Of a stretch of DNA of 64,000 nucleotides, positions 1 to 64,000 are shown piece after piece. A program made the position numbers and the translations under genes. The stretch spans positions 13,277 through 77,276 of the forward strand of contig JBOHBN010000006.1 of the NCBI GenBank assembly GCA_050698355.1. Reading direction: 5' to 3'. The stretch's first letter is position 1; each line of letters opens with the position of its first letter. The notes below the pieces were generated by a model, which saw only the letters and a list, made by a program, of their open reading frames with translations, had not been told where the DNA came from and did no database searches. Origin of the DNA: Streptosporangiales bacterium. GTDB lineage: Bacteria > Actinomycetota > Actinomycetes > Streptosporangiales > WHST01.

Positions 1-288
1 CACCAGCACAGGGCGGCCGGTGTCGAACGCCTCGAAGCACGGGCCCTCGCCGAGGCTGAACTGTAGCTCCTCGACCCGCTCGATGACCGCATCACCGGCA
101 TAGAGCGTCTCGCGATGATCGGTGCCGGCCATCACCGAGATCGAGGCGCCGTCGACCGGCAGCAGTTCGGCGCAGGCGCGGCCAACCCGCACCAGCGGCG
201 ACAGCGCTCCCTCACGCTCGCCCAGCGCGGCGTTCACGACGGCCCGTAGCGCCGGAACTGAGGAGACGATATCCTCGAGGTCGCTCAC
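1..288 (-). CDS. GAF-domain protein, N-terminal 96 codons only (rest of the gene, i.e. its 3' part, lies beyond the left window edge)
   Basis: Reverse frame reads VSDLEDIVSSVPALRAVVNAALGEREGALSPLVRVGRACAELLPVDGASISVMAGTDHRETLYAGDAVIERVEELQFSLGEGPCFEAFDTGRPVLV. This is a GAF core with the EGPC motif, like the gene at 847. The GTG start at 286-288 is a guess. Confidence 0.55.
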   Translation of the reverse strand, partial: MSDLEDIVSSVPALRAVVNAALGEREGALSPLVRVGRACAELLPVDGASISVMAGTDHRETLYAGDAVIERVEELQFSLGEGPCFEAFDTGRPVLV

Positions 289-846
289 CGCCGCTCGCCA
301 TCCCTCCGGGTTGGGGCAACCAGAGGCTTCCAGGCGGCGGGGTCAGAGCAAACCGAGAGGCCTTTACGTCACGTCGACTACCCCCGAGCTTAGCCACTAC
401 CTGGGGTGCTGGTCGAGTAGCGGCCGGACCATCGCCATGACCGCCTGTTTCGCATCGCGCTTCACGTCGGCCGAACAAGTGGGTGGACGATAGGATGCAC
501 AGCAGGTCCGCTCGGTGTAGCAAGGCAAGAGATTGTCTGCCCGTCCGTTCCGGATGGGTTATGCGCCGTGGCGCCCTAGGGCTGTCCCTGACCTTGGCAG
601 TCGTGCACTCGTAAACTTGCGACGGCTTGGTGAAGGACATGGTCCCGCAACATCCGCACCCAGCAAACCGCCGGCGTCATCCGGCCAGGCAGCACCCAAC
701 TCTTTGGGTTCCTGACCCCGGCAGGTGGCGCGCTTCGGACCGCAGTGAGCGTCATCGCTGCGGCGCGGTTGCCGTGGTGACGTGGGGTATAGTGACCCGT
801 CCCGCCACCTCGCGGCCGACGCGGCCCTGGTCGAGGAGGCAATGCA

Positions 847-2034
847 ATGACGACCGAGCAGCACCACCTACCCGACAGCGGTAGCGGCGCCGAGGCAATC
901 GTCGGCGCCGAGTCGGGTGTCGGTGACCGCTTGGTGACGGCGCTGGCCGGCGTGGCAAAAGAGCTGTGCCGACCCGGTAATCAGGACGAGACTCTCGCGG
1001 CGATCGTCGCCGCCGCGATCAACACCGTGCCGGGTGCGGAACAGGCCGGTGTGTCGCTGGTACACCGTGACGGCGCGATCACCTCCCACCACCCGTCCAG
1101 CGAGACCATCGCGACTGTCGACCAGCTGCAATCCACCTACGCCGAGGGCCCGTGCGTGACTGCACTGCGCGAGGAACACATGGTGGTCGTCGACGATCTG
1201 GCCGTCGAGGCCTCCCGGTGGCCACGGTTCGCTCCCGAAGCGGTCTCGCACGGGGTGGCGAGCATGCTGTCGTTCCAGCTGTTCGCCGCCGCGGATACCC
1301 GCGGCGCGCTGAACCTGTACTCGAGCCAGCCCAAGGCGTTCGCCGAGGAGTCGCATTTGGTCGGGGAGTTGTTCGCCTCGCACGCCGCGGTCGCGCTCGC
1401 CGGGGCGCGGCACGCCGGCCAGCTCGAACAGGCCCTGTCCAGCAGGGACGTGATCGGGCAGGCCAAGGGCATCTTGATGGAACGATTCGGTGTCGACGCC
1501 GACGGCGCGTTCACCATGCTGGTGTCGAGCTCCCAGAACACCGACATCAAGGTCGTCGACGTCGCGCGCTGGCTGGCCACCACTGTCGGGGAGAACAGGC
1601 CTGGTCAACACGGTCACGACCGCGATGCGGTCCCGACCAGGCGGGCAGGCGCGGAACAGGTCGAGGCGACGCAACGCACCCACGGCAGCAACGGCCTTGT
1701 CCGCATCGAGCCGCTGGCCGATGATCGTGCCGGACTGCGGCTAACCGGCGAGATCGACCTGTCCAACCGGGAGCAGCTCACCGCCGCGTTGGCGGGTCTG
1801 ACCGCAGCCACCAGCGGACATCAGCAGGTACACCTTGAACTCGCCGGCTTGGACTTCATCGACGTGGCTGGAACCCGAGTCCTGCTCGCCACCGCCGAGC
1901 AGCTGCACGAACACGGCGGACGGCTGATCCTGAATCACCCGTCCCCGGTACTGAGCCGGGTCCTCGCGCTGCTGGTGTCGGACGCCGGTCTCGCCGCCAG
2001 CGAAAACGGGTCCGTGACGCTGCCGTACCACTAA
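847..2034 (+). CDS. GAF + ANTAR + C-terminal STAS fusion regulator
   Basis: GAF core (TYAEGPCVTALRE). ANTAR motif (SRDVIGQAKGILMERFGVDADGAFTMLVSSSQNTDIKVVDVARWL). C-terminal STAS-like block (LRLTGEIDLSNREQL...VHLELAGLDFIDVAGTRVLL). Confidence 0.85.
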   Translation: MTTEQHHLPDSGSGAEAIVGAESGVGDRLVTALAGVAKELCRPGNQDETLAAIVAAAINTVPGAEQAGVSLVHRDGAITSHHPSSETIATVDQLQSTYAEGPCVTALREEHMVVVDDLAVEASRWPRFAPEAVSHGVASMLSFQLFAAADTRGALNLYSSQPKAFAEESHLVGELFASHAAVALAGARHAGQLEQALSSRDVIGQAKGILMERFGVDADGAFTMLVSSSQNTDIKVVDVARWLATTVGENRPGQHGHDRDAVPTRRAGAEQVEATQRTHGSNGLVRIEPLADDRAGLRLTGEIDLSNREQLTAALAGLTAATSGHQQVHLELAGLDFIDVAGTRVLLATAEQLHEHGGRLILNHPSPVLSRVLALLVSDAGLAASENGSVTLPYH

Positions 2035-2106
2035 GCCAGGGTCCTGTGGATCAACAATGCGCCGTCCGAGCCGCCGCTCCGCTCAGCGAACAACACGGTT
2101 GCCTGC

Positions 2107-2895
2107 TCAGCTCTTCCCCGCGACGAGCAGCGTGTAGCCGAGCGTGCCGTCGGCGACGGCGGTGCGAGCTGCGGCGATCACGGGTGCCGCTCGGTCGAGG
2201 TCGAGGCCGAGCTGCTCGGCGCGGCTCCTGGCGGTCATGGCGACGATGCCGAGCCGTGCCTCGATCTGGTCGATCATGCGGCTCAACGCCTGGTCGTGCG
2301 GCTCGGTGCGGCTGACCCGTAGCCCCGCATCACGCAGGATCTGCGCGTACCCCTCGACCGGCCGGGCGTCGGAGATGCAGGCGATCCAGGCGGCGAGGGT
2401 GGCCAGTTCGGGGGGCAGCCGATCCGGCTCGGCGGTGACATCGGTGATGCCGACCCGCCCGCCGGGCCGCAGTACGCGGGCCAGTTCGGCGGCCGCCGTG
2501 GCCTTGTCGGGGAAGGTGCAGAACGCGCACTCGCACAGGGCGGCATCGAAGGTGGCGTCGGGCGCGGGGAGGCGCTCGGCGTCGCCGGTACGGAACCGCA
2601 CGCGGTCGGCGACACCGGCGCTGTCTGCAGCCTCGCGGGCGAGCGCGACGTTGGCGTCGGAGAGGTCGACCCCCTCCACGCACGCGTCGTACTCGCGGGC
2701 GAGCAGCAGCGCGGTGGCGCCGCGGCCGGCGGCGACGTCCAGCACCCGCTCGCCCGCGGACAGGCCGAGCCGGTCGGCCAACCGGCGGGTGAGTGCCAGC
2801 CCGCCGGGGTGGTAGCAGTCGCCGAGCAGCAGCGCGACGGCGTCGGAGCCGTACGCGGCCGCGCAGCACGCCTTGACGTCGTCCGGCGTGCTCAT
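2107..2895 (-). CDS. SAM-dependent methyltransferase, ArsM-like (Cys-rich)
   Basis: Start MSTPDDVKACCAAAYG. SAM motif I VLDVAAGRGATA. RVLRPGGR motif. Cysteine pairs CC and CECAFC. Its ATG overlaps the upstream stop (ATGA at 2892-2895). Confidence 0.8.
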   Translation of the reverse strand: MSTPDDVKACCAAAYGSDAVALLLGDCYHPGGLALTRRLADRLGLSAGERVLDVAAGRGATALLLAREYDACVEGVDLSDANVALAREAADSAGVADRVRFRTGDAERLPAPDATFDAALCECAFCTFPDKATAAAELARVLRPGGRVGITDVTAEPDRLPPELATLAAWIACISDARPVEGYAQILRDAGLRVSRTEPHDQALSRMIDQIEARLGIVAMTARSRAEQLGLDLDRAAPVIAAARTAVADGTLGYTLLVAGKS

Positions 2896-4538
2896 GTCCT
2901 GGGCCCCCACGGAAACGCCGAGCTTGCGGAGCGTTTTCGTGGGGTGGGTCGCAGCGACCTGCCGACGTTGGTGGCGTCGCCGCGCGCACCGGTGCCGTCG
3001 CGGGCGATCTTCGACCCGTACGGCGAATCGGTGAGGGCTGGTCGCAGCGGTGTGGCGTTGGGGACCACGTCGGCGATGTGCACGCCCGACATCTGTTCGC
3101 GGACCTGCTCGCGGTAGCCGACCGAGTTGTAGGCGCAGAAGGGGATGATCCGCCCGTCCGGGGTGATCTCCTCCACACAGCACTTCATCAGCTGCTTGAC
3201 GTTGAGCGTGTACGGGTCCTGGAAGTCCTGCACCACGATCATGAACGCCTTGTCCGCCAGTTGTTGGACGGCTTCGGGCAGGTCGACCCCACAGGCTTCC
3301 GCGCAGTTGAACGCCGCCGCGGTCTCCGCCAGCTTCTCGTTCGTGGTGTCGGTGCCCATGAACGCCGACGCGCTCCACAGCTTCTCCAGCGCCTCGCGGA
3401 CGTCGACGTCGGGCATCACCCGGTTGGTGACGTAGTCCAGGTAGTCCTCCACGTTGACCAACCGCGGGATCGGGATCACCGTGGTACGCGGGCCGCTGTC
3501 GTCGACGAGCAGGTAGGTGATCGACCGGCAGGTGGGGAAGCAGCAAGGGACGGGAAAGAAGTCGTCGGCGCGGAACCACTCGGGCAGCTGCTGCGCCGCG
3601 AGCTCGATGACGTCGGAGTTGGTCAGCCGGGTCAGCGGGTCGAACTCGACGTGCCGTCCCGAATGCGTGACGACCTGGAACGACACCGCGCGTACGGCCG
3701 GGTGCTCGATGCCGTAGGCGATGATCGGTCCGATCTCGTGCTCGTTCACGCCGCGTTCCACGGCCGGAACCAGTGTCACCGCAAGGCCGGCCTCGGCGCA
3801 GTTGTCTAGCGCGCGCCGCTTGATCGCACGCAGGTCACGGCCACGGATCCGCTGGTGTGTGCGTTCGTCCAGGCCGTCGAACTGCAGGTAGATGTGCACC
3901 CGGTGGCCAGGCCGGTCGCGCCGCGCGAGCGCGGCGACAAACCGGTTGTCCGTAGCCAGCCTGATGCCGTTGGTGTTCAGCGTCACCGACTTGATCGGCC
4001 GGGCCTGCGCGAGATCGACGAAGTCCAGGATGTGCTTGTGGATCGTCGGCTCCCCGCCGGACAGCATCACCACCTCCGCCTCGCCCTCGCTGGCCACGAA
4101 CGTGTCCAGCATCCGCTCGCACTGCTCCACCGTGATCTGGTAGCCGTCCGGTTGGTGCCCGGAGTCGGCGAAGCAGACCGGGCAGTCCAGGTTGCAGCCG
4201 GTGTTCACCTCGATGATGCCCAGGCACGCGTGCTGCTTGTGCTCCGGACACAACCCGCAGTCATGTGGGCACCCGTCGCGCACCTCGGTCTGGAACTCCA
4301 GCGGGATCGTCCCCGGCTTGTTGAACCGCGCGGACTCCACGTACATCCGCGCGTCGCCGTACACCAGCGCCTCGAACTCGCCGTGCTCACTACAGCGCTT
4401 GCGCAGGTACACCCTGCCGTCGCGGATGTTCACCTGCGCGTCGACGACGACCTTGCACACCGGGCAGATCGACTTGGTGTACTCGTAGAAGACCTCATCG
4501 CGATCCCGCTTGGCTTGTACTGCCGTTGGTTCCAACAC
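2892..4538 (-). CDS. Radical SAM enzyme with N-terminal zinc-ribbon and extra Cys clusters (COG1964-like)
   Basis: GTG start at 4536-4538. CPVC...CSEHG ribbon. CPHDCGLCPEHKQHAC auxiliary-cluster motif. Canonical CNLDCPVC (CxxxCxxC). GGEPT SAM-binding motif. PVPCCFPTC. Confidence 0.85.
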   Translation of the reverse strand: MLEPTAVQAKRDRDEVFYEYTKSICPVCKVVVDAQVNIRDGRVYLRKRCSEHGEFEALVYGDARMYVESARFNKPGTIPLEFQTEVRDGCPHDCGLCPEHKQHACLGIIEVNTGCNLDCPVCFADSGHQPDGYQITVEQCERMLDTFVASEGEAEVVMLSGGEPTIHKHILDFVDLAQARPIKSVTLNTNGIRLATDNRFVAALARRDRPGHRVHIYLQFDGLDERTHQRIRGRDLRAIKRRALDNCAEAGLAVTLVPAVERGVNEHEIGPIIAYGIEHPAVRAVSFQVVTHSGRHVEFDPLTRLTNSDVIELAAQQLPEWFRADDFFPVPCCFPTCRSITYLLVDDSGPRTTVIPIPRLVNVEDYLDYVTNRVMPDVDVREALEKLWSASAFMGTDTTNEKLAETAAAFNCAEACGVDLPEAVQQLADKAFMIVVQDFQDPYTLNVKQLMKCCVEEITPDGRIIPFCAYNSVGYREQVREQMSGVHIADVVPNATPLRPALTDSPYGSKIARDGTGARGDATNVGRSLRPTPRKRSASSAFPWGPRT

Positions 4539-4622
4539 AGTCAGCCGACCTTCACTCGAGACACGCCAGCAAGCAGTCCACTCCTTCCCGGATGATCACG
4601 AGAAGTAACTACCGGCTAGCGT

Positions 4623-4658
4623 CGTGCACCAGAAGTTCGGGGTTGAACTTGGTGCACG
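4623..4658. promoter_or_regulatory. Imperfect palindrome in the divergent promoter between the radical SAM gene and a methyltransferase
   Basis: CGTGCACCAGAAGTTCGGGGTTGAACTTGGTGCACG: 8-bp perfect outer arms plus partially matching inner arms, in a visibly AT-richer intergenic stretch. Confidence 0.35.
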
Positions 4659-4744
4659 AGTACTTCTCACGACGAAATCGCGCTCACCTCAGCCAGGGCG
4701 GCTACGAGCTGACTTTCGGAGCCGGAACAGGGACACTCTGGAGT

Positions 4745-5374
4745 GTGATCGATCCTGAGGCAACGGAGCGGTCGCGGCGGCTGTACGACGCGTACGCGCC
4801 GCGCTACGACCGGGAGGTTGGTTTCTACGAGCGCGTCCTGCTCGGGGACGGCCGGACATGGGCATGCGCACAGGCGACCGGCGAGGTGCTCGAGGTCGCG
4901 GTCGGCACCGGCCGGAACCTGCCCTTCTACCCTCACGGCGTCCAACTCACCGGGGTCGACCTCAGCCCCGCCATGCTGGCGATCGCCCAGGCGAGGGCGC
5001 GGCATCGCGGCATCGTGGCACGTCTCCAGGCGGGCGACGCGCAGGCCCTATCCTTCGCAGACGGGTCGTTCGACACGGCCTTGTGCACGCTGGGGTTGAG
5101 CAGCATCCCCGACCCGGAGGCCGCCATCCGCGAGATGTCTCGGGTACTACGCCCGGGGGGCCGCATGGTCCTCGTCGGCCATGTCGCCAGCCACCACCGA
5201 GCCGCACGCGCCGGGCAGGCACTGCTCGAACGGCTCTCCGTGCCATTGACCGGCGACTACCAGACCCGCGAGCCGCTCCCGCTCGTCCTCGCCGCCGGCT
5301 TTCTGATCGACCATCGTGAGCGCCGCAGGGCCGGGATCATCGAGCGGCTCGTCGCGGTGAAGCCCGGCAGGTAG
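4745..5374 (+). CDS. Class I SAM-dependent methyltransferase
   Basis: RLYDAYAPRYD N-terminal signature. Motif I VLEVAVGTGRN. RVLRPGGR. Start uncertain: GTG at 4745 chosen, but the ORF is open from 4526. Confidence 0.75.
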   Translation: MIDPEATERSRRLYDAYAPRYDREVGFYERVLLGDGRTWACAQATGEVLEVAVGTGRNLPFYPHGVQLTGVDLSPAMLAIAQARARHRGIVARLQAGDAQALSFADGSFDTALCTLGLSSIPDPEAAIREMSRVLRPGGRMVLVGHVASHHRAARAGQALLERLSVPLTGDYQTREPLPLVLAAGFLIDHRERRRAGIIERLVAVKPGR

Positions 5375-5413
5375 TTCGCGCGGCGCGGACCTCCCTACCG
5401 GCGCGCTCTCGCG

Positions 5414-6011
5414 CTAGCCGCTGGTGACCGCGGCGAGCCCTTCCCGGGATCGTTGCGTGCCGTCGAGGTCGGTGAACCGACCGATGTCGTACACGATGAT
5501 GTGTGCGCAGCCCGCTTGCTCGTAACGCTCCAGCTGTTCGCGAACGTCGGCCGGAGAGCCTGCCATGTTCGCGCAGCGCCCACAGGTCGGCGAGCGCGGG
5601 ACGCATGTAATCGAGGCGGCCGGTGCGTTCCCGTCCGGAGTGCAGCCCGAACGGACGCAGCTGCCCGGGATCACCGACGCCCAGTCCGAGGACCATGCGT
5701 CGGTTGCCGAGCCAGCTTATCGTGCTGGCGGTGTGCGCCAACGCGACCGCGCTGCGGCGTACCGGGTCGGTCACGGCCACGCCGAGGGTGATGCGCTGCG
5801 TGGCGACTGCGCCGACTGAAAGCACCGATAGCGGATCGAGGACCCGATGCGGATCGGCGACGACCGGGGTATCGACGCCGCGCGGAAACCAGCCCTGTAA
5901 GTGATCGAGCATCCATGCGCCGGCGATGCCGGGTTGCGCCTCTGCCCACCGGATATCGTCAATCGGGTTGGCCTCGGGATACACCGAGACACCCATGCCA
6001 ACCTCTACCAC
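5414..6011 (-). pseudogene. LLM-class (luciferase-like) flavin/F420 oxidoreductase, frameshifted with a large internal deletion
   Basis: About 140 N-terminal aa (ITLGVAVTDPVRRSAVALAHTASTISWLGNRRMVLGLGVGDP...ADLWALRE) lie in one frame. The C-terminal tail (GSPADVREQLERYEQAGCAHIIVYD) lies in another frame. The central ~150 aa typical of the family are absent. Confidence 0.55.
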
Positions 6012-6110
6012 GGCGCACTCGCTCCATTCTTGTCGTGAGCACCCGGACGTGGCGTACGTGCCATACGCACAAGGGACATGCTCGCCGATGATCGGTCGCC
6101 GACGACTGCG

Positions 6111-6857
6111 TCAGCCGTCCCGTCGGCAGCAGGGCAGACTCAGGTCCAGGCCGTCCGGCCAGTCCAGGGCGCCGAGCCTGTCTCGGGCGCCGAGAGCGGC
6201 GACGAAGACCTGTACGTCTCGCAGGTCTTGTCCGTAGCCGCGCTCACGCAACTTCTGTACGACCGGACGAACCTCGGCCAGCCACCACGCCGCGGCGAGA
6301 TCGTGTGCGGTGCACGATCCGTCGAGGCCGGAGCGGTAGCCCCAGGCCTGGGCGGCGTCGGCCAGCCGCGCCCAGTCGGCGGGCTTGTCCAGCCAGAAGT
6401 CCCGTGCGAACTCACTCGGCACCGGCAGCCTCTCCAGGAAGCGGCGCTCGGCTGCCTTGCTGTGCAGGTGCTCGGCCCGCAGGCAGCAGAGTGCATAGGC
6501 GACGGTGCAGTAACGAACCACGTTGGCCGGTAACCGGTCGATGCCCAGCGACCGGGCCGCCGACACCCGGTGGTGGCCGTCGCGGACGAAGTACAGATCA
6601 CCGAGTCGCACCAGCTCAACGGGTGTCGTCAGCGGTCCGGCCCGCACACCGTCCAGAACCGTGCGGTGGCGCGGTCTCAGCGAGCGGTTGACGAGCGCGA
6701 AGTCGGCGTCGAAGTCCTGGGCACGTGCTTCACTGCCGACGATGGCCGCGGTGGGGACCTCGTCGGTGTACCTGGCCATCGCCCCGAGACTGCCGAGCGC
6801 ATCCAGCGCGTCCGGCAGCGCCATCAGGGAACCGCGTTCCAGCCTGAACCGCCCCAC
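6111..6857 (-). CDS. ParB/Srx N-terminal-domain protein
   Basis: VELVRLGDLYFVRDGHHRVSAARSLGIDRLPANV matches the ParB-like nuclease-domain box (DGHHR). Confidence 0.7.
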   Translation of the reverse strand: MGRFRLERGSLMALPDALDALGSLGAMARYTDEVPTAAIVGSEARAQDFDADFALVNRSLRPRHRTVLDGVRAGPLTTPVELVRLGDLYFVRDGHHRVSAARSLGIDRLPANVVRYCTVAYALCCLRAEHLHSKAAERRFLERLPVPSEFARDFWLDKPADWARLADAAQAWGYRSGLDGSCTAHDLAAAWWLAEVRPVVQKLRERGYGQDLRDVQVFVAALGARDRLGALDWPDGLDLSLPCCRRDG

Positions 6858-6940
6858 GCGACCAGTATCGCTACTGGACTGTCGGGACGTCGAGCGCGAC
6901 CGGGGCAGCGCCGCCGGTGTGGGTGTGCGTACCGTCGAGC

Positions 6941-7837
6941 ATGGACTTCGACAGGACTGCCGACGACCTGTACGGGCTGCGGCCCGAGGGCTTCACGGCT
7001 GCCCGTAACGAGCGGGCCGCGCGGGCCCGTTCGGATGGGGAGCGCGACCTGGCCAAGCGCATCCGCCAACTGCGCCGGCCGACGGTGAGCGCGTGGGTGG
7101 TCAACCTGCTGGTGCGGGAAGCCGGCGACGTGATCGGTGAGTTGCTCGAGCTGGGCGGCCAACTGCGTGAGGCGCAGGGAAAGCGCCGTGGGGAGCAGCT
7201 TCGTGCCCTGACCGAACGCCGGCGGGAAGTGGTGCCGGCGGTGGCAAGCAAGGGGCAGCGGCTGGCCGGCGACGCCGGGTACTCGGTCGGCGAGTCGGCC
7301 CTGCGAGAGGTCGAGGCCACGCTCGAGGCGGCGCTCGCCGATCCGGACGCGTCAGAAGCCGTTCGTGCCGGACGCCTCACCACGGCACTGTCCTACAGCG
7401 GCCTCGGCCCGCTCGACAGCAAGGTTGGCAGCGACCGGGCGATGCCGCCGACAGGCACGCCCGAGGCGCTTACGGAGCGAACGCGGCCGGCAGGGCGCCA
7501 ACGCGGTGGCGGCAGCAGGGACCATGACGGTAGCAAGGCGGTGAAGGAGGAACGGCAGGCGCTTTCCGACGCCCAGGCCGCGGTCCATCGGCTCGAGCAG
7601 GACGACCAGCGGACACGTACCAACGAGGACGCGGCTCGTGAACGCAAGGACGCTGCGGAGCACCAGGTCACCCAGCTGGAAGCCGACCTCGACCGTGCCC
7701 GTGAGGCCGCCGAGACCGCGGCAAGCGAGCTGCGGGACGCGGCCGGGCGCAGCGAGGATGTCGCGAGCGATCTCGCGGCCGCCCGGCAGCGGGTCGAAGA
7801 CGTCAGAGCCCGACTCGACGAACTGGGCGACCGATAG
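6941..7837 (+). CDS. Hypothetical protein with a long C-terminal coiled coil
   Basis: MDFDRTADDLYGLRPEGFTAARNERA... followed by an E/A/R/L-rich heptad-like C-terminus. Coherent composition, no recognised domain. Confidence 0.55.
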   Translation: MDFDRTADDLYGLRPEGFTAARNERAARARSDGERDLAKRIRQLRRPTVSAWVVNLLVREAGDVIGELLELGGQLREAQGKRRGEQLRALTERRREVVPAVASKGQRLAGDAGYSVGESALREVEATLEAALADPDASEAVRAGRLTTALSYSGLGPLDSKVGSDRAMPPTGTPEALTERTRPAGRQRGGGSRDHDGSKAVKEERQALSDAQAAVHRLEQDDQRTRTNEDAARERKDAAEHQVTQLEADLDRAREAAETAASELRDAAGRSEDVASDLAAARQRVEDVRARLDELGDR

Positions 7838-7923
7838 CCCAGCAGCGTTGGGGAGCGGTGGCCCTCATGCGCATGCGTAGCCACGACAGCTGGGCCCCGG
7901 TCTCGCCGACTGCCGCGGCAGTC

Positions 7924-8115
7924 GGCGAGCGCGATCAACCCGTCGCCGCAGCGGACGTCCAGGGCCGTCGCACCCTCGCTCAGGCGGTCACCGTCGATGA
8001 CCCGGTCCCGTACGGGTGTCAGGTAGTCAAGGGTGCGGTGGAGGAGCTCCGGGTCGCCGCCGTGGCGGCGTCGCGACAGCCAGGCCGCCCACCGATCTTC
8101 CTCAGCCTCGGTCAT
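7924..8115 (-). pseudogene. N-terminal remnant (~64 aa) of a class I SAM methyltransferase
   Basis: MTEAEEDRWAAWLSRRRHGGDPELLHRTLDYLTPVRDRVIDGDRLSEGATALDVRCGDGLIALA ends at motif I. The rest of the 240-aa ORF is S/R-rich antisense of the 6941-7837 gene. Confidence 0.45.
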
Positions 8116-8177
8116 CGCCTACCACCCCCGGGCCGATAGGCACCTCTCGTGCGGACCGAACCTACGGCCTGCGGGTC

Positions 8178-8768
8178 TCAGCGCGGGGCACCGGTCCAGG
8201 ACGGGTCGCGGCCCATGGTGGCGACGAGCCGGTCGAGCGGCGAGGCGTCCGCGCGAACCGGCACGGGACGGCCGAACGCCACATCGTCGCCGACGGGCCG
8301 CTCCTCGCCCGGCTGTGGGCCCATGGCTCGGATGCACTGTTCCGCCTGCTCCGGGTCGACGTCGTACGCCTGGCCGGACGCCCGGGCGATGTCCCACCCG
8401 TGAACCGTCGTCTCGTTGAGCGCGACGAGACCGGCGATCTCGCCCGGCAGCTCCACACCGCCCGCGGCGGTAGCGCCCTCCCACGCCGCTCGGTCGCGCC
8501 AGGCTTCCGCCATTGCCAGCAACCGCTCGGGGATGCGGGTGCGCCAGCCGTCCTCGAGCTGGCGAGCATCGCCGGACGGGTTCGCGGTGCCAACCTCCGG
8601 GAACTGCTTGGTCGCGGCATTCGTGAATGCCTGCGCCAGCCCGTCGACGTGGTGCAGGAGATTGCCGAGGCTGTACTGCGGGCACGGTGTGGGCACGGCG
8701 AGCTGCTCGTCGGTGATGCCGGCGAGCAGGTCGCCGCTGCGGCGCGCCGCGGGTACGAGATCGATCAT
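8178..8768 (-). CDS. DinB/MDMPI-superfamily metal-binding protein (TIGR03086-like)
   Basis: N-terminal LAGITDEQLAVPTPCPQYSLGNLLHHV (TPC...H motif). C-terminal LDRLVATMGRDP. Confidence 0.75.
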   Translation of the reverse strand: MIDLVPAARRSGDLLAGITDEQLAVPTPCPQYSLGNLLHHVDGLAQAFTNAATKQFPEVGTANPSGDARQLEDGWRTRIPERLLAMAEAWRDRAAWEGATAAGGVELPGEIAGLVALNETTVHGWDIARASGQAYDVDPEQAEQCIRAMGPQPGEERPVGDDVAFGRPVPVRADASPLDRLVATMGRDPSWTGAPR

Positions 8769-8837
8769 TACGGCTCCTTTCGGCGTGGTCCTCGCAGGTT
8801 AGGACCACGCCGACGCCGCAAACTCATCGCTCGCCCT

Positions 8838-8962
8838 CCGATGACCACGTCGCTCGTTGCCCGAATGACCACGTTATGTGGGGTTGCGCCGCCTTCTCGA
8901 TGCCTGTAGGCCCCGAGAAGGCCGGTTTGGCATCCATAACGTGGTCGTTTGGAGACCGGCGC
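8838..8962 (+). repeat. Family C structured repeat, copy 1 (~125 bp, nested inverted repeats)
   Basis: CCGATGACCACGTC...GAATGACCACGTTATG...GCCTTCTCGATGCCTGTAGGCCCCGAGAAGGC...CATAACGTGGTCGTTTGGAGACCGGCGC. Near-identical to 9322-9443. Confidence 0.85.
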
Positions 8963-8989
8963 CGACGACGTCGCACTCCCGGGTCGCGC

Positions 8990-9304
8990 ATGATGGATCA
9001 TTGCGAGGTGATCCTTGAACATGCCGTCTTGCCCGTCGTGCCTGGCGAGGAGGCGGAGTTCGAAGCCGCCTTCTCCAGGGCCAAAGAGATCATCGCTGGG
9101 ATGCCCGGCTTCCAACAGCTGACCCTGTCGCGATGCATCGAACGGCCGAACACCTACCTCCTGCTCGTCCAGTGGGAGCGGGTCGAAGACCACATCGACG
9201 GCTTTCGTGGCTCACCTCAGTACGAGCAGTGGCGGGCACTGCTGCACCACTTCTACGACCCGTTCCCGACCGTCGAGCACTACGAAGAGCTACTCGCCGT
9301 CTGA
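8990..9304 (+). CDS. Antibiotic-biosynthesis-monooxygenase (ABM) domain protein
   Basis: MMDHCEVILEHAVLPVVPGEEAEFEAAFSRAKEIIAGMPGFQQLTLSRCIERPNTYLLLVQWERVEDH: typical ~100-aa ferredoxin-like ABM. Confidence 0.8.
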   Translation: MMDHCEVILEHAVLPVVPGEEAEFEAAFSRAKEIIAGMPGFQQLTLSRCIERPNTYLLLVQWERVEDHIDGFRGSPQYEQWRALLHHFYDPFPTVEHYEELLAV

Positions 9305-9321
9305 GAGCTACTTGCCAGCCC

Positions 9322-9443
9322 CCGATGACCACGTCTCTTACCGGAATGACCACGTTATGTGGGGCTGCGTCGCCTTCTCGATGCCTGCAGGCCCCGAGAA
9401 GGCCGGTTTGGCATCCATAACGTGGTCATTCGGAGACCGGCGC
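9322..9443 (+). repeat. Family C structured repeat, copy 2 (~122 bp)
   Basis: Same sequence and orientation as 8838-8962 with a few substitutions or indels. Outer stem AATGACCACGTTATG/CATAACGTGGTCATT, inner stem GCCTTCTCG/CGAGAAGGC, apex GCCTGCAGGCC. Confidence 0.85.
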
Positions 9444-9496
9444 AACGCGCGGAAGCGGCGTGGGTGGGCAGCGCCGAGAGTCGAGCCAAACGGGTG

Positions 9497-10021
9497 TCAG
9501 AAGAACCAGTCGATGCGGGCGTAATCGCCGGCGGCGAACTCGCCGAACTGGCCCGAGTAGAAGGTGAGCGGGTCGCCTTCGCGCTCGCAGCTGGCGACGA
9601 CGGCAGCGAGGAAGAGTACGTGGTCGCCCGCGGGGATCTCGCGTTCGGTCGCGCACTCCAAGTGGGCGAGGGCGTCCGGGACGACCGGCACCTTGTGCGT
9701 GCCGTACTCCAGCGGAAGGCCGTCGAAGTGGTCTTCGCCCTGCCGCGCGAACCGCCGGGCGATCTGTTCCTGGCGGGCAGCGACCACGGAGATGGCGAAG
9801 CGCCCGGCCTCCTGCACCGACTCGGTGGTCCGCGCATGTTCCGCGAGGCTGACGAGCAGCAGCGGAGGGGTCAGGGACACCGACGTCAGCGAGTTCACGG
9901 TCATCCCGAACGCGACACCGTCGACCATGGTGGTCACCACCGCCACCCCGGTGGCGAACCGGCCCATGGTGCGGCGGAGCACTGCAGGGTCGATGCCGTC
10001 ACCGAAAGCAGTCATGCCCAC
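9497..10021 (-). CDS. Flavin reductase (HpaC-like NAD(P)H:flavin oxidoreductase)
   Basis: RFATGVAVVTT...GMTVNSLTSVSLTPPLLLVSL, the flavin_reduct family signature. Confidence 0.85.
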   Translation of the reverse strand: MGMTAFGDGIDPAVLRRTMGRFATGVAVVTTMVDGVAFGMTVNSLTSVSLTPPLLLVSLAEHARTTESVQEAGRFAISVVAARQEQIARRFARQGEDHFDGLPLEYGTHKVPVVPDALAHLECATEREIPAGDHVLFLAAVVASCEREGDPLTFYSGQFGEFAAGDYARIDWFF

Positions 10022-10032
10022 TGGTCGCGTCC

Positions 10033-10386
10033 TCAGCTGGGCGACCGGTACCGCACCTCGAAGGTGAGGCAGCCGTCGTCACTGCGCCAGGGACCGTGCT
10101 CCATTCCCGGCCGACGGCACGCGTACATTCCGGCGGTGAACGTCTCGTCGAGCCGCAGGTCGGTGAGCGATCCGGCGATGATGTAGACCTCTTCCCAGAA
10201 GTCATGGGCCTGGACGCCGTTCGGCGTGGTGTCGGTTCCCGGGGTGAACTTCAGCATCCGGCTAGCGACCTTGCCGTCGTCGTCGGTCGCCAGCACGCGT
10301 TCTGTAAGGGTGTCGACGTCGCCGTCGCAGCGGGTGAACCCGATCCCGCTCGTGTCGAAGAACTCGTACTCGGGCTTGGCCATCAA
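10033..10386 (-). CDS. Cupin-domain protein
   Basis: 117 aa with HDFWEEVYIIAGSL...GMYACRRPGMEHGP cupin motifs, between the HpaB-like and reductase genes. Confidence 0.65.
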   Translation of the reverse strand: MMAKPEYEFFDTSGIGFTRCDGDVDTLTERVLATDDDGKVASRMLKFTPGTDTTPNGVQAHDFWEEVYIIAGSLTDLRLDETFTAGMYACRRPGMEHGPWRSDDGCLTFEVRYRSPS

Positions 10387-10394
10387 TCGCGCTC

Positions 10395-11843
10395 CTAGTC
10401 GTTGACGTCGTACGAGTCGAGGAAGGCATCGACGGCCGCGACGGGCTCCTCGAAGCCATAGTTACGGTACGCGTATCCCTTGGCGACGAAGGGCGCTCCC
10501 GCGTAGAACATCTCGTACTGGTGGTGGCGGCCACCGAACTCGCTGCTCACCGCATCCCACACCAGCTTGAACAGCTTCACACGCTCCTCCGCCGGCACTC
10601 CCGGCGACTGGATGTACCGGTCGATGTCGCTGCGAAGCGCCGGGTTGCGCATGTCCTCAACACTAGACGGCACCTGGAGTACGCCGCCACCCACGAGGTC
10701 ACGGACGGTCGCCAGCACTCGCGGGTAGAGCTCCGCCTGCAGGCCCATAGCGCCGTACAGCGATCGTGGTCGTGGTAGCCACAGTCCCGCGTCGTCCGGC
10801 TCCGCCGCGTACTCGGCGGCGAGCACGGCCGACTCGACGAGCGAGGCGATGCTGGCAAGCTCGCCGAGCTTCTCCTGTACGCCGGGAATGCGGTCGGCAC
10901 CGTTGGTCCGCGCCACCTTCATGGCCAGGCCGGCGAGAAACTGCAGCTTGACGGCGAAGCGGATCTGCGCCTGCCAGTTGCCGAGGATGTGCGCGCCTGT
11001 ACCGAAAAACTGCCGGCGTACGCCGTCGACGTCACGGCACACGAAGACGCGCTCCCACGGCACGAACACGTCGTCGAAGACGAGCAGGGCGTCGGTCTCG
11101 TCGTAACGGGTGCTGAGCGGGTAGTCGTAGCGGCTGGTGGCGGCGGTCGCGTACGGACGGCGGCAGTACAGCTTCAACCCCGGCGCCTGTACGGGAACCA
11201 CGAAGCCGAGCGCGAAGTCGCGGTCCTCCGGTGTGAGCGGCTTGATGCACGACACGAAGATCTCGTCGGCAACGGCACCTCCGGTAGCCAGCATCTGCGC
11301 CCCGCGGACGACGATGCCGTCGTCGCGTTCATCGACCACGCCGACCTGGATGAAGTCGCCTTCCCAGGCGTGCGCCGTGGTCGCGCGCGACACCTGCGGC
11401 GGGATGATCGCGTACGACAGGAACAGGCTCTCCCGCGCCGCGCGCTTGTGGTACGCGGTGACGTTGGCGCCGAGGTCTCGCTCGTCGCTACGGAACGCCT
11501 CCGGATGCGCGGCGAAGCCGGCAAGGAAGGACGCCACGTGGTCGAGGCTACGGCCGACCCATCCGTTGGTCCGCCGGGACCAGGTCTCGATCGCGTGGCG
11601 GCGGGCCGTGAGCTGTTCCCTGCTGCGTGGGATGGAGTAGACGAGGTTCGCGCGCTCGCCCGTCTCCGGCGAGTCGTAGACCATGCCGTTCGCCGGATCC
11701 GCGGCGAGGTCGTACAGGTCGGCCACCGTGGCGGTTATCGGTGCAAACGCGGGATGCTTCACTACGTCCTCGACGCGTTCGCCGTCGACGTAGATCTCCC
11801 GGTCGTCCGACAGAGCCGCGAGGTAGTCCCCTCCTGTGCGCAT
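10395..11843 (-). CDS. 4-hydroxyphenylacetate 3-monooxygenase family oxygenase component (HpaB-type, two-component flavin monooxygenase)
   Basis: 482 aa. N-terminal GGDYLAALSDDREIYVDGERVEDVVKHPAF and full-length family-like layout. Substrate unknown. Confidence 0.88.
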   Translation of the reverse strand: MRTGGDYLAALSDDREIYVDGERVEDVVKHPAFAPITATVADLYDLAADPANGMVYDSPETGERANLVYSIPRSREQLTARRHAIETWSRRTNGWVGRSLDHVASFLAGFAAHPEAFRSDERDLGANVTAYHKRAARESLFLSYAIIPPQVSRATTAHAWEGDFIQVGVVDERDDGIVVRGAQMLATGGAVADEIFVSCIKPLTPEDRDFALGFVVPVQAPGLKLYCRRPYATAATSRYDYPLSTRYDETDALLVFDDVFVPWERVFVCRDVDGVRRQFFGTGAHILGNWQAQIRFAVKLQFLAGLAMKVARTNGADRIPGVQEKLGELASIASLVESAVLAAEYAAEPDDAGLWLPRPRSLYGAMGLQAELYPRVLATVRDLVGGGVLQVPSSVEDMRNPALRSDIDRYIQSPGVPAEERVKLFKLVWDAVSSEFGGRHHQYEMFYAGAPFVAKGYAYRNYGFEEPVAAVDAFLDSYDVND

Positions 11844-11957
11844 CAGCTGCTCCCCAGGTCGACGTCATGGATCCGTGTCTACACTTGTCAGGCTCTCACG
11901 GGGCTATAGTGCTGCGAGGGCCCGACGACTCAGCTGATCCGGCGAAATAACGACCAG

Positions 11958-12428
11958 GTGGCACGCGTTGACCACGGCATGCCACTTCAGGGAGAGTACG
12001 CACCCAGCCCGTCGGCGTGGGCTCGCGAGCACGCCGAACAGTTCGAGAACTCAGGTGGGACCGAAGCAACGACCCTGCGCGGCATGGCGATCGTGCTGCT
12101 GACTTCGGTCGGGGTCAAGACCGGCAAGCTGCGCAAGACGCCGCTGATGCGGGTCGAGCACGAGGGCCGGTACGCGATCGTCGCCTCGCTCGGCGGTGCG
12201 CCGAAGAACCCGGTGTGGTACCACAATGTGAAGGCCAATCCGCGCGTGGAACTCCAGGACGGGACGACAAAGCGGGACATGCTTGCCCGCGAGGTCACCG
12301 GCGAGGAGAAGGCGGTCTGGTGGGCCCGTGCCGTCGAGGCGTATCCCGACTATGCGGATTACCAGGAGAGGACGAGCCGGGAGATCCCGGTGTTCGTGCT
12401 CGAGCCGAAGGACGGGCGGGCGGTTTGA
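11958..12428 (+). CDS. Deazaflavin (F420H2)-dependent nitroreductase family protein (Ddn-like)
   Basis: [56 protein letters not shown] is the family signature. An alternative ATG start is at 11979. Confidence 0.85.
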
Positions 12429-12429
12429 T

Positions 12430-12491
12430 GATCCGTTTCTCGTGGCCGGAACGCGAAGGTTTCTGCGCGCTACGGCCACAGAAAACGGATC
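12430..12491 (+). repeat. Family A palindromic repeat, copy 1 (hairpin directly after a stop codon, between convergent genes)
   Basis: GATCCGTTTCTCGTGGCCGGAACGCGAAGGTTTCTGCGCGCTACGGCCACAGAAAACGGATC. Outer stem GATCCGTTT/AAACGGATC and a GC-rich inner stem. Confidence 0.85.
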
Positions 12492-12500
12492 ATGGTCAGG

Positions 12501-14138
12501 TCAATGGCCGAAGGCCTCTTGCAACCACCAGGCGCCGTGCTCCGAGGTGACCTTCGCGTCGACGAGAAGCGGCTTGTCCCGCGTGCCCGCTACCCATGTA
12601 CGGACGGCGTCGAGGTCCGGCCGGTGGCGCACCGTGGCGGCGTCGAAGCCGTAACCGCGGCCGATCGAGGCGAGGTCGGTGTCGGGGAACCGGACCGCCG
12701 ACAGGTCGTACCCGTCGGGTGCGAAGTGGTGCACCTCGGCGCCGTAGGCCGCGTCGTTGTAGGCCACTACGACCATCGGCAGGCCGAGCCGGCTGACGGT
12801 CTCCAGCTCCGCCGCGGCCATCAGCAGGCCACCGTCGCCGAGGGCCGCTACCGGCAGCCGCTCGGGCTGTGCCAGGGCCGCGCCGATCGCGGTGGCCAGT
12901 CCCAGGCCCACGGACTGGAACGCTTGGCTGAAGCAGAACCCGTTCTCGTCCGGTACGGACAGGAACATGCTCGGGTAGCCCATGAAGTTCCCCGAGTCGA
13001 CCGCGACCACCCGGTCGGCCGGCAGCAGGTCGTCGAGCCCGATGCTGAGCGTCCGCGGGTCGATGCGGTCAGCGGTGCTCGTGTCGTCGTACGCGGCGTC
13101 GCGCCAGCGGACCCCGTGCGCGATGCGCTCCCGCAGGGCGTCACTGTGGTAGCCAGCCGCGGAGATGCCGTCGGACGCGAGAGCCTGGGACGCGGCGCGT
13201 GCGGTCTCGCGTACACCGCCGTTGACCCCGACCTGGATGTCGCGATGCGCGCCGAGCGCGGTCGGGTCGACGTCGACCTGGGCGACGGTCGCTTCGGGGG
13301 CGATCAGGCGCCCGTGCCGCATCGTCCACATGTTCAACGCGCAGCCCCACCCGACGATCAGGTCGGCGTCACGGATGAGCTCGGCGGCCAGCGGGGATGC
13401 GAAGCCGCCGGAGACATCCAGTGACCAGGGGCTGTCATGGAAGAGGCCTTTGGCGACCGCGCTGGTGGCGAGCAGGGCGCCGCAGGTCTCGGCCAGCTCG
13501 TACAGCGCCGCCTTGCTGTCCGGCCCTCGTGCGCCGCGGCCGGCGACGAAGACCGGCCGCTCAGCCCGACGCAGCGCGTGTACGAGTCCGGCGAGCCCCT
13601 CCTGGTCGGGCTCCGTGGGTGCGCGATCCGGCCGATCGGGTGGCTCGAGCGCCGGTGCCTGCTCGGACTGTACGGGCAGCGGCAGGTTGAGCACGACGGT
13701 ACGGGGACCGTCGAGTGCGGTGTAGTAGGCGGCGGCCGCGGTCTGCACCGCATCGGCGGCTGTAGTGACCCGCATGGGTACGGCCCCTACGGCGGCGGCG
13801 AGCGCCTCCTGATCGACGTAGAAGTTCGACCTGCGGTCGGTCGCCTCCGGAGCCAGCACGACTACCGGGGTCCGGCTCTTCGCCGCCTCGGTGATTCCCG
13901 TCATCGCGTTGGTGAGCCCGCATCCCTGGTGGATCGAGACCGCGGCGACTCGCCCGCTCATCCGCGCGTAGGAGTCGGCCATCGTTGCCGCACCGTTCTC
14001 GTGCCGGGCAGCGACGAACCGTGCTCCACCTTGCACCAACGCATTGGTCACGTGGAAGTTGCCGGAGCCGACCAGACCGAAGACATGGTCGACGCCCAGC
14101 TGCGCGAGGCTCCGGCCGACGGCGGTCGCGACATCCAC
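12501..14138 (-). CDS. Thiamine-diphosphate-dependent enzyme (acetolactate synthase / benzoylformate decarboxylase superfamily)
   Basis: HVFGLVGSGNFHV...ARHENGAATMADSYARMSG...GCGLTNAMTGITEA, and C-terminal GDGGLLM TPP-binding motif. Confidence 0.9.
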   Translation of the reverse strand: MDVATAVGRSLAQLGVDHVFGLVGSGNFHVTNALVQGGARFVAARHENGAATMADSYARMSGRVAAVSIHQGCGLTNAMTGITEAAKSRTPVVVLAPEATDRRSNFYVDQEALAAAVGAVPMRVTTAADAVQTAAAAYYTALDGPRTVVLNLPLPVQSEQAPALEPPDRPDRAPTEPDQEGLAGLVHALRRAERPVFVAGRGARGPDSKAALYELAETCGALLATSAVAKGLFHDSPWSLDVSGGFASPLAAELIRDADLIVGWGCALNMWTMRHGRLIAPEATVAQVDVDPTALGAHRDIQVGVNGGVRETARAASQALASDGISAAGYHSDALRERIAHGVRWRDAAYDDTSTADRIDPRTLSIGLDDLLPADRVVAVDSGNFMGYPSMFLSVPDENGFCFSQAFQSVGLGLATAIGAALAQPERLPVAALGDGGLLMAAAELETVSRLGLPMVVVAYNDAAYGAEVHHFAPDGYDLSAVRFPDTDLASIGRGYGFDAATVRHRPDLDAVRTWVAGTRDKPLLVDAKVTSEHGAWWLQEAFGH

Positions 14139-14143
14139 GGCAC

Positions 14144-14917
14144 TTACCTCTCGACCAGTGCGAGCACCCGCGCGGGACTACCGGAGCCGCCGGCGATGGG
14201 TAGCGGTCCAGCGACGATGACCGCGCCGGTGGGCGGCAGCTGCGCGAGGTTCTGCAGCTGGGTCAAGCCGTACTTGCCGGCACCGTGCATCAGCGAGTGG
14301 CACGGAAACATCGGCTCGAAGCCGCCGGCGGCTCCTGCGTCGGTGCCGACGGTCTCGACACCCAACCCGATGACGGGTGACTCCTCGGCGACCCAGCGCG
14401 CACATTCCGGTGACAGTCCGGGCGTGTGCGAGCCGTTCTCGTCGGCGTTCAGGCACTCTTCCTGCGAGCCTGAACGGGCGTCCCAGCCCGTGCGGTACAG
14501 CAGCCAGCCGTCCTCGGGCAGCGGTCCGTGTTGTTCCTGCCAGTCCCTGACGTGCTCGATCTCGAGTAGGAAGTCCGGGTTATCGGCGACATGGTCGGAG
14601 AAGTCCAGCACCGCCGCCGGCGCGAGGAAACTCGTCACGGGCACCGACCCGATGTCGGGTCGGCCCCGCCCGGACACCCAGTGGTTCGGCGCGTCGAAGT
14701 GCGTGCCGGTGTGTTCCCCCGTACGGAAGTTGTTCCAGTACCACGCCGGCCCACGCTCGTCGTACCGGCTGATCTCCTCCAGCTCGAACCGCGCCGTCTG
14801 GCCGAACTCCGCCGGTAGCTGCAGGACGGGCGTGTCGGCGGTGAGCGGCGCGGTGAGGTCGACGACCTCCACCGAACCCGATGAGATGCTGATGACAAGG
14901 TCCTCCAGGACCGACAT
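14144..14917 (-). CDS. Cyclase-family metal hydrolase (kynurenine formamidase / isatin hydrolase family)
   Basis: GEHTGTHFDAPNHW matches the HxGTHxDxPxH cyclase-family motif. Confidence 0.85.
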   Translation of the reverse strand: MSVLEDLVISISSGSVEVVDLTAPLTADTPVLQLPAEFGQTARFELEEISRYDERGPAWYWNNFRTGEHTGTHFDAPNHWVSGRGRPDIGSVPVTSFLAPAAVLDFSDHVADNPDFLLEIEHVRDWQEQHGPLPEDGWLLYRTGWDARSGSQEECLNADENGSHTPGLSPECARWVAEESPVIGLGVETVGTDAGAAGGFEPMFPCHSLMHGAGKYGLTQLQNLAQLPPTGAVIVAGPLPIAGGSGSPARVLALVER

Positions 14918-14947
14918 GGTCGCCTCCCGTCCTGCGCCGCTGCGGCG

Positions 14948-16120
14948 CTACCTAGAACTTCTTAGCAGCTTTGTCGTGACCTCGAGCAGTATGTCGACGT
15001 CGGCGTGCGTGTTGTGACCATGGCACGCCGCGCGAATCCCACCGATACCCGCAACCCCGCGTACGGATACGTGGACTCCCGCGGAGTGAAGTTGATCGAG
15101 GAGCTCGGCCCGGGACTGCCGGCCACCCGGAGGGCTGAACGTGACGATGGCCGAAGGCGAGCCCACGGGCGTCAGAACGTCCTCGACTCCTGACTCCGCC
15201 AGTCCCTCACGCATCCGGTCGGCCAGCGCCCGTGCCGTGGCCTCGACGTGTCCGATGCCCGTTGTCAGCGTCTCGTCGATCGAAGCGGCCAGCCCGACGG
15301 CGCCGAGCCAGTTCGGAGTGCCGCTGATCTCGAACGCGCTGCCGTCCGTTCGTAGCTGTGCCATGTCGAACGCGTCACGCCCGGGGTCGGCGAGATAGAC
15401 GTTCCACCCGCTTCTCGGTGACTCGAGCGCGAAATACCCCTGGTAGGTCGGGCGCAGCTGTTCCCGCAATTCCTCGCTCATCCACAAGAAGCCGGCGCCG
15501 TACGGGTTGCGCAGCCACTTGTGCCCGCCGGCGACGTACGCGGCGATGCCGCTGTCGGCAGGGCGGCGCGCGATGACCCCAGCCTCCTGGATACCGTCCA
15601 CGACCACGTGCGCTCCGACCCGGTGTGCGGCCTCCGCCACGGCGTCCAGATCCACCGGCATCCCGGACACCTCCTGCACGGCGCTGAGCGCGACCACGCG
15701 AGTCCGCGCATCGAGCCTGGCAGCGAGATCGTCGAGGTGCACCGTGCCCCGCCGCGACGGCACCGGGCGAAGCTCGACGCCGCGAGCCGGAGCGTGCCGC
15801 CACACGGTCGTCAGGCCGAGGAATTCGCAGTCCGGGATCACGACGTTGTCCCCGGCTTCCAGTGCGAGCCCGCCTACGAGAATGCCGAGGCCGTGGGTGG
15901 TGCTGTCCACGAGAGTGACCGACTCGCATCCCACTTCCAGCAGTCGCGCGACGTGGGCGCGCGCGTCGTCGCACAGTGCGAGCCACTCAAGCGCCTGCGA
16001 CGTCGCCGATCCGTCCCCGGCGTCACCGAACCGGCTCGCGGCCGCCTGCACCGCCGACACGACGCCGGCGCTCGGCGGGCTCGCGCAGGCGTGGTCCAGG
16101 TAGTGCCAACTGGCTCCCAT
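14948..16120 (-). CDS. Aminotransferase class V-fold PLP enzyme
   Basis: 390 aa. YLDHACASP N-terminus. AAYVAGGHKWL (PLP lysine context). Confidence 0.85.
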   Translation of the reverse strand: MGASWHYLDHACASPPSAGVVSAVQAAASRFGDAGDGSATSQALEWLALCDDARAHVARLLEVGCESVTLVDSTTHGLGILVGGLALEAGDNVVIPDCEFLGLTTVWRHAPARGVELRPVPSRRGTVHLDDLAARLDARTRVVALSAVQEVSGMPVDLDAVAEAAHRVGAHVVVDGIQEAGVIARRPADSGIAAYVAGGHKWLRNPYGAGFLWMSEELREQLRPTYQGYFALESPRSGWNVYLADPGRDAFDMAQLRTDGSAFEISGTPNWLGAVGLAASIDETLTTGIGHVEATARALADRMREGLAESGVEDVLTPVGSPSAIVTFSPPGGRQSRAELLDQLHSAGVHVSVRGVAGIGGIRAACHGHNTHADVDILLEVTTKLLRSSR

Positions 16121-16122
16121 CG

Positions 16123-17586
16123 CTAGTCCGCGCTACCGCCTGCCGCGACGTCCTGCGCTTCGCTCTCCCTTTCGAGCACCTCGCGCTCTTCCTGGAAGGA
16201 ACGTTCGTCCATGTGCTCGCGGCCCCAACCGGTCAGCGTCGCGAAGAAGAAGACGAACATCAGCGCCCAGCAGTACACGACGTACGGCACCAGGTGGACC
16301 GGGTCGAAGCCGGTCAGGTTCGCATCGCGGACCGTCTTGCCGGCGAGCGAGAACGGGATCAGGACGGCCACGCTGTAGGGCACGAAACCGAGGATGGTCG
16401 TCGACGCCGCGTCGAGGATGTTCCCGCGCCGCCACGGCGCGATGCGAAAGGCGTGACCGAGCCGCCTGGCGTACGGCCCGAGCATCACCATCGTCGGAGT
16501 GCCGGCCGTGGTCAGGGCGTTGACGCCGAGCGTCAGCGTATAGATCGTCACTTCCGCGCTGCGCGGGCTGTGGGCGAGGCGGCGGGACCTCTGGATCAGC
16601 CAGTCGATGAGGCCGCCGGCCTGGAATGTGCCGATCATGCCCATCAAGAAGATGGTGAACACCGCGACGCCGACGAAACCGAGGATGCCGTCGATGATCA
16701 CTCCGCCGGCGGTGAAGCTGGAGCTGTCGACGGTGAGCAGGTCCGACCAGCTGAGCAGGCCCGTCACCAGGCCGAGAGCCATGCCGAAGGCGGTGCTGAC
16801 GAGCAGGGATGCGACGAAGTGCCACCGGCGGACCATGAGCACCATCAGCAGTGCTGGGGCGAGCAGCATGATGAGTCCCTGCGGGTCCGCGTCGACGGAG
16901 CCCCGTTCGGCACCGGCCGACCCGAAGATGCCGACGCCGACGTAGACGGCGAGCGTGACGACTCCGGCGACGGCGGCGTATTTCAACCGCGAGCGGACCA
17001 CCTTCGGCACGGTGGTGCCCTGGGAGTAGGCGGACACGATGGTCGTGTCGGAGACGGGCGCGAGGTTGTCACCGACGAAGGCGCCGCCGATGATCGCGCC
17101 GACGAGGAGCAGCGGGTCGGCCCCGATTCCGAAACCGGCGGGGAACAGTATCGGGGTCACCGCGAGGATCGTCCCGATCGAGGTTCCGGTGGAGATCGAA
17201 AGCACGGACGAGGCGAGGAACGTGACCAGCGGGATCCAGGCAGCGGAGAGGCCGATCGACGTCGCGGCCCAGACGAGCCCTTCGATCACGCCGCTTTGGT
17301 TCAGCATCTCGCCGAAAACTCCGGCGAGGAACCATGCGAGCAGGATGACCGCGAGCATCGGCGAGGCGATCCCCGCGATGAGGGCCTCGACGTACGCCTC
17401 CCGGCTCCGGGCGAGCAGAAGCCCGACGAGCAGGCCGAGCAGCACCATCGGCCAGAACGCTTTGGGCAGCGCGAGCCCGTTGAAGCCGAGTACGAGGATG
17501 CCGGCGAGCATCACCGCGAACGGGATGAAGAGCGCGGGTATCCCGCCCCGGAGTCGCAGTGGGGGCGTGGGCGTGGAACTCGTCAT
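16123..17586 (-). CDS. NhaC-family transporter
   Basis: 487-aa polytopic protein with NhaC-like GVFGEMLNQSGVIEGL and repeated G/A-rich TM segments. The next gene starts 2 nt after its stop. Confidence 0.8.
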   Translation of the reverse strand: MTSSTPTPPLRLRGGIPALFIPFAVMLAGILVLGFNGLALPKAFWPMVLLGLLVGLLLARSREAYVEALIAGIASPMLAVILLAWFLAGVFGEMLNQSGVIEGLVWAATSIGLSAAWIPLVTFLASSVLSISTGTSIGTILAVTPILFPAGFGIGADPLLLVGAIIGGAFVGDNLAPVSDTTIVSAYSQGTTVPKVVRSRLKYAAVAGVVTLAVYVGVGIFGSAGAERGSVDADPQGLIMLLAPALLMVLMVRRWHFVASLLVSTAFGMALGLVTGLLSWSDLLTVDSSSFTAGGVIIDGILGFVGVAVFTIFLMGMIGTFQAGGLIDWLIQRSRRLAHSPRSAEVTIYTLTLGVNALTTAGTPTMVMLGPYARRLGHAFRIAPWRRGNILDAASTTILGFVPYSVAVLIPFSLAGKTVRDANLTGFDPVHLVPYVVYCWALMFVFFFATLTGWGREHMDERSFQEEREVLERESEAQDVAAGGSAD

Positions 17587-17707
17587 GGTCGTTCAGCCCC
17601 CTAGACGAGGGATACCAGGAAGAGATGGACTTCTTCACTCTGACTAAATAAGGTCGACCGTAGAGCGCCCATCGTGCCGTGTCAATGACTGCCGTCGGGA
17701 GGACGCG

Positions 17708-18280
17708 ATGGCCGAAGCGAAGAACGCGGGGCAGGGCGACCATGTCGTGGAGATGCGCATCCGTGCGATCCGGACCGAGCGCGGAATCACGCTGACCGAG
17801 CTGGCGGACCGTACCGCTCTGTCCGCGGGCCTGCTCAGCCAGGTGGAACGGCGCCGGACCAACCCCAGCCTGGAAACGCTACGGCGCATCGCCCGCGTGC
17901 TCGAGGTGCCCATCTTCGATCTGTTCGACGCGGAGGCGAATCCGAACGCGGCGGTGGTGCGCCGTAGTCGGCGCATGCTGGTGCGTTCCCCGCATGGCGG
18001 CATCACCTACACGCGGGTGTCGCCTGGCACCGGTCGGCTCGAGGTGCTCGAAGGCACGCTGGAGCCGGGCGGTGCCTCCTCCGCCGACCCGTGGAGCCAC
18101 CCCTCCGAGGAATGCGTCGTGGTGCTGGAGGGACTGCTCGTCGTTGAGATCGGTGACGACACCTACGAGCTCGCGGCCGGTGACAGCTGCTACTTCGACT
18201 CCCGCCGGCTGCACCGCTACCGCAACCCGACCGACCGGCGGGTGTCCTTCCTCCTGACCGTGACGCCGCCCAGCTATTGA
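17708..18280 (+). CDS. XRE-family HTH regulator with C-terminal cupin domain
   Basis: IRAIRTERGITLTELADRTALSAGLLSQVERRRTNPSLETLRRIARVLEV HTH, plus cupin (GDSCYFDSRRLHRYRN). Confidence 0.85.
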   Translation: MAEAKNAGQGDHVVEMRIRAIRTERGITLTELADRTALSAGLLSQVERRRTNPSLETLRRIARVLEVPIFDLFDAEANPNAAVVRRSRRMLVRSPHGGITYTRVSPGTGRLEVLEGTLEPGGASSADPWSHPSEECVVVLEGLLVVEIGDDTYELAAGDSCYFDSRRLHRYRNPTDRRVSFLLTVTPPSY

Positions 18281-18335
18281 TCGTCTCGCAGGGGCGTATC
18301 CTTTTAGGCATAGTGAAACCGGCGAGAGGCGTGCG

Positions 18336-19487
18336 ATGGCCGATGTGACACCTGCGGCACTCGATACGCCCCAGCGGTTCCGGGAGCGGTTTCCGTCGCT
18401 GGCGGACACGGTGCACCTGGCGAGCTGCAGCCAGGGCGCAGCCTCGACCGACCTCCTCGGCGCCTCGTTCGAGTTCCAGGCCACGATGCGCGAACACGGG
18501 GCGCCGTGGGATCTCTGGGTCGGTGAGGTCGAGCGCGCCAGGTCGTTGTTCGCCGCCCTCATCGGAGCCGAACCCACCGAGATCGCCGTCGTGCCGTCTG
18601 CCTCTGTCGGTGCCTACCAGGTCGCGTCGACCAGGAGCTGGACGACGCCGCGAGTAGTTACCACCGACATGGAGTTCCCGTCGGTCGCCCAGGTCTGGCA
18701 CGCTCAGTGTCCCCGGGGCGCCGACATCGTCCACGCTACAGACCACGACGGCATCGTCGCCGCAGAGGACTACGCGGCGGTGCTGGACGAACGGGCCTCC
18801 CTCGTATCGATACCGCTGGCCTCCTACCGCAATGGTGCGCGGCTTCCGGTCGCCGACGTCGCCACCATGGCGCACGACGTCGGGGCCCATGTGTTCGTCG
18901 ACGCGTACCAGGCGGCTGGTGTGCTTCCGACGGATGTGCACCAGCTGGGCTGCGACTACCTCGTGTCGGGTTCGTTGAAGTACCTGCTCGGGCTGCCGGG
19001 CATCGCGTTCTTGTACGTGCGCGACGGTGTGGCCGATCAGGTCGCCCCACAGCTCACCGGATGGTTCGGACGCGTGGACCCGTTCGCCTTCGATCCGTAT
19101 GCCGTCGACTTTCCCGCCGCCGCGCGACGGTTCGAGACGGGGACGCCGTCGATCCCGTCCGCGTACGGCGCGGTCGCGGGCATGACGGCGCTGACCCGTG
19201 TCGACGCGAAGGCGGTCGACCTGTACGTGCGCGAGCTGGGCGCCGAGCTGCACGCGAACCTGCACCGGGTCGGTGAGCGCATCTGGTCGCCGGCGGACCC
19301 CGAGCTGCGCGGAGCGCAGGTCGCCGTCGTGGACGACAACCCGACCGACCTCGCCGCATACCTCGCGCAGCGAAGGATCGTGACCAGCCCCCGCGGTCAC
19401 GTCATACGGCTCTCGTTGCACTACTACAACGACAGTTCAGACGTCGACGCCGTGTGCGCGGCCATCGCCGACTACCGGCGTGGCTAG
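18336..19487 (+). CDS. Aminotransferase class V-fold PLP enzyme (second copy)
   Basis: 383 aa. HLASCSQGA N-terminal motif. CDYLVSGSLKYLLG (PLP lysine context). Confidence 0.85.
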   Translation: MADVTPAALDTPQRFRERFPSLADTVHLASCSQGAASTDLLGASFEFQATMREHGAPWDLWVGEVERARSLFAALIGAEPTEIAVVPSASVGAYQVASTRSWTTPRVVTTDMEFPSVAQVWHAQCPRGADIVHATDHDGIVAAEDYAAVLDERASLVSIPLASYRNGARLPVADVATMAHDVGAHVFVDAYQAAGVLPTDVHQLGCDYLVSGSLKYLLGLPGIAFLYVRDGVADQVAPQLTGWFGRVDPFAFDPYAVDFPAAARRFETGTPSIPSAYGAVAGMTALTRVDAKAVDLYVRELGAELHANLHRVGERIWSPADPELRGAQVAVVDDNPTDLAAYLAQRRIVTSPRGHVIRLSLHYYNDSSDVDAVCAAIADYRRG

Positions 19488-19557
19488 GGCGGGCACGGGC
19501 GCCAGCGGTCGTGCATCCGAAGTTCGGCACATATGTGCGGCACGCCGCATCGGGCGT

Positions 19558-19683
19558 ACTTCCCACGATGAGTTCCTGCTCGGCCGAGGCCCCTACCAAG
19601 ATCCGTTTCTTCCGGCCGCGACGCGCAGGTTTCTGCGCGTTGCGGCCACACCGAACGGATCTTGACCTGATCATTTTGGGCTG
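19558..19683 (+). repeat. Composite repeat: family B left flank + family A palindrome (copy 2, 19598-19663) + shared right flank
   Basis: ACTTCCCACGATGAGTTCCTGCT ... AAGATCCGTTTCTTCCGGCCGCGACGCGCAGGTTTCTGCGCGTTGCGGCCACACCGAACGGATCTT ... TGATCATTTTGGGCTG. Lies between convergent genes. Confidence 0.8.
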
Positions 19684-19724
19684 CGTGGCGGGAGGACTCG
19701 TGCGACAAGTTCTGGCGCATGTCG

Positions 19725-22088
19725 CTAGGTGGGGCGCCAGCGGTCGTGCCGGACGCCGGGGCCGCCCTCGCGTACCAGCTGGAGACGCGGCTTCGGCCCT
19801 TCCATACGCCCGGTCTGTGGCTTGCGCCGGCCGGACCGCCACGGCAGCGGCCAGCGGGCGCCGGGCCCGTCGTAGTCCTGCTCCACTGCGGCATGCAGCG
19901 TCCAGTTGGGGTCGTACAGGTGAGCCCTGGCCAGCGCACACAGATCTGCCCGCCCGGCGAGGATGAGGGAGTTGACGTCGTCGTAGGACGAGATCGCTCC
20001 GACCGCGACGGTGGCGACGCCCACCCGGTTGCGGATCGCGTCGGCGAACGGGGTCTGGAAGGACCTGCCGTATGCCGGCTGCTCGTCGGGCGTGACCTGC
20101 CCGGCTGACACGTCCACGGCATCCGCGCCCGCGTCGGCGAAAGCTTGGGCGATCAACACCGCGTCGTCGGCGTCGATGCCGCCCTCGACCCAATCGGTGG
20201 CCGAGATGCGCACGGTCATCGGCTTGCCCTGTGGCCACACCCCACGCATCGCGGCGAAGACCTCGAGCGGGTAGCGGAGCCGGTTCTGCAACGAGCCGCC
20301 GTACCGGTCGGTGCGGTGGTTGGTGACAGGAGAGATGAAGCTGGAGAGCAGGTAGCCGTGAGCGCAATGCAGCTCGACCAGGTCGAGGCCCGCACGTTCG
20401 GCGCGTCTCGTGGCGTCGACGAACTCCTGCTCGATCCCCTCCAAGTCCGCGCCCGTCAGCTCGCGCGGCACCTGGTTGACGCCCGGCTGGTACGCGAGCG
20501 GCGACGGCGCCACGACCTCCCAGTTGCCGTCAGGCAGCGGCTGGTCGATGCCCTCCCACATCCGTTTGGTGGAGCCCTTCCGGCCGGAGTGGCCGAGCTG
20601 CATCCCCACCTTGGCGTCAGTCTGTTCGTGTACGAAGTCGGTGATCCGGCGGAAGGCGGTCACGTGCTCGTCGGCGTACATCCCGCAGCAGCCAGGGGAT
20701 ATGCGCCCCTCGGGTGAGACGCAGACCATCTCGGTCATCACCAGACCGGCGCCGCCGAGTGCCTTACCGGCAAGGTGCGCGAAGTGGAAGTCGCCGGGTG
20801 TCCCGTCCTGGGCCACGTACATGTCCATCGCCGAGACGATGACGCGGTTGGCCAGCTCCAGCTCGCGCAGGCGGAACGGCTGGAACATCGGCGGGCGTAC
20901 GTCACCCGGCGCCATGCCACGGCGGTGCTCGTGCGCGGCGAACCAGGCGTCGGCGTGCTCGACGAACTCGTGGTCGCGGACGCGCAGGTTGTCGTAGGTG
21001 ACCCGGCGGCTGCGGGTGATGATGTTGAACGCGAACTGGGAGGCGTCCTGGTGCAGGTACTGGCCGAGGTTCTCGAACCACTCCAGGCTCGCCTGCGCTG
21101 CCCGCTGCGTGGACAGCACGACCGGCCTGCGCTCGGTCTCGTACGCGGTCAGCGCCGCCTCGACGCCGTCCTGCTCGTGCAGGCACGCCGCGAGTGCCAG
21201 TGCGTCCTCCATGGCGAGCTTGGTGCCCGAGCCGATGGAGAAGTGCGCGGTGTGCGCGGCATCCCCGAGCAGTACGACGTTCCCGTGCCGCCAGCACTCG
21301 TTTCGTACGGTTGTGAAGCTGATCCACTTGGAGTTGTTGGTGATCACCTTGTGACCGTCGAGGACGTCGCTGAACATCTCCCGCACGATCGCAACCGACT
21401 CCTCGTCCGACTCACCCGGCCGCAGGTCGGTGTCGGCGACCCGGTCGAAGCCCGCGGCGTGCCAGACGCCATCGTGCATCTCCACGATGAACGTGCTGCC
21501 GTGCGTGTCGTACGGGTACCCGTGGGTCTGCATGACACCGTACGGCGTCTGCCTGATGTAGAACTTGAACGCGTCGAACACCCGGTCGGTGCCGAGCCAC
21601 ATGTAGCGGCACTGCCGTACGTCCAGCGTGGGCTGGAAGGTGTCCGCGTAGCGGGCGCGGGTGGCGGAGTTGGCGCCGTCGCCGGCGACGACCAGATCGT
21701 GGCTCGCCGCGATCGTGGCCACGTCGGGTGCTTCGGTGAGAAAGTGCACGGTGATCCCGAGGTCGCGGCACCGCTCCTGCAGGATCTCGAGCAGCCGACG
21801 CCGGCTGATCGCGGCGAACCCGTGGCCGCCGCTGGTGATCACCTCGTCCTTGACGTGGACGTCGATGTCGTCCCAGTGGGCGAACTCGGCTCGCATCGCC
21901 GCGTAGACCGCCGGGTCGGCGTGCTCGATACCACCGAGGGTCTCGTCGGAGAAGACGACGCCGAAGCCGAACGTGTCGCAGGCGGCGTTGCGTTCCCACA
22001 CGGTGATCTCGTGCTGAGGTCCTAGCTGCTTGGCAAGCGCGGCGAAGTACAGGCCACCTGGCCCGCCACCGATCACGGCGATACGCAC
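19725..22088 (-). CDS. Bifunctional aryl-CoA hydroxylase/reductase: N-terminal FAD monooxygenase fused to C-terminal OYE-like NADH:flavin oxidoreductase (salicylyl-CoA 5-hydroxylase / 2-aminobenzoyl-CoA monooxygenase-reductase family)
   Basis: VRIAVIGGGPGGLYFA dinucleotide fold. GDAAHTAHFSIGSGTKLAMEDA. C-terminal OYE half (ELHCAHGYLLSSFISP). GTG at 22088 preferred because GGGAGG lies 6 nt upstream; the ORF is open to a TTG at 22139. Confidence 0.9.
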   Translation of the reverse strand: MRIAVIGGGPGGLYFAALAKQLGPQHEITVWERNAACDTFGFGVVFSDETLGGIEHADPAVYAAMRAEFAHWDDIDVHVKDEVITSGGHGFAAISRRRLLEILQERCRDLGITVHFLTEAPDVATIAASHDLVVAGDGANSATRARYADTFQPTLDVRQCRYMWLGTDRVFDAFKFYIRQTPYGVMQTHGYPYDTHGSTFIVEMHDGVWHAAGFDRVADTDLRPGESDEESVAIVREMFSDVLDGHKVITNNSKWISFTTVRNECWRHGNVVLLGDAAHTAHFSIGSGTKLAMEDALALAACLHEQDGVEAALTAYETERRPVVLSTQRAAQASLEWFENLGQYLHQDASQFAFNIITRSRRVTYDNLRVRDHEFVEHADAWFAAHEHRRGMAPGDVRPPMFQPFRLRELELANRVIVSAMDMYVAQDGTPGDFHFAHLAGKALGGAGLVMTEMVCVSPEGRISPGCCGMYADEHVTAFRRITDFVHEQTDAKVGMQLGHSGRKGSTKRMWEGIDQPLPDGNWEVVAPSPLAYQPGVNQVPRELTGADLEGIEQEFVDATRRAERAGLDLVELHCAHGYLLSSFISPVTNHRTDRYGGSLQNRLRYPLEVFAAMRGVWPQGKPMTVRISATDWVEGGIDADDAVLIAQAFADAGADAVDVSAGQVTPDEQPAYGRSFQTPFADAIRNRVGVATVAVGAISSYDDVNSLILAGRADLCALARAHLYDPNWTLHAAVEQDYDGPGARWPLPWRSGRRKPQTGRMEGPKPRLQLVREGGPGVRHDRWRPT

Positions 22089-22122
22089 AACGGCCCTCCC
22101 ACTTCCGGCATGATATGTTGTG

Positions 22123-22155
22123 TTTTCGACGGTCGTCAATGTGACGGTACGAAAA
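22123..22155. promoter_or_regulatory. Imperfect palindrome in the divergent promoter of the aryl-CoA cluster
   Basis: TTTTCGACGGTCGTCAATGTGACGGTACGAAAA: TTTTCG...CGAAAA arms and TCA/TGA core, in an AT-richer stretch between the start at 22088 and the start at 22192. Confidence 0.3.
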
Positions 22156-22191
22156 GGCGAGCTCGGTCGTCACGAGGGAGGTCGTTCGGCG

Positions 22192-23019
22192 ATGAGTCCG
22201 TTCCGGGCATCCGCGCCCTTCACCCAGGCCTGGAAGCACTTCCGCGTGGAGCGAGACGGCGGCATTGCGACCGTCACCTTCGACCGGCCGGACAAGCTGA
22301 ACGCGCTGACCTTCGAGGTGTACGCGGACCTGCGGGACTTCATCGCCGAGCTGCCGCACCGCGACGACACCCGTGTGGTCGTGCTGCGCGGCGAGGGCAG
22401 GGCGTTCTGCTCGGGCGGCGATGTGAACGAGATCATCGGCGCGACACTGCGGATGCGCCCGGATGAGCTGCTCTCGTTCACCCGGATGAGCGGCGAGGTC
22501 GTACGCGCGATGCGCGAGAGCCCGGTGCCGATCATCGCTGCTGTGCACGGCACAGCAGCGGGCGCCGGTTCGGTACTCGCGCTCGCCAGCGACTTTCGCA
22601 TCATGGCGCGCTCTGCGTCCTTTGCGTTCCTTTTCACTCGCGTCGGGCTGTCCGGTGCGGACATGGGCGCGGCCTACTTGCTCCCCCGGCTGGTCGGACT
22701 CGGCCGCGCCACCCAGCTGCTGATGCTGGGCGACTCGCTGCCGGCGGAACAGGCCGAACGCTGGGGTTTGGTGAGCGAACTCGTCGACGACGGCCGAGCC
22801 GATGAGACCGCGCGGGCGATCGCCGAGCGTCTCGCGCAAGGACCGTGGCAGGCGTACGCCCAGACCAAGGCGTTGCTCACCCGCGAGCTGGACATGAGCC
22901 TCCCCGGCGCGATCGAGCTCGAGGCGATGACCCAGGCGCTGCTGATGAAGGGGGAGGACTACCGCGAGTTCCATGCGGCGTTCACCGGCAAGCGGCAGCC
23001 CGAGTGGCAGGGCCGCTGA
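22192..23019 (+). CDS. Enoyl-CoA hydratase/isomerase family protein
   Basis: VTFDRPDKLNALT...VLRGEGRAFCSGGDV...AVHGTAAGAGSVLAL. RBS GGGAGG upstream of the ATG. Confidence 0.9.
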   Translation: MSPFRASAPFTQAWKHFRVERDGGIATVTFDRPDKLNALTFEVYADLRDFIAELPHRDDTRVVVLRGEGRAFCSGGDVNEIIGATLRMRPDELLSFTRMSGEVVRAMRESPVPIIAAVHGTAAGAGSVLALASDFRIMARSASFAFLFTRVGLSGADMGAAYLLPRLVGLGRATQLLMLGDSLPAEQAERWGLVSELVDDGRADETARAIAERLAQGPWQAYAQTKALLTRELDMSLPGAIELEAMTQALLMKGEDYREFHAAFTGKRQPEWQGR

Positions 23020-23021
23020 GA

Positions 23022-24167
23022 ATGGGCGAGCACCCGTGGGAGCTGAGCCCCGGACAGCGCGAGCTCATGGAATGGGTGCGTGAGGTCGCCCACACGACGT
23101 TGTGCCCGCTGGCCGAGGGTGGCGCGTCTGGGCACGTCAACCGCGAACTCGTACGGGCGCTGGGAGAACTCGGGCTGCTCGCGCGGCTGTTCCCCGGCGT
23201 ACGGGACGGATCGCCGTCCCGCGCTGCCGCCGCCCTGGAGCTGTGCCTGTTGCGTGAGTCGCTCGCCATGGTATCGACCGAGGCGGAGACTGCGCTGGCG
23301 TTGCAGGGGCTCGGCACGTACCCGATCCTGCAGTCGGGTTCGGACGCGCTGGTACGCCGGTGGGTGCCCGCGGTCGCGCGTGGCGAGGCCGTCGCCGCTT
23401 TCGCGTTGACCGAGCCGGAGGCGGGATCGGACGCTGCAGCGCTGTCGCTATCGGCGGACAGCGACGGTGACGGCTGGCGGTTGACCGGCGAGAAGCTGTG
23501 GATCTCCAACGCGCCGGACGCTGACTTCTACACGGTGTTCGCCCGGACGACACCCGACGCGGGCGCCCGTGGCGTGAGCGCATTCGTCCTGCCGGCCGAC
23601 CGGGCTGGGCTCTCCGGGGAGCGGCTCGAGATGCTCTCGCCGCACCCGATCGGGCGGCTGCGGCTCGACGCCGTGCCCGTACACGCCGATGAACTGCTCG
23701 GCGAGCAGGACCGGGGGTTCGCCGTCGCGATGCGCACGCTCGACCTGTTCCGGCCGAGCGTCGGCGCCTTCGCGGTGGGCATGGCACAGGCGGCACTCGA
23801 CTCCGCCGTAGCGCATGCCGACGCCCGTACTGCCTTCGGCGGGCCGCTGCGCCAGTTGCAGTCGGTGGCCCACACCCTTGCCGACATGGCTGCGCGCACC
23901 GAGGCTGCCCGACTCATGGTGTACCGCGCCGGTGCCGCGTACGACGCGGGACGTCCCGGAGTGGCGAGCACCTCGGCGATGGCCAAGCTGTACGCGACCG
24001 AGACCGCGCAGTTCGTGGTGGACGCCGCGATCCAGGTGCACGGCGCTCGGGCGCTCCAGCACGGTCACCTGCTCGAGCACCTCTACCGCGAGGTGCGGGC
24101 GCCGCGCATCTACGAGGGTGCCAGCGAGGTGCAGCGCTCCATCATCGCTCGCGGCCTCTACCGCTGA
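23022..24167 (+). CDS. Acyl-CoA dehydrogenase
   Basis: FALTEPEAGSDAAAL...KLWISNAP...YEGASEVQRSIIAR. Starts 2 nt after the hydratase stop. Confidence 0.9.
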   Translation: MGEHPWELSPGQRELMEWVREVAHTTLCPLAEGGASGHVNRELVRALGELGLLARLFPGVRDGSPSRAAAALELCLLRESLAMVSTEAETALALQGLGTYPILQSGSDALVRRWVPAVARGEAVAAFALTEPEAGSDAAALSLSADSDGDGWRLTGEKLWISNAPDADFYTVFARTTPDAGARGVSAFVLPADRAGLSGERLEMLSPHPIGRLRLDAVPVHADELLGEQDRGFAVAMRTLDLFRPSVGAFAVGMAQAALDSAVAHADARTAFGGPLRQLQSVAHTLADMAARTEAARLMVYRAGAAYDAGRPGVASTSAMAKLYATETAQFVVDAAIQVHGARALQHGHLLEHLYREVRAPRIYEGASEVQRSIIARGLYR

Positions 24168-24175
24168 CCCTGAGC

Positions 24176-24207
24176 CGGAGGCCGTACTCAGCCGAGTACG
24201 GCCTCCG
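24176..24207. terminator. GC-rich hairpin between convergent genes (candidate bidirectional terminator)
   Basis: CGGAGGCCGTACTC-AGCC-GAGTACGGCCTCCG: 14-bp perfect stem, 4-nt loop. Overlaps the last codons of the minus-strand ligase gene. Confidence 0.55.
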
Positions 24208-25810
24208 CACGCAACCGGAACCGCTGCAGCTTGCCAGTGCTGGTCCGGGGCAGCTCGAATAGGAACACCACCCCACGCGGATACTTGTACGGGGCGATAC
24301 GCGTCTTGGTGAAGTCCTGCAGCTCCTTGATCTTCACGTCGTCACCGGGTACCTCCGGCCGCAGGACGACGAACGCGGTGACCAGCTGCCCGCGTGCCTC
24401 ATCCGGCACGCCGACGACCGCGCACTCGGTGACGTCCGGATGGGCGAGCAGCGCCTCTTCCACTTCGGGCGCGGCAATGTTGTACCCGGAGGAGATGATC
24501 ATGTCGTCGCTGCGGGCCTGGTACCAGAAGTAGCCGTCCTGGTCCTGCATGTACGTGTCGCCGGTGATGTTCCAGCCGTTCTGCGCGTACACCTCCTGCC
24601 GGTCGCCCGCCAGATAGCGGCACCCGGTAGGGCCCTTGACCGCAAGCCGACCCACCTCACCGGGCGGAAGCGGATTGCCGGCGGTGTCGACCACGGCGGC
24701 GGTGTACCCGGGAACGGGCTTGCCGGTCGACCCGGGACGGATGCCGTCGTCGGCCGCGGAGATGAATATGTGCAGCATCTCGGTGGACCCGATGCCGTCG
24801 ATGATCCGTACGCCTGTGGCGTCGTGGAACTCGCGCCACGTCTCCGCGGGCAGATGTTCACCGGCCGAGACACAGCGGCGCAGCGTGACCAGTCTTTCCG
24901 GCCACCCCGCGCGGAGCATGGCCCGGTACGCGGTGGGCGCGGTGAAGCAGATCGTGACCCCATGCGCGGCGATGTGGTCGGCCAACTCGTCCGCCGACGC
25001 CTTCTCGATCAGCAGGGACGAGGCGCCGACGCGCAGCGGGAACACCACCAGTCCACCGAGGCCGAAGGTGAAGGCCAGCGGTGGCGTGCCGGTGAACACG
25101 TCGTCCGGTCGCGGTCGGAGCACGTGCTTGGAGAACGTGTCTGCGTTGGCGAGCACATCACGGTGGAAGTGCATCGTCGCCTTCGGGCGTCCCGTCGTGC
25201 CCGAGGTGAACGCGAGCAGGGCGACGTCGTCGGCTGCGGTGTCGACGGCTTCGAACGCGGCATCCAGGTGCTCGGCGCGCCGGGTGAGGTCGTCGGCGCC
25301 ATCACCGCCGTACGTGACGACCCGCGCCGTACCGAGGTCTGCCGCCAACAGATCGGCGATGAAGCGGTGATCGCAGAGTGCGATGTCGACCTGGGCAATC
25401 TCGCGGACTGTGCTGAGCTCGCCGGGACGGAGCAACGGCATCGTCGTGACGACGACGCCGCCCGCCCTGAGCACCGCGATCCAGCAGGCCACGAGCCACG
25501 GATTGTTCGGTCCCCGCAACAGCACCCGGTTGCCCGGTACCAGACCCAGCTCACCGACGAGCACCCGCGCGATCCGGTTGGATACGCGCAGCAGCTCCGC
25601 ATAGCTCCACCGCTCACCGGCCGGCGACAGCACGCACGGGCGATCACCGCCGTGCTCGGTAATGGTGCGCTCCAGCAGTTCGGCCGCGCAGTTCAGCCGG
25701 TCCGGATAACGCACGTCCGGCAGGTCGACGATGAGCTCGGGCCAGGTAGCGGGGGCTGGGAGGTGGTCGCGGCAGAACGTGTCGACGTGCGCCGATCGGG
25801 TCAGCTGCAT
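24188..25810 (-). CDS. Aryl-CoA ligase (AMP-binding; benzoate / 2-aminobenzoate-CoA ligase family)
   Basis: FTSGTTGRPKATMH AMP-binding motif. GDTYMQDQDGYFWYQARSDDMIISSGYNI. C-terminal PRTSTGKLQRF. Confidence 0.9.
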   Translation of the reverse strand: MQLTRSAHVDTFCRDHLPAPATWPELIVDLPDVRYPDRLNCAAELLERTITEHGGDRPCVLSPAGERWSYAELLRVSNRIARVLVGELGLVPGNRVLLRGPNNPWLVACWIAVLRAGGVVVTTMPLLRPGELSTVREIAQVDIALCDHRFIADLLAADLGTARVVTYGGDGADDLTRRAEHLDAAFEAVDTAADDVALLAFTSGTTGRPKATMHFHRDVLANADTFSKHVLRPRPDDVFTGTPPLAFTFGLGGLVVFPLRVGASSLLIEKASADELADHIAAHGVTICFTAPTAYRAMLRAGWPERLVTLRRCVSAGEHLPAETWREFHDATGVRIIDGIGSTEMLHIFISAADDGIRPGSTGKPVPGYTAAVVDTAGNPLPPGEVGRLAVKGPTGCRYLAGDRQEVYAQNGWNITGDTYMQDQDGYFWYQARSDDMIISSGYNIAAPEVEEALLAHPDVTECAVVGVPDEARGQLVTAFVVLRPEVPGDDVKIKELQDFTKTRIAPYKYPRGVVFLFELPRTSTGKLQRFRLRAEAVLG

Positions 25811-25924
25811 GAGGTCCTCCGAGAGCAGTCTGCTGCCTTCAGTATTCCTTGTGAGTGACGGCAGTCAAGGGCACGCAACATAGCGTCAGTGTGACGGGCG
25901 TCGATATCCCGCTATCCTGCTGGC

Positions 25925-26758
25925 GTGACGACGATCGAGGAGGTCGGTGCGGCACGCGCGTCGCAACCGCGTGCGCTGATCGTCACCGTGTACGGGTTGT
26001 ACGCACGCGAGGAGGGCGGCTGGATCAGCATCGCCGCGTTGATCCGGTTGCTCGCCGAGCTGGGCGTGGACGAGCCCGCCGTACGCTCCTCCATCTCCCG
26101 GCTGAAGCGGCGCAGCATCCTCGAGGCCCAGCGGGTGGACGGGGCCGCCGGGTACGGCCTGTCCCGCAGGGCCCGCGACATCCTCGACGAGGGTGACCGG
26201 CGGATCTTCCAGCGGCCACGCGCCCACCTCGGTGACGGCTGGCTGCTCGCCGTGTTCAGTGTGCCCGAGTCGCTGCGACGTAAGCGGCACACGCTGCGCT
26301 CACGGCTGGCGTGGCTCGGGTTCGGCGCCGTCGCGGCCGGAGTGTGGATCGCGCCGGCGCACCTGGACGCCGAGACACGCGACGTGCTCGAGCGCTACGA
26401 GCTGGCCGACTACGTCGACCTGTTCCATGCCGACTACCGCGCGTTCGGTGACGTACGCGAGAAGGTACGAGAGTGGTGGGACCTGGACGAGCTGCAACGG
26501 CTGTACGACGAGTTCCTCGCTGTGTACGCGCCAGTCCTCGGCAAGTGGAAACGTCGCCGCGCGCCCGACGACGCTCAGGCGTTCCACGACTACGTGCGCG
26601 CGCTCACTGCGTGGCGGCAGCTGCCGTTCCTCGATCCGGGCCTCGCCGGCGAGGTGTTGCCCAGCGACTGGCACGGGACCCGGGCGGGCGACCTCTTCTT
26701 CGCTCTGCGTACGCGGTTGGCCGAACCGGCGCACCGGTACGTCGTCGGCGTCCGCTGA
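25925..26758 (+). CDS. PaaX-family transcriptional repressor
   Basis: PRALIVTVYGLYAREEGGWISIAALIRLLAELGVDEPAVRSSISRLKRR...LRSRLAWLGFGAVAAGVWIAP. Confidence 0.85.
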   Translation: MTTIEEVGAARASQPRALIVTVYGLYAREEGGWISIAALIRLLAELGVDEPAVRSSISRLKRRSILEAQRVDGAAGYGLSRRARDILDEGDRRIFQRPRAHLGDGWLLAVFSVPESLRRKRHTLRSRLAWLGFGAVAAGVWIAPAHLDAETRDVLERYELADYVDLFHADYRAFGDVREKVREWWDLDELQRLYDEFLAVYAPVLGKWKRRRAPDDAQAFHDYVRALTAWRQLPFLDPGLAGEVLPSDWHGTRAGDLFFALRTRLAEPAHRYVVGVR

Positions 26759-26767
26759 TCCTCCCGG

Positions 26768-27166
26768 TCAGCCGGACACGACCGCGAACCCCTGCAGCTC
26801 GACCAGCGCCTCGATGTCCCACAGCCGACGTACGCCGACCGCGGCCATCGCTGGGTAGTCGGCACCGACGAGCCGGCGCCACACCGCACCGATGTCACGG
26901 GCGTGTGCCTTGTAGTCGTCCATGTCGACGATGTAGACGCTGAGGCTTGCGAGCTGATCCGGTCGGCCCCCCGCGGCGCGTAGGGTTTCGAGCAGATTCC
27001 CGAGAGCTTGCTCGAACTGTTCAACGACTCCTGCGCCGACGATCCGCCCATCGGCGTCGAGTGCGGTCTGGCCGGCGAGATGGACGGTGCGCCCGTCGGC
27101 GACCACGGCGTGCGAGAAGCCGCTCGGCCGGCCCAGGCTCTCCGGGTTGACGCGTTCGAGGCTCAC
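26768..27166 (-). CDS. RidA/YjgF-family enamine/imine deaminase
   Basis: GFSHAVVADGRTVHLAGQTALDADGRIVG...VEQFEQALGNLLETLRAAG. GTG start at 27164-27166 chosen; upstream in-frame starts are possible (ORF open to 27352). Confidence 0.8.
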   Translation of the reverse strand: MSLERVNPESLGRPSGFSHAVVADGRTVHLAGQTALDADGRIVGAGVVEQFEQALGNLLETLRAAGGRPDQLASLSVYIVDMDDYKAHARDIGAVWRRLVGADYPAMAAVGVRRLWDIEALVELQGFAVVSG

Positions 27167-27341
27167 GACTGCCACGCGTCGCAGGCAACAGTCGCAACAA
27201 GGGCAGCGCGGTGGTTGGGCATTCCTGGAGCGTCGCATGACCTCGTTCCGAGCGTCAACGAGCGACCTGCAGGCGAGCGTGCGTACGCTGCAGGATGGGT
27301 GATGAAGGGCGGCCGGATCGCTTGTGACGACGGAGGCGCGG

Positions 27342-27656
27342 ATGACCGACATGGAGCTCTACGACCTGCGCGTCACGGTCGAGCGCATCGACGGCGAGTC
27401 GGTGTGTGGTCTGCGTGTCGGCGACTACTTCAAGCTGGTGAACAGCTCGCAGCTGCGGCTGCCGCCCGATCGCCACTTCTGCGTCTTCGCCCTGCAAGCG
27501 GTACTACCGCTGCTGCCGGCGAAGCAACGCCAACTGCCAGAGAGTGACTGGCTGGAACGGGACTCGCTGGTGTGCTGCCCGGACCCGGAGGAGCGGGTGG
27601 TGATGCGCATCGAGCGCACACGCCGGCGGCAGCTGGACTCGGCAGACCTGACATGA
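27342..27656 (+). CDS. TIGR04076-like small Cys-containing protein
   Basis: MELYDLRVTVERIDGESVCGLRVGDYF...RHFCVFALQAVLPLLPAKQR...LVCCPDPEERVVMRIERT pattern. Stop overlaps the next ATG (ATGA at 27653-27656). Confidence 0.6.
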   Translation: MTDMELYDLRVTVERIDGESVCGLRVGDYFKLVNSSQLRLPPDRHFCVFALQAVLPLLPAKQRQLPESDWLERDSLVCCPDPEERVVMRIERTRRRQLDSADLT

Positions 27657-28660
27657 CCGAGATCGGCCTCGGCGTCCAGTCCGACAAGCGTGCTGCCGAC
27701 TACGCGCGGCTCGCCGTGCTGGCGGAGAACGCCGGTTTCGATGTGGTCAGCGTGTTCGGTGATCTCATGTTCCAGCCGCCTGTCTTCCCGCTGCTGGAGA
27801 TGGCGCGGACGACGTCGCGGGTGCGGCTGGGTGCGGCGTGCTGGAACCCGTACACCATGCACCCGTACGAGATCGCCGGGCAGCTTGCTGCGGTCGACCA
27901 GGTATCAGGCGGCCGCGCGTACCTCGGGCTGGCGCGGGGTAGCTGGTTGGACGCGATCGGCGTGGCCCAGCCGGGGCCGGTGACTCATCTGTGCGAGGCG
28001 GTGCGCGTGATCCGGGCGCTGTTGCGCGGAGACGACGCGGGTGTCGAGGGTGAGGTGTTCCGGCTCGCGCCCGGTGCCCGGCTGCGCTACCCGCTGCCGG
28101 CGCGCGTACCGCCGCTGCTGTTGGGTGCGTGGGGGCCGCGGGTGGCGGCACTGGCCGGTGAGGTCGCCGACGAGGTGAAGATCGGCGGCACCGCCAATCC
28201 CGCCATGGTCGAGGTCATGCGCGAACGGATCGTGCCCGGACGGCGGGCTGCCGGCCGGCCGGACGACGCGGTCGGCGTCGTCGTCGGCGCGGTAACTGTC
28301 GTCGACGACGATGGTGCTGCCGCCAGGGCGCGGGCGCGCACCGAGGTGGCCATGTACCTGGCTGTGGTCGCAGAGCTTGACCCGACGGTGCAGTTGCCGT
28401 CCGGGTTGCTCGGCATGGTGCGCAAGCACTTGGACGTGGGGGACCACGAGCGCGCGGGTGCGTGTATCCCCGACGATGTGCTCGACCTGTTCGCGTTCGC
28501 AGGCACGCCGGAACAGGTGGCCGCACGGGCGCAGGAACTGGTTGATGCCGGTGCACGCCGGATTGAGTTCGGCACCCCGCATGGCCTGAGCGACGCAAGC
28601 GGGATCGAGCTGCTCGGCCATGCGGTACTCCCGTCGCTCGACCTCGGGGCGCGACGATGA
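27653..28660 (+). CDS. LLM-class F420/flavin-dependent oxidoreductase (methylene-H4MPT reductase-like)
   Basis: RLAVLAENAGFDVVSVFGDL...RAYLGLARGSWLD...AFAGTPEQVAARAQELVDAGARRIEFG. Confidence 0.85.
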   Translation: MTEIGLGVQSDKRAADYARLAVLAENAGFDVVSVFGDLMFQPPVFPLLEMARTTSRVRLGAACWNPYTMHPYEIAGQLAAVDQVSGGRAYLGLARGSWLDAIGVAQPGPVTHLCEAVRVIRALLRGDDAGVEGEVFRLAPGARLRYPLPARVPPLLLGAWGPRVAALAGEVADEVKIGGTANPAMVEVMRERIVPGRRAAGRPDDAVGVVVGAVTVVDDDGAAARARARTEVAMYLAVVAELDPTVQLPSGLLGMVRKHLDVGDHERAGACIPDDVLDLFAFAGTPEQVAARAQELVDAGARRIEFGTPHGLSDASGIELLGHAVLPSLDLGARR

Positions 28661-28703
28661 CTGCGCTCACCGTCCGGCTCGTACGCGAGGAGGCGTGTGC
28701 CAG

Positions 28704-29480
28704 ATGAGCCAACACACCGATGGGCAGCTCACGTACGGGAGCTACCTGCGTCTGGATGACCTGCTGTCGTGCCAATCTCCGCTCACCGACGCGCACGACG
28801 AGCTGCTGTTCGTCACTATCCACCAGGTGTACGAGCTGTGGTTCGCGCAGATCCTGCACGAGGCGGCGTTGCTGCAGGGCCGCCTCGAGTCCGGGGACAG
28901 CGCGGGAGCCCTGCACACAGCACGACGAATCGCGAAGATACTCAAGACCATCGTCGGGCAGCTCGACATCCTGGAGACGATGACGCCGCGGCAGTTCGCG
29001 TCCTTCCGCCCCGAGTTGGGGTCGGCGAGCGGTTTCCAGTCCAACCAGTTCAGGGAGATCGAAGCGGTACTCGGCCGTCGTGACTTCACGCCGTCGGCCA
29101 TGGACGCGCGCCTGGCTGCGGCGACCAGTCGCCGGTCGGTGTTCGATTCGCTGCTCCGCTACCTGGTGACCGCGGGCTTTCACATCCCTGCGGACGCGCT
29201 GGACCGTGACCCGCGGCAGACCTGGCACGCGAATCAACAGGTGCGGGCTGTGCTTGCCGAGGTGTATGCGGACGAGCGGAACCCCGCCGCCGAGATCTGC
29301 GAGGCGTTGGTCGACGTCGACGAGGGTGTGCAGGAGTGGCGGTACCGGCACGTGATGATGGTGGAGCGGATCATCGGCGCCAGGCTCGGCACCGGTGGGT
29401 CGACTGGGGTCGACTACCTGCGCAAGACGCTGTTCCGCCCAGCGTTCCCCGAGCTGTGGGAGGTGCGAAGTGTCCTGTGA
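28704..29480 (+). CDS. kynA: Tryptophan 2,3-dioxygenase
   Basis: LTYGSYLRLDDLLSCQSP...HDELLFVTIHQVYELWFAQILHE...FRPELGSASGFQSNQFREIE...WRYRHVMMVERIIG...GTGGSTGVDYLRKT. Confidence 0.9.
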   Translation: MSQHTDGQLTYGSYLRLDDLLSCQSPLTDAHDELLFVTIHQVYELWFAQILHEAALLQGRLESGDSAGALHTARRIAKILKTIVGQLDILETMTPRQFASFRPELGSASGFQSNQFREIEAVLGRRDFTPSAMDARLAAATSRRSVFDSLLRYLVTAGFHIPADALDRDPRQTWHANQQVRAVLAEVYADERNPAAEICEALVDVDEGVQEWRYRHVMMVERIIGARLGTGGSTGVDYLRKTLFRPAFPELWEVRSVL

Positions 29481-29543
29481 CTCCCGCGTCGACACCGAGG
29501 CCCTCACGTCACGTATGCCGTTGCCCCGAGCTGGAGAGTCACA

Positions 29544-30551
29544 ATGAGGTTGGATACCTTCCCGCGCGAGAAACTGCTGTTCGGCCCGTCGCCTGTCCAC
29601 CCACTTCACCGGTTGTCTGAGCATCTTGGCGGGGCACAGGTATGGGCCAAGCGCGAGGACTGCAACAGCGGATTGGCTTTCGGGGGCAACAAGACCCGCA
29701 AGCTGGAGTACCTTGTCGCTGACGCACGAAGTCAGGGATGCGACACGCTGGTATCGATTGGCGGGGTGCAATCGAATCACACCAGGCAGGTCGCCGCAGT
29801 TGCCGCGAACGCCGGTATGCGGGCCGTGCTGGTCCAGGAAAGCTGGGTGAACTGGCCGGACGCCGTTTACGACCGAGTGGGTAATATCCAGCTCAGCCGC
29901 ATCCTCGGTGCGGACGTACGGCTGGTGCAGGCCGAGTTCGGTATCGGCGTCAAGGATAGCTGGGAGCGGGTGCTTGCCGAGGTCGAGCAAGCGGGGGGCA
30001 AGCCGTACGCGATCCCCGCGGGGGCATCGGACCATCCGTTGGGCGGATTGGGGTTCGCGCGCTGGGCAGGCGAGGTCGAAGAGCAAGAACACGATCTCGG
30101 CCTGTTCTTCGACACGATCGTGGTGTGCTCGGTCACCGGCAGCACACAGGCGGGCATGGTCGCCGGATTCGCCGCCCAGACGCGTCCGCGGCGGGTCATC
30201 GGCATCGACGCTTCCGCCAAGCCGAACGAAACCCGCGATCAGGTTGCGCGGATCGCGCACCGTACCGCCGAGCTCATCGATGCGGGCCGAGACCTTGGCG
30301 ACGCGGAGATCGAGCTCGATGAACGCTTCCATGCCGGCGCCTACGGCATCCCCGATGCGCGGACGCTCGAAGCCATTCGTACCGCGGCCAGGCTGGACGG
30401 CATGGTCACCGACCCGGTGTACGAGGGCAAGTCAATGGCCGGGCTGATCGACCTGGTCGCCAACCGCGAGGTCGACGCCGACTCGACCGTGCTGTACGCC
30501 CATCTCGGCGGGCAACCCGCCTTGAGTGGCTACAGCGCGGTGGTCCATTGA
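29544..30551 (+). CDS. acdS: 1-aminocyclopropane-1-carboxylate deaminase
   Basis: [23 protein letters not shown] (PLP Lys). [30 protein letters not shown] and YAHLGG retain the Glu/Leu pair that distinguishes AcdS from D-cysteine desulfhydrase. Confidence 0.9.
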
Positions 30552-30584
30552 GGACTGGCGCGATCCTCGGCAGCTGAGAACCGA

Positions 30585-31961
30585 TCACAGATCGGGTGGC
30601 CTGCGTCGGCCCGCAGGACAGACCTGCTCGATAGCGTGCCCGATCTCGAGTGCCGCGCGGTCGTTCCCGGGAGCCGTGACAACCTGCAGCCCGACCGGCA
30701 GCCCCTCAGGGGTGAATGCGGCCGGCACTGACAGGGCAGGGCACCCGGTTGCCGAGACCAGCGAACAAGCTCCCATCCACGCCAGGTAGTCGGGCATCTC
30801 GACCCCGGCAACCGAGGTCGGGTAGACCAGCCCCGCGTCGAACGGAACGACCTGGCTTACGGGCGCCAGTAGCGCGTCGTATCGGCCGAAGAACTCCCGC
30901 ACCCGCTGCAGGAGCGTGGCGTACGACCGGTCGGCTCGGTCGATGTCGGCGTCCGTGAGCTTCCGTCCCTGCTCGATGTTCCAGACCGCGTCGGGTTTGA
31001 GCTGCTCGTGGTGCCGGTCCAGCAGGTCGCCATGTGCGCGCTCCAGTTGCCATGCGCGCCGCACACGAAACACCTCGTCGGCGGTCGAGAGATCCGGGCA
31101 GTCGCGTACGACAGTCGCGCTGGCCTGCTCCAGTTGCCGCACCGCGGGCTCCAGAGCCTCGGTCACCGCTGGTTCCACGGGTACCAGACCGCCAAAGTCC
31201 GGAGCCCATGCCAAACGCAGGTCACGCGTGTCTACGTCCAACGGCAGGGTGAACTCGTCGCCACCAGCCGCGAGCACCGACATCAGCAGTGCCGTGTCCG
31301 ACACCGTGCGCCCCATCGGCCCCTTGGTCGAAAGCGACGGCCAAGGCGGCGGGGCCGTCGACGACGGCACCCGGCCCGATGATGGCCGCAGGCCGACGAC
31401 GTTGCAGAACGATGCCGGGTTGCGCAGCGAGCCGCCGGTGTCGCTGCCGTCCGCGAGGGGGGCCATGCCGGTGGTCAGCGCCGCGGCTGCGCCACCACTG
31501 CTGCCGCCGGCGCTCTTGGTCAGGTCGTACGGATTGCGAGTCAGGCCAAACACCGGGTTGAACGTGTGTGACCCGAGGCCGAGTTCGGGGGTGTTGGTCT
31601 TGCCGATCGTGATCGCGCCCGCGGCTCGCATCCGCTGCACGATCGGGTCATCACGGATAGGCACGTGTTTCGCGAACACCGGTGAGCCGTACGTGGTAAG
31701 AATACCCGCGGTGTCGACGAGGTCCTTGTGCGCGATCGGCAAGCCGTGCAACGGACCCAGCTCCGCGCCCGTCGCCACACGATGATCGGCCTCGTCAGCA
31801 CTGGCTCTTGCCTGCTCGGCGACCAGAGTTACCACGGCGTTTACCGCTGAGTTGGTGTCGTCAATGCGCTGCAGGTGCGCATCGAGTACTTCCCGGCAGG
31901 AAACCTCTTTGCGGCGAATGGCCGCAGCCAGTTCGACGGCGTCGCGGAAGTACAGGGTCAC
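30585..31961 (-). CDS. Amidase-signature (AS) family amidase
   Basis: GTG start at 31959-31961, 2 nt after the upstream stop. GLPIAHKDLVDTAGILTTYGS and GGSSGGAAAALTTGMAPLADGSDTGGSLRNPASFCNVVGLRPS signature. Confidence 0.85.
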   Translation of the reverse strand: MTLYFRDAVELAAAIRRKEVSCREVLDAHLQRIDDTNSAVNAVVTLVAEQARASADEADHRVATGAELGPLHGLPIAHKDLVDTAGILTTYGSPVFAKHVPIRDDPIVQRMRAAGAITIGKTNTPELGLGSHTFNPVFGLTRNPYDLTKSAGGSSGGAAAALTTGMAPLADGSDTGGSLRNPASFCNVVGLRPSSGRVPSSTAPPPWPSLSTKGPMGRTVSDTALLMSVLAAGGDEFTLPLDVDTRDLRLAWAPDFGGLVPVEPAVTEALEPAVRQLEQASATVVRDCPDLSTADEVFRVRRAWQLERAHGDLLDRHHEQLKPDAVWNIEQGRKLTDADIDRADRSYATLLQRVREFFGRYDALLAPVSQVVPFDAGLVYPTSVAGVEMPDYLAWMGACSLVSATGCPALSVPAAFTPEGLPVGLQVVTAPGNDRAALEIGHAIEQVCPAGRRRPPDL

Positions 31962-31963
31962 GC

Positions 31964-33253
31964 CTAGACCGTCTCCATCAGCTGGGACACACCCAGGTAG
32001 ATGAACAAAGCGATGATCGCGCAGAGCAACACGTTGGTGATGGTGCGGTTGCGGTGCTCGGTATCGACTCGGCGGGAGTTCAGCAGGAGCAGGAGTGCGA
32101 ACGCGAGAACCGGCATGAATATAGCCCCGGCGATGCCGTAGATGATGATAAGGACGACCGGAGTGTTGAAAAGCAGTAGCAGCATCGGCGGGAACGTCAT
32201 CAGAGCCAGGTAGGCGCGGAAGGACAGGCCCTTGTCCGACGGCGGCTTGACCGTATCCAAACCGGCCTTTCGGTTGCGGACGATCCTGACGAAGTCGGCG
32301 AACAGGTACGAGCACCCGTGCCACGGCCCCACTATGGATGTGAACACGGCGGCCCACACGCCGATGAGTAGGACCCACCTGGCTATGCTTCCGAACCGAT
32401 CGCCGTACGCCTCCGCGAGCTTGACCAGTCCCTCGTTGCCGCTGATGGTGATCCCGGTCCCGAACAGCAGCTCCGCGGCGACGATGAGGACCGCGATGGC
32501 GAAGATCCCGGTCAGGACGTAGGCCGTGCTGATGTCTGCCCGCATCATGCCGACCCACTTCTTGCCACGCCAGCCCTTCGCGGCGATCCAGTACGAGTAG
32601 CAGGTCAACGTGATCGTTCCGCCGACACCGCCGATGACGGCCAAGATCCGAGAGAAGGACCCTGTCGGCATTGACGGAGTGAGACTGTAGGAGATGTCGC
32701 CCAGATTGGCCAGGACCACGGCGGCCGACCCTACGACGGTGACAAACATGACGCCGATCAGCACCGTCATCGCCTTTTCCACCAGGGAATAGCGACCGAA
32801 CCACACCAAGATAAAGCCAGCGAGTGACGACAAGATGGCCCATAGCGCAAAGGGGGTTCCAGGGAACATCGCCGTTAGTATCAGCGCGCAGATCGATGGT
32901 TCGGCTGCGCCGTAGATGATGGCGAAAAAGAGGAGGTATACGCCGAAGTACGCGGTAGCCCACCAGCCCAGAGAATGCCATCCGCGTAGGAAGGACTGGC
33001 CGCTGGCCAGATGCCATCGCCCGATGCCCTCGCTCAGCACGAGTTTGATGCCGGCGCCCGCCACGATGGCCCACATCAGGCTCCAGCCGTAACTCGTGCC
33101 GGCGATCGTGGCCATGACGAAGTCGCCAGCCCCGACCCCGGAGGCGGCGACGACGATCCCGGGTCCGATGAACCGGAGTTTCCCTGCGAATGTGCGGGGA
33201 GGTTCGACTGGAGTATCTACTCCCGATGAGTGCGTGTCAGTGGATTCTGCCAA
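31964..33253 (-). CDS. Nramp-fold transporter lacking the canonical metal-site motifs
   Basis: Polytopic. TM1 region IGPGIVVAASGVGAGDFVMATIAGTSYGWSLMW aligns to the Nramp GPG...DPGN...GY.LLW, but DPGN is replaced. No MPH motif in the TM6-equivalent (IGGVGGTITLTCYSYW). TTG start at 33253 (AAGGA upstream) is tentative; the ORF is open to 33421. Confidence 0.7.
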   Translation of the reverse strand: MAESTDTHSSGVDTPVEPPRTFAGKLRFIGPGIVVAASGVGAGDFVMATIAGTSYGWSLMWAIVAGAGIKLVLSEGIGRWHLASGQSFLRGWHSLGWWATAYFGVYLLFFAIIYGAAEPSICALILTAMFPGTPFALWAILSSLAGFILVWFGRYSLVEKAMTVLIGVMFVTVVGSAAVVLANLGDISYSLTPSMPTGSFSRILAVIGGVGGTITLTCYSYWIAAKGWRGKKWVGMMRADISTAYVLTGIFAIAVLIVAAELLFGTGITISGNEGLVKLAEAYGDRFGSIARWVLLIGVWAAVFTSIVGPWHGCSYLFADFVRIVRNRKAGLDTVKPPSDKGLSFRAYLALMTFPPMLLLLFNTPVVLIIIYGIAGAIFMPVLAFALLLLLNSRRVDTEHRNRTITNVLLCAIIALFIYLGVSQLMETV

Positions 33254-33347
33254 GCTACTGTCCTTCTGCGTGGGGACCGCGTTTGACGACAGACTCGGCC
33301 TAGCCTGTAGCACAGTTAGTAGTCTGTCAACAGTAACCAGAGCGAGC

Positions 33348-33422
33348 CATGTTGACTCGCCCAGTCCGGGTGTGCATACCGGCAAATCAGGGCAGTTGGT
33401 CATGGCATAGCGAGTCAACATG
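33348..33422. promoter_or_regulatory. 13-bp perfect inverted repeat in a divergent promoter
   Basis: CATGTTGACTCGC (33348-33360) and GCGAGTCAACATG (33410-33422), 49-nt spacer, AT-richer region. The right arm overlaps the ATG at 33420. Confidence 0.35.
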
Positions 33423-34433
33423 GCATGGGAAGGCGGCGATGGTACTCGAGCTCACGGGGGACCCGTGACGAACACGTACAGCCAGGTACGCGGGCGTCCC
33501 GACCTGCCCGCCGGGCTGGTGGCGTCGACGCTCGCCGATCGGTACGGCATTGCGGGCTCGCTGCGCCCGTTGCCGTCCGAGCGCGACCAGAACTTCCTCG
33601 TCACCACGACCGATGGCTCCGCATACGTGGCGAAGGTGGCGAACGTCCACGAGCGACGGTGCGTGCTGGACTTGCAGTTGCTGGCGATGCGACGCCTCAC
33701 CGCGGCCGGGGTCGGCTGCCCGACGGTCGTGGAGACCGGCGACGGCGCTCACGTCCTCGACGTGGGCGGTCACCTGTTCCGCGTGCTCACCTACCTCCCG
33801 GGTCGGCTGCTTGCCGACAGGGTCGATCGGACACCAGCTCTGCTCTGGCACCTCGGCGAGTTCCTCGCGAACCTCGTGCGCGGCCTCGCCGGTTTCAGCC
33901 ATCCCGCGGCCGAGCGGCACTTGCAGTGGGACGTACGGCACGCCGCCGACGTGATCGGCGAGTACCTGCCCGATGTCCGCGCCGACTGCCGCGACCTGGT
34001 GCAGGAAACGAGGCGAATGTTCGTGGACCGCGTCGCACCCGTGCTTCCCGAACTGCCGCAAAGCGTCACGCACAACGACGCCAACGACCACAACCTGGTC
34101 CTCGACGGCGACCGCGTGGCGGGCATCATCGACTTCGGCGACATGGTGCGGTCGGTCACCGTCAACGAGCTGGCCGTGGGATGCGCGTACGCCGCACTCG
34201 AGCAGCCGGAACCGGCGGCGGCCGTGGCTCGGGTCGTCGGAGGGTACGAGTCAGTGCTGCCGCTCGGCGACCAGGAGCGGGCGCTGGTACCCGGTCTGGT
34301 GCGGGTGCGGCTCGCGACCAGTGTTGCCGTGTCAGCGCACCAGCAGGCGCTCGCACCGCACGACGCGTACCTGAGCGTGTCCGAGGCACCCGCGTGGGAG
34401 GCGCTCGCGCGGTTAGACGAAGGGAGCCGTTGA
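33420..34433 (+). CDS. APH-fold phosphotransferase (homoserine kinase type II / hydroxylysine kinase-like)
   Basis: LPSERDQNFLV...YVAKVAN. Catalytic VTHNDANDHNLVLD and IIDFGDM motifs. An alternative GTG start is at 33465. Confidence 0.8.
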   Translation: MAWEGGDGTRAHGGPVTNTYSQVRGRPDLPAGLVASTLADRYGIAGSLRPLPSERDQNFLVTTTDGSAYVAKVANVHERRCVLDLQLLAMRRLTAAGVGCPTVVETGDGAHVLDVGGHLFRVLTYLPGRLLADRVDRTPALLWHLGEFLANLVRGLAGFSHPAAERHLQWDVRHAADVIGEYLPDVRADCRDLVQETRRMFVDRVAPVLPELPQSVTHNDANDHNLVLDGDRVAGIIDFGDMVRSVTVNELAVGCAYAALEQPEPAAAVARVVGGYESVLPLGDQERALVPGLVRVRLATSVAVSAHQQALAPHDAYLSVSEAPAWEALARLDEGSR

Positions 34434-35726
34434 ATGTCGGTCGACGAGCTGCTCGCCCGCCGCGCACGCCACTTCTCGAAGGCCATGTCGGTGCACTACG
34501 CCAACCCGATCGAGGTGGTGCGCGGCCAGGGTGCCTACCTGTTCGACCCGCAGGGCCGGGAGTACCTGGATTGCATCAACAACGTGGCGCACGTGGGCCA
34601 CGCCCACCCCAGGGTGGCCGAGGCCGCGTACGAGCAGCTGCGCGTGCTCAACACCAATACCCGGTTCCTGTACGAGCAGCTGGTCGACTACGCCGAGCGC
34701 CTGACCGCGCTGCTGCCCGAGCCGCTCAGCACGTGCTTTCTGGTCAACTCCGGCAGTGAGGCCAACGAGCTTGCGCTGCGGCTTGCCCGTACCCACACCG
34801 GTCGCCGTGGCGTGGTCGTGCTCGAAGGCGCGTACCACGGCAACACCACATCGCTCATCGACCTGAGCCCCTACAAGTTCGACGGGCCGGGCGGCGAGGG
34901 CCGGCAGGCACACGTGCAGGTCGCGGCGACACCGGACCCGTATGGCGGGCGCTATGGCGGAGACGACAGCGGCCAGGCGTACAGCGCCGACGTCGCCGCC
35001 GCGCTCGAGCGGGGCGCCGCGGCGGGACACCCGGCGGGTGCGTTCTTCGCCGAACCGCTGCTCGGCTGCGCGGGCCAGGTCGAACCGCCGCCGGGATACC
35101 TGGCGGGGGCGTTCGCGGCCGTTCGGGCGGCCGGCGCTGTGTGCGTCGCCGACGAGGTCCAGGTCGGCTTCGGCCGGGTGGGCGACCGGTTCTGGGCGTT
35201 CGAAACGCAGCAGGCCGTGCCGGACATCGTCACGCTCGGCAAGCCGATCGGCAACGGTCACCCGCTCGGTGCAGTGGTCACCACTCCGGAGATCGCGGAG
35301 TCGTTCGCGAACGGAATGGAGTACTTCAACACCTTTGGCGGCAACCCGACATCGTGCGCGATCGGCCGTACGGTGCTCGACATCATCGCCGACGAGGGCC
35401 TGCAGGATCATGCCCACGCCGTGGGGAACCGGCTGGTCGCCGGCTTCACCGAGCTGGCCGAACGGCACCAGGTCATCGGCGACGTCCGCGGGCGCGGACT
35501 GTTTCTCGGTGTCGCGCTCGTCAGCGACCGGGATACCCGCGCGCCGGCCGCCGACGTCGCGAGGTCTCTCGTACGCAGGCTCCGTGACGAGCACAGGATC
35601 TTGCTGTCGGTCGAAGGGCCGGGAGACAACGTATTGAAGCTCAAGCCACCACTACCGTTCTCCGTTGCGGATACCGACCGCTTGGTTGCCGCCGTCGACC
35701 GTGAGCTGGAAAGCCGCGCGCTGTAA
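34434..35726 (+). CDS. Class III PLP aminotransferase-fold enzyme of the AGXT2L (phospho-lyase) type
   Basis: ATG directly follows the kinase stop. [57 protein letters not shown] (PLP Lys). Confidence 0.85.
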
Positions 35727-35746
35727 TGCCCTGTCACCATTGGGGC

Positions 35747-36592
35747 ATGCAGCTCGAGGAACGGTTCGCCTGGCGTGGCCGCGAGGTCGCCTGGGGCAGG
35801 TCCGGCAGCGGCCCGGCGCTCGTGTTCTGTCACGGCACTCCCTGGTCGTCAGTGGTCTGGGAACCCTTCGCCGACGCGTTGGCGGGGGAGTTCACCGTGT
35901 ACCTGTGGGACATGCCCGGGTACGGCAGGTCTTCCAAGCATGCCGAGCACGCTGTCGACCTCGGTGTGCAGGGAGAGCTGCTGGCCGAGCTGTTCCAGTA
36001 CTGGCAACTGGACGCACCGCACGTCGTCGCCCATGACTACGGCGGCGCTGTGTCGCTGCGCGCGCGGCTGCTCCATGGAGCGGCGTACTCGTCGCTGTGC
36101 CTGGTGGATGTGGTTGCGCTCCGGCCCTGGGGCTCGCCCTTCTTCACCCTGGTCAAGGAGCACGCCGAGGTCCTCACGCAATTGCCGCCTGCCGTGCACC
36201 GCGGGGCGCTCGAAGCCTACGTCGCTGGCGCGAGCCACCGGGGGTTGCGTGACTCCGCGCTGCGGCAGCTGACCGAGCCGTGGGTGACCGGCGACGGCCA
36301 ATCGGCCTTCTACCGGCAGATCGCGCAGGCCGACGAAGCCCTGACCGCCGAGGCCGAGCCGCTGCTCGGTGAACTCGCCGTACCCACCCATATCGTCTGG
36401 GGCACCGAGGACACCTGGATCCCCGTCGACCGCGCCGAACGGCTGCGCCAGGCGATACCCGGCTCCACGGTGTCACTCATCCCCGAGGCAGGTCACCTCA
36501 TCCAGTACGACGCGCCCGTCGCGTTGGCCAGCGACCTGCACGGTTGGCTGACCGAGCGCGCGTACGTCGCGAGCGGTGTCGCCGACCGGTGA
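35747..36592 (+). CDS. Alpha/beta hydrolase
   Basis: PALVFCHGTPWSS...VVAHDYGGAV (nucleophile elbow with Asp, haloalkane-dehalogenase / epoxide-hydrolase-like)...EAGHLIQYD. Confidence 0.85.
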   Translation: MQLEERFAWRGREVAWGRSGSGPALVFCHGTPWSSVVWEPFADALAGEFTVYLWDMPGYGRSSKHAEHAVDLGVQGELLAELFQYWQLDAPHVVAHDYGGAVSLRARLLHGAAYSSLCLVDVVALRPWGSPFFTLVKEHAEVLTQLPPAVHRGALEAYVAGASHRGLRDSALRQLTEPWVTGDGQSAFYRQIAQADEALTAEAEPLLGELAVPTHIVWGTEDTWIPVDRAERLRQAIPGSTVSLIPEAGHLIQYDAPVALASDLHGWLTERAYVASGVADR

Positions 36593-36616
36593 ACGGCGGC
36601 GTTGGCGTGACAGGCT

Positions 36617-36913
36617 GTGGCCATGTCCGATTCTTCGCGTTCTCAGCCCTTGGTGCTGACCTTCGGTCACGACGAGCTGATCATCCGCAGGCGCTACGAA
36701 GTCATGAGCATCATCAACGACATCCTCGTCGCTGTGTGGTTCCTGATCGGCAGCGTGTTCTTCTTCTACGAGAGCCTGGTCACCGTCGGTACGTGGCTAT
36801 TCGTGGCAGGCAGCGTTGAGCTGATGATCAGGCCGGTCATCCGGTTGTCGCGGAAGATGCACCTGCAGCGCAAGGGCAGCGCCTCCCCGGTGGCGAGCTC
36901 GCAGGATTTCTGA
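36617..36913 (+). CDS. YrhK-like small membrane protein
   Basis: RRRYEVMSIINDILVAVWFLIGSVFFFYESLVTVGTWLFVAGSVELMIRPVIRL: two TM helices in the YrhK pattern. Confidence 0.6.
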   Translation: MAMSDSSRSQPLVLTFGHDELIIRRRYEVMSIINDILVAVWFLIGSVFFFYESLVTVGTWLFVAGSVELMIRPVIRLSRKMHLQRKGSASPVASSQDF

Positions 36914-36950
36914 TCACCCGGGCAGTAGAAGGGGCGGGGACAAGTAGGGA

Positions 36951-37406
36951 CTAGGCCACCCTGCCGTTCCACAGCCACGACATGCCCGGAACCGTGCCCG
37001 GTGGGTCAGCAGGGTGCCACGCCACGGCGGTGGGTCGGTGCCCGGACTGGACGAACTCGTCCACCGCGACACGGGCGACCGTCACCGGGATGGCCTCTTC
37101 GGCCAACACGGCCCTGTCCAGGCCGCGGTCGGTGAAGTCGTAGCTGCCGAGCGCCGTCGGCACGGTGCCGGTGCTGACCATCACAGGCCCGGCTGCCGCA
37201 TTGTCGGTGAACCGCAGTGAGCTGAGGTCATCGCGGCCCAGCGCGACCTGCAACATGGCGCCGTCGCCGCCGGAGATCTCGACCCAGGCCGGCCCGCCGA
37301 CAGCGGCGAGCGCGTCGAGCCACGCGTGGAGTTCCACCAATGTGGCCACCTCGCGCCGCTGGATACCGTCATCGACCGTGACTGGATCCTTCACCGTCTC
37401 TCCCAA
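36951..37406 (-). CDS. Hypothetical protein, possibly Imm1-family immunity protein
   Basis: LVELHAWLDALAAVGGPAWVEISGGDGAMLQVALGRDDLSSLRF...EEAIPVTVARVAVDEFVQSGHRPTAVAWH resembles, from memory, actinobacterial Imm1 proteins (conserved C-terminal Trp). No toxin gene is adjacent. Confidence 0.35.
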   Translation of the reverse strand: MGETVKDPVTVDDGIQRREVATLVELHAWLDALAAVGGPAWVEISGGDGAMLQVALGRDDLSSLRFTDNAAAGPVMVSTGTVPTALGSYDFTDRGLDRAVLAEEAIPVTVARVAVDEFVQSGHRPTAVAWHPADPPGTVPGMSWLWNGRVA

Positions 37407-37512
37407 TGTCGCCGTGTGACAACAATACGCGACTGCCTGACTGCAGGGCGTACACCCACCCGTGTGTCGCGGTGGGCGCGGCGCGGGAGTTCCTGGGTGA
37501 TGGAATAGCCGA

Positions 37513-37968
37513 GTGACGCCGCGAAGGCCGCTTGTCCCGCCGGGGTCCGAGCCGCCAGGCCCTCCCGCTCATCCCAGGTTCCGGTTCGAGCCACTCGGGC
37601 CGGACCACAACGCGGCCGACCTGGAGGCGTGGTCCTCGTCCATCGATCACATTCACGCGACGCCGGGGTTCCGCCCAGACGGGTGGCCGGAGCGGCCGTA
37701 CACGCTCCCCGAGAACCTAACCGACCTGGAGGAGCATCGCGATCGGCACCAGCGCGGTCTCGACTTCGCGTGGACCGTGCTCTACCCGGACGACGGAACC
37801 GTGCTCGGGTGCGTCTATCTGAAGCCCGACCCCACCGAGGCAGCTGACGCGGCAGCGCGCTCCTGGGTCCGTGCAGACCACGCCGAGCTCGACAGCGAGC
37901 TGCGTGCGCACCTGCGTCCGTGGTTCGCGGGGTCGTGGCCCCTGACGATCCGCTACGCGGCCGGGTAG
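37513..37968 (+). CDS. GNAT-like N-acetyltransferase-fold protein
   Basis: FRFEPLGPDHNAADLEAWSSSIDHIHATPGF...WP...NLTDLEEH...FAWTVLYPDDGTVLGCVYLKP matches a recurrent actinobacterial GNAT-like family. From memory only. Confidence 0.5.
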   Translation: MTPRRPLVPPGSEPPGPPAHPRFRFEPLGPDHNAADLEAWSSSIDHIHATPGFRPDGWPERPYTLPENLTDLEEHRDRHQRGLDFAWTVLYPDDGTVLGCVYLKPDPTEAADAAARSWVRADHAELDSELRAHLRPWFAGSWPLTIRYAAG

Positions 37969-38151
37969 CACGGCATTCGTCGTCGGAGCAGGTACGGCAC
38001 ATCTCCCTCGCAGGGAGGGGCCGCTGACTACAGCGGGTGATCCGCCGGGTCGCCGCGACCCTCACCGGCTACCGCGCCAGTTCGCGCCATACCACCTGCG
38101 GCTGGACTGGCTGATGTGGCTGGCGGCGCTGTCGCCCCCGCAGGCGAGACC

Positions 38152-38217
38152 AAGATCCGTTTCTTCCGGCCGCAACGCGCAGAAACCTGCGCGTCGCGGC
38201 CACGCGGAACAGATCTT
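38152..38217 (-). repeat. Family A palindromic repeat, copy 3 (inverted relative to copies 1, 2 and 4)
   Basis: AAGATCCGTTTCTTCCGGCCGCAACGCGCAGAAACCTGCGCGTCGCGGCCACGCGGAACAGATCTT. The central loop reads CAGAAACCTG rather than CAGGTTTCTG. Confidence 0.85.
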
Positions 38218-38273
38218 GACCGGGGACCTGTATGACCGGTTTGCACGCCCAGCGGCGCCCAACCAGGCGGACG

Positions 38274-38335
38274 GACTCAGCTCCTGCTTCCCATGGCCTG
38301 CAGGTCGTGGGAAGCAGGAACTCATCAAGGAAAGT
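38274..38335 (-). repeat. Family B hairpin repeat, copy 1 (inverted relative to copy 2)
   Basis: Reverse complement reads ACTTTCCTTGATGAGTTCCTGCTTCCCACGACCTGCAGGCCATGGGAAGCAGGAG. Stem TCCTGCTTCCCA/TGGGAAGCAGGA, apex CCTGCAGG. Confidence 0.8.
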
Positions 38336-38580
38336 AGCCTGCTTTCGGGCAGTGACTACGGCGCCCTGGTCGGATGACGTGGTGGCGAGGAGCTCGCTGC
38401 CGTCGGCGGTGACGAGCGCCGTGTCGGAGATCGGGTACGTGCCGATCTGCTGGTCGATGACCCACGACTGGACCAGCTGCGCCGAGTAAGGGGGTGTCCT
38501 TGCAAGTAGTACCGCGCGCTGCCAGTGAACTGGGTGGGGTCCACCCCGGGGAGTTTCCCACAGTACGACGCCGGTGAGAC

Positions 38581-39162
38581 CTACGCCGTCGGATGGCTAC
38601 CGGTCTCGCGGTGTACGTGGGCGTGGTGGCCGTCTCGATCGAAGATCATGATGAGTTCGGCCGGGCCGTCGATGGCTGCGAAGGCGTGCGGTGTCATGGT
38701 GGCGAACTCGGCGGCCTCGCCGGTCTCGACGGTGATCTCGCGTTCGCCGAGGGACAAGCGCACGCTTCCCGTGATGACGAAGAACCAGTCGTGACCGGGG
38801 TGGACTCGCTGCTGTGCCGCTCTGCGGGTTGGTTCGAGTCGCATCTTTACGGCGACCGTGCTGCCGGTCGATCGGCTCAACATCCAGGTCGTGCGTTCGC
38901 CCGAGCTGTTCGGCATCGGACGGATGACCACATCGTCGTTGCTGCGTACGTCGAGGAGCGCGTCGAGGTCGACCTGCAAGGCCGTGGCCAACGGCAGCAG
39001 GATGTCGAGACTGATCGTCCGCCTGCCGGTCTCGACGCGGCTGATGGTGGAGGGACTCAGGTTCGTGCGTGCGGCGAGCTCGTCGAGCGACAGGCCGAGC
39101 GTGGTCCGAAGACTCCTCAGTCGTGTCCGGACCACCTGTTCGACCTCGTTGTGCTCCGTCAT
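38581..39162 (-). CDS. XRE-family HTH regulator with C-terminal cupin domain (second copy)
   Basis: LRSLRTTLGLSLDELAARTNLSPSTISRVETGRRTISLDILLPLATAL, plus cupin (HPGHDWFFVITGSVRLSLGE). Start MTEHNEV at 39162. Confidence 0.85.
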   Translation of the reverse strand: MTEHNEVEQVVRTRLRSLRTTLGLSLDELAARTNLSPSTISRVETGRRTISLDILLPLATALQVDLDALLDVRSNDDVVIRPMPNSSGERTTWMLSRSTGSTVAVKMRLEPTRRAAQQRVHPGHDWFFVITGSVRLSLGEREITVETGEAAEFATMTPHAFAAIDGPAELIMIFDRDGHHAHVHRETGSHPTA

Positions 39163-39233
39163 CGCCTCTCCAGATTCTTGCCAATACTGCAAGAAGCTTC
39201 GCACATACCGCAAGGTAACGGTAGTCTCCGGGC

Positions 39234-40823
39234 ATGAGTGATCCCGCTTCTCGTACCGTCGAGCGGCACTGCGACGTCGCCGTCGTCGGCGGATCGGCCG
39301 CCGGACTTGCCGCCGCACTCCAACTCGGTCGTCAGCGCCGGTCGGTGATCGTCATCGATACCGGCGAGGCACGCAACGCGCCCGCGGCGCACATGCACGG
39401 CTACCTCGGTCATGACGGGTCCCCGCCATCGGAGCTGACCACCGTGGGTCGTGAGGAGGTTCGCAGCTACGGCGGCGAGGTCCTCGCCGGTTGCGTGGGT
39501 CGTGTGACCCGCACCGCTGACGACCGCTTCCGGGTCGAACTCGTCGACGGTCACTGCATCATCGCTCGCCGGGTCATCGCCGCCACCGGGCTGGTGGACG
39601 AGCTTCCGGACATCGACGGACTGGCCGAACATTGGGGGCGCGGGGTGATCCACTGCCCGTTCTGCCACGGTTTCGAGGTCCGCGACCGGCGTCTCGTCCA
39701 GATCGTCACCCACTCGATGGGACTGCACCCCACCAGCCTGTTCCGCCAGCTCAGCGATCAGCTCACCGTTGTGCTCCACGACCGCATCGACGTGGACGAC
39801 TCGGAGCTCGACGCGCTGCGTGCGGCCGGCGTGGGTATCCAGCACGGACCAGTGAGCCGCATCGTCACGGACGCCGACGGGTACGTCGCGGCGGTCGAGC
39901 TGGCCGACGACGAACGCATTGACGCCGACGCAGTGGTGGTCGGCCCGCGATTCCGGGCGCGCGCCGAACCGTTCACTTCGCTCGGTCTACGACCGGTGGC
40001 GCACCCGACTGGGCTCGGAGACTTCGTGGAGACCGACGCGACCGGGGCAACCGCAGTACCGGGCCTCTACGCTGCTGGCAACGTCACCGATCCGAGTCAG
40101 CAGGTGTTGCAGGCCGCCGCCGACGGTAGCCGGGTCGGCGCCATGGTCAGCTTCAGTCTCGCCGGCGACGATATCCGAGCCGCCGCCCGTCCGTCGGCCA
40201 ACGCGGCCGACTGGGATCATCGCTACGCCGGTGACCAGATGTGGAGCGGTAACCCGAACGGCACACTCGTCCACGAGACCAGCTGCCTCACGCCTGGCCG
40301 CGTACTCGACGTGGGCGCTGGCGAGGGCGGCGACGCGCTCTGGCTTGCCGAACAAGGCTGGAAAGTGACCGCCAGCGACATCTCGCAGCGCGCGCTGGAC
40401 CGGGTCGACGCCGAGGCCCAACGCCGAGGCCTCCGCGTCGCGTGTCACCACGTGGACGCGAACGCAGTCGATGCATTCGACACCGCAGCATTCGACCTCG
40501 TATCAGCGCAGTACGCATCGATTCCCCGGACACCCGACAACCGGGGTGTTACCAACCTCCTCAACGCAGTTGCTCCGGGCGGCACGCTCCTTGTGGTGAG
40601 CCACGACCTCGAGTCCATGCGTGCGGCGATCGACACACTGGCCCACAGCCAGTCATTCGACCCAGACGCCTACCTACGAGTCGACGACTTCGCAGCCGCG
40701 CTCGCGGCCTCATCGGGATGGGACATCGAGATCCATGAAAAGCGACGTCGGCCGCCGGGGGCAGCCTCTGCTGCGCACCACGTCGAGGACGTCGTGCTTC
40801 GTGCCCGACGCAGCACCAGCTGA
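39234..40823 (+). CDS. Fusion protein: thioredoxin-reductase-like FAD/NAD(P) oxidoreductase + class I SAM methyltransferase
   Basis: N-terminal half DVAVVGGSAAGLAAAL, HCPFCHG, GLYAAGNVTD. C-terminal half WDHRYAGDQMWSGNPN, VLDVGAGEGGDALWLAEQGWKVTASDIS. Confidence 0.85.
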   Translation: MSDPASRTVERHCDVAVVGGSAAGLAAALQLGRQRRSVIVIDTGEARNAPAAHMHGYLGHDGSPPSELTTVGREEVRSYGGEVLAGCVGRVTRTADDRFRVELVDGHCIIARRVIAATGLVDELPDIDGLAEHWGRGVIHCPFCHGFEVRDRRLVQIVTHSMGLHPTSLFRQLSDQLTVVLHDRIDVDDSELDALRAAGVGIQHGPVSRIVTDADGYVAAVELADDERIDADAVVVGPRFRARAEPFTSLGLRPVAHPTGLGDFVETDATGATAVPGLYAAGNVTDPSQQVLQAAADGSRVGAMVSFSLAGDDIRAAARPSANAADWDHRYAGDQMWSGNPNGTLVHETSCLTPGRVLDVGAGEGGDALWLAEQGWKVTASDISQRALDRVDAEAQRRGLRVACHHVDANAVDAFDTAAFDLVSAQYASIPRTPDNRGVTNLLNAVAPGGTLLVVSHDLESMRAAIDTLAHSQSFDPDAYLRVDDFAAALAASSGWDIEIHEKRRRPPGAASAAHHVEDVVLRARRSTS

Positions 40824-40888
40824 CAAGAATCACACCGGTCCAGCGTGGACTCGATCAGTGGCCCCGAGTCGCGATGTTGCGTAAACCC

Positions 40889-41887
40889 CTACGCCTGTTG
40901 GAGTGTGGTACTGGCCTGCTCGGCCAGATCGGTGACGATCTCGGCTGCGGGCACGACGGAGTCGATCAATCCAGCGGCCTGGCCGATGGTGACGTTGGCG
41001 ATGGTGTAGTCGCGGTCGGTCAGGGCCCGCTGGAACTCAGCGGTGGCCGCGTCGAGGTGTTCGCCGAGGGTGGCCCCAGATCCGTGCCACCGGGTGGTGA
41101 ACGCGTTGCTCAGCACGTTCATGGTGTGTCCGGCCGGCCACGGGTAGCCGCGCACACGGTCGTAGACGGTGGTGCGGCAGCAGTCATCCCCGGTCGCGGC
41201 CACGACCTCCGCCTGGGCCTGCGGCGTAGAGAGCGCTTCGGAGGTGGCGTAGAAGCGAGAGCCGACCAGCACCCCGGATGCGCCCAGAACGAGCCCGGCC
41301 GCCAACCCGCGCCCGTCGGCGATCCCTCCAGCGGCCACCACGGGGGTCTCGGCGCCGTGAGAGGCAACGAGGTCGGCGATCTCGGGTACCAGGGTCAGTG
41401 TGGAGCGGGGCCCGTAGCCATGCCCACCGGCTTCGCTGCCCTGGGCCACCAGCACATCGGCGCCGGCCGCCAGCGCTCGCTCTGCCTGGCCACGATCCTG
41501 GATCTGGCAGACCAGCAGTGTCCCGGCAGACTTGATCGTCTCGGCGAACGTGGCGGGGTCCCCGAAGGACAGCATCACCGCCACCGGGCGATGTTCCAAC
41601 GCGAGGTCGAGCAGCCTTGGCTGTCGCGCCAACGACCAGGTGATGAACCCGCAACCGACGCGGGTTCCGGCGGCCAGGTTGAACTGGCGGGCCAGCCATT
41701 TCTCGTCGCCGTAGCCGCCCCCGATCATCCCGAGCCCACCGGCGTCGCTGACCGCGGCGGCAAGCTCACCGCCCGCGACTGCATCCATCGGCGCGGACAG
41801 GATCGGATAGTCGATCCCGAACAACCGAGTCAACGCCGTTGCCAACGCCACCTGCAACCTCCATGGGTCCGTCGTGTCACTCGCCAC
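40889..41887 (-). CDS. Nitronate monooxygenase (NMO / 2-nitropropane dioxygenase family)
   Basis: FGIDYPILSAPMDAVAGGELAAAVSDAGGLGMIG...VLVAQGSEAGGHG...VVAAGGIADGRG. Confidence 0.9.
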   Translation of the reverse strand: MASDTTDPWRLQVALATALTRLFGIDYPILSAPMDAVAGGELAAAVSDAGGLGMIGGGYGDEKWLARQFNLAAGTRVGCGFITWSLARQPRLLDLALEHRPVAVMLSFGDPATFAETIKSAGTLLVCQIQDRGQAERALAAGADVLVAQGSEAGGHGYGPRSTLTLVPEIADLVASHGAETPVVAAGGIADGRGLAAGLVLGASGVLVGSRFYATSEALSTPQAQAEVVAATGDDCCRTTVYDRVRGYPWPAGHTMNVLSNAFTTRWHGSGATLGEHLDAATAEFQRALTDRDYTIANVTIGQAAGLIDSVVPAAEIVTDLAEQASTTLQQA

Positions 41888-42029
41888 GGTAGTTCCGTCG
41901 CGACGGGCAGACCCTTCTCATCGAATCGAGCCCGCATGACTTCGTTGCTGTCACGCTGCTACGACACGGCGCGTCCAACAGCGGCACCGCATCGGGCACC
42001 GGCACGATCACCCGCAGCCATGTGCCATC

Positions 42030-42509
42030 GTGGCGTGCATGGGATTGCCTGGGTCCGCCCGAGACCTGACCGATGATGAGTGGCAGCTCGTGGAGCTCGC
42101 TCGCTCCACCATCGACAGCACCACCGACGCCGGTCCCGACGAGGACGGCGTGCACACGATGGGCGCGGCCGTACGCGCTGCCGACGGACGGATGTTCGCC
42201 GGCGTGAACCTCTATCACTTCACCGGCGGTCCCTGTGCTGAGCTTGTCGCCCTCGGTGCTGCACGCGCCGGCGGTGCCCGTGAGATCACGACGATCGTGG
42301 CCGTCGGCAACCACGGACGTGGCCCGGTCGGACCCTGTGGACGGGACCGCCAGGTGCTGTTCGACTACCACTCGACGGTGCGCGTGATTCTGCCGACGGA
42401 CCAGGGTGTCAAGAGCGTCCTCATCGCCGACCTCATGCCACTCGCCGCGCTCTGGACCGTCGAGGACGGCACGCAGCCCTACAACCCGGACCTCTTCCTC
42501 GACCCGTGA
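42030..42509 (+). CDS. Blasticidin-S-deaminase-like cytidine-deaminase-fold protein with an altered zinc motif
   Basis: GVNLYHFTGGPCAELVALG closely matches BSD. The second motif reads GPCGRDRQ instead of PCGRCRQ. Start could be 42039. Confidence 0.75.
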   Translation: MACMGLPGSARDLTDDEWQLVELARSTIDSTTDAGPDEDGVHTMGAAVRAADGRMFAGVNLYHFTGGPCAELVALGAARAGGAREITTIVAVGNHGRGPVGPCGRDRQVLFDYHSTVRVILPTDQGVKSVLIADLMPLAALWTVEDGTQPYNPDLFLDP

Positions 42510-42522
42510 GCAACGCAACAGA

Positions 42523-43518
42523 TCACGGCCGTACCACCGACTTGACCGTACGGGCGTCGTCGCTGGCGGCGATCGCGTCGACGACACCGTCGAGTGAGTA
42601 ACGACCGGTGACCATGCCGTCGAGGTCAACCGCCCCGGAGGCGGCGAGTTCGATGGCGGTCGGCCAGGTGTTGGCGTAGCGGAAAGTGCCGCATACGGTC
42701 ACCTCGCGCTGCTGCACCGCGGCGGTGGGCAGCGAGACGGTGTCGGCACCCAGCCCGACCAGGACCGCGCGGCCACCCGGGCGTACCGCAGCGACTCCGG
42801 CTTGCACGGCCCCCGCGGCACCCGAACAGTCGATGAACGCGCCCGGGCGTACGTCGGCGACCGCGGCGTCCGCGGGGCGGGTCTCCGTCGCGCCGAGCCG
42901 CCCCGCCGAGTCGAGTCGCTCGGCGGCGATGTCGGTGACCACGACCGTGGCCGCACCGGCGGCGCGGGCCGCCTGGACGGTGGCGATCCCGATCGGGCCC
43001 GCGCCAGCGACCAGTACCCGCGATCCGGTCGTGACCGCGGCCTTGCGGCACGCCCAGATTCCGACGGACAACGGCTCCAGCAGCCCGGCGGCGTCATCGG
43101 ACACGCCTCCGGGCACCGCGTAGGTGAAGTCGGCGTCGTGGGCTACGTACTCGCAGAACGCGCCGTCAACCGGTGGCGTCGCGAAGAACCGGACCTGTGG
43201 GCACAGGTGGTAGCTGCCAGTACGACACTGCTCGCAGCGGCGACACGGCACACCCGGCTCGAGCGACACCCGGCTGCCGAGCCGTTCAGGGTCCGCGCCC
43301 GGGCCCACCGCGACGATGGTGCCGCCGGCCTCGTGCCCCAGGATCAGCGGTTCGCGCACCACGTGCTCGCCGATACGGCCATGCCGGTAGTAGTGCACGT
43401 CCGAACCGCACAGGCCGACGGAGCCCACGCGTACGAGCACCTCGCCACGGCCGGGCTCGGGAACCGGACGGCTCTCCACGACCAGATCGCCGACGCCACG
43501 CAGCACCGCGGCACTCAT
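42523..43518 (-). CDS. Zinc-dependent MDR alcohol/polyol dehydrogenase (sorbitol / L-idonate dehydrogenase-like)
   Basis: GLCGSDVHYY...GHEAGGTIVAVG...CRRCEQCRTGSYHLC...VAGAGPIGIA. Start MSAAVLRG (GGAG 4 nt upstream) preferred over the ORF start at 43560. Confidence 0.9.
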   Translation of the reverse strand: MSAAVLRGVGDLVVESRPVPEPGRGEVLVRVGSVGLCGSDVHYYRHGRIGEHVVREPLILGHEAGGTIVAVGPGADPERLGSRVSLEPGVPCRRCEQCRTGSYHLCPQVRFFATPPVDGAFCEYVAHDADFTYAVPGGVSDDAAGLLEPLSVGIWACRKAAVTTGSRVLVAGAGPIGIATVQAARAAGAATVVVTDIAAERLDSAGRLGATETRPADAAVADVRPGAFIDCSGAAGAVQAGVAAVRPGGRAVLVGLGADTVSLPTAAVQQREVTVCGTFRYANTWPTAIELAASGAVDLDGMVTGRYSLDGVVDAIAASDDARTVKSVVRP

Positions 43519-43628
43519 CGTCTCCGGCACGGATGCCTGCGCTGCAACGACCATGCCCATACCTTTTCACGCCTGAGCATTGACCGTACGGTGATGCCAA
43601 TCGTGCACGGCGGAGTTGGAGGACGCAG

Positions 43629-44909
43629 ATGGCAGGCGCTGGGAACGAGACGGTGTTCACGTGGCGCGCGCCGGCGGTGAAGTTCGGTCCGGGCGCGGTC
43701 GGTGAGGTCGGTCATGACGTCGCGGCGCTTGGGTGCCGGCGCGTTCTGGTGGTGACCGACCAGAGGGTCGCGGCGACGGGCGCCGCGGGCCGTGCCACCG
43801 AAGCAGTCCGTCAGGCGGGTGTGGACGCGACCGTGTACGCCGATGTGCATATCGAGCCGACCGACGTGGGCGTGCGTGCGGCGGCCGACGCGGTGCGCGA
43901 CGGCGGCTGGGACGGTTTCGTCGCGGTCGGCGGTGGCTCGGTCATCGACACCGCGAAGGCGGTGAACTTGCTGACGCACGTCTCGGGTGACCTGCTTGAT
44001 TACGTGAACGCCCCGATCGGGGGCGGCCGGTCGCCGGAGAACCCGCTGGCTCCGCTCGTCGCCGTGCCCACGACGGCGGGCACCGGAGCGGAATGCACGG
44101 CGGTGTGCGTGGTCGACCTGCTCGAGCAGCACGTGAAGAGCGGCATCAGCGATGCCGCACTGCGCCCGGCGCTGGCGGTCGTCGATCCCGAGTTGACGCT
44201 GTCGCTGCCGCCGGAGGTCACCGCTGCATCCGCGTTCGACGTGCTGTGCCACGCGCTGGAATCCTACACCGCCCGGCCCTACAGCGATTTTCCCAGGCAC
44301 GCACCGGAGGCGCGGGTCGCGTACTGCGGTGCCAACCCTGTGTCGGACCTGTGGATCGAGCGCACGATGCCGTTGCTGGCCCGTTCGGTACGCACGGCGG
44401 TCGCCGACGGCTCGGACCTTGCCGCCCGCACCGACCTGCACCTGGCGGCGCTGTTCGCGGGAATGGGGTTCGGCAACGCGGGAGTGCACATCCCGCACGC
44501 GTGCGCGTACCCGATCGCGGGTCGTGTCCGCGAGTACGTGCCCAACGGATACCTCACCGACAGCCCTCTGGTGCCACACGGGCAGTCGGTGGTGCTGACC
44601 GCGCCGGCCACGTTCGCCCGCACCTTCGCGTCCAGCCCCGACCGGCACGCGTGGGCGGCGACGACGCTGGATCCGTCGGTGGCGGACCTGCCGGACAAGT
44701 CCAGCTGGCTACCGACTGCGATCAGGCGGCTGATGCGCGACACCGGCGTGCCCAGCGGTCTCGTCGATGTCGGCTACGGCGAAGCCGACATCGACGGGCT
44801 CGTCGAGGGAGCGCTCGCCCAGCAGCGCCTGCTCGGCCTCGCTCCCGTACCCGTCGACGCGGATCTGCTCGCGGAGGTCTTCCGCTCGTCCATCCAGCCC
44901 GTCGGCTGA
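43629..44909 (+). CDS. Iron-containing alcohol dehydrogenase (hydroxyacid-oxoacid transhydrogenase-like)
   Basis: VAVGGGSVIDTAKAV...VPTTAGTGAECT...NAGVHIPHACAYP. Confidence 0.9.
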   Translation: MAGAGNETVFTWRAPAVKFGPGAVGEVGHDVAALGCRRVLVVTDQRVAATGAAGRATEAVRQAGVDATVYADVHIEPTDVGVRAAADAVRDGGWDGFVAVGGGSVIDTAKAVNLLTHVSGDLLDYVNAPIGGGRSPENPLAPLVAVPTTAGTGAECTAVCVVDLLEQHVKSGISDAALRPALAVVDPELTLSLPPEVTAASAFDVLCHALESYTARPYSDFPRHAPEARVAYCGANPVSDLWIERTMPLLARSVRTAVADGSDLAARTDLHLAALFAGMGFGNAGVHIPHACAYPIAGRVREYVPNGYLTDSPLVPHGQSVVLTAPATFARTFASSPDRHAWAATTLDPSVADLPDKSSWLPTAIRRLMRDTGVPSGLVDVGYGEADIDGLVEGALAQQRLLGLAPVPVDADLLAEVFRSSIQPVG

Positions 44910-44940
44910 CACCCGAACGCTCCGTGCCGATGCCCAGAGC

Positions 44941-45006
44941 AAGATCCGTTTCTCCCGGCCGTAACGCGCAGTTTCCTACGCGTTACGGCCATGCGGAACG
45001 GATCTT
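44941..45006 (+). repeat. Family A palindromic repeat, copy 4
   Basis: AAGATCCGTTTCTCCCGGCCGTAACGCGCAGTTTCCTACGCGTTACGGCCATGCGGAACGGATCTT. Lies after the ADH stop and abuts a truncated regulator remnant. Confidence 0.85.
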
Positions 45007-45022
45007 CACCGGGAGGTCTATA

Positions 45023-45412
45023 CGAGAATTTGGCGTTGATGTCGCGCTCGCCGAGATCGCCGATCAGCTCAACGAGGCGCAGCCCGGTGATGTCGAGGCG
45101 TCGGTGGCGGCCTGGTTCGACCACTACGAGCGGTACGGCGACCTGGTGGTACGCAACCTCGCCGACGAGGCCGATCCCGCGGTGGCCGAGACCGTCCGCA
45201 CCGGCCGGAAGCGCCACCGCCAACGGGTGGTGCGGCAGTTCGCGCCGCAGCTGACGCGCGTACCCGAGCATGCCGTGACGCGGCTGGTCGACGGGCTCGT
45301 CTGTGCGTGTGATGTCTACACCTGGAAGCTGCTGCGACGCGACATTGGCCGGTCACGGGAGCGGGCCGAAGCCACGATGTGCCAGACGGTTCGGGCGCTG
45401 CTGGGAGAGTGA
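45023..45412 (+). pseudogene. TetR-like regulator remnant lacking the N-terminal part of the HTH
   Basis: FGVDVALAEIADQL... then a ligand-domain-like tail ending CDVYTWKLLRRDIGRSRERAEATMCQTVRALLGE (the F.TW..L motif of one TetR subfamily, from memory). No in-frame start and no intact helix-turn-helix upstream; the repeat occupies that space. Confidence 0.35.
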
Positions 45413-45413
45413 G

Positions 45414-46389
45414 ATGCGGTTCTTGTTCACCACCTGGTTCGGAGCGGGCAACCAGGTACCGACGATCGGGCTCGCGCAGAAGCTCGCTGCCCGCGGCCGT
45501 GACGTTTGCATCGCCGGGTACGCGAGTCAGCGCTCGCGGTTCGAAGGGCTCGGATTCGAGGTCACCGTCCTGGAGCGGCGCAGAGAACGACTACCGCGCG
45601 AACACGCCGCCCGAGCATGTGATCGCCGAGCTCGTACGCGGCGTCTGGGCCAGCCACGAGCAGGTGCTCGACATCCGTGAGTTGCTCGACCGGCAACGCT
45701 GCGACGTCGTCGTCGCCGACTGCATGATGTTCGGCGCGCTCGCCGTACTCGGCGGGTTCGGGTGCCGACCGCCGTGCTCGTGCACAGTGCACCCGGCGCG
45801 CTCATGCCGCCGGGCGGTCCCGGTGAGCCGCTCGTACTCGCACCGGTCAACGAGCTGCGCACCGCCACCGGCTGCGCGCCGGTCGACAGCCTCTGGTCGG
45901 CCTGGGCACCGTTCCCCACCCTGTGTGCGACCATTCCCGCCCTCGATCATCTGGCCACCGAGGTGCCGCCGTCGTTTCACTACGTCGGCCCGTTCTTCGA
46001 GCGCACAGAGCCGTCCACGCCACTGCCGTGGCCGCTCGGTGACCCGCGTCCCCTGGTCATGGCGAGCGTTTCCACCGGGTACGCGTGGGACCAGAGGTCG
46101 CGCCTCGACCGGACGCTCGAGGGGCTGGCCGATGCCACCCGCTACCGTGACCCACGCCGGTCACGGCACACTCGCGGCGTCCCTCGCGCACGGCATTCCA
46201 ATCGTGGCGTTGCCGAACCCCGCGGCCGACCAGCCGGCGCTGGCCGCGCGGGTCGCCGAGCTCGGCGCGGGTGTCGCCCTGGACGGCGAGGCCGCCACCC
46301 CGACGGAGATCCGAGCCGCCGTCGACACCGTGCTCGCTTCTGGCAGCTACAGCGCGGCCGCCGACCTGGTCGAGCGCATTGGGCGTTGA
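45414..46389 (+). pseudogene. GT1-family (MGT/UDP-glycosyltransferase-like) gene with multiple frameshifts and a deletion
   Basis: Pieces sit in different frames: MRFLFTTWFGAGNQVPTIGLAQKLAARGRDVCIAGY...; ...EHVIAELVRGVWASHEQVLDIRELLDRQRCDVVVADCMMFGALA; MPTAVLVHSAPG...FHYVGPF...; ...TVTHAGHGTLAASLAHGIPIVALPNPAADQPALAARVAELGAG. Confidence 0.6.
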
Positions 46390-46485
46390 CGGTGAGGACG
46401 TCCTAGTCACCTTGCCACCCGGCACGCGTCGACGGAGACTGGCAGTCTCGCGGGAGTTTCCGATGGCGTGGAGGCGAAAGCCGGG

Positions 46486-46731
46486 ATGGACGACAGCCAG
46501 ATCCTGGATACGATCCACCGGCTCGTCGAGGACGAGCATGAGGCACGTGAGCAGCGACGCGCCGGGCAGCTCAGCCGAGACGGTGAACGGCAGGCGCTGG
46601 GGCGTCTGGAAGAGACGCTTGACCAGTGCTGGGACCTGCTCAGGCAGCGGCGCGCGCGTGCCGACGTCGGCGAGGACCCTGATGCGGCCGCGACGCGGCC
46701 GGTCAGCGAAGTGGAGGGCTACCAGCAGTGA
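46486..46731 (+). CDS. DUF2630-family protein
   Basis: MDDSQILDTIHRLVEDEHEAR...LDQCWDLLRQRRARADVGEDPDAAATRPVSEVEGYQQ. Confidence 0.7.
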   Translation: MDDSQILDTIHRLVEDEHEAREQRRAGQLSRDGERQALGRLEETLDQCWDLLRQRRARADVGEDPDAAATRPVSEVEGYQQ

Positions 46732-47204
46732 CCGACGACAGGGCACCGATCAGCGCGGACGAACGGCGCGGGCTCGAGCAGGAGCTCGCCACCTTGCGGG
46801 GCGAACGCGAGGAGCTCGCCACGTCGTTGCGGGGAACGGACGCGGCGGGTGATACCGGCGACCAGGCCAACCGGATGGAGCGGGCCATGCAGATGGATCC
46901 GCTCGATGGCCGCATTCGCGAGATCGACGACCGACTCAGGTACGCGGGTACCGCTGCGCCGTCCAGCGGCGACGTCATCGGCGTGGGCAGCGCGGTCGAC
47001 GTACGGTTCGCCGACGGCGCGGAGGAGACACTGCACGTCGGCGACGTACCGGAAGAGGCCGACCAGACGCTGGTGACCGCGGACAGCCCGCTCGGCCAGG
47101 CGCTACTCGGCAGCCGTGCCGGCGACACGGTCACCTACGAGGCGCCGGACGGGCAGGAGACCGTCGTGGTGGCTTCCCTGCGTCAGCCGCGCTCGGAGGC
47201 GTGA
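46728..47204 (+). CDS. GreA/GreB-family (Rnk-like) transcription factor
   Basis: GTG overlaps the upstream stop (GTGA). N-terminal coiled coil (LEQELATLRGEREEL). C-terminal FKBP-like domain (IGVGSAVDVRF...TLVTADSPLGQALLGSRAGDTVTYEAPDG). Confidence 0.8.
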   Translation: MTDDRAPISADERRGLEQELATLRGEREELATSLRGTDAAGDTGDQANRMERAMQMDPLDGRIREIDDRLRYAGTAAPSSGDVIGVGSAVDVRFADGAEETLHVGDVPEEADQTLVTADSPLGQALLGSRAGDTVTYEAPDGQETVVVASLRQPRSEA

Positions 47205-47374
47205 GCGGCCGAAATAGGCGCCCGCGGCGAGCCCTGTCAGGCGGCCGGGTGGCCTTGGTCGCGCTCCCTCCGCTCAGCGCGTCGATCGCTGGCGAGAACT
47301 CTCTGTATGCCCGGGTTTGGGGCGGCGTGTGCCGCGTTGAGCCTGCCTTCCGCTTCCGCTGCCGCGTCGACACC

Positions 47375-47839
47375 GTAAAAGTCCCATTCGGTTACGCGTA
47401 CTTCGGCCCGCCAGACACGGTGCGCGAGGCGTTCTTCAACAACGTCGCCCCGCGAGTGTTCCGCACGGCGAAGCCGAATTTCAACAACGATCCGTGCGGC
47501 GATGCGTTCTCCTTCACAGCCGCTGTAAAGGCCGACAAGGCGCACCTGGACGAGATCAATGTGCCGGTACTGTTGGTGTTCGGTCGGGCCGATGCGCTGT
47601 TCCCACCGCCGACCGGTCAGCAGCAGGCCGCCCGGTTCACCGGCAGCGACTCGGTGAGTCTGGCCACCATTCCGACCGCCGCGCACGCGATCGTGCTGGA
47701 ACGCACCCGTCGGCAAGCCCAGCGCACTGTTTCCCGCTGGCTGCACCGGCACATCGAGCGTCAGTACCACGGGGGGTTCAACCTCGTGGTGACTACGCCT
47801 GCCTTCCCGCGCCGACCTGGTGCCGGGGAAGGGAGCTAG
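47375..47839 (+). pseudogene. C-terminal fragment of an alpha/beta hydrolase (no nucleophile-elbow region)
   Basis: INVPVLLVFGRADALFPP...LATIPTAAHAIVLERTRR is a typical C-terminal acid/His segment. The upstream part of the ORF is non-homologous and R-rich. Confidence 0.4.
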
Positions 47840-47935
47840 CCGTGTTGGAAAGGGCACAGGTGCAAACCGAGCCCGTGTATGGAACAACCGTGCGTGCCGC
47901 GATAACGAAAGCCCTCACTGGGTAGAACACCTGGT

Positions 47936-48373
47936 ATGGCACTCGTGACCAGTTCTGGGTTCTCGCACGTACGACTCACCGTCACCGACATTGCGCGGTC
48001 GAAGGCCTTCTATGATGAGGTATTCGGCTGGCCAGTGGTCATCGACGCCTCCGGCTCAGTCGACGAACCGGGCGTGCGAGACTCGCAGGAAAGGTACTAC
48101 GGCGGCACGGTCTACCAGACACCACAAGGCACACTGTTCGGCCTGCGGCCGGTCGGCCGCACCGGTTTCGACTCCCAGCACACCGGGCTGGACCACGTCA
48201 GCTTCGCCGTAACATCGCGCGCCGACCTCGATGAAGCCGCGGCAGCACTGAGCGGTGCCGGTGTCGCGCACGGGGAGGTCATCAGCCTTACTGATGCCCG
48301 CATCGCGATCTTGTCATTTCAAGATCCCGACGACATCAACGTCGAACTGACCGCACCGCTGAAAGACGGATGA
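47936..48373 (+). CDS. VOC/glyoxalase-family protein
   Basis: FSHVRLTVTDIARSKAFYDEVFGW...GLDHVSFAV...ILSFQDPDDINVEL. Confidence 0.85.
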   Translation: MALVTSSGFSHVRLTVTDIARSKAFYDEVFGWPVVIDASGSVDEPGVRDSQERYYGGTVYQTPQGTLFGLRPVGRTGFDSQHTGLDHVSFAVTSRADLDEAAAALSGAGVAHGEVISLTDARIAILSFQDPDDINVELTAPLKDG

Positions 48374-48386
48374 GCCTTGACAGCCA

Positions 48387-48473
48387 ACTTCCCACGGTGA
48401 GTTCCTGCTTCCCACGGCCTGCAGGCCATGGGAAGCAGGAAATGAGTTACATACCGTGATCATTTCGGGCTGG
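48387..48473 (+). repeat. Family B hairpin repeat, copy 2, with both shared flanks
   Basis: ACTTCCCACGGTGAGTTCCTGCTTCCCACGGCCTGCAGGCCATGGGAAGCAGGAAATGAGTT...TGATCATTTCGGGCTG. Confidence 0.8.
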
Positions 48474-48511
48474 CTCACCGGCGGCGCGGGCGGGTCGAGC
48501 TGGGAGGCGAG

Positions 48512-49804
48512 ATGTCCGGACGCAGGCGGCGAACAGCTACCGAACGTCCGCCGCCCGGCCCGTTCCATCCGGGATTCTGGCGGAGCCCGCTGCGCGGGCC
48601 GTGGTTGACCTCGCTGCTCGGGCTCGTCCTGCTGGCCGGCATTGCCACGCTGTTCATCACCGGGCTGCTGTCGTACGCGGCGTACAACCCCGACCTGGCC
48701 GGCGGTCACAACGACACCACGCCGGACAGCGGGTTCCTCGGCTTCGTGGCCTTCGCATGGCCGACGCACCCGGTATGGCTGTACAGGCTTACCCAGGGCG
48801 TGCACGTGATCGGCGGGCTGACCCTGGTTCCGGTGTTGCTGGCCAAGCTGTGGTCGGTCATCCCGAGGTTGTTCGCGTGGCCTCCTGTTCGCTCGCCGGC
48901 TCAACTGATCGAACGCGCGAGCCTGCTGCTGCTCGTCGGTGGTGCGCTTTTCGAGTTCGTCACGGGCATCTTGGATATCCAGTACTGGTACGTGTTCCCG
49001 GTTCGCTTCTATGACGCGCATTTCTACGGTGCCTGGGTCTTCATCGGCGCGTTCGTCGTGCACGTCGGGATACGGCTGCCGCGGATGGTGCGGACGCTCC
49101 GCTCACGGAGCCTGCGCAAGACCCTGCGTACCGACGCTGCCGCCACCCGTCCCGAGCCGCCCGATGCGACCGGCCTTGTGACACCCGCCCCGGCAGGGGC
49201 CACGATGAGCAGGCGTGGGTTGCTCGGCCTGGTCGCGGGCAGCTCGGCGCTGATCGCCGTGCTGTCGGCGGGCCAGACGGTCGGTGGGCCGTTCCGGCGC
49301 GCTGCGCTGCTGGCTCCCCGTAGCGGGCCCTACGGGAGCGGGCCGAACGGGTTCGCGGTGAACAAGACCGCCGCGTACCGGGGCGTCACCCGCAAGCAAA
49401 CGGGATCGTCGTGGCGGCTGGAGCTGCGCGGTAACCGGACGGTACGGCTGTCGCGCGCGGACGTCCTGGACATGCCGCAGCACACCGAGCGGTTGCCGAT
49501 CGCCTGCGTCGAGGGATGGTCGACAGTGCAGGACTGGACCGGCGTGCGGCTGCGTGATCTGGCCGCGCTGGCCGGCACGCCGGGGCCGGGCAGCGTACTC
49601 GTGGAGTCGCTGCAGCAAAGTGGCGCGTTCGGAGCGGCCGTCCTGCGGCGCAACCAGATCCTTGATCCCGCTTCGCTTCTGGCGTTGCGGGTGAACGGGG
49701 GAGACCTGTCCATGGACCACGGGTACCCGGCCCGGGTCATCGTGCCGAACAACCCTGGCGTGCACCAGACCAAGTGGGTGTCGCGGATGAGCTTTCGGAG
49801 CTGA
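48512..49804 (+). CDS. Membrane-anchored molybdopterin-dependent oxidoreductase (sulfite-oxidase / MsrP-like domain fused to an N-terminal multi-TM domain)
   Basis: About 200 aa N-terminal with 4-5 TM helices. C-terminal LPIACVEGWSTVQDWTGVRLRDL...NGGDLSMDHGYPARVIVPNNPGVHQTKWV. Confidence 0.8.
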   Translation: MSGRRRRTATERPPPGPFHPGFWRSPLRGPWLTSLLGLVLLAGIATLFITGLLSYAAYNPDLAGGHNDTTPDSGFLGFVAFAWPTHPVWLYRLTQGVHVIGGLTLVPVLLAKLWSVIPRLFAWPPVRSPAQLIERASLLLLVGGALFEFVTGILDIQYWYVFPVRFYDAHFYGAWVFIGAFVVHVGIRLPRMVRTLRSRSLRKTLRTDAAATRPEPPDATGLVTPAPAGATMSRRGLLGLVAGSSALIAVLSAGQTVGGPFRRAALLAPRSGPYGSGPNGFAVNKTAAYRGVTRKQTGSSWRLELRGNRTVRLSRADVLDMPQHTERLPIACVEGWSTVQDWTGVRLRDLAALAGTPGPGSVLVESLQQSGAFGAAVLRRNQILDPASLLALRVNGGDLSMDHGYPARVIVPNNPGVHQTKWVSRMSFRS

Positions 49805-49809
49805 GCGAC

Positions 49810-50385
49810 ATGCTGCGCCGCCTCCTCGGTTGGTACGGGTCCGGCCCGCTGCACCTGGTCGCTCTGCTCGCCGCGTTCAGCTTGGCCGGGTACGCCGCCA
49901 CCCGGTTCGTTCCCGCGAACCCCGCGGGTGTCGCGGTGTGGTTCGTGGGCGCGGTAGTCGGTCACGACCTGGTCCTGTTGCCCCTCTACAGCCTCGCCGA
50001 CCGCTCGGTCACCGCAGTGCTGCGTCACCGCACCGGCGGTTCGCTCTCCCCGCGTTCTCGACGCTGGCTCAACCACGTACGGGTGCCTGCGGTGATGTCC
50101 GCCTTGCTGTTCCTGGTGTTCTTCCCACTGATCGTGCGGCTGTCGCCCAACTTCTCCGGCATCACCGGACGGTCGACGGATCCGTACCTCGGTCGGTGGC
50201 TGCTCGTCACGGGGATCCTGTTCGCCATCTCGGGAGTAGTGCTCGCGTTGCGGATGCGGCGTGGTTCACCAGTTGATGAGGAGCAGGTGTTGCAGGAGGA
50301 GGGCGGTAGTGACCTGGACGGCGAGCCAGAGCCGCGGCCGCGGCAGCAGGGCGCAGGCGGGAACGAGCCAGAGCGCGAACGGTAG
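49810..50385 (+). CDS. Hypothetical membrane protein
   Basis: Four hydrophobic segments (LHLVALLAAFSLAGYAA, VAVWFVGAVVGHDLVLLPLY, VPAVMSALLFLVFFPLIV, WLLVTGILFAISGVVLAL). Its 3' tail overlaps the convergent gene by 120 nt. Confidence 0.5.
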   Translation: MLRRLLGWYGSGPLHLVALLAAFSLAGYAATRFVPANPAGVAVWFVGAVVGHDLVLLPLYSLADRSVTAVLRHRTGGSLSPRSRRWLNHVRVPAVMSALLFLVFFPLIVRLSPNFSGITGRSTDPYLGRWLLVTGILFAISGVVLALRMRRGSPVDEEQVLQEEGGSDLDGEPEPRPRQQGAGGNEPERER

Positions 50386-51645
50386 CCAGATCCGCGCCAC
50401 CTCGCCCTTGCTGAGCCCGGAGATGGTGGCGACCGCGAGTGCAAGCGCCGCACCGAGCACCACCGCGGCCAGACCCCAACCCGGTGTCCGGCACCTGGTG
50501 CGCGCGGCGGTCACCGCCTGTACGCCGGTCCGGCGCAGGCCGGCCGCCATGGCGGGGCCGGTGCACAGTACGAGCGCGGCCACGTTCGCCCACACCCAGT
50601 ACGCGTACGGCCGCTCGCCGCCGACTCCCTGGTGGTAGCGGATCACGAGATGCTGATACCCGTCCCACCACCAGAAACCGGCGGCCGTCACGGCGACGAC
50701 CACGGCGGCGACGGCAGCGAGCGCGACGAGCCCGGGTCGCACTCGCCGCCCCGCGAGCAGGACCGCACCCGCGATGGCGGCGACGAGGACCAGGCCGTAC
50801 GACAGGTAGACGGTGTAGCCGAACAGCAGCCCGGATCCCACAGCGGCGAGGTCTCCGCGCACGCCGGACGCGTGGGTCGCGACGGCGAGCAGCGCGATGC
50901 CCCACGCGGAGACCGCGAGGAAGAAGGCGTCGGCGGACACCCCGATCCAAAGCGCGGCCGGGACGACGACGAGGTACGGCGCCGCTGACCGGGCCATCTG
51001 CTCGCCGGCCAGGCTGTGCAACGCGATCGCGACCGCGACGCATGCCGATGACCCGGCGAGCATGCACACCGCAGCGGCCCAGCCGCCGCCGCCCAGGCCC
51101 ACGCGATCCAGCAGTACGAAGAACTCCAATGCACCGGGCGGATGGCCGGCCACATGTGTCGCCCACGAATCCGGCTGCCCGTGGATGATCCGGCCGGCAT
51201 AGGTCGATAGCAGTTGCAGCGGCGGTGGTGCGTCGGCCACCTCGGTCAGGTACTCGCCATGGCTGGCCAGGCGCGTCGCCAGCCTCGACCAGCCGTCCAC
51301 GAGACCGAGTGCGAACACCCACGATGCCGACGTCACGTACGCGGCGAGGAGCAGCCACCGCCAGCCGAGCCGGTGTGCAATCGCCGGCCCCCAACCGACC
51401 ACGAGGACGGCGATCGCCACGGCTGCCGGCGTCGTTGGGGCAACCCGCGGTTGCCACGCGGCGAGTAATGGTGCGGCATTCGGCGCGTGCAAGGGAACAC
51501 CGCGGACATTGAGTGCGGCACCGACCAGGAAGGCGACGGCGACGAGCACCAGGGCCACTGCGAACCAGGTGAGATCCAGGGTGGCGCCGGAGAGCGCGGA
51601 CCGCGGCCCGCGGGAAGGACGCGACGCGGGCACCGGGTGACTCAC
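50266..51645 (-). CDS. Polytopic integral membrane protein (possible GT-C-type glycosyltransferase)
   Basis: More than 10 predicted TM helices. Divergent from an epimerase / GT2 / DUF2064 operon. The GTG start at 51645 is tentative. Confidence 0.55.
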   Translation of the reverse strand: MSHPVPASRPSRGPRSALSGATLDLTWFAVALVLVAVAFLVGAALNVRGVPLHAPNAAPLLAAWQPRVAPTTPAAVAIAVLVVGWGPAIAHRLGWRWLLLAAYVTSASWVFALGLVDGWSRLATRLASHGEYLTEVADAPPPLQLLSTYAGRIIHGQPDSWATHVAGHPPGALEFFVLLDRVGLGGGGWAAAVCMLAGSSACVAVAIALHSLAGEQMARSAAPYLVVVPAALWIGVSADAFFLAVSAWGIALLAVATHASGVRGDLAAVGSGLLFGYTVYLSYGLVLVAAIAGAVLLAGRRVRPGLVALAAVAAVVVAVTAAGFWWWDGYQHLVIRYHQGVGGERPYAYWVWANVAALVLCTGPAMAAGLRRTGVQAVTAARTRCRTPGWGLAAVVLGAALALAVATISGLSKGEVARIWLPFALWLVPACALLPRPRLWLAVQVTTALLLQHLLLINW

Positions 51646-51745
51646 CGCGGTCAGTCTATGCGACCGCGTGGGGTTGTGCGGTTGGTGAGCATTTCGCCTC
51701 GCTCGGCTCGTATGCCCACGACGGATTGTGGGTACGTTCACCAGC

Positions 51746-52780
51746 ATGCGCGTACTCGTCACCGGCGGCGCCGGGTTCATCGGCTCGCACGTGGTGACGG
51801 CGCTCGCTTCTGCGGGCCACGACGTTCGCATCCTGGATCTCGCGGCGGACGCCGTGGACGGCGGGCACGACCGGCTGACCGGCGACGTACGTGACGAGGC
51901 GACCGTCGCGCGCGCTCTTGCCGGTGTGCAAGCCGTGGTGCACTTGGCGGGGTTGGTGGGGCTCGAGGCCGACTTGGGTACTGACCTGCCTGCATACGCA
52001 GGACACAACGATCTCGGCACCGCGGTGCTCCTGGGGGGAATGATCCGCCAGCGCGTACCGCGCCTGGTGCTCGCGTCGAGCATGGTGGTGTACGGGGAGG
52101 GTCGCTACCGCTGCCCCACGCACGGCGAGGGCCGTCCATTGCCGCGAGCGGAGGAGGATCTCGCGGCTGGACGGTTCGAGCCGCGGTGTGAGCGCTGCAT
52201 GACTCCGGTGGAGTATGTGCCGGCGACCGAGCAGGACCCGCTCGATCCGCGTAGTGCGTACGCCGCAACGAAGGTGGCGCAAGAGCACCTCGCGAGCGTC
52301 TGGGCCCGGGAGAGCGGCAACAGCGCCTTCGCGTTGCGGTACCACAACGTTTACGGCCCGGGGATGCCGCGCAACACCTCGTACGCGGGCGTCGCGAGCA
52401 TCATGTGCTCGGCGCTGAGACGTGGCGAGCCCGCGCAGGTTTTCGAAGATGGTGGGCAGAGACGCGACTTCGTGCACGTGCGCGACGTCGCCGCCGCAAC
52501 TGCCGTGGCGGTCGACGCGACGGGCACAGCAACAGGACTGCACGCGTACAACGTCGCGAGCGGCGAGCCGCACACGATCGGGGAGCTCGCGACCGAGCTG
52601 ACGCGCGCGCTCGACGGCCCGACGCCGGTGGTGACCGGCGAGTACCGTCTTGGTGACGTGCGGCACCTTGTCGCCACGCCGGAACGGGCAGAACGCGAGC
52701 TGCGGTTCCGGGCGCGGGTGCCGTTCGCCGCGGGCATCGCCGACCTCGCGAGCGAGCTGTCCGAGCCCTCGGCGCGTTGA
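51746..52780 (+). CDS. NAD-dependent epimerase/dehydratase (extended SDR)
   Basis: MRVLVTGGAGFIGSHV...YAATKVAQE (YxxxK). Unusual Cys-containing insert (RYRCPTHG...EPRCERC). Confidence 0.9.
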   Translation: MRVLVTGGAGFIGSHVVTALASAGHDVRILDLAADAVDGGHDRLTGDVRDEATVARALAGVQAVVHLAGLVGLEADLGTDLPAYAGHNDLGTAVLLGGMIRQRVPRLVLASSMVVYGEGRYRCPTHGEGRPLPRAEEDLAAGRFEPRCERCMTPVEYVPATEQDPLDPRSAYAATKVAQEHLASVWARESGNSAFALRYHNVYGPGMPRNTSYAGVASIMCSALRRGEPAQVFEDGGQRRDFVHVRDVAAATAVAVDATGTATGLHAYNVASGEPHTIGELATELTRALDGPTPVVTGEYRLGDVRHLVATPERAERELRFRARVPFAAGIADLASELSEPSAR

Positions 52781-52783
52781 ACC

Positions 52784-53431
52784 GTGGCCGTAGACGTCGT
52801 CCTGCCGTGCCTCGACGAGGCCGCGGCGCTCGGCTGGGTCATCGATCGCATGCCGGCCGGGTACCACGCGGTCGTGGCGGACAACGGCTCGCGCGATGGT
52901 TCGGCCGCGATCGCTGCGGCCCGCGGTGCCGACGTCGTCACCGTCCCGCAACGCGGCTTCGGCGCGGCGTGCCACGCCGGGCTGCTCGCCGCCAGCACCG
53001 ACGTCGTATGCGTCATGGACGCCGATGCGTCCCTCGACCCGGCCGAGCTGCCACGTGTCGCCGGCCCGGTCCTCGACGGCAGCGCCGACCTCGTGCTTGG
53101 TCGGAGGAACGCGCCGCGGGGTACGTTCCCGCCGCACGCGCGGGTGGCCAACGCCGTCCTCGCCTGCGCGCTCGGCATGCGTACCGGCGTGCGTGTGCAC
53201 GACCTCGGTCCGATGCGTGCGGGCAGACGAGCCGCGCTGCTCGACCTCGACCTGCGCGACCGGCGGTTCGGGTACCCGCTTGAAATGCTGCTGCGCGCCG
53301 GCCAGCGAGGCTGGCGCGTCGACGAGGTGCCGGTCGGTTATCGCCTCCGCGCTGGGCGCTCGAAGGTAACCGGCACGGTGCGCGGGACATTGCGGACCAT
53401 CCACGACATGGCGCGGGTGCTCGCCACATGA
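52784..53431 (+). CDS. Glycosyltransferase family 2
   Basis: VVLPCLDEAAALG...VADNGSRDGS...VMDADASLDP (DxD). Confidence 0.85.
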   Translation: MAVDVVLPCLDEAAALGWVIDRMPAGYHAVVADNGSRDGSAAIAAARGADVVTVPQRGFGAACHAGLLAASTDVVCVMDADASLDPAELPRVAGPVLDGSADLVLGRRNAPRGTFPPHARVANAVLACALGMRTGVRVHDLGPMRAGRRAALLDLDLRDRRFGYPLEMLLRAGQRGWRVDEVPVGYRLRAGRSKVTGTVRGTLRTIHDMARVLAT

Positions 53432-54165
53432 GGGCCGGGCCGGACACGGAGTTCGTTGGGGTCCAGATCCTGGTCCTTGCCAAGCGCCCCCGCCCGGGCC
53501 GGGTGAAGACGCGGCTGATCCCCGCGTACACGGCACCGCAGGCCGCCGCGCTCGCTGCCGCGGCCCTCGCGGACACGCTGGACGCCGTCGCCGACACCCG
53601 GTGCGCGGCGCGGGTACTGGCCTTCGACGACTCGCCCGACGGCTGGCTGCCGGCGGGTTTCACCTTCGTGCGTCAGCGCGGTGACGGGCTGGCGGAACGG
53701 CTGAACAACGCCATCGCCGACGCCCACGCCCGAAACCCGCTGCCGACCCTGCTCGTGGGCATGGATACCCCGCAACTGGACGCAGGCAAGCTCACCGGCG
53801 CCGCCCGTAGATTGGTCTCCGGTCCGTACGATGCGGTGCTCGGCCCGGCGACCGACGGCGGTTTCTGGGCGATCGGGATGGGATCGCCGCATCCGGACGC
53901 GTTCAGCAGGGTGCCGATGTCCACCGCGACCACCTGTCGTGCGCAACTCCAGCAACTCACCCGGCTCGGCTTCCGGGTCAGCGAGCTACCGCCGCTCACC
54001 GACGTCGACGACGCGACTACGGCGACGGCCGTCGCCGCGAGCGCGCCGGGCAGCAGGTTCGCTGCACGCCTCGCGACATTCCAGAACGCCGAGCACCCGT
54101 CCACGGACGGGACCGCTCGCCGCGTACGGACCGGCGACGAGCGCCGACCTGTACGCGTGCCATGA
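53428..54165 (+). CDS. DUF2064 / TIGR04282-family glycosyltransferase-like protein
   Basis: ATGA overlap with GT2. ILVLAKRPRPGRVKTRL...LLVGMDTPQL...GPATDGGFWAIGM. Confidence 0.75.
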   Translation: MRAGPDTEFVGVQILVLAKRPRPGRVKTRLIPAYTAPQAAALAAAALADTLDAVADTRCAARVLAFDDSPDGWLPAGFTFVRQRGDGLAERLNNAIADAHARNPLPTLLVGMDTPQLDAGKLTGAARRLVSGPYDAVLGPATDGGFWAIGMGSPHPDAFSRVPMSTATTCRAQLQQLTRLGFRVSELPPLTDVDDATTATAVAASAPGSRFAARLATFQNAEHPSTDGTARRVRTGDERRPVRVP

Positions 54166-54172
54166 TCACGGC

Positions 54173-54934
54173 ATGGACGACGGCAACGGCCGGCCGGTCA
54201 CGATCGTTACGGGCGGCAGCCGCGGCATCGGCGCCGCGACCGCGCTGGCGTTGGCCCGTGCCGGCCACGATGTGGCGATCAGCTACCGCGAGGACGCGGA
54301 CGCCGCCGAGCGCGTCGTCGCATCGGTGACCGCAGAGGGCGCCCGGTGCGTAGCCATCCGCGCAGACGTTACGGGCGAGGACGACGTGGAACGGCTGTTC
54401 GCGGACACGACAAGCGAGCTGGGCATGCCGACCGGGCTGGTCAACAACGCCGGGCTCACCGCGTACATCGGTGACCTCGCCGACACGCCCGTCGACATCA
54501 TCGAGAAGGTGATCGACGTGAACTTCTACGGCGCGGTCCTCTGCGCTCGCCACGCCGCCCAGCTGATGCCGCCGCGGCGGGGCGGCCGGGGCGGAGCGAT
54601 CGTCAACGTCTCCTCGGCTGCTGCCACGCTCGGCTCGGCCCACGAGTACGTGCACTACGCCGCGGCCAAGGCGGCGGTCGAGACCCTCACCGTCGGGCTG
54701 GCCAAGGAGCTGGCCGAGGACGCGATCCGGGTCAACGCGGTGGCACCCGGGATCGTTCGCACCGACATCCACGCGGCGGCCGGGGCTCCAGAACGCGTCG
54801 AGCAGGCCGCGTCCCGCATCCCGCTCGGCCGGGCAGGAGAAACCCAGGAGGTCGCCCCCGCGATCGCGTGGCTGCTCGGCTCTGAGGCGTCCTACGTCAC
54901 CGGCGCGGTCCTGCGCGTCACCGGCGGTCTGTAG
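54173..54934 (+). CDS. SDR-family oxidoreductase
   Basis: TGGSRGIGAATA...NNAG...YAAAKAAV... Confidence 0.9.
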   Translation: MDDGNGRPVTIVTGGSRGIGAATALALARAGHDVAISYREDADAAERVVASVTAEGARCVAIRADVTGEDDVERLFADTTSELGMPTGLVNNAGLTAYIGDLADTPVDIIEKVIDVNFYGAVLCARHAAQLMPPRRGGRGGAIVNVSSAAATLGSAHEYVHYAAAKAAVETLTVGLAKELAEDAIRVNAVAPGIVRTDIHAAAGAPERVEQAASRIPLGRAGETQEVAPAIAWLLGSEASYVTGAVLRVTGGL

Positions 54935-54956
54935 CGGCCGGACCCGTCGGTGCCGT

Positions 54957-55775
54957 TCAGTTGAGCGCGAGTGCGGCGTCCGGCTCGAGTACGCGGAACG
55001 TGAAGCTCTCCTCAAAGTAGAGTTGCACCGCGTCGCTGTCGTGGTGGCTGTAGCCGACGGAGATGTCCTGGCCGACGTCGAGCAGGAAGTCGCCGCCCCT
55101 CTCGCTGACCACCACGGCGCCGTCCACGCCGGGAGCCCACAGGATGCTGCCGCCGACGACCTGCTTGAGATGGTCGAAGAGCAGGTGGCCGCCGTGCTCG
55201 GCGGTCTGGATGATCCTGGTGTACCCGGCCGGGCCGATGGCGAGCGCGTACGGCCCGACGATGCCGTTGCACCGCAGCTGGTCGACGGCGCGGGCCACCA
55301 CACCGGGGTACGCGTCGCAGTCGTCGCCGAGCGTGCCCGACCCGTACGGTGAGGCCTGCGCGATGCCGGTGATGCCCGCGGCCGCCCAGCCGTGGAACAC
55401 CGTACGGTTCTCGACCTCGGCGACCTTGCCGGCGGCGCGGGCGAGGTCGTCGAAGTCCGGGTCGCTCGCACCGCGCTGCAGCTCGTCGATCTCCTGCCTG
55501 CTCACTGTGAACGGCACCGTGTACTCGGCGAGCGGCAGCACGCGGCGCTGCTTGGCGGTCACCCCGTCCGTGCTGATGCCCGGCGGGCCGTCGAGCGCGG
55601 TGGTGCGCCCGAGCGACACCGACGACTGCTGCCAGCCGCTGGGGCCCTTCCAGTCGGCCAGCTTGCGGGCGGCGAGCAGCGGTGTGAGCCGTTCGCGTGC
55701 CTCGTCGTCGATCGCTTGCCACGCCACTGTCGGGATGGGCGCGAGGCCACGAAGAAGGTGGTCGCCGGCACTCAC
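54957..55775 (-). CDS. Family 1 encapsulin nanocompartment shell protein (linocin M18 / Cfp29 type)
   Basis: 272 aa, GTG start. Colinear with the M. tuberculosis Cfp29-type sequence from memory (LAPIPTVAWQAIDDEA..., VPFTVSRQEIDELQRGASDPDFDDL, GPYALAIGPAGYT, WAPGVDGAVVVSERGGDFLLDVGQDISVGYSHHDSDAVQLYFEESFTF). Confidence 0.9.
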   Translation of the reverse strand: MSAGDHLLRGLAPIPTVAWQAIDDEARERLTPLLAARKLADWKGPSGWQQSSVSLGRTTALDGPPGISTDGVTAKQRRVLPLAEYTVPFTVSRQEIDELQRGASDPDFDDLARAAGKVAEVENRTVFHGWAAAGITGIAQASPYGSGTLGDDCDAYPGVVARAVDQLRCNGIVGPYALAIGPAGYTRIIQTAEHGGHLLFDHLKQVVGGSILWAPGVDGAVVVSERGGDFLLDVGQDISVGYSHHDSDAVQLYFEESFTFRVLEPDAALALN

Positions 55776-55782
55776 TTGCGCT

Positions 55783-56361
55783 TCACCGCCTTTTCAGGCT
55801 GCCGATGCCGAGCGAGGTGTCCTCGCCTCCGCCGGCGGCCGGGTTGATCTCGGCTTCGACCTCCCGAACGTACTCCTGCGGGGGCTTGTCGGAGGTGTCG
55901 ACCCCGCGGGCGCCCTTGTGGGCCTCGAGGAACTCCGCGAAGTGCTTGCCGAGCGACTCCCGTAGGCCGATGGGCGCGTTCAGGCGGAAGTCCGCGAGCC
56001 CCTCGCGCTCCTCCTCGGCCATGTGGTCGTCGTTGGCCACCCGCGCCCGCCCGACGGCCTGCCACCACTCGTCGCTGCCGACCGGGTGCCGGTCCGCATC
56101 GTGCGCGCCGTCACGGATGTCGTTGTGGTCGTCGATGGCGTCGAGGGTTTCCTCCTCGGGGTCCTCGCCGCGCTTGAGCAGCTGCGGGTAGAAGATCTCC
56201 TCCTCGGCGACGGCGTGCAGGTCCAGATGCGCGGACAAGGGGTCCCACACCGTGCGCAACGCGTCGGCATCGGCGTTGCGCGCCTGCAGCTCGTCCAGCG
56301 CTGCGAACTGCTCGCGGAACCATTCGTGGTCGTCGAGGATCAGCTGGGTGATGTCGGCCAT
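55783..56361 (-). CDS. Hemerythrin-domain encapsulin cargo protein with C-terminal targeting peptide
   Basis: HHE-type motifs (ILDDHEWFREQF, HAVAEEEIFYPQL, DDHNDIRD, HMAEEEREGL). Flexible G-rich linker, then ...EDTSLGIGSLKRR at the C-terminus. Stops 7 nt before the encapsulin start. Confidence 0.85.
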   Translation of the reverse strand: MADITQLILDDHEWFREQFAALDELQARNADADALRTVWDPLSAHLDLHAVAEEEIFYPQLLKRGEDPEEETLDAIDDHNDIRDGAHDADRHPVGSDEWWQAVGRARVANDDHMAEEEREGLADFRLNAPIGLRESLGKHFAEFLEAHKGARGVDTSDKPPQEYVREVEAEINPAAGGGEDTSLGIGSLKRR

Positions 56362-56367
56362 AGACCC

Positions 56368-56760
56368 TCACGCTATGCCGTACGGGCTGGGACGGCCAGT
56401 TCGGCGGTCAGCGACTGGGGGCAGTGTGAGGATGTCGTCAGCATCGAGGTCGAGGTGGTCGAGCAGCAGCCCCGCGACGCGGCGTAGGGAGTACGGCGGG
56501 TGGTGCAGCGCGAGCCTGGCGCCGCTCGCTTCGTACACCGCATTCGCGGTACGTATCAGTGCCTCGGTGCCGGCCAGGTCGATGAACTCGAGCTCGGCCA
56601 GCTCGAGATGGATGAGCCCCTTGGTGTCGCAGTGCTGACCGGTCACCTTGTCGAGCACGCTGGTGAGCCCCTTACGGCTGGCGAGATCCACCTCGCCAGC
56701 GAGCCGCCAGCCCGGACGACTGTCGGTGAGCGTTTCTGCGGTGAACAGCTGCCCGGTCAC
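56368..56760 (-). CDS. STAS-domain protein (anti-sigma-factor-antagonist fold)
   Basis: WRLAGEVDLASRKGL...IHLELAELEFIDLAGTEALIRTAN, paralogous to the STAS tail of the 847-2034 gene. GTG start with AAGGAAG RBS. Ends 6 nt before the hemerythrin start. Confidence 0.75.
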   Translation of the reverse strand: MTGQLFTAETLTDSRPGWRLAGEVDLASRKGLTSVLDKVTGQHCDTKGLIHLELAELEFIDLAGTEALIRTANAVYEASGARLALHHPPYSLRRVAGLLLDHLDLDADDILTLPPVADRRTGRPSPYGIA

Positions 56761-56956
56761 ATCGCTTCCTTGCCGTTGTCGCTCGGTGACCCGCGCCGAT
56801 CGCACGCGGCAGTGCGCAGTCGCGTTGGGCAGGCCGTCTCGGCTGGACGGCTCAACCGGAGACTCAACGATAGTGAGGCCGGTCAGCACGGGAAAGCCAG
56901 GAAGCGAAGCTCGGTCCCCCGAAACCAGACCAGCAAACGAAACACCGAGTTGGTGC

Positions 56957-57805
56957 TCAGCCGGCACCAGGCAGGCACACCAGTACTCGCCCGCCCTCCA
57001 CGCGGACGTCGAAGGCGGGTTGTGGGGCGGTCGCCGGTCCGCGCACCACCGCGCCGTCGTCCAGCCGGAAGCGGCTGCCGTGCCAGGGGCAGGTGACGCA
57101 CCCGTCGCTGAACTCCCCCTGGTGCAGGGGTCCGGAGAAATGGCTGCAGCGGTCGGAGAGCACCCACACCTGCCCGTCCTGGCGCAGGGCGAGTACGGCT
57201 GCGGTGTCCAGCAGCAGGCGGCGGGGCTGCCCCTCGGGCAGGTCGTCGATGCCGCACAGCTCCTGCCAGCCCGGTGCCACCAGGTGCGGGAACTCCTCCG
57301 CGTGGTTGGCCCCCGTCGCCTGCCGTTGGGACAGGTGGCCGCCGAGGAAACCTCCGAGAGTGGCGACGGCGAGTCCTGCGTAACCAAGGGCCTTGCCTCC
57401 CCGGTTGCGTCGGCGGGCGACGAGCGCGGCGGAGTACAGCGATACCGCGACGACGTTCGCCGCGGCGTGTACGACCCCGACGCGCTGCTGCTGCTCGTGG
57501 CTCTCGCTGAGGTCTGCTGCACCCGCGAGCACGGCCGGTAGCGTCGCCGCGACACCGACCCCGAGCAGCACCTCGGTCTCGCGGTGCGGTCCCGGAAGCA
57601 GGTCGATGATCGCCGTCCCGATGAACGCGCCGAGTGGCAGCTGAACCGCGGGTGGGTGTACCGGGTGTCCGAGCCACACTCCGTGCAGGGCGTCGCGTAC
57701 CGCGCCGGGTGGGAGAACGCGCTGTGTGGCCTTACGGACCGGATCGGCAACACGGTCGAGCACCGTCGCGTGTTCGAGGCGTGCTACCAGGGCACTGAGA
57801 CTCAC
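56957..57805 (-). CDS. Membrane DUF2231-like domain fused to a C-terminal Rieske [2Fe-2S] domain
   Basis: GTG start with AGGAGG 5 nt upstream. 4 TM helices (HGVWLGHPVHP... motif). Rieske CSHFSGPL...CPWHGSRF. Confidence 0.8.
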   Translation of the reverse strand: MSLSALVARLEHATVLDRVADPVRKATQRVLPPGAVRDALHGVWLGHPVHPPAVQLPLGAFIGTAIIDLLPGPHRETEVLLGVGVAATLPAVLAGAADLSESHEQQQRVGVVHAAANVVAVSLYSAALVARRRNRGGKALGYAGLAVATLGGFLGGHLSQRQATGANHAEEFPHLVAPGWQELCGIDDLPEGQPRRLLLDTAAVLALRQDGQVWVLSDRCSHFSGPLHQGEFSDGCVTCPWHGSRFRLDDGAVVRGPATAPQPAFDVRVEGGRVLVCLPGAG

Positions 57806-57925
57806 ATCGGCCTCCTGGTCTCGCCGGTCTCGTCGCGATAGACGTTCCCGTTTCCCCGCCGACGATGCATCGGGGGGCCAGCCGCGACCACGGGTGACCG
57901 GTCGTGAGGTGGGTAGGTAGCTGAC

Positions 57926-58996
57926 ATGGTCACCGATGTGGCGCAGCACGGCCCGGATCGGCGTACGCGCGACGGCACGCTGCCGCAGCGCCTGCTCGGG
58001 TGGGGCGCGGAACGCGACCTCAGCGGGCTGGACGATCCGGAGCTGTGCAAGATCGCGAGTCGTGACCTGTCGGCCGAGGGCCTGCTCGGACTCCCGTACC
58101 CGGCGGGCGGGAACACGCCGGCGCGGCTCGCGGCGTTGCGTACGCTGGGCCGCCTCGACCTGACGCTCGGCCGGTTGGCGGAGGCGCACACCGACGCCGC
58201 GGCGATCCTGGCCGAGCTCGGTGGTGACCCGCCGGCTCGCGGCACTCTGTGGGGAGTGTGGGCTGCCGACCCGCCGCACCAGCGGCTGGGCGCCCGCCAC
58301 GACGCGTCGGGCTGGCGGCTCGACGGGGTGAAGCCGTGGTGCAGCGGCGCCGCGGCGTGCACACACGGCGTGGTGTCGGCGCACGCCGACGACGGCTACC
58401 GGTTGTTCGTCGTCGACACGGCCGACCCGAGCGTGCGGCCGGTCGAGGGCACCTGGCCGGCGTACGCGATGCCCGGCAGTGACAGCCGCAGCCTGCGTTT
58501 CGACGGCGCACCCGCCGCTGTTCTGGGCGGTCCCGGTGCCTACCTCGACCGGCCGGGCTTCTGGTACGGCGCGATCGGCGTCGCCGCCGTGTGGTTGGGC
58601 GGTGCCGAGGGCGTGGCGGACGCCCTGCACGGCGCCCACGCCCGCCGGCCGCTGCACGAGCACGCCCTCGCTCACGCGGGAGCAGTTGATGCCGCGCTCC
58701 ATGCCGCGCGGGTCGTCGTCGAACGCGCCGGTGCCGAGATCGACGCCGACCCGAAGGATGCGGACGGGCAAGCATGCGTGCGCGCTCTGCGTACCCGTGC
58801 GGTCGTCGAGTCCGCCGCGACCGACACCGTGGAACGGGTCGGCCGGGCGTTGGGTGCCGCCCCGCTCGCCCTCGACCGCGCCCACGGCCGCCGGGTCGCC
58901 GACCTCGCCCTGTACCTGCGGCAGAGCCATGCCGAGCGAGACCTCGCCGACCTGGGGGAGCGTGTCCTGCCCACGGCGGAGGAGAGCGTCCAGTGA
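57926..58996 (+). CDS. Acyl-CoA dehydrogenase-fold protein (short form)
   Basis: GWRLDGVKPWCSGAAACTH..., ACAD middle and C-terminal domain layout. Function unknown. Confidence 0.65.
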   Translation: MVTDVAQHGPDRRTRDGTLPQRLLGWGAERDLSGLDDPELCKIASRDLSAEGLLGLPYPAGGNTPARLAALRTLGRLDLTLGRLAEAHTDAAAILAELGGDPPARGTLWGVWAADPPHQRLGARHDASGWRLDGVKPWCSGAAACTHGVVSAHADDGYRLFVVDTADPSVRPVEGTWPAYAMPGSDSRSLRFDGAPAAVLGGPGAYLDRPGFWYGAIGVAAVWLGGAEGVADALHGAHARRPLHEHALAHAGAVDAALHAARVVVERAGAEIDADPKDADGQACVRALRTRAVVESAATDTVERVGRALGAAPLALDRAHGRRVADLALYLRQSHAERDLADLGERVLPTAEESVQ

Positions 58997-59781
58997 GCCG
59001 GGTGATCGCGGGTTCGGGCACACCCGAGCAGGAGTGGCGGCCCTGGCTGGCGAGCCGTCGATGGCCCGTGCTCGACGTGGACGCGCTGGCGCGAGCAGGT
59101 CGGGTCGTGGTGCTGGCCGCGCATCCAGACGACGAGGTCCTCGGCGTCGGCGGGCTGTTGCGGATACTCGCCGACCGTGGCGTACCGCTCGCCGTGGTCT
59201 GGGCCACGGACGGCGAGGCGTCGCATCCCGACTCGACGGCGATCACGGCGGACGCGCTGCGCGAGCTACGGCGCGGCGAGGCGGTGCGAGCGCTGACGGC
59301 ACTCGGCGTGCAGGTACGCGAATCCACGCGCCTGTGCCTCCCCGATTCCGGTGTGGCCGCGTGTACGGCTGATCTGGTCGACGGCATCACTCGCGCATCC
59401 GGGCTCGACGAGCCAGGTACGGTGCTGATCGCTCCGTGGCGGTACGACGGGCATCCCGACCACGAGGCCTGCGGCCATGCCGCAAGCGACCTCGCCGCGG
59501 CGGCGGGCGCGGCCCTGATCGAATATCCCATCTGGGGTTGGCACTGGGCGGCGCCCGGCGATGGGCGGGTGCCGTGGCGGAGTGCCCGGCGAGTGCTGTT
59601 GCCCGCCACGGTCGCCGCGGCGAAGGAACATGCGATCGCGGAGTTCCGGACCCAGACGGTTCCGCTCGGTGACCAGCCGGCGGACGCGCCCGTCCTGCCA
59701 TCGGACGTCGTGACTCGGTTCACCCGGGGGGAGGAGGTCGTGTTCACGTGCGAGCAGAAGAGCGGGAACGCGAACCGGTGA
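58993..59781 (+). CDS. PIG-L-family deacetylase
   Basis: GTGA overlap with the upstream stop. VVVLAAHPDDEVLGVGG...DGHPDHEA zinc-site motifs. Confidence 0.85.
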   Translation: MSRVIAGSGTPEQEWRPWLASRRWPVLDVDALARAGRVVVLAAHPDDEVLGVGGLLRILADRGVPLAVVWATDGEASHPDSTAITADALRELRRGEAVRALTALGVQVRESTRLCLPDSGVAACTADLVDGITRASGLDEPGTVLIAPWRYDGHPDHEACGHAASDLAAAAGAALIEYPIWGWHWAAPGDGRVPWRSARRVLLPATVAAAKEHAIAEFRTQTVPLGDQPADAPVLPSDVVTRFTRGEEVVFTCEQKSGNANR

Positions 59782-60386
59782 GCGTGCTGGATGCGTACTT
59801 CGACCATCTCTACGCCGACTCGGACGACCCGTGGGGCATCGAGACGCGGTGGTACGAGCAGCGCAAGCGCGCGCTCACCCTGGCGTCCCTTCCCGAGGCG
59901 CGTTTCCGCAGCGCGTTCGAGCCAGGGTGCTCGACCGGGGTGTTGACCCGTGCGCTGGCGGAACGTTGCGACCGGCTGCTTGCTACCGACATCGCCGGCC
60001 GCCCGCTCCATCTCGCCCGCAAGCGACTGTCGGGCTGTTCGCAGGTGCGCGTCGAGCGGATGGCCGTGCCGTACGAGTGGCCGGAGGGCGAGCGCTTCGA
60101 CCTGATCGTGCTCAGCGAACTCGGCTACTACCTCGACCGCGACGCGGTCGTACGACTGATGAAGCTGACCGCGGAGAGCCTCGATCCCGGCGGCACTGTC
60201 GTGGCTTGCCACTGGCGGCATCCGGTAGAGGGCTACCCGCTACGGGGTGACGAGGTGCACGACGTTCTGGCCGCCGCCCGTGGACTCGCCCGGCTCGCTC
60301 GCCACGAGGAGGACGACTTCCTGCTCGACGTGATGACGCCGGCACCGGCTACATCGGTGGCCCGGCGGACGGGGGTGGTCGGTTGA
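59778..60386 (+). CDS. Class I SAM methyltransferase (NodS-like)
   Basis: GTGA overlap. DPWGIETRWYEQRKRAL...AFEPGCSTGVLTRALAERC. The ORF is also open from 59748. Confidence 0.8.
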   Translation: MSVLDAYFDHLYADSDDPWGIETRWYEQRKRALTLASLPEARFRSAFEPGCSTGVLTRALAERCDRLLATDIAGRPLHLARKRLSGCSQVRVERMAVPYEWPEGERFDLIVLSELGYYLDRDAVVRLMKLTAESLDPGGTVVACHWRHPVEGYPLRGDEVHDVLAAARGLARLARHEEDDFLLDVMTPAPATSVARRTGVVG

Positions 60387-60979
60387 CATCCGCGGTCGGC
60401 GTCGTGGTGCCTGCCCACGATGAGGAAGAGCTGCTGCCCAGGTGTCTCGCCGCATTGCGGAAGGCGACCGCCAACCTCGCCGCACGCCCCGCACCGCCGC
60501 GCGTGCACGTGGTCGTCGTCCTGGCCCGGGCGGTCGGGATGCGACACCTGCTCGACCTGGAGGCGGAGCTGGTGCCGGAGCGGCTGTGGCTGGCGACGAC
60601 CGATGCCGACTCGGCGGTCCCGCCGCACTGGCTGACCCGGCAGGTGGACCTGGCCGCGTGCGGTGCCGACGCGGTCGTCGGAACCGTGGACGTCCATCCC
60701 GAGGATGGGGCCGACCGGCATCTGGTACGGCGGTGGGCGTCGCGCTACATGGTCGGCAACCCGCATCCCCACGCGCACGGTGCCAACCTGGGCGTCACCG
60801 CGGCCAGGTACCTCGCGGTCGGCGGTTTCCCACCGCTGCCGAGCGGGGAGGACGTCGCCTTCGTCACCGCGCTGGGGCAACGGGGAGTCGCGCGCGAGCG
60901 AGACCTGGCGGTCAGGACGAGCCCGCGCCGCCACAGCCGCGCCCCGTCCGGGTTCGCCGGCACCCTCGCCGCGATCTGA
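60383..60979 (+). CDS. GT2-like glycosyltransferase (short; possible internal deletion)
   Basis: TTGA overlap. VVVPAHDEEELLPRCL...WLATTDADSAVPPHWL...HAHGANLGV...GGFPPLPSGEDVAFV. Confidence 0.7.
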   Translation: MTSAVGVVVPAHDEEELLPRCLAALRKATANLAARPAPPRVHVVVVLARAVGMRHLLDLEAELVPERLWLATTDADSAVPPHWLTRQVDLAACGADAVVGTVDVHPEDGADRHLVRRWASRYMVGNPHPHAHGANLGVTAARYLAVGGFPPLPSGEDVAFVTALGQRGVARERDLAVRTSPRRHSRAPSGFAGTLAAI

Positions 60980-61076
60980 CCGCATCCGGTTACCGTGATC
61001 ATCGGCGTATCGGGCACGGTTCGGCGCGAGCCGTGGCCGGAATGACGATGATCGCCGCGGAGGGGCGACCGGTGGC

Positions 61077-62591
61077 TCAGTCCAGCGCCTGGTTCCGCGC
61101 GCCCTCGAAGTCGCTGAGCGAGGTGTCGTAGTCCTTGGCGCCGACGGGGTACATCGTCGCCATCCAGTGGTGGAAGTTGTCGCCCCGCGCTCGCAGGTCG
61201 GTGTAGAGGCGGTGCAGCATGCCGTCGCGCAGGCTCCGGTACGCGGGGTCCGGGTAGACGTTGGTGAGCTCGTCGGGGTCGGTGGTGAGGTCGTACAGCT
61301 CGTTGACGCTCTCGGGGTTGACGACGAGCTTCGCTGCCTCTGTGCGCAGCATCCGTTGCGGGTACGGGAAGTGGTGCCCGTGGAACTCCGCGACTATCGC
61401 GTCGCGCCAGTAACCGACGTCCTCGCCGCGGGTGAGCGGCAGCACGCTGCGGCCGTCCGCGTCGGGGTCGGGTGGCAGGCCGGCGAGATCGAGGATCGTC
61501 GCGGTGTAGTCGACCAGGCTGACGAAGCGCTGTTCGCGGTGCCCGCGCAGACCGTCGGGTGTGCGCAGCAGGCCGGGGATGCGGTAGATGTCGTCGTACA
61601 TCGCCGGGCCCTTGTCGTGGAGCCGGTGCGCGCCGGTGAACTCCCCGTGGTCGGCGGTGAACGCCACGCCGGTCGTGTCCCACAGGTCGAGCTCGCGCAG
61701 CGCGCGCAGCAGCCGGGCGACCTGCTCGTCGATCAGCGTGACGTAGCCCCAGTACGCCGCGATCAACCACCGCCACGTCTCGGCGGGCAGGGTGTCGTAG
61801 GTCCAGTGCTCGCAGTACCGCTGCTGGACCGGCGGCTTGCCGGCGAACGTCTCGCTGACCGACGCGGGCAGCGTGACGTCGTCGGGGGCGTACATGTGCA
61901 GGTATTCGGCGGGCAGCAGGTAGGGCAGGTGTGGGCCGAAGTAGTGCATGGCCAGGAAGAACGGCCGGTCGGTCGTGTGCCGGTCCCGTGCGTACGCGGT
62001 GAGCGAGGCGATGGCCTGGTCGGTCAGGAACTGCTCGAAGGTCGCATCGGCCGGCTGGACCAGCCGCCCGGCGAGCAGGTTGCCCGGCTCGCCGTTGGGA
62101 AAGGTGCCGCGGACCTCGTCGCGGACCTCTGGGACGGAAAGGCCGCGGTCGGCGAGCCACTCGACGTACGCGGGGTGGTGGATCGGGTTGTGCCAGCCCG
62201 GGTAGTGGGTCGCGTCGAAGCCGAACTCCGCCGGCCCGCGCTGCCGCCCGACGTGCCACTTGCCGACGTGGCCCACGTTGTAGCCGGCCCGGCGCAACCG
62301 GCTGGAGAACGGCGTGAACGTGTCCGGCAGCTCTTCCTGGTAGCCGACGTTGCGCTCGTAGTTGGCCAGCAGCTGGTGCCGGAACGGCATTACGCCGGTG
62401 AGCAGGCTCGCCCGCGCGGGCGTGCAGATCGCTGACGGGGTGAAACAGTTGTCGAAGACCGTGCCGTCGGCCGCGAGGCCGTCGAGTGCGGGTGTTCGTA
62501 CGTGCGGGTTTCCGTAGCATCCGAGGGTGTCGACGCGGTGCTGGTCGGTCATCACGAACAGGATGTTCGTGGGGTCCGGCATGCGGCGCAC
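61077..62591 (-). CDS. Sulfatase (formylglycine-dependent arylsulfatase family), no signal peptide evident
   Basis: NILFVMTDQHR...SAICTPARASLLTG (CxPxR FGly motif)...GKWH. Confidence 0.9.
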   Translation of the reverse strand: MRRMPDPTNILFVMTDQHRVDTLGCYGNPHVRTPALDGLAADGTVFDNCFTPSAICTPARASLLTGVMPFRHQLLANYERNVGYQEELPDTFTPFSSRLRRAGYNVGHVGKWHVGRQRGPAEFGFDATHYPGWHNPIHHPAYVEWLADRGLSVPEVRDEVRGTFPNGEPGNLLAGRLVQPADATFEQFLTDQAIASLTAYARDRHTTDRPFFLAMHYFGPHLPYLLPAEYLHMYAPDDVTLPASVSETFAGKPPVQQRYCEHWTYDTLPAETWRWLIAAYWGYVTLIDEQVARLLRALRELDLWDTTGVAFTADHGEFTGAHRLHDKGPAMYDDIYRIPGLLRTPDGLRGHREQRFVSLVDYTATILDLAGLPPDPDADGRSVLPLTRGEDVGYWRDAIVAEFHGHHFPYPQRMLRTEAAKLVVNPESVNELYDLTTDPDELTNVYPDPAYRSLRDGMLHRLYTDLRARGDNFHHWMATMYPVGAKDYDTSLSDFEGARNQALD

Positions 62592-62614
62592 CTCCGGTCG
62601 GTCCGTGCCAACCT

Positions 62615-62705
62615 ACCAAGGGGATCATTCGTTCTCCGACAGTCGAGGCCCCCCCACCTGCAGCGATAGCGTCTCGGCTGTTCAGCTAGGAATGATCCCC
62701 TTGGT
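62615..62705. repeat. 91-bp element bounded by 16-bp perfect inverted repeats
   Basis: ACCAAGGGGATCATTC (62615-62630) ... GAATGATCCCCTTGGT (62690-62705). Lies between the ureC stop and the sulfatase start. Confidence 0.6.
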
Positions 62706-62722
62706 TCCGGCTACCGCGGTTC

Positions 62723-64000
62723 TCAGGCGAAGTGGTGCAGCCGGGTGAGCGGCAGCGCGGTGGCCGCCGGTAGCCCCGTAGGCGTGCCGTCGACGAGTAC
62801 GGGGCTCCCGTCGGTGGGCACGGTCACGGCGGGCACCGCGGTGTTGCGCAGTAGGTTCCGACGCGAAAGCCTGCGGGCGGAGGCGATGGGCAGGTAGCTC
62901 GCGCCTGCCGGGAGCCGCCGGGCCGCGCCCTCGTACGCCTCGCGGGCGACGAACACGTGCGCGAGCCGGCGCGGCGCGCCGCCCATGCCGCCGAAGAAGG
63001 ACCGGTACCGGCGCGGCTGCCCCAGTCGGGTCGAGGCGGCACCCGACCCGCTCAATCCCCACGCGACGAAGCCGGACTTGAGTACGAGGTCGGGTTTCGC
63101 CCCGAACCATGCCGGGTGCCAGAGCACCAGGTCGGCGAGCTTGCCGGGGGAGATGCTGCCGACGTGCTCGGCCATCCCGTGCGCGATCGCCGGGTTGATG
63201 GTGATCTTGGCGAGGTAGCGCAGCACCCGGGCGTTGTCGTTGCCGCCGGCAGGTTCTCCCGCGCATGCCTTGGCGTGCGCGGCCAGCTGCCAGGTGCGCC
63301 GTATCGTCTCGCCGACGCGGCCCATGCCCATCGAGTCGGAGTTGACGATGCTCACCGCGCCCATGTCGTGCAGCGCGTTCTCCGCCGCGATGGCGTGGCC
63401 GCGGATGCGGCTGCGGGATACCTCGAGGTCACCAGGGGATAGCGCGTTCTGCCGGTGCACGGTCATCGTCATCGGCAGCAGCTCCGCAACCGTGTTCGTC
63501 GTGTACGGCAGCGTCGGCGTCGTCGACGACGCGAGCACGTGCGGGTGGGCGAGTATCTCCAGCAGGTTGGGATGACCGCCGCCGCCTTCGACGTGGTACG
63601 CGTGCACGGTGCGGCCGCGGGTCGCGTCGAGGGTGTCGGCGAGCAGGCCGGATTCGTTCAGCGAGTCGGTGTGCAGGGCGACCGGCAGGTCGGCGGAGTC
63701 GGCCACGGACAGGCACGTGTCCACGACGGCGGGCTGGGCACCGAAGTCCTCGTGCACCTTGAAGCCGCCGGCGCCGGCGAGCACCGCGGCCTCCAGCACT
63801 TCCGGGCGCGCCGATGAACCGCGGGCGAGGAACGCGACGTTCAGCGGTACGTCCGCCCACGCCTCGATCATCAGGTCGAGGTTGCGCTTCGGGTTCACGC
63901 CGACGTCCCACACACCGCCGATGCCCATGCCGACGACGGTCGTGACGCCTGCGGAGAGGCCGACGTCGAGCAGGCTGGGACTGGAGAGGTGGACGTGGGA
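62723..64000 (-). CDS. ureC: Urease alpha subunit, C-terminal ~425 aa (5' end beyond the window)
   Basis: SHVHLSSP, GFKVHEDFGA, HTDSLNESG, YHVEGGGGHPN, VNSDSMGMGRVGE correspond to the urease nickel-site and flap motifs in a divergent form. Confidence 0.9.
   Translation of the reverse strand, partial: SHVHLSSPSLLDVGLSAGVTTVVGMGIGGVWDVGVNPKRNLDLMIEAWADVPLNVAFLARGSSARPEVLEAAVLAGAGGFKVHEDFGAQPAVVDTCLSVADSADLPVALHTDSLNESGLLADTLDATRGRTVHAYHVEGGGGHPNLLEILAHPHVLASSTTPTLPYTTNTVAELLPMTMTVHRQNALSPGDLEVSRSRIRGHAIAAENALHDMGAVSIVNSDSMGMGRVGETIRRTWQLAAHAKACAGEPAGGNDNARVLRYLAKITINPAIAHGMAEHVGSISPGKLADLVLWHPAWFGAKPDLVLKSGFVAWGLSGSGAASTRLGQPRRYRSFFGGMGGAPRRLAHVFVAREAYEGAARRLPAGASYLPIASARRLSRRNLLRNTAVPAVTVPTDGSPVLVDGTPTGLPAATALPLTRLHHFA

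Follow-up and report, generated by a model that had tools for sequence, protein, structure and literature searches.

What might a radical SAM enzyme and a methyltransferase accomplish together when their genes overlap in the genome of an actinomycete? The window analysed here, a 64,000-nucleotide stretch of a Streptosporangiales MAG, contains such a pair, a cysteine-rich radical SAM protein followed by the methyltransferase MT1 (Table 1), and the ATGA at their junction that had been read in the initial annotation is confirmed by the positions of the stop and start codons. The annotation had asked for a co-occurrence analysis, and the pair proved to be a conserved unit: a radical SAM gene is followed by a methyltransferase gene in 80/80 actinomycete loci, the latter lying immediately 3' of the former in 79 of the 80, and the 4-nt overlap is also seen in 42 of the 80 related loci. 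The pairing recurs in L081, Thermoleophilia (L087), Asgard archaea (L089) and the TrsS-like L086, as well as in L095, giving it a taxonomic range from Streptomyces through to the Asgard archaea, and the two activities are naturally fused in single proteins (P0511, P0482 and P0429). This adjacency, the pairing in wider clades and the natural fusions all support a coupling of the two enzymes. The two genes are the core of an enzyme system that is widespread, and we class the window's pair as a variant of the TrsS/DVU_1556 cassette, itself bioinformatically defined.

Table 1. Features of the gene pair and its divergent upstream region, in window positions; metal and cluster sites of the radical SAM enzyme are predicted from motifs
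Feature	Position	Strand	Basis
ATGA, overlap of radical SAM stop and MT1 start	2892-2895	minus	MT1 ATG 2895-2893, radical SAM TGA 2894-2892
Radical SAM enzyme, 548 aa, Tes/TrsS family, non-Tes branch	2892..4538	minus	Pfam, NCBIfam, 7TOL alignment
Rubredoxin-like metal site, C25-x2-C28-x20-C49-x2-H52	4383..4466	minus	invariant, 81 sequences
N-terminal auxiliary cluster motif, C90-x3-C94-x2-C97 with H100/H103	4230..4271	minus	aligns with GDGT-MAS C73/C77/C80 and His
Extra invariant C105	4224-4226	minus	in all non-Tes homologues, missing from GDGT-MAS
Radical SAM cluster motif, C115-x3-C119-x2-C122	4173..4196	minus	read in sequence; invariant
PCCFPTC: C332, C333, C337	3528..3545	minus	invariant in actinomycetes
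Extra cysteine pair, C412-x3-C416	3291..3305	minus	invariant
Val436-Gln437 in place of Tes Cys438-Met439	3226-3231	minus	alignment
C-terminal cluster region, C453, C454 ... C468; Glu457 at Tes Tyr459 position	3135..3182	minus	alignment
MT1, class I SAM methyltransferase, 262 aa, DVU_1556-like, ArsM-type dithiol	2107..2895	minus	NCBIfam, AlphaFold, Foldseek
MT1 Cys10-Cys11, N-terminal pair	2863..2868	minus	invariant in actinomycetes
MT1 C121-E-C123-A-F-C126	2518..2535	minus	Cys123 aligned with ArsM Cys174
MT1 Cys173	2377..2379	minus	aligned with ArsM Cys224
Compound palindrome, candidate operator or 5'-UTR hairpin	4600..4668	none	inverted repeats; folding statistics
MT2, divergent methyltransferase	maximal ORF 4526-5374; probable start GTG 4745	divergent	start from profile alignment

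All of the motifs initially read in the radical SAM protein (CPVC...CSEHG, CPHDCGLCPEHKQHAC, CNLDCPVC and PVPCCFPTC) are present in its 548 residues, which carry the Pfam domains Zn_ribbon_HMPTM and Radical_SAM, and its placement in the COG1964-type Tes/GDGT-MAS family is supported: residues 19-484 align with GDGT-MAS (7TOL, E=2.3e-80), the sole close match in fold and sequence in the PDB. Tes and GDGT-MAS, which had been listed as separate comparators, are one and the same enzyme. The best NCBIfam match is TrsS (336.4 bits, cut-off 490) and not an unrelated characterised family; the Tes equivalog model NF045702 gives 328.2 bits (cut-off 450), and these two lead all others by more than 250 bits. 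Identity across the Actinomycetota is 70-82%, and all 20 cysteines are invariant in 81 sequences, a conservation far above chance. The spacing of the rubredoxin-like site is that of GDGT-MAS C9X2C12X20C33X2H36, and the four-domain architecture of Tes is matched, with the motif cysteines and histidines aligned and invariant and a rubredoxin Fe site, [4Fe-4S]N, [4Fe-4S]RS and a C-terminal cluster predicted as cofactors from these motifs; the structure model is of low quality in the cluster regions (pLDDT 62). Eight invariant cysteines are additional to those of Tes, C105, C140, C332, C333, C412 and C416 among them. C332 and C337 are kept in all non-Tes homologues and C416 is nearly invariant there, whereas GDGT-MAS lacks C416 and, of the PCCFPTC cysteines, has an equivalent of C337 only. 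As the extra cysteines occur too in relatives paired with LGT-type genes instead of a methyltransferase, they are not specific to methyltransferase-linked chemistry. No UGA codon interrupts the reading frame of the window ORF, hence no selenocysteine. The literature searched on the non-Tes branch reports no measured activity, substrate or product for any member.

Full-length homology and a shared four-domain architecture would be expected if the enzyme were a true Tes, joining two fatty-acyl or alkyl tails through their terminal carbons into membrane-spanning or macrocyclic lipids, with MT1 methylating the lipid chain or head group. Such a role was proposed for bacterial homologues by Zeng et al. 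and has likewise been proposed for brGDGTs, and the neighbours include lipid-related genes (CDP-alcohol phosphatidyltransferase in 17 loci, SRPBCC in 33, patatin, and LGT-family genes adjoining outgroup radical SAM enzymes). The residues Met439, a labile ligand of [4Fe-4S]C, and Tyr459, both fully conserved in 1,000 archaeal Tes homologues, are replaced here, but the M439A and Y459F/L variants of GDGT-MAS are still active (PMC9433317); their loss therefore concerns membership of Tes rather than chemical capability, and is compatible with coupling chemistry. The score nevertheless falls below the Tes cut-off, the C-terminal site is differently ligated and accompanied by extra invariant cysteines, and the reading leaves unexplained both the partner methyltransferase's invariant dithiol of ArsM type and the recurrent disulfide reductases described below. 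To our knowledge, moreover, Streptomyces, Micromonospora and Salinispora have no known membrane-spanning lipids, and we regard tail coupling as unlikely. The domain name Zn_ribbon_HMPTM points to an older function, that of a 7,8-dihydro-6-hydroxymethylpterin dimethyltransferase (HMPTM), under which several homologues were named by JGI and which many database records still use. For the founding member, MJ0619, the pterin reading is effectively refuted, as the protein was shown to be GDGT-MAS, with a long hydrophobic pocket for an active site and a pterin activity that the GDGT-MAS authors could not corroborate. Actinomycetes, as far as we know, make no methanopterin, and pterin methylation by the window enzyme is scarcely credible.

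The CC and CECAFC motifs attributed to MT1 were found at residues 10-11 and 121-126, and its description as ArsM-like survives in one respect only. It does not belong to the ArsM family (99.4 bits on PRK11873, cut-off 263; the methyltransferase half of a fusion protein reaches 240.6 bits against the same cut-off). Its top NCBIfam match is instead the DVU_1556 family, at 134.5 bits with a cut-off of 155, where true members score 179-241 bits and the outgroup partner methyltransferase of L081 scores 151.9. The top Foldseek matches of its AlphaFold model (pLDDT 90.8) are AtmM, RebM and MitM, natural-product O/N/C-methyltransferases, and ArsM is absent from the 50 best fold matches. What does stand is the cysteine pair: Cys123 and Cys173 lie exactly 50 residues apart, as do ArsM Cys174 and Cys224, with which they align without gaps, and they alone among the cysteines are unchanged in nine partner methyltransferases drawn from all clades. 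The ungapped alignment and this invariance support a dithiol role. The N-terminal Cys10-Cys11 pair is shared with the Thermoleophilia, Asgard, L081 and fusion forms and missing in the two DVU_1556 proteins proper; it is out of register with ArsM Cys44/Cys72, the position of Cys72 (YGCG) reading YHPG with no cysteine in MT1, and Cys27 of MT1 is only 4% conserved. MT1 is a small-molecule SAM methyltransferase which keeps the two cysteines that hold As(III) in ArsM, although the pair could alternatively bind a metal or cluster, or serve in docking to the radical SAM enzyme.

A pair of conserved cysteines is also the hallmark of RlmN and Cfr, and this counts towards a split radical methylase, in which MT1 would load the methyl group of SAM onto one of its own conserved cysteines or onto the auxiliary cluster of the radical SAM enzyme, which would then transfer it to an unactivated carbon. 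Such a scheme would resemble methyl handling of the RlmN/Cfr or MiaB type, divided between two proteins; it fits the old name "class D radical SAM methyltransferase", which InterPro still has as Methyltransferase_Class_D, and a methyl relay is consistent with an obligate methyltransferase partner and with the natural fusions. However, the study of GDGT-MAS (PMC9433317) showed the class D label of MJ0619 to be wrong, the MT1 cysteines match the substrate-binding pair of ArsM rather than any known methyl-carrier motif, and a class I methyltransferase acting as methyl-cysteine donor to a radical SAM enzyme has no known precedent. We consider the relay improbable.

Disulfide reductases and other redox proteins are associated with the pair in relatives. 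A Pyr_redox_2 disulfide reductase is found in 28/80 loci and lies within the operon in L090; L087 has three disulfide reductase copies, L095 a TrxR-like protein and a thioredoxin, L092 and L093 Fer4/CCG proteins, and in the TrsS cassette the redox companion is a PNDO/dicluster protein. The disulfide reductases beside the pair are lineage-specific, non-orthologous types. Neighbouring thiol-redox proteins could be targets of a maturase, in which the pair would modify a protein, peptide or cofactor, as in metallocofactor or RiPP maturation; maturases are numerous among multi-cluster radical SAM enzymes, and there are weak profile matches to MoaA, PqqE, mycofactocin and SPASM maturases. These matches, however, score 30-63 bits and span only the generic core of radical SAM proteins, and clustering of the 80 neighbourhoods (ORFs of at least 90 aa) yielded neither a conserved small ORF nor anything resembling a precursor gene. 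Beside the pair in its minimal form, as the window has it, no conserved target protein is encoded, and the capped RebM/MitM-like fold of MT1 is typical for small-molecule methyltransferases; a maturase is a decidedly improbable reading.

In the divergent intergenic region of 206 bp, between the radical SAM gene and MT2, the near-palindrome described at 4623-4658 is real and extends further on both sides. It lies mid-region, 62-130 nt ahead of the start codon of the radical SAM gene, with perfect 10-nt arms (4622-4631 and 4650-4659), an inner AAGTTC/GAACTT pair and outer arms at 4600-4607/4661-4668. The window has 11 perfect 10-nt inverted repeats where Markov simulations give 6.4 +/- 2.6, so that such a repeat is by itself not rare, but the compound structure exceeds chance expectation (minus strand, -34.1 kcal/mol, z=-5.7, equalled by 0/200 shuffles; plus strand, z=-3.5). 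An Rfam search of it gave no match. The proposal of a divergent promoter shared with a second methyltransferase was accurate as to the arrangement of the genes, but the palindrome is lineage-specific, not being conserved in the 80 related loci, and MT2 is not conserved as a partner: only 2/80 other loci have a true homologue of it nearby. The relative position of the palindrome is occupied in related loci by Crp/Fnr-type palindromes: sites of the Cmr consensus TGTC-N8-GACA (PMC5499769; PMC5758884) precede the radical SAM start by 57-138 nt in about 19 loci, and a second upstream site, GTGAGCGCGCTTAC, is present in about 35. Additional Cmr-like sites stand in front of a Crp/Fnr gene, disulfide reductases and redoxins in related loci, and the regulon genes include AhpC, AhpD-like, TlpA/CcdA and GCS2. 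The regulators that sit with the Cmr-like sites are of type B. The window contains neither a disulfide reductase nor a Crp/Fnr regulator gene.

Taken as a whole, these features lead us to favour, tentatively and with somewhat less than even confidence, a putative two-step reaction, in which radical chemistry would bond a carbon of a hydrophobic substrate to a heteroatom and an ArsM-type methylation would then act on that heteroatom. The radical SAM enzyme would generate a 5'-deoxyadenosyl radical and abstract hydrogen from an unactivated carbon in a substrate that is hydrophobic and probably lipid-like; where Tes would couple a second carbon, a thiophilic heteroatom at the Cys-rich C-terminal metal site would capture the carbon radical, candidates being an As(III)-type metalloid, or S or Se from the C-terminal site itself. 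Cys123 and Cys173 of MT1 would then clamp the heteroatom for SAM-dependent methylation, electrons would come from the Cys10-Cys11 pair, and the resulting disulfide would be re-reduced by a dedicated disulfide reductase, encoded beside the pair in relatives and not in the window. Control of the operon in relatives would fall to Crp/Fnr-type regulators, one subtype having sites that match the redox/NO sensor Cmr, and in the window a different palindrome stands at the position of these sites. The substrate of GDGT-MAS forms a C-S(cluster) intermediate (PMC9433317), which is a precedent for carbon-heteroatom capture in the same fold, and the requirement of ArsM for thioredoxin-type re-reduction (PMC6138428), set beside the recurrent disulfide reductases, also counts for the proposed mechanism. 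Counting against it are a fold of MT1 nearer to the natural-product methyltransferases, scores below the ArsM and DVU_1556 cut-offs, the window's want of a reductase and regulator, and the result that no ArsR, ArsC or Acr3 signature motif occurs within 6 kb of the 80 loci or in the window.

Were arsenic the heteroatom, carbon-heteroatom capture would become a putative system for lipophilic organoarsenicals, in which the Tes-like enzyme would remove hydrogen from the end carbon of an alkyl or acyl chain and join that carbon to cysteine-bound As(III), the ArsM-type partner then methylating the alkyl-arsenic; we consider this rather unlikely. If true, the products would be terminal dimethylarsinoyl lipids such as the arsenic-containing hydrocarbons and fatty acids, for the biosynthesis of which we know of no genes. 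In a close variant antimony, selenium or sulfur would take the place of arsenic, the latter two giving omega-methylthio or methylseleno lipids.

Among known systems, the resemblance to radical-SAM/ArsM organoarsenical pathways that was first suggested is found in the dithiol of MT1 and in gene adjacency, the radical SAM gene adjoining an ArsM-type methyltransferase gene as in ArsS-ArsM (arsenosugars) and ArsL-ArsM (arsinothricin), whose established logic is radical C-As bond formation with As-methylation before or after it. It does not extend to ars genes, nor to the radical SAM partner: ArsS and ArsL come from different radical SAM families and move SAM's own fragment onto arsenic, whereas the Tes-like window enzyme is expected to perform C-H activation on a separate substrate; neither ArsS (TIGR04167) nor ArsL is among the best 25 of 46 matching NCBIfam families. 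With ArsM/AS3MT itself (for example CmArsM, PDB 4FR0), whose Cys174/Cys224 bind As(III), MAs(III) and aromatic arsenicals (PMC6138428), MT1 has in common the class I SAM methyltransferase type, both cysteine equivalents and the RVLRxGG motif between them; it also carries an N-terminal cysteine pair, out of register with Cys44/Cys72, and a thiol reductase partner would suit the ArsM disulfide cascade, but it differs in its lower score, its fold and its want of an ars operon context. The 16-bp palindromes of about 19 loci fit the consensus TGTCAGCGTGCTGACA of Cmr (Rv1675c, Mycobacterium tuberculosis), including the 4C/13G discriminator bases, although the type-A neighbour regulator, the commoner and the only type compared, is a distant relative (46 bits) and the window has no Cmr-like site.

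Tes/GDGT-MAS (MJ0619; PDB 7TOL, 7TOM) is alike in overall length and four-domain layout, with the rubredoxin-like, N-terminal CX3CX2C plus His, radical SAM CX3CX2C and C-terminal CC...C motifs all kept. It differs in sequence (about 30-36% identity), in the replacements Met439 to Gln, Cys438 to Val and Tyr459 to Glu, in having no methyltransferase partner where that of the window enzyme is obligate, and in its host, the window belonging to an aerobic actinomycete without archaeol. The best NCBIfam matches of both window proteins lead to the cassette which Haft and Tolstoy are said to have defined in 2025, TrsS/DVU_1553-DVU_1557 (NCBIfam NF045646, NF045667 and partners). The window proteins stay below both of its cut-offs (336 vs 490 and 134.5 vs 155), where the bona fide TrsS P0489 reaches 689 bits; truncated TrsS matches are gene-calling artefacts. 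The gene order is reversed, the radical SAM gene coming first here and the methyltransferase gene first in TrsS loci, the N-terminal CC is lacking from DVU_1556 proteins, and some TrsS members contain selenocysteine. A tblastn search of the window and 80 loci for the DVU_1553 CoA ligase, DVU_1555 C-GCAxxG-C-C, DVU_1557 redox and PNDO/dicluster proteins gave none, the CCG proteins being among those missing, and the single DVU_1553-like match lies about 6 kb upstream of the pair in the extra locus L090. TrsS hosts are strict anaerobes, whereas those of the actinomycete pair are aerobes whose reductase is a class I flavoprotein and whose regulators are of the Crp/Fnr type. Common to both are the adjacency of a radical SAM enzyme and a dithiol methyltransferase, a disulfide oxidoreductase in the vicinity, the non-Tes cysteines C105, C332, C337 and C416, and the methyltransferase cysteines 123 and 173.

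The radical SAM enzyme of the Tes/TrsS family and its methyltransferase partner, MT1, share an ATGA at which the stop codon of the first overlaps the start codon of the second, as had been claimed in the initial annotation, and all of the cysteine motifs quoted there were found in the two ORFs. Scanning one genome per species yielded more than 573 relatives, from which 80 actinomycete loci were kept. An MT1 homologue lies directly 3′ of the radical SAM gene in 79 of these, while in the remaining locus the methyltransferase follows 1.4 kb downstream, after an insertion; the identical 4-nt overlap recurs in 42 of the 80. The pairing is kept in relatives at 36-45% identity (L081, Thermoleophilia L087, Hodarchaeales L089, the TrsS-like L086, and L095), and three natural radical SAM-methyltransferase fusions were found (P0511, P0482 and P0429), the 724-residue P0511 occurring in 31 blocks of the contig collection (24 contigs read). 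The conserved pairing, the overlap and the fusions together indicate that the two genes constitute a functional unit, and the coupling and co-occurrence expected of them are thus confirmed.

Features of the radical SAM-MT1 region and of other parts of the window
Feature	Position	Strand	Remarks
GAF-ANTAR-STAS protein	847-2034	plus	convergent with MT1
MT1, 262 aa	2107-2895	minus	ORF read from sequence, 3′ of radical SAM ORF
ATGA overlap	2892-2895	minus	MT1 ATG overlapping radical SAM TGA
Radical SAM enzyme, 548 aa	2892-4538	minus	ORF read from sequence
Radical SAM C-terminal tail	2892-3008		residues 511-548
Inverted repeat, perfect 10-nt arms	4622-4631 and 4650-4659		centre of intergenic region
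Outer arms of inverted repeat	4600-4607 and 4661-4668
MT2, class I methyltransferase	4526-5374 (maximal ORF)		probable start GTG 4745; divergent, upstream of radical SAM gene
Luciferase-like (F420-type) oxidoreductase	5337-6011	minus	matches positions 36-123 of 314-position profile
Second ORF, other frame	5414-5674	minus	apparently the rest of the luciferase-like oxidoreductase
Catabolic genes	9497-12428		5-8 kb from the pair
Near-perfect ~40-nt palindrome	38279-38322 and 48400-48441		two copies

The radical SAM enzyme comprises Zn_ribbon_HMPTM and Radical_SAM domains (Pfam). Of the NCBIfam models it matches TrsS and Tes best, with 336 bits against a cut-off of 490 for the former and 328 against 450 for the latter, and thus stays below threshold in both cases. 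Its sole strong match in the PDB is GDGT-MAS, the archaeal tetraether-lipid synthase (Tes) of M. jannaschii (7TOL; E=2.3e-80, residues 19-484), and a fold search with the AlphaFold model pointed to GDGT-MAS only (E ~1e-29, with the next match at 2e-06); the cluster regions of this model (pLDDT 62) are too weak to judge the spatial clustering of the extra cysteines. A role as a maturase seems very improbable, and an obsolete pterin annotation can hardly be credited at all. When set against the metal sites defined for GDGT-MAS (PMC9433317), the rubredoxin site C9X2C12X20C33X2H36 corresponds to C25, C28, C49 and H52 of the window enzyme, the [4Fe-4S]N ligands C73, C77, C80 and a His to C90, C94, C97 and H100/H103, and the radical SAM CX3CX2C motif to C115, C119 and C122. 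At the C-terminal site the CC...C cysteines (C453, C454 and C468) and C337 are retained, whereas Cys438-Met439 of Tes is replaced by Val436-Gln437 and Tyr459 by Glu457. [quoted passage not shown] The full-length match and the shared motifs uphold the proposed membership of the wider Tes family; however, with the Tes cut-off not reached and the two hallmark residues changed, the enzyme is not filed as Tes, though its architecture matches. It may still be Tes-like in action up to the carbon-radical step, and the same architecture would favour a Tes-like coupling of two carbons, which the score and the replaced residues make unlikely.

Seven further cysteines (C105, C140, C247, C332, C333, C412 and C416) are present in the window enzyme, all 20 of whose cysteines are invariant among 81 actinomycete sequences; conservation reaches 95% or more at 51% of all positions. 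Aligned across clades, every bacterial and Asgard homologue that was compared has C105, C332, C337 and C416, and C105, C332 and C416 are missing from GDGT-MAS, thus placing the enzyme in a broad non-Tes branch whose C-terminal metal site, judging from the alignment, would be constructed differently. The enzyme ends in ~38 unconserved residues, modelled with very low confidence and forming a tail that differs in length among relatives; its chief role may be to accommodate the overlapping MT1 start codon. Among the database proteins, the ~320-aa "truncated" TrsS-like entries (P0430-P0436; L095 3600-4000) proved to have mis-called starts, as the upstream frame is open across the zinc-ribbon and cluster domains, probably from a GTG start, and UGA truncation was rejected as an explanation. 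Two outgroup clades (42-49% identical) pair not with a soluble methyltransferase but with LGT-family diacylglyceryl-transferase-like genes (L083 4293-5054; L084 7440-9818), which is a lipid-flavoured context; in Thermincola an ArsP_1 permease and a membrane methyltransferase of the ICMT/PEMT type are encoded nearby as well.

MT1 had been described as ArsM-like, and its comparison with ArsM gives a divided picture. Among NCBIfam models it scores highest on the DVU_1556 family (134.5 bits, cut-off 155), with ArsM in second place (99 bits, cut-off 263), and its confident AlphaFold model (pLDDT 90.8) is nearest to the small-molecule methyltransferases AtmM, RebM, MitM, SpnF and TleD (TM 0.7-0.8), ArsM not being among the best 50 fold matches. 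The dithiol of ArsM, however, is present. The MT1 fragment spanning CECAFC aligns with CmArsM residues 159-246 at equal length, and in BLASTP the alignment is ungapped there, with Cys123 falling on Cys174 and Cys173 on Cys224; the CmArsM sequence used was validated by its cysteines at 44, 72, 174 and 224, which agree with the published positions. Cys123 and Cys173 are the only cysteines invariant among nine aligned partner methyltransferases, taken from actinomycetes, Thermoleophilia, Asgard archaea, the unclassified L081, two bona fide TrsS cassettes and one fusion, and it is in this register that the ArsM likeness is borne out; family score, fold rank and ars context do not follow. In ArsM, As(III), MAs(III) and aromatic arsenicals are bound by Cys174-Cys224, and Cys44/Cys72 donates electrons, its disulfide being re-reduced by thioredoxin (PMC6138428). 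The N-terminal Cys10-Cys11 of MT1 is kept without exception in actinomycetes and occurs in most clades, and is missing from both DVU_1556 proteins proper. The methyltransferase half of the fusion P0511 reaches 240.6 bits on the ArsM model (cut-off 263). In L086 the partner methyltransferase (1487-2323) of the TrsS-like enzyme has one in-frame stop, for which a sequencing error, decay to a pseudogene or unusual recoding could account; selenocysteine was rejected, as the stop aligns to Ala136 of MT1 and not to a cysteine.

All ORFs of the 80 loci were clustered, and the clusters annotated with Pfam and NCBIfam. The pair most often has a Crp/Fnr regulator (35 loci) or an SRPBCC protein (33) in its neighbourhood. 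Class I pyridine-nucleotide disulfide oxidoreductases (366 bits on the MerA model, below its cut-off of 454) occur at 28 loci, and a MauE-family membrane protein is encoded immediately 5′ of the pair, in the same orientation, at 28 as well. DUF427 (26), a four-helix membrane protein without a Pfam family (24) and a CDP-alcohol phosphatidyltransferase (17) also recur, with DUF3179, CcdA and a TlpA-like redoxin as further examples. The closest relative, 82% identical and from another Streptosporangiales MAG, has an operon of radical SAM, methyltransferase, Pyr_redox_2, membrane protein and Crp/Fnr genes. Elsewhere the reductases are of other kinds: three Pyr_redox_2 genes, one fused to glutaredoxin, in the Thermoleophilia neighbourhood, a TrxR-like gene and thioredoxin in L095, a pyridine nucleotide-disulfide oxidoreductase/dicluster protein in the Clostridium TrsS cassette (1034 bits, cut-off 530), and heterodisulfide-reductase-like Fer4/CCG proteins in L092 and the fusion locus L093. 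This non-orthologous replacement among lineages argues that disulfide reduction belongs to the chemistry of the system.

Candidate operators were also found in the relatives. GTGAGCGCGCTTAC or close variants lie upstream of the [MauE-]radical SAM-methyltransferase operon in ~35 loci and recur ahead of the membrane protein-Crp/Fnr genes; as the operator of the type-A Crp/Fnr regulator, this motif is a strong candidate. The exact 14-mer occurs ~466-830 nt upstream and ~2.0-2.5 kb downstream of the radical SAM start in L012, L018, L021, L023-L025, L035-L037 and other Streptomyces loci. A second motif, TGTC-N8-GACA, is found in ~19 loci at a distance of 57-138 nt 5′ of the radical SAM start; the regulator gene and genes for disulfide reductases, redoxins and a GCS2 ligase are preceded by more copies. 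These sites match the consensus of the redox/NO sensor Cmr, TGTCAGCGTGCTGACA (PMC5499769, PMC5758884), including the 4C/13G discriminator bases. Palindromes of the M. tuberculosis Cmr consensus (TGTCAGCnnGCTGACA) are clustered in L019, L047, L065, L072, L073 and L076, where such sites also precede a Crp/Fnr-methyltransferase operon, disulfide reductases, a GCS2 glutamate-cysteine ligase and a patatin-like gene, which suggests a local thiol or redox regulon. The neighbouring regulator of the common type A is too distant (46 bits) to be the M. tuberculosis Cmr orthologue, and at the type-B loci it is the DNA motif that matches Cmr.

Neither operator motif was found near the pair in the window, which over its 64 kb has no Crp/Fnr gene, disulfide reductase homologue or copy of the small membrane protein, the other neighbours of the pair being unrelated catabolic genes. 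The window thus presents a bare two-gene core with its own lineage-specific palindrome, which sits where relatives carry the Crp/Fnr operator. This near-palindrome is real and longer than first described. Its arms are extended by inner AAGTTC/GAACTT pairs and by the outer arms (4600-4668 overall), within an intergenic region of 206 bp if MT2 starts at the GTG, a start chosen from the point at which its alignment to methyltransferase profiles sets in. Perfect inverted repeats of 10 nt are not unusual in the window (11 observed against 6.4 +/- 2.6 simulated); the minus-strand fold of the compound palindrome reaches -34.1 kcal/mol (z=-5.7), a value equalled by none of 200 shuffles. The half-site is mildly enriched in the window (15 against 7.7 +/- 2.7), where no second inverted pair was found. 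No known RNA family was detected in an Rfam scan of the entire window, which sets the palindrome apart from known riboswitches and leaders, and consensus promoter and terminator scans of 1950-5450 gave no matches. The operator that it had been taken for is not a conserved one, its GTGCAC arms being unconserved upstream of the radical SAM gene elsewhere.

The neighbouring GAF-ANTAR-STAS gene prompted the idea of an RNA antiterminator. ANTAR target RNAs are recognised by a dual hexaloop pattern, which the hairpin does not have, and none of the 80 loci has an ANTAR gene beside the pair, so this was rejected; with none at those loci, the GAF-ANTAR gene of the outgroup L081 (9637-10383, two genes downstream of a pair whose radical SAM enzyme is 45% identical) is probably a coincidence. 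The luciferase-like (LLM) neighbour is likewise never conserved. MT2 is present and divergent, as had been reported, but is not a conserved third component, since a homologue lies near the pair in just 2/80 other loci; a different "second methyltransferase" (~29-30% identical to MT2) recurs in eight. The luciferase-like ORFs probably reflect either a pseudogene with a frameshift or an error in assembling the MAG. The genes for an HpaB-type two-component hydroxylase and its flavin reductase, together with those for a ChrR-cupin protein and an F420H2-dependent quinone reductase, seem to serve routine aromatic catabolism and to have no relation to the pair. The duplicated ~40-nt palindrome, TTCCTGCTTCCCAyGGCCTGCAGGyCrTGGGAAGCAGGAA, occurs in copies 10 kb apart and 94% identical over 50 nt; an operator common to both sites, a hairpin of terminator type and a small repeat element are all conceivable.

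A mechanism can be proposed from homology and motifs, obligate pairing and fusion, the dithiol, the recurrent non-orthologous reductase and the Crp/Fnr-type operators of relatives. GDGT-MAS has a long hydrophobic channel as its pocket and forms a C-S(cluster) intermediate (PMC9433317). By analogy, the radical SAM enzyme would make a carbon radical on a hydrophobic substrate, to be captured by a thiophilic heteroatom and not by a second carbon; MT1 would grip this heteroatom between Cys123 and Cys173 and methylate it, and the enzyme would be regenerated by the N-terminal cysteine pair and a reductase, a task that falls to thioredoxin in the case of ArsM. Taken as a whole, radical carbon-heteroatom bond formation followed by methylation is put forward tentatively, as a possibility somewhat short of an even chance. 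A split radical methylase would also suit an obligate, sometimes fused pair and is considered improbable; the ArsM-type dithiol as the only universal cysteines of the methyltransferase, together with the lineage-specific reductases, points to carbon-heteroatom chemistry on unactivated carbons. As for the heteroatom in this chemistry, methylation by SAM while the target atom is bound between two thiolates is a hallmark of As(III)/Sb(III) chemistry. However, ArsR, ArsC and Acr3 motif scans were negative in the 80 loci and the window, and the regulon looks like a general thiol/redox stress response, both of which speak against arsenic.

Homologues of the archaeal tetraether synthase have been known in hundreds of bacteria since 2022, and in the literature searched they figure as bioinformatic matches proposed for brGDGT synthesis only, a proposal ill-suited to Streptomyces, Salinispora and Mycobacterium; no discussion of the actinomycete clade or of a methyltransferase partner was found there. 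A large non-Tes branch is always accompanied by a methyltransferase, and sometimes fused to it. Carbon-heteroatom bonding on unactivated carbons is the sort of reaction that interests radical SAM enzymologists, and may have a bearing on the origin of arsenolipids or related sulfur/selenium lipids. The actinomycete version offers a convenient entry, being a minimal two-gene unit in cultivable and genetically tractable genera, with inducing conditions predicted via the Crp/Fnr regulators, including the Cmr redox/NO-type sites. The question of what bacterial Tes homologues do thereby gains a specific and testable form, which is why the system matters.

Among known systems, the radical-SAM/ArsM organoarsenical pairs, to which the pair had been likened, ArsS-ArsM and ArsL-ArsM, resemble it in logic only; that much of the likeness stands, but the ars context is absent at the 80 loci. 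The TrsS cassette, as rebuilt from C. tyrobutyricum, runs PNDO/dicluster protein, DVU_1557, DVU_1556 methyltransferase, DVU_1555, TrsS and DVU_1553 CoA ligase, with every member above its cut-off. The other four components occur neither in the window nor in any of the 80 actinomycete loci, and the radical SAM enzyme and methyltransferase are the common parts, both below their cut-offs in the window. As the pair has just these two parts of the cassette, it is classed as a variant of the TrsS-type kind, which is itself so far defined bioinformatically only.

Follow-up and report, generated by a model that had tools for sequence, protein, structure and literature searches.

Two direct copies of a non-coding palindromic repeat, here termed family C, bracket a small, intact gene of the antibiotic biosynthesis monooxygenase (ABM) family in the window, which is the whole 64-kb stretch of DNA that was analysed, and the entire segment of repeat, gene and repeat has no counterpart in the closest syntenic relative. 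Family C is best explained as a non-coding palindromic mobile repeat of the MITE or REP kind, with a presence and position that vary between relatives. We suggest tentatively, and at slightly below an even chance, that repeat, ABM gene and repeat were gained or lost as one block, either as a composite of two non-autonomous repeats or as a circle of repeat and gene that was captured at a resident copy.

Architecture of the locus

The ABM gene lies between a divergent gene for a metal-binding protein and a convergent flavin reductase gene, which closes an HpaB-cupin-flavin reductase operon. The features of the locus, in window coordinates, are as follows.

8178-8768, minus strand: MDMPI_N / TIGR03086 metal-binding protein gene (MDMPI), 196 aa, divergent from ABM
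8769-8834, minus strand: leader of the MDMPI gene, consisting of CGATGAGTT, then a hairpin at 8780-8813, then a Shine-Dalgarno sequence; conserved and outside family C
8835-8962, plus strand: family C copy 1, 128 nt (sequence, repeat finder and alignment)
8963-9007, plus strand: spacer from copy 1 to the ABM start, 45 nt of non-repeat DNA, read from the sequence
9008-9304, plus strand: ABM (antibiotic biosynthesis monooxygenase / HmoA-like) gene, intact, most likely 98 aa from GTG 9008 (Pfam and homologue alignment)
9305-9318, plus strand: spacer from the ABM stop to copy 2, 14 nt (repeat finder)
9319-9443, plus strand: family C copy 2, 125 nt (sequence, repeat finder and alignment)
8835-9495, unstranded: block without a counterpart in the closest syntenic relative, made up of both copies, the ABM gene and, by the reductase stop, 52 nt of spacer that aligns poorly
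9497-10021, minus strand: flavin reductase gene, 174 aa, convergent with ABM

The bracketed open reading frame matches the Pfam ABM family (E 1.2e-13), and alignment with eight homologues indicates a full-length protein with a conserved C-terminus and the usual MILEH... N-terminus. A preliminary description of the window had given the gene as 104 aa at 8990-9304; the gene is real, but its start needs revision. ATG 8990 is an in-frame upstream alternative, and the homologue alignment makes GTG 9008 the most likely start. The NCBI entry for the protein (MGH3094447.1) is 91 aa long and is called from TTG 9029. It belongs to the metagenome-assembled genome of a Streptosporangiales bacterium and is 99% identical to the window protein over the part that they share; the window MDMPI protein has a 100% identical match in the same assembly, which places the window in an uncultured actinobacterium. 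A small stem, GGATCA (8995-9000) with TGATCC (9009-9014), overlaps the GTG start codon. At the other end of the gene there is a 13-nt direct repeat (AGAGCTACTCGCC at 9286-9298 and AGAGCTACTTGCC at 9304-9316), the second half of which falls in the 14-nt spacer. Promoter and terminator consensus scans of 8600-9700 found nothing.

The MDMPI leader, of about 65 nt, runs from a CGATGAsTTy motif through a hairpin to the Shine-Dalgarno sequence, and the arms of this hairpin vary between relatives yet stay complementary. The hairpin at 8780-8813, which contains GACCACG, was considered as a possible part of family C and was rejected as such; it belongs to the conserved MDMPI leader in all relatives.

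The ABM family is very conserved. In a search of 5.8 billion proteins, and leaving aside the entry from the source metagenome-assembled genome (MAG) itself, the best relative reached no more than 79% identity, and the 119 listed matches all lie at 67-79% regardless of order. Relatives of the neighbouring genes are at 86-92% (flavin reductase) and 79-83% (MDMPI). No family C sequence occurs near the ABM homologues of Nocardioides currus, a Pseudonocardiaceae MAG and an ENA contig, in all of which the neighbouring genes differ, and over-long gene calls of 15 ABM homologues contain no repeat-derived peptide. ABM therefore looks like an accessory gene in this lineage, judging from its sequence relatives: the neighbours have closer relatives, ABM has none above 79%, and the genes around its homologues are unrelated, with no family C there. 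Its composition is unremarkable. A foreign origin by this measure was rejected because its GC3 of 0.81, although below the 0.87-0.89 of its neighbours, falls within the range of genes across the window (0.78-0.94).

Structure and folding of the repeat

Both copies lie on the same strand around ABM, as first described, a result obtained from the sequence and with a repeat finder. Each consists of a hairpin core of about 90 nt inside a unit of 125-128 nt, with the parts listed below (all on the plus strand).

8840-8851: copy 1, box 1 (GATGACCACGTC)
8861-8878: copy 1, left outer arm
8891-8899 and 8914-8922: copy 1, inner arms
8902-8911: copy 1, apex (GCCTGTAGGC)
8935-8952: copy 1, right outer arm
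ending at 8962: copy 1, tail (GGAGACCGGCGC), common to both copies
9324-9335: copy 2, box 1
9344-9359: copy 2, left outer arm
9372-9380 and 9395-9403: copy 2, inner arms
9383-9392: copy 2, apex (GCCTGCAGGC)
9416-9431: copy 2, right outer arm

Global alignment of 8835-8962 with 9319-9443 gives 117 identical columns of 128 (about 91%), with eight mismatches, one 2-nt gap and one 1-nt gap. The shared orientation is thus as reported, while the earlier term "near-identical" is slightly generous at this level of identity. The repeat finder returned a 106-nt direct pair (8857-8962 and 9338-9443, 93%) and, just upstream, a 20-nt pair (8835-8854 and 9319-9338). The longest run that is identical in the two copies is 39 nt, and the differences are concentrated in the spacer that separates the first and second ATGACCACGT boxes. 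A divergence of about 9% indicates that the pair is not a fresh duplication.

The nested inverted repeats noticed at the outset are real. The outer arms are 16-18 nt long and 89-100% complementary, with perfect complementarity in copy 2 (GAATGACCACGTTATG / CATAACGTGGTCATTC); the inner arms are 9 nt long (GCCTTCTCG / CGAGAAGGC) and enclose an apex of the form GCCTG(T/C)AGGC. A third ATGACCACGT box, the GATGACCACGTC at 8840 and 9324, had been missed; it precedes the hairpin by 21-24 nt on the same strand. Present in most copies of the family, this unpaired box on one side gives polarity to a unit that is otherwise palindromic. The end sequence of the family is written as CTCCGA(A)TGACCACGT. There is no real open reading frame inside the units, and the frames that are open are artefacts of the palindrome.

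Predicted RNA folds of the two copies have energies of -69.2 kcal/mol (z -5.5) and -61.1 kcal/mol (z -3.4), and none of 200 dinucleotide shuffles equalled the stability of either copy. Six matches to the arm motif occur in the window against 0.56 expected, and all four good ones are within copies 1 and 2. When the ABM-sense strand is compared with its complement in the three complete copies available (copies 1 and 2, and a copy described below, L024), the energies are -58.4 vs -46.6, -53.8 vs -52.1 and -55.7 vs -49.5 kcal/mol, so that in all three the more stable strand is the one that is sense to the adjacent co-directional genes. The stem is maintained across these three copies mostly because its sequence is conserved. 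At several positions a change on one side only has left a G-U pair, and one stem position varies between G-C, G-U and A-U; no doubly compensated pair was counted among the three.

The window also holds other palindromic repeats, and it had been suggested from the CCTGCAGG apex that families B and C share a binding protein or an origin. This link is not sustained, as the apex is not conserved and its recurrence is near chance. Of five elements from families B and C, three have another apex (CCTGTAGG in C1, CCCGCAGG in L024 and CCTGCAGGT in B1), and GCCTGCAGGC with at most one mismatch occurs 10 times against 5.9 expected, a count that 5 of 100 shuffles match or exceed. Separately, the right flank of family B copy 2 (CATACCGTGATCATTTCGG) resembles the right arm of family C, which is a weak hint only.

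Occurrence of family C beyond the locus

Family C is a rare, lineage-restricted and previously undescribed repeat family. A motif scan and a short-word BLAST search with either copy found only the two copies in the 64-kb window. Rfam 15 covariance models gave no match in the window at gathering thresholds, and at E values up to 10 only microRNA-model noise appeared (21 bits against a cut-off of 82 bits). An exact-arm pattern (GACCACGTTATG-N45-65-CATAACGTGGTC) had no match in the GTDB species genomes (185,579, one genome for each species) or in JGI metagenomes, and a looser two-box pattern had none in the same 185,579 genomes. Two JGI metagenome matches to the looser pattern were rejected as unrelated low-GC sequences, one being an iteron-like tandem array (L013) and the other a chance match (L014). 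Nothing relevant was found in IMG/VR, either with a 20-mer common to the window and L024 or with a degenerate arm pattern, or in PLSDB by blastn.

The search for further copies did succeed in Logan metagenome assemblies, in which two more true copies occur, L024 as a solo element at an unrelated locus and L012 in opposite orientation beside an orthologous reductase gene. L024 was reached by comparing the translated repeat with 1.84 billion representative proteins, which gave one true copy (P0361, a spurious 46-aa open reading frame) and two spurious matches. No box 1 can be recognised in this hairpin, which has a CoxS/CoxG-like gene on one side and a transporter gene on the other; over 20 nt the left arm (AATGACCACGTTATGTGGGG) matches that of the window exactly, and the interior has diverged. 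In L012, 1 kb of sequence from cupin and flavin reductase matches the window at 93% identity, and a family-C-like element (GATGACCACC...GAATGACCACCTTATG) follows 32 nt past the orthologous flavin reductase stop codon. This element is the left end of a family C unit with box 1 facing the reductase, in the orientation opposite to that of copy 2 in the window, and it shows that a family C copy can reside in the spacer downstream of flavin reductase. Placement and orientation that vary in this way (L012 and L024), together with absence from the closest syntenic relative, L011, are the behaviour expected of a mobile MITE-like element.

The L012 contig ends in GATGACCACCGTCCTTCCCCGAATGACCACCTTATG, after which comes Illumina adapter sequence; it thus breaks inside the hairpin. 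Such a break, and the fact that the window itself comes from a MAG, raise the question of whether an assembly path through shared repeat k-mers threaded the ABM segment into a spacer that truly has one copy or none. We consider this very unlikely. Of 128 aligned positions, 11 distinguish the two copies, and no run of identity between them exceeds 39 nt, which is shorter than reads and than the usual final k-mers of metagenome assemblers, and the 78-kb contig is otherwise collinear with its relatives.

The empty site and the history of the block

In L011, the order of genes is HpaB, cupin, flavin reductase, a 93-nt spacer and MDMPI (196 aa), all on one strand, and the flavin reductase is 89% identical to that of the window. 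BLASTN aligns L011 1-2872 with window 12354-9496 at 90.3% identity and L011 2902-3559 with window 8834-8174 at 84.4%. Between these collinear flanks, 29 nt in L011 take the place of 661 nt in the window (8835-9495), and L011 has neither ABM nor any copy or fragment of family C. The preliminary description had spoken of a "cassette-like unit" and had proposed a search for empty sites with one repeat copy and no ABM gene. Unit behaviour is borne out by the collinearity of L011 on both sides of a single-block difference and by copies elsewhere in L012 and L024, whereas the integron-type interpretation of the cassette does not hold, as discussed below. In L011 ABM is absent, and so are both repeats. 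Recombination between direct copies would retain one of them, so a simple product of that kind is not what L011 shows; the lack of any copy there means that the site is ancestrally empty or that the whole block was lost precisely. In more distant relatives, flavin reductase is not adjacent to MDMPI, so a gain in the window lineage and a loss in L011 are not polarisable.

The junctions are less informative than the block as a whole. At the MDMPI end, homology restarts 1-2 nt from the outer end of copy 1, and the similarity of every relative starts at window 8833-8836, including L015, L016 and L017, which have other genes upstream. The left junction is therefore weaker evidence than it looks, because copy 1 adjoins the edge of the selectively protected MDMPI leader. 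At the reductase end, free-gap and semi-global alignments gave ambiguous results when the spacers of L011, L012 and the window were compared. A CCTCNGAT / GATC mini-palindrome in L011 was considered as an insertion target and is not relied on, given these ambiguous spacer alignments. No target-site duplication was seen around copy 1, copy 2, the whole block or L024, with the qualification that 3.5 copies do not fix the ends of the element to the base.

Part of this evidence would equally suit a history of independent events, in which ABM was already present between flavin reductase and MDMPI or arrived separately, two dispersed repeats were inserted separately, and the bracket is incidental. 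L011 would then lack ABM through an unrelated deletion or would never have had the gene, and the repeats would be only intergenic hairpins that serve as terminators or mRNA stabilisers. We regard this history as doubtful, though a serious competitor. Palindromic intergenic repeats are common here (four copies of family A and two of family B in 64 kb), solo copies of family C exist (L024 and perhaps L012), the window copies have diverged by about 9%, and no target-site duplication flanks the whole block. The left junction, as the edge of a conserved leader, would be protected by selection in any case, and the GC3 of ABM is within the window range. This history nevertheless requires three events instead of one or two. 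It would also require that the two window copies of a rare family came to lie in neighbouring spacers and to face the same way, and it sits poorly with the lack of any trace in L011 of ABM, the spacers or either repeat and with the lack of a close ABM orthologue in any sampled relative.

Gain or loss as one unit and two separate repeat insertions around a gene absent from L011 are not cleanly separable. A single-unit event is favoured because it needs one or two events where independent insertions need three, because two independent insertions into adjacent spacers would be an unlikely coincidence for a rare family with no other copy in 64 kb, and because ABM behaves as an accessory gene in this lineage. 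The points counted for it are the block difference from L011, the intact gene, the more stable fold on the ABM-sense strand and the precedent of MITE pairs (PMC6382973). Those counted against it are the lack of a flanking duplication, of a partner enzyme in the window and of any second location found for the block, and the divergence of about 9% between the copies.

If the block did move as one, two diverged direct copies would bound a mobile segment of about 0.6 kb with an intact, self-contained 98-aa ABM gene, and two routes may be envisaged. In one, the pair of copies would behave like a MITE-bounded composite transposon, with an enzyme encoded elsewhere in the genome working on its outer ends. 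In the other, a circular molecule of repeat and ABM would recombine with a copy resident in the flavin reductase-MDMPI spacer, much as IS26 translocatable units integrate. After their arrival, the copies probably function as RNA hairpins on the ABM sense strand, and copy 2, which separates the convergent ABM and flavin reductase genes, may serve as a 3' stabiliser or as a terminator.

Comparison with integron cassettes

In an integron-like cassette, the family C hairpins would be attC-type sites and ABM would have been moved by a site-specific tyrosine recombinase; attC-like capture was part of the original proposal. The resemblance is real in outline. An attC site is an imperfect palindrome of about 57-141 nt that folds to a hairpin, and family C falls within this range of size and architecture; like a cassette, the locus has a single short gene between direct copies, with tight spacers of 45 and 14 nt, and the block is absent from L011. 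The resemblance does not extend to the attC core sites. Regular expressions for R'' (RYYYAAC, 5') and R' (GTTRRRY, 3') match neither copy on either strand; since each motif is the reverse complement of the other, the search covers both strands. The arms of family C read 5'-GTTAT...ATAAC-3', which is the opposite of attC polarity, and the perfect outer stem of 16-18 bp lacks the R/L box layout.

The preliminary description had also pointed to integron-integrase-like or other recombinase genes as something to look for. Among the approximately 59 open reading frames of the 64-kb window there is no integrase, tyrosine recombinase or transposase, only metabolic, regulatory, transport and encapsulin-type families, and the window contains no attI site and no cassette array, only the one "cassette". 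The L024 copy is single and lies between ordinary genes. A survey of bacterial genomes by Cury et al. found complete integrons in no genome of Actinobacteria (PMC4889954). Missing core sites, reversed arms, a single cassette and the lack of an integrase or transposase among the window genes together make the integron reading most improbable. A more speculative view is that Actinobacteria have a single-gene cassette system that is independent of integrons and uses family C hairpins as its recombination sites, in which circles of one hairpin and one gene would be captured at resident hairpins by a putative enzyme. We consider this very unlikely as well.

Comparison with mobile and palindromic repeats

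The closest functional analogue of the block, by analogy of architecture, would be a MITE-bounded composite. Several such composite-like structures are known, the "integron mobilization unit" among them. MITE pairs that bound passenger DNA have been called "comparable to that of a composite transposon", and examples include a 439-bp Acinetobacter MITE pair flanking class 1 integrons and a MITE-297 pair flanking a 76-kb mer region (PMC6382973). As in these structures, two short non-coding copies with inverted repeats bound a passenger at the present locus, the whole block is present or absent between relatives (8835-9495 corresponds to 29 nt at the orthologous empty site in L011), and no transposase lies inside the block, so that mobilisation must be in trans. 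The repeat itself has the properties of a MITE in being short (125-128 nt) and non-coding, with terminal inverted repeats (arms of 16-18 nt), and in having copies at different loci with orthologous presence and absence (L024, L012 and L011). No autonomous insertion sequence with matching ends occurs in the window. The differences from MITE composites are also clear: the passenger here is a single housekeeping-type gene of 98 aa in a block of about 0.6 kb, the copies have diverged by about 9% without a visible target-site duplication, the element is almost entirely one long hairpin with an extra unpaired box, and the setting is the chromosome of an uncultured actinobacterium, not a resistance plasmid.

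As a sequence class, family C belongs with the intergenic palindromic repeats, such as REP/BIME, ERIC and the Correia elements of Neisseria (NEMIS/CREE), which are often co-transcribed, with a role as terminators or mRNA stabilisers. Like these, it consists of strongly folding, non-coding intergenic palindromes of about 100 nt that vary between relatives, and several families (A, B and C) occur here. Unlike them, it is very rare as far as has been seen, compared with hundreds of copies, and it has no sequence similarity to them and no Rfam match. REP/BIME sequences are defined by palindromic units of 20-40 nt, a conserved 5' GTAG and a RAYT (TnpA-REP) gene, whereas family C units are longer, at about 90-125 nt, GTAG is found only in the apex of copy 1, and no Y1 transposase (RAYT) is encoded among the window open reading frames. 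Correia elements have a TA duplication, and none was seen for family C.

IS26 translocatable units, or pseudo-compound transposons, offer a further parallel, in that a circle of element and gene is joined to a copy already in place and no new target duplication arises. The end product would be the same, namely a gene between two direct copies of one element, but IS26 is 820 bp long and encodes its own transposase, whereas family C is non-coding. We know of no enzyme that acts on family C.

Significance of the locus

Family C is a practical marker, as it breaks short-read assemblies in the way seen in L012. Movement of the block as a unit, if true, would place it among the smallest repeat-bounded, gene-carrying mobile units described, and non-coding hairpin repeats would have carried an ordinary metabolic gene, not a resistance gene, in an uncultured actinobacterial lineage. 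Otherwise, family C adds one family to the well-known class of intergenic palindromic repeats. Should the single-gene cassette view prove true, a phylum that lacks integrons would have its own means of shuffling small accessory genes.

Hairpin repeats

Family C hairpins differ in predicted stability between their two strands. Three complete copies were compared by strand:

Window 8858-8957: complete family C copy
Window 9339-9438: complete family C copy
L024 (solo hairpin at an unrelated locus) 1838-1932: complete family C copy

In fold predictions, all three copies are more stable by 2-12 kcal/mol when read in the sense of the neighbouring genes than as the complementary strand, because arm mismatches are G-U compatible on the sense strand. 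Two other hairpin families occur in the window:

Window 12414-12500, 19584-19670, 38138-38224 and 44927-45013: four copies of family A
Window 38275-38341 and 48381-48447: family B hairpin pair (TCCTGCTTCCCAYGGCCTGCAGGYCRTGGGAAGCAGGA)

Neither has a consistent strand bias in fold stability. Family A is a palindromic intergenic repeat of ~87 nt (AAGATCCGTTTCT..GGCCGCAACGCGCAG..CTGCGCGTTGCGGCC..GAACGGATCTT) with 66-82% identity to the reference copy, and its four copies indicate a genome rich in hairpin repeats. The right flank of the second family B copy (window 48450-48467, CATACCGTGATCATTTCGG) is similar to the family C right arm (CATAACGTGGTCATTCGG); the likeness may point to repeat elements of modular or chimeric make-up, or it may be fortuitous.

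The family C palindrome breaks short-read assembly in one Logan contig:

L012 1078-1118: family C end of the contig

Here the contig breaks off within the hairpin and continues into untrimmed Illumina adapter (AGATCGGAAGAGCACACGTCT). A tandem array came from a low-GC metagenome contig, L013 (Ga0307489_10204621), which was retrieved solely through its match to a two-box search pattern:

L013 about 380-600, minus strand: ~9 tandem iteron-like repeats of ~23 nt (GTGAAYGACCACCTTAAGCTCAC)

This array has no relation to family C and probably serves as the replication origin of a plasmid or phage.

Gene neighbourhoods

ABM has no conserved synteny across all loci retrieved. Toxin-antitoxin pairs lie beside the conserved ABM gene in two unrelated actinobacterial contigs, PhdYeFM/YoeB in L002/L003 and ParE/Phd in L004. 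Elsewhere in the window is an encapsulin locus:

Window 54960-56367, minus strand: encapsulin shell gene (Linocin_M18, E 1.5e-77) directly downstream of a hemerythrin-domain gene

Hemerythrin may be the cargo of this encapsulin.

Potential regulatory structures at gene starts

Short paired or repeated elements occur at both ends of the ABM gene:

Window 8995-9014: stem GGATCA/TGATCC around the ABM start
Window 9286-9298 and 9304-9316: 13-nt direct repeat (AGAGCTACTCGCC / AGAGCTACTTGCC) either side of the stop codon

The stem overlaps the GTG start codon and surrounds the probable ribosome-binding region. Several homologue gene calls that extend too far upstream read ...DH(A/C)xV-ILEH there, which suggests that the GAYCAY...GTGATC pairing recurs across the ABM family, possibly as a translational control stem. 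The direct repeat at the stop codon did not truncate the gene, given its C-terminus of normal length.

The MDMPI_N/TIGR03086 gene has a ~65-nt leader that is kept in all relatives, whatever the upstream gene:

Window 8769-8834, minus strand: MDMPI leader, conserved among relatives
L011 2902-2964; L015 about 1190-1252; L016 about 3616-3683; L017 about 686-748: leader in relatives

It runs from CGATGAsTTy through a hairpin and GAAAGGAG to the start codon, and the hairpin arms co-vary between the window (GGCGTGGTCCT/AGGACCACGCC) and L011, the closest syntenic relative (GGACGGTCGT/GAGGACCGTC). Two possible roles for this leader are a conserved regulatory structure in the 5'-UTR and an operator.

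Follow-up and report, generated by a model that had tools for sequence, protein, structure and literature searches.

The window, by which we mean the whole 64-kb stretch of DNA analysed here, is ordinary chromosomal DNA (~69% GC) from a Streptosporangiales metagenome-assembled genome (MAG), to whose proteins those flanking the repeats are 100% identical, and is full of catabolic genes. The cumulative GC skew of its + strand is positive throughout. Among conserved syntenic genes we found four copies of a short palindromic repeat, family A, spaced 7-18 kb apart:

12428-12493, + strand: copy 1, running ATGATCC...GGATCAT
19598-19663, + strand: copy 2, nested in a degenerate unit of a second repeat, family B
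38152-38217, + strand: copy 3, with direct outer arms and a flipped 34-nt core
44941-45006, + strand: copy 4, a clean insertion in comparison with the relative's contig L144

Two further features of the window lie apart from these repeats. A 106-nt direct repeat (8857-8962 and 9338-9443, 93% identical, 481 nt apart) surrounds an ABM monooxygenase gene, and at 54957-56361 an encapsulin shell gene (Linocin_M18) directly adjoins a hemerythrin gene, the two being a probable cargo pair.

The four copies had been predicted at these positions, and the alignment, a half-site pattern and a covariance model all recover them, copy 1 being best bounded as 12428-12493 instead of the earlier 12430-12491. 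They align without gaps over 66 columns with a mean column identity of 89%, and their pairwise identity is 82-89%, so that 11-18% of positions differ. The half-site pattern GATCCGTTN6GGCCGNNRCGCG matches all eight arms in the window, where 0.08 matches are expected by chance, and a 19-nt left-arm pattern gives four matches against 0.06 expected. The covariance model built from the four copies recovers exactly these four in the window, with 84-93 bits on the + strand and 70-74 bits on the - strand, while the next-best matches (20-24 bits) are hairpins of a different repeat. That all four score higher on the + strand has a chance probability of 0.125. By their sequences, the four copies evidently share a common origin. 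The two-fold-symmetric repeat contains the conserved blocks GATCCGTT and GGCCG, and its ends read (N)ACC-AAGATCCGTT ... AACGGATCTT-(N)ACC; the terminal sequence for comparison with the ends of insertion sequences (IS) is AAGATCCGTTTCT. All copies lie outside the open reading frames (ORFs) supported by third-position GC (p ~4e-4 for four random 66-nt windows), at distances of 1, 110, 183 and 31 nt from the upstream stop codon (copies 1, 2, 3 and 4), and the genes beside them have no functional theme in common.

Each copy folds into a 10-bp outer stem (AAGATCCGTT), a 6x6 internal loop, a 15-bp GC-rich inner stem and a 4-nt loop, in agreement with the original prediction of one long interrupted hairpin with an outer and an inner stem. 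The folding energies are -39 to -52 kcal/mol as RNA (z -7 to -11) and -24 to -32 kcal/mol as DNA. The arms are complementary at 25 of 31 positions, standard pairs occupy 94% of the pair cells in the four-copy alignment, and two double (compensatory) changes, at pairs 2-65 and 22-45, preserve the palindrome. Covariation as a sign of selected structure was rejected, as it was no better than in shuffled controls for these four sequences and 2 pairs. The wobble and mismatch positions of the RNA fold speak for the + strand in copy 2 but for the - strand in the other three copies. Because neither strand's RNA fold is consistently the better one, we infer that family A functions as DNA, in the form of a hairpin or cruciform.

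The asymmetric centre of the repeat occurs in both orientations:

19614-19647: copy 2 core, made up of the inner stem and the GTTT loop, 34 nt, 100% identical to 38201-38168, inverted
38168-38201: core of copy 3, 34 nt, the exact reverse complement of the copy 2 core

Copy 3 had been described as inverted, in view of its loop (GTTT versus AAAC). This is correct for the central 34 nt, which match copy 2 at 34/34 positions when flipped and at 28/34 when read directly, but not for the rest of the copy: the outer 32 nt, which include the asymmetric internal loop TCTTCC/ACRCSG, match at 29/32 positions directly and at 21/32 flipped, and the 3-4 nt flanks (ACC...GACC) are direct as well. From what is generally known of palindromes, the flip of copy 3 would best be explained by an exchange between the two arms, through either recombination or a replication template switch.

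Contigs of relatives, fetched through their proteins, have 86-90% DNA identity to the window (Logan SRR13588879, ERR6509xx-ERR6510xx); the MAG GCA_009379825.1, ~77% identical, served as a more distant relative. A presence/absence comparison at the orthologous sites, which the original prediction had put forward as a check, found all four sites without the repeat in the nearest relatives, and no family A copy occurs in ~71 kb of the relatives' loci. Three of the four sites differ from the relatives by more than the element, so that the insertion is inseparable from other rearrangements there.

At the copy 4 site, contig L144 carries, in this order, an iron-containing alcohol dehydrogenase gene (Fe-ADH; hydroxyacid-oxoacid transhydrogenase), a 111-nt spacer, an intact gene for a 186-aa HTH regulator and an intact GT1 glycosyltransferase gene. 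Window positions 42526-44916 align to L144 416-2806, and 45033-46147 to L144 3091-4209. In the window, the genes downstream of the spacer differ from those of L144:

45020-45412, + strand: 5'-truncated HTH (TetR-like) regulator remnant, matching the intact L144 protein (186 aa) over residues 63-186; HTH and promoter lost
45303-46389, + strand: gene for a GT1 glycosyltransferase, interrupted by frameshifts but intact in L144

Copy 4 starts 31 nt after the Fe-ADH stop codon and landed in a co-directional spacer upstream of the regulator gene, not at a convergent junction. Once the palindrome is taken out, the sequences to its left and right can both be aligned with the L144 spacer, and therefore the inserted unit is just the 66-nt palindrome. 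The empty site in L144 reads GACCGTACCGG; ~10-12 nt of this target (GTCGGCGACCGT, itself a mini-palindrome) were lost from the window at the insertion point. A separate deletion of 213 nt, at a GYGTT microhomology 16-35 nt downstream of copy 4, removed the promoter and the first ~60 codons of the regulator gene. The truncated TetR-like gene noted beside copy 4 in the original prediction is thereby borne out, the alignment to L144 placing the truncation at its 5' end; its TetR_N match is below threshold (17 bits versus a cutoff of 24). The GT1 gene is split over three frames with 12 gap positions relative to the L144 gene; it is a pseudogene, or else the gaps are indels of the assembly.

Copy 2 lies between a convergent class-V aminotransferase gene (+ strand) and a gene for an FAD-monooxygenase/OYE fusion protein (- strand). 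The same two genes overlap in contig L139 and are 13 nt apart in L140, so that there is no spacer at the copy 2 site in these relatives. The window differs from them by a composite insert and its surroundings:

19497-19514, + strand: left copy of an 18-nt direct duplication (GGGCGCCAGCGGTCGTGC), single in L139 (1532-1549)
19515-19731: composite insert of 217 nt (family-B unit plus copy 2), absent from L139 and L140
19558-19591, + strand: family-B left module (ACTTCCCACGATGAGTTCCTGCT) with a remnant of the B loop, directly left of copy 2; z 9.9 against the intact family-B copy B2
19665-19683, + strand: family-B right module (ACC-TGATCATTTTGGGCTG), directly right of copy 2; z 5.1 against B2
19732-19749, + strand: right copy of the 18-nt duplication, flanking the composite insert
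38275-38341, - strand: family-B copy B1, 57 nt right of copy 3
48381-48475, + strand: family-B copy B2, an intact unit with no family A in it, which stood in for an 'empty' B unit

Since the flanks of copy 2 match the family-B modules on both sides, copy 2 lies inside a family-B unit, where it replaces the B hairpin. The rest of the 217-nt insert is not derived from the flanking genes. We considered the 18-nt duplication as a target duplication of family A and rejected it, because it flanks the whole composite of B and A and so belongs to the composite. It lets the formerly overlapping convergent genes each retain their 3' end, and its length exceeds what transposases usually duplicate. Upstream of this site, ~3.3 kb of the window (15009-18311, with a second class-V aminotransferase, an Na+/H+ antiporter and an HTH-cupin regulator) are absent from L139, in which the cyclase gene directly adjoins the aminotransferase gene.

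Family B is a second repeat of ~100 nt, in which the motif TTCCCACG stands in direct and inverted orientation, together with a hairpin (TCCCACGGCCTGCAGGCCATGGGA) and, on the right, the module ACCGTGATCATTTCGGGCTG; its degenerate copy in the window spans 19558-19683. Two of the three family-B copies in the window carry or adjoin a copy of family A. Unlike family A, family B is also found in a relative of ~86% identity (L142 579-655 and 9551-9585). In L144, the spacer that precedes the intact TetR-like gene has, at 2845-2880, the sequence CCTTCCCACGAGAATTC, which resembles the family-B left module, and TTCCCACG might be a regulatory motif. Another motif, ACCGTGATCAT, recurs at several intergenic hairpins and repeat ends (60991-61060, 48455-48466 and 19665-19676, and L142 560-600). 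A further long intergenic palindrome lies at 62615-62705, with a 16-bp outer stem (ACCAAGGGGATCATTC/GAATGATCCCCTTGGT) and a DNA fold z of -5.1; its left end, CCTACCAAG..GATC..CGTTCTCCG, resembles the left end of copy 2, in an alignment that is not significant (p 0.02-0.08).

As judged from the alignments with the relatives, the sites of copies 1 and 3 are junctions at which gene content changes or DNA has been deleted. Copy 1 takes up the spacer of 72 nt that separates an F420H2-dependent quinone reductase gene (+ strand, stop codon 12426-12428) from a TPP-enzyme gene (- strand, stop codon 12501-12503). At this position contig L113 has an aldo-keto reductase gene and an HTH_31 gene (~2 kb) instead of the palindrome, while L110 and L140 have yet other neighbours. 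The homology to L113 ends on the left just before the reductase's native TAG stop; the window's reductase gene continues for three codons (RAV) to a TGA that abuts copy 1. On the right, the TPP stop codon and ~8 nt are retained. The earlier statement that copy 1 starts 1 nt after a stop codon is thus accurate as to the distance, but this stop is not the ancestral one of the gene, whose native stop was displaced.

At the copy 3 site, L142 and L146 have intact, convergent genes for an LMF1-like protein and an M24 peptidase, 3-23 nt apart. The window retains 92 nt of the former and 109 nt of the latter:

38055-38146, + strand: LMF1-like gene remnant, ~27 codons of 480; homology ends 5 nt before copy 3
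38364-38473, - strand: M24 peptidase/creatinase gene remnant, last ~33-38 codons; intact in L142 and L146

The gap between them is filled by copy 3, a 57-nt stretch and family-B copy B1. Three copies had been placed between convergent genes in the original prediction; this stands for copies 1 and 2, whose neighbours are intact, whereas copy 3 lies between the remnants of two genes. The surrounding region (37472-38575) is a remnant-rich patch, in which the LMF1-like and M24 genes are reduced to remnants of ~100 nt and the MarR gene of L146 is missing. It also holds a gene for a 151-aa acetyltransferase (37513-37968) that is present in the window only and has an Imm1 immunity gene (36951-37406) as its neighbour. 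An independent Logan contig, L145 (SRR27067734), is 99.97% identical to window positions 35219-38172 and ends 21 nt inside copy 3. It reproduces the left junction of copy 3, and this junction is therefore not a chimera of the MAG. The break of L145 inside the copy could reflect the repeat copies, a drop of coverage at the hairpin or a mixed orientation of the core in the population.

Our data suggest that family A is a small non-autonomous mobile DNA element, a 66-bp imperfect palindrome that is moved in trans, and we give this reading a probability of about 0.7. The REP/MITE-like mobile repeat of the original prediction thus holds, on the strength of four of four sites without the repeat in the nearest relatives and one clean insertion of the palindrome only. 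An enzyme encoded elsewhere in the genome would copy the palindrome to new intergenic places, and the element would have spread in this Streptosporangiales lineage after its split from the ~88% identical relatives. Insertion would tend to occur in or beside hairpin-forming DNA, such as the family-B hairpin, the GGTCGGCGACC mini-palindrome and 3'-3' gene junctions, and would usually bring, or precede, a loss of neighbouring sequence; both the preference for hairpin DNA and the accompanying loss are what the four sites suggest. The flanks read TACC|GACC at copy 2, GACC|GACC at copy 3 and GAGC|CACC at copy 4. There is no unambiguous target-site duplication at the copies, NACC being perfect at copy 3 only. 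A 14-nt conserved 'left extension' of family A, taken from an 87-nt alignment, was discarded, as it is derived from family B at copy 2, from the LMF1-like gene at copy 3 and from the spacer at copy 4.

As to the enzyme, we tentatively consider a single-strand hairpin mechanism like that of REP/REPIN or IS200/IS605, with which the missing clean duplication, the common orientation of the copies and the hairpin targets would agree. An ordinary MITE moved by a DDE transposase, with a 3-4 bp NACC duplication, is nearly as likely. Discrete unit, flanks, hairpin targets, orientation and adjacent loss fit the REP/IS200 kind slightly better than the DDE MITE, four copies being too few for a decision between the two. 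In line with the absence of a RAYT-like transposase gene noted in the original prediction, Pfam scans of the 56 ORFs of the window found no such gene, and no transposase, integrase or Y1 HUH protein at all. Nor did we find a parent IS with matching ends, neither in the window nor in plasmid records, which gave chance matches only, nor in phage records, which gave none.

Searches beyond the window gave no further copy among the matches listed. In species-representative genomes, GATCCGTTN6GGCCGNNRCGCG had at least 109 matches, all to a single arm and attributable to chance, and BLAST of these loci revealed no true copy. In JGI metagenomes, the exact pattern of left arm and both inner arms had 0 matches, and an inner-hairpin-only pattern had 25 matches, all of them unrelated hairpins; an exact-pattern scan of IMG/VR for family A gave 0 matches. 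BLAST of plasmid and phage records found nothing at E <= 1e-3 and, at E <= 10, only chance matches of ~20-35 nt in plasmids and none in phages. A Nonomuraea hairpin from the plasmid records that shares ACGCGCAGGTTTC was rejected as a family member, as it is without matching arms. In Rfam, no gathering-level match was found in the window, and below the threshold there was only generic or miRNA-hairpin noise. Extrapolating from four copies per 64 kb, one may speculate that the genome holds hundreds of copies; those known are four, from one 64-kb window.

Alternatively, the repeats might be retained as RNA elements, either factor-independent bidirectional terminators or 3'-end stabilisers, with their spread being secondary, a view that is compatible with mobility. 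The high stability of the hairpins, the position of copies 1 and 2 between convergent intact genes at 1-110 nt past the stop codons, and the palindromy preserved through two double changes would agree with such a role. We nevertheless regard it as unlikely, because the relatives have no spacer at the same junctions, copy 3 sits among gene remnants, and copy 4 occupies a co-directional spacer upstream of a regulator promoter. In particular, the bidirectional terminators of the original prediction are not supported: neither strand has a T/U tract after the stem (no T run within 10 nt), a terminator scan called none of the four copies, and there is no consistent strand preference, since the strand favoured by the wobbles and mismatches differs between copy 2 and the other three. 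The symmetry of the repeat with its conserved GATCCGTT and GGCCG blocks could also point to binding by a dimeric protein, for which the palindrome would be conserved as a regulon operator or as a site that organises the nucleoid. This would be highly improbable, as 66 bp far exceed typical operators, the copies lie at gene 3' ends or among pseudogenes and not at promoters, the neighbouring genes lack a common functional theme, and close relatives keep the genes at the orthologous sites without the palindrome.

The synteny breaks at the copies invite two further explanations. The palindrome may be filler DNA captured during end-joining repair of chromosome breaks, so that its copies would mark old break or deletion scars: deletions or breakpoints in gene content are found at three of the four copies, a clean duplication is missing, another deletion (213 nt, GYGTT microhomology) lies 16-35 nt from copy 4, and Ku/LigD end-joining is common in Actinobacteria. 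Yet filler DNA would have had to supply the same discrete 66-nt unit with the same ends each time, from one abundant donor and with the outer arms of all copies in a common orientation, and the insertion of copy 4 is nearly precise; we therefore consider this origin very unlikely. An artefact (assembly chimera or adapter) or a local segmental duplication is barely credible, even though the source is a MAG and synteny is broken where the copies lie. With differences at 11-18% of positions and no more than 3-4 nt of flank in common, the copies are not adapters or duplicated segments; the only identical word long enough for contigs to be wrongly joined is the 34-nt core that copies 2 and 3 have in common, and the copy 3 junction is reproduced in the independent assembly L145.

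Much work has been done on the small palindromic repeats of Proteobacteria and Firmicutes, and we found no description in the literature of a small palindromic repeat family of such kind in high-GC Actinobacteria. Family A provides an example that is dated and restricted to one lineage, has real empty sites, is nested in another repeat at one place and shows its core in both orientations. Finding its enzyme would show how such elements move in Actinobacteria, and the family may reveal whether they drive local gene decay, as seen beside copies 3 and 4. For annotation, family A accounts for spurious ORFs over 38062-38377 and for places where contigs break off in assemblies of short reads. A more far-reaching possibility, to which we assign little likelihood, is that family A, together with family B and perhaps the 62615-62705 palindrome, belongs to a hairpin-targeting and hairpin-copying mobile system undescribed in Actinobacteria, which would insert into hairpins without duplication, produce the flip/flop core through its copying chemistry, seed nearby deletions and gene loss (TetR-like, LMF1, M24) and depend on an enzyme type not yet linked to such repeats.

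Among known systems, REP and REPIN sequences moved by RAYT (Y1 HUH) transposases have been described for Pseudomonas and Enterobacteria (PMC3116915, PMC3337134, PMC2817692). Like these, family A is a short extragenic imperfect palindrome with a long bulged hairpin, dispersed and non-coding, without an obvious target duplication, with a lineage-specific sequence and a proposed movement in trans. REPs are tagged by a conserved GTAG or CGTC tetranucleotide at one end (PMC3733652), whereas the ends of the four family A copies have no conserved GTAG/CTAC or CGTC/GACG. Unlike a REPIN, which consists of two inverted REP hairpins around a spacer, the whole family A unit is one hairpin, and its 31-nt halves do not fold alone into REP-like stems. 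REP/REPIN sequences usually exceed 100 copies per genome, whereas family A is known from 4 copies in 64 kb, and no RAYT gene accompanies it among the 56 ORFs of the window. The REP/RAYT literature that we found describes no such system in actinobacteria, the host group of family A.

Bacterial MITEs such as Correia, RUP, ERIC and Nezha (reviewed in PMC3184786) share with family A the terminal inverted repeats, the small size, the intergenic position and the nesting in another repeat, as well as filled versus empty orthologous sites (copy 4 versus L144, copy 2 versus L139/L140). With 66 bp, family A is very small even for a MITE, and its inverted repeats abut around a 4-nt centre; a target duplication would be imperfect and span no more than 3-4 bp (NACC), and no parent IS was found. 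SPRITE of Streptococcus pneumoniae, a dispersed repeat resembling a Rho-independent terminator (cited in PMC3184786), is likewise a dispersed hairpin after genes, but family A has no T-tract and no strand preference. The PATEs derived from IS200/IS605 resemble family A in being hairpin-based, in not requiring an inverted-repeat/duplication signature and in inserting strand-specifically next to a short target motif, which we count as a likeness; they differ in having distinct left and right subterminal hairpins around a core, where family A is one single hairpin.

Palindromic hairpins in flip and flop states are known from parvovirus ITRs and poxvirus telomeres, and inversions arise via inverted repeats or quasi-palindrome template switching. 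Family A resembles such isomers in that its asymmetric centre occurs in both orientations (copy 2 versus copy 3, 34/34 flipped). The flip/flop systems are replication termini or mutational events, whereas the two states of family A are found at two different chromosomal loci. An integron attC site was rejected by the criteria of R''(RYYYAAC)...R'(GTTRRRY) core sites, a cassette array and a nearby intI: the order GTT...AAC in family A is the reverse of that in attC, and the window has neither a cassette array nor an integrase. Family A is a new sequence family of a kind, REP/REPIN or MITE, that is already known.
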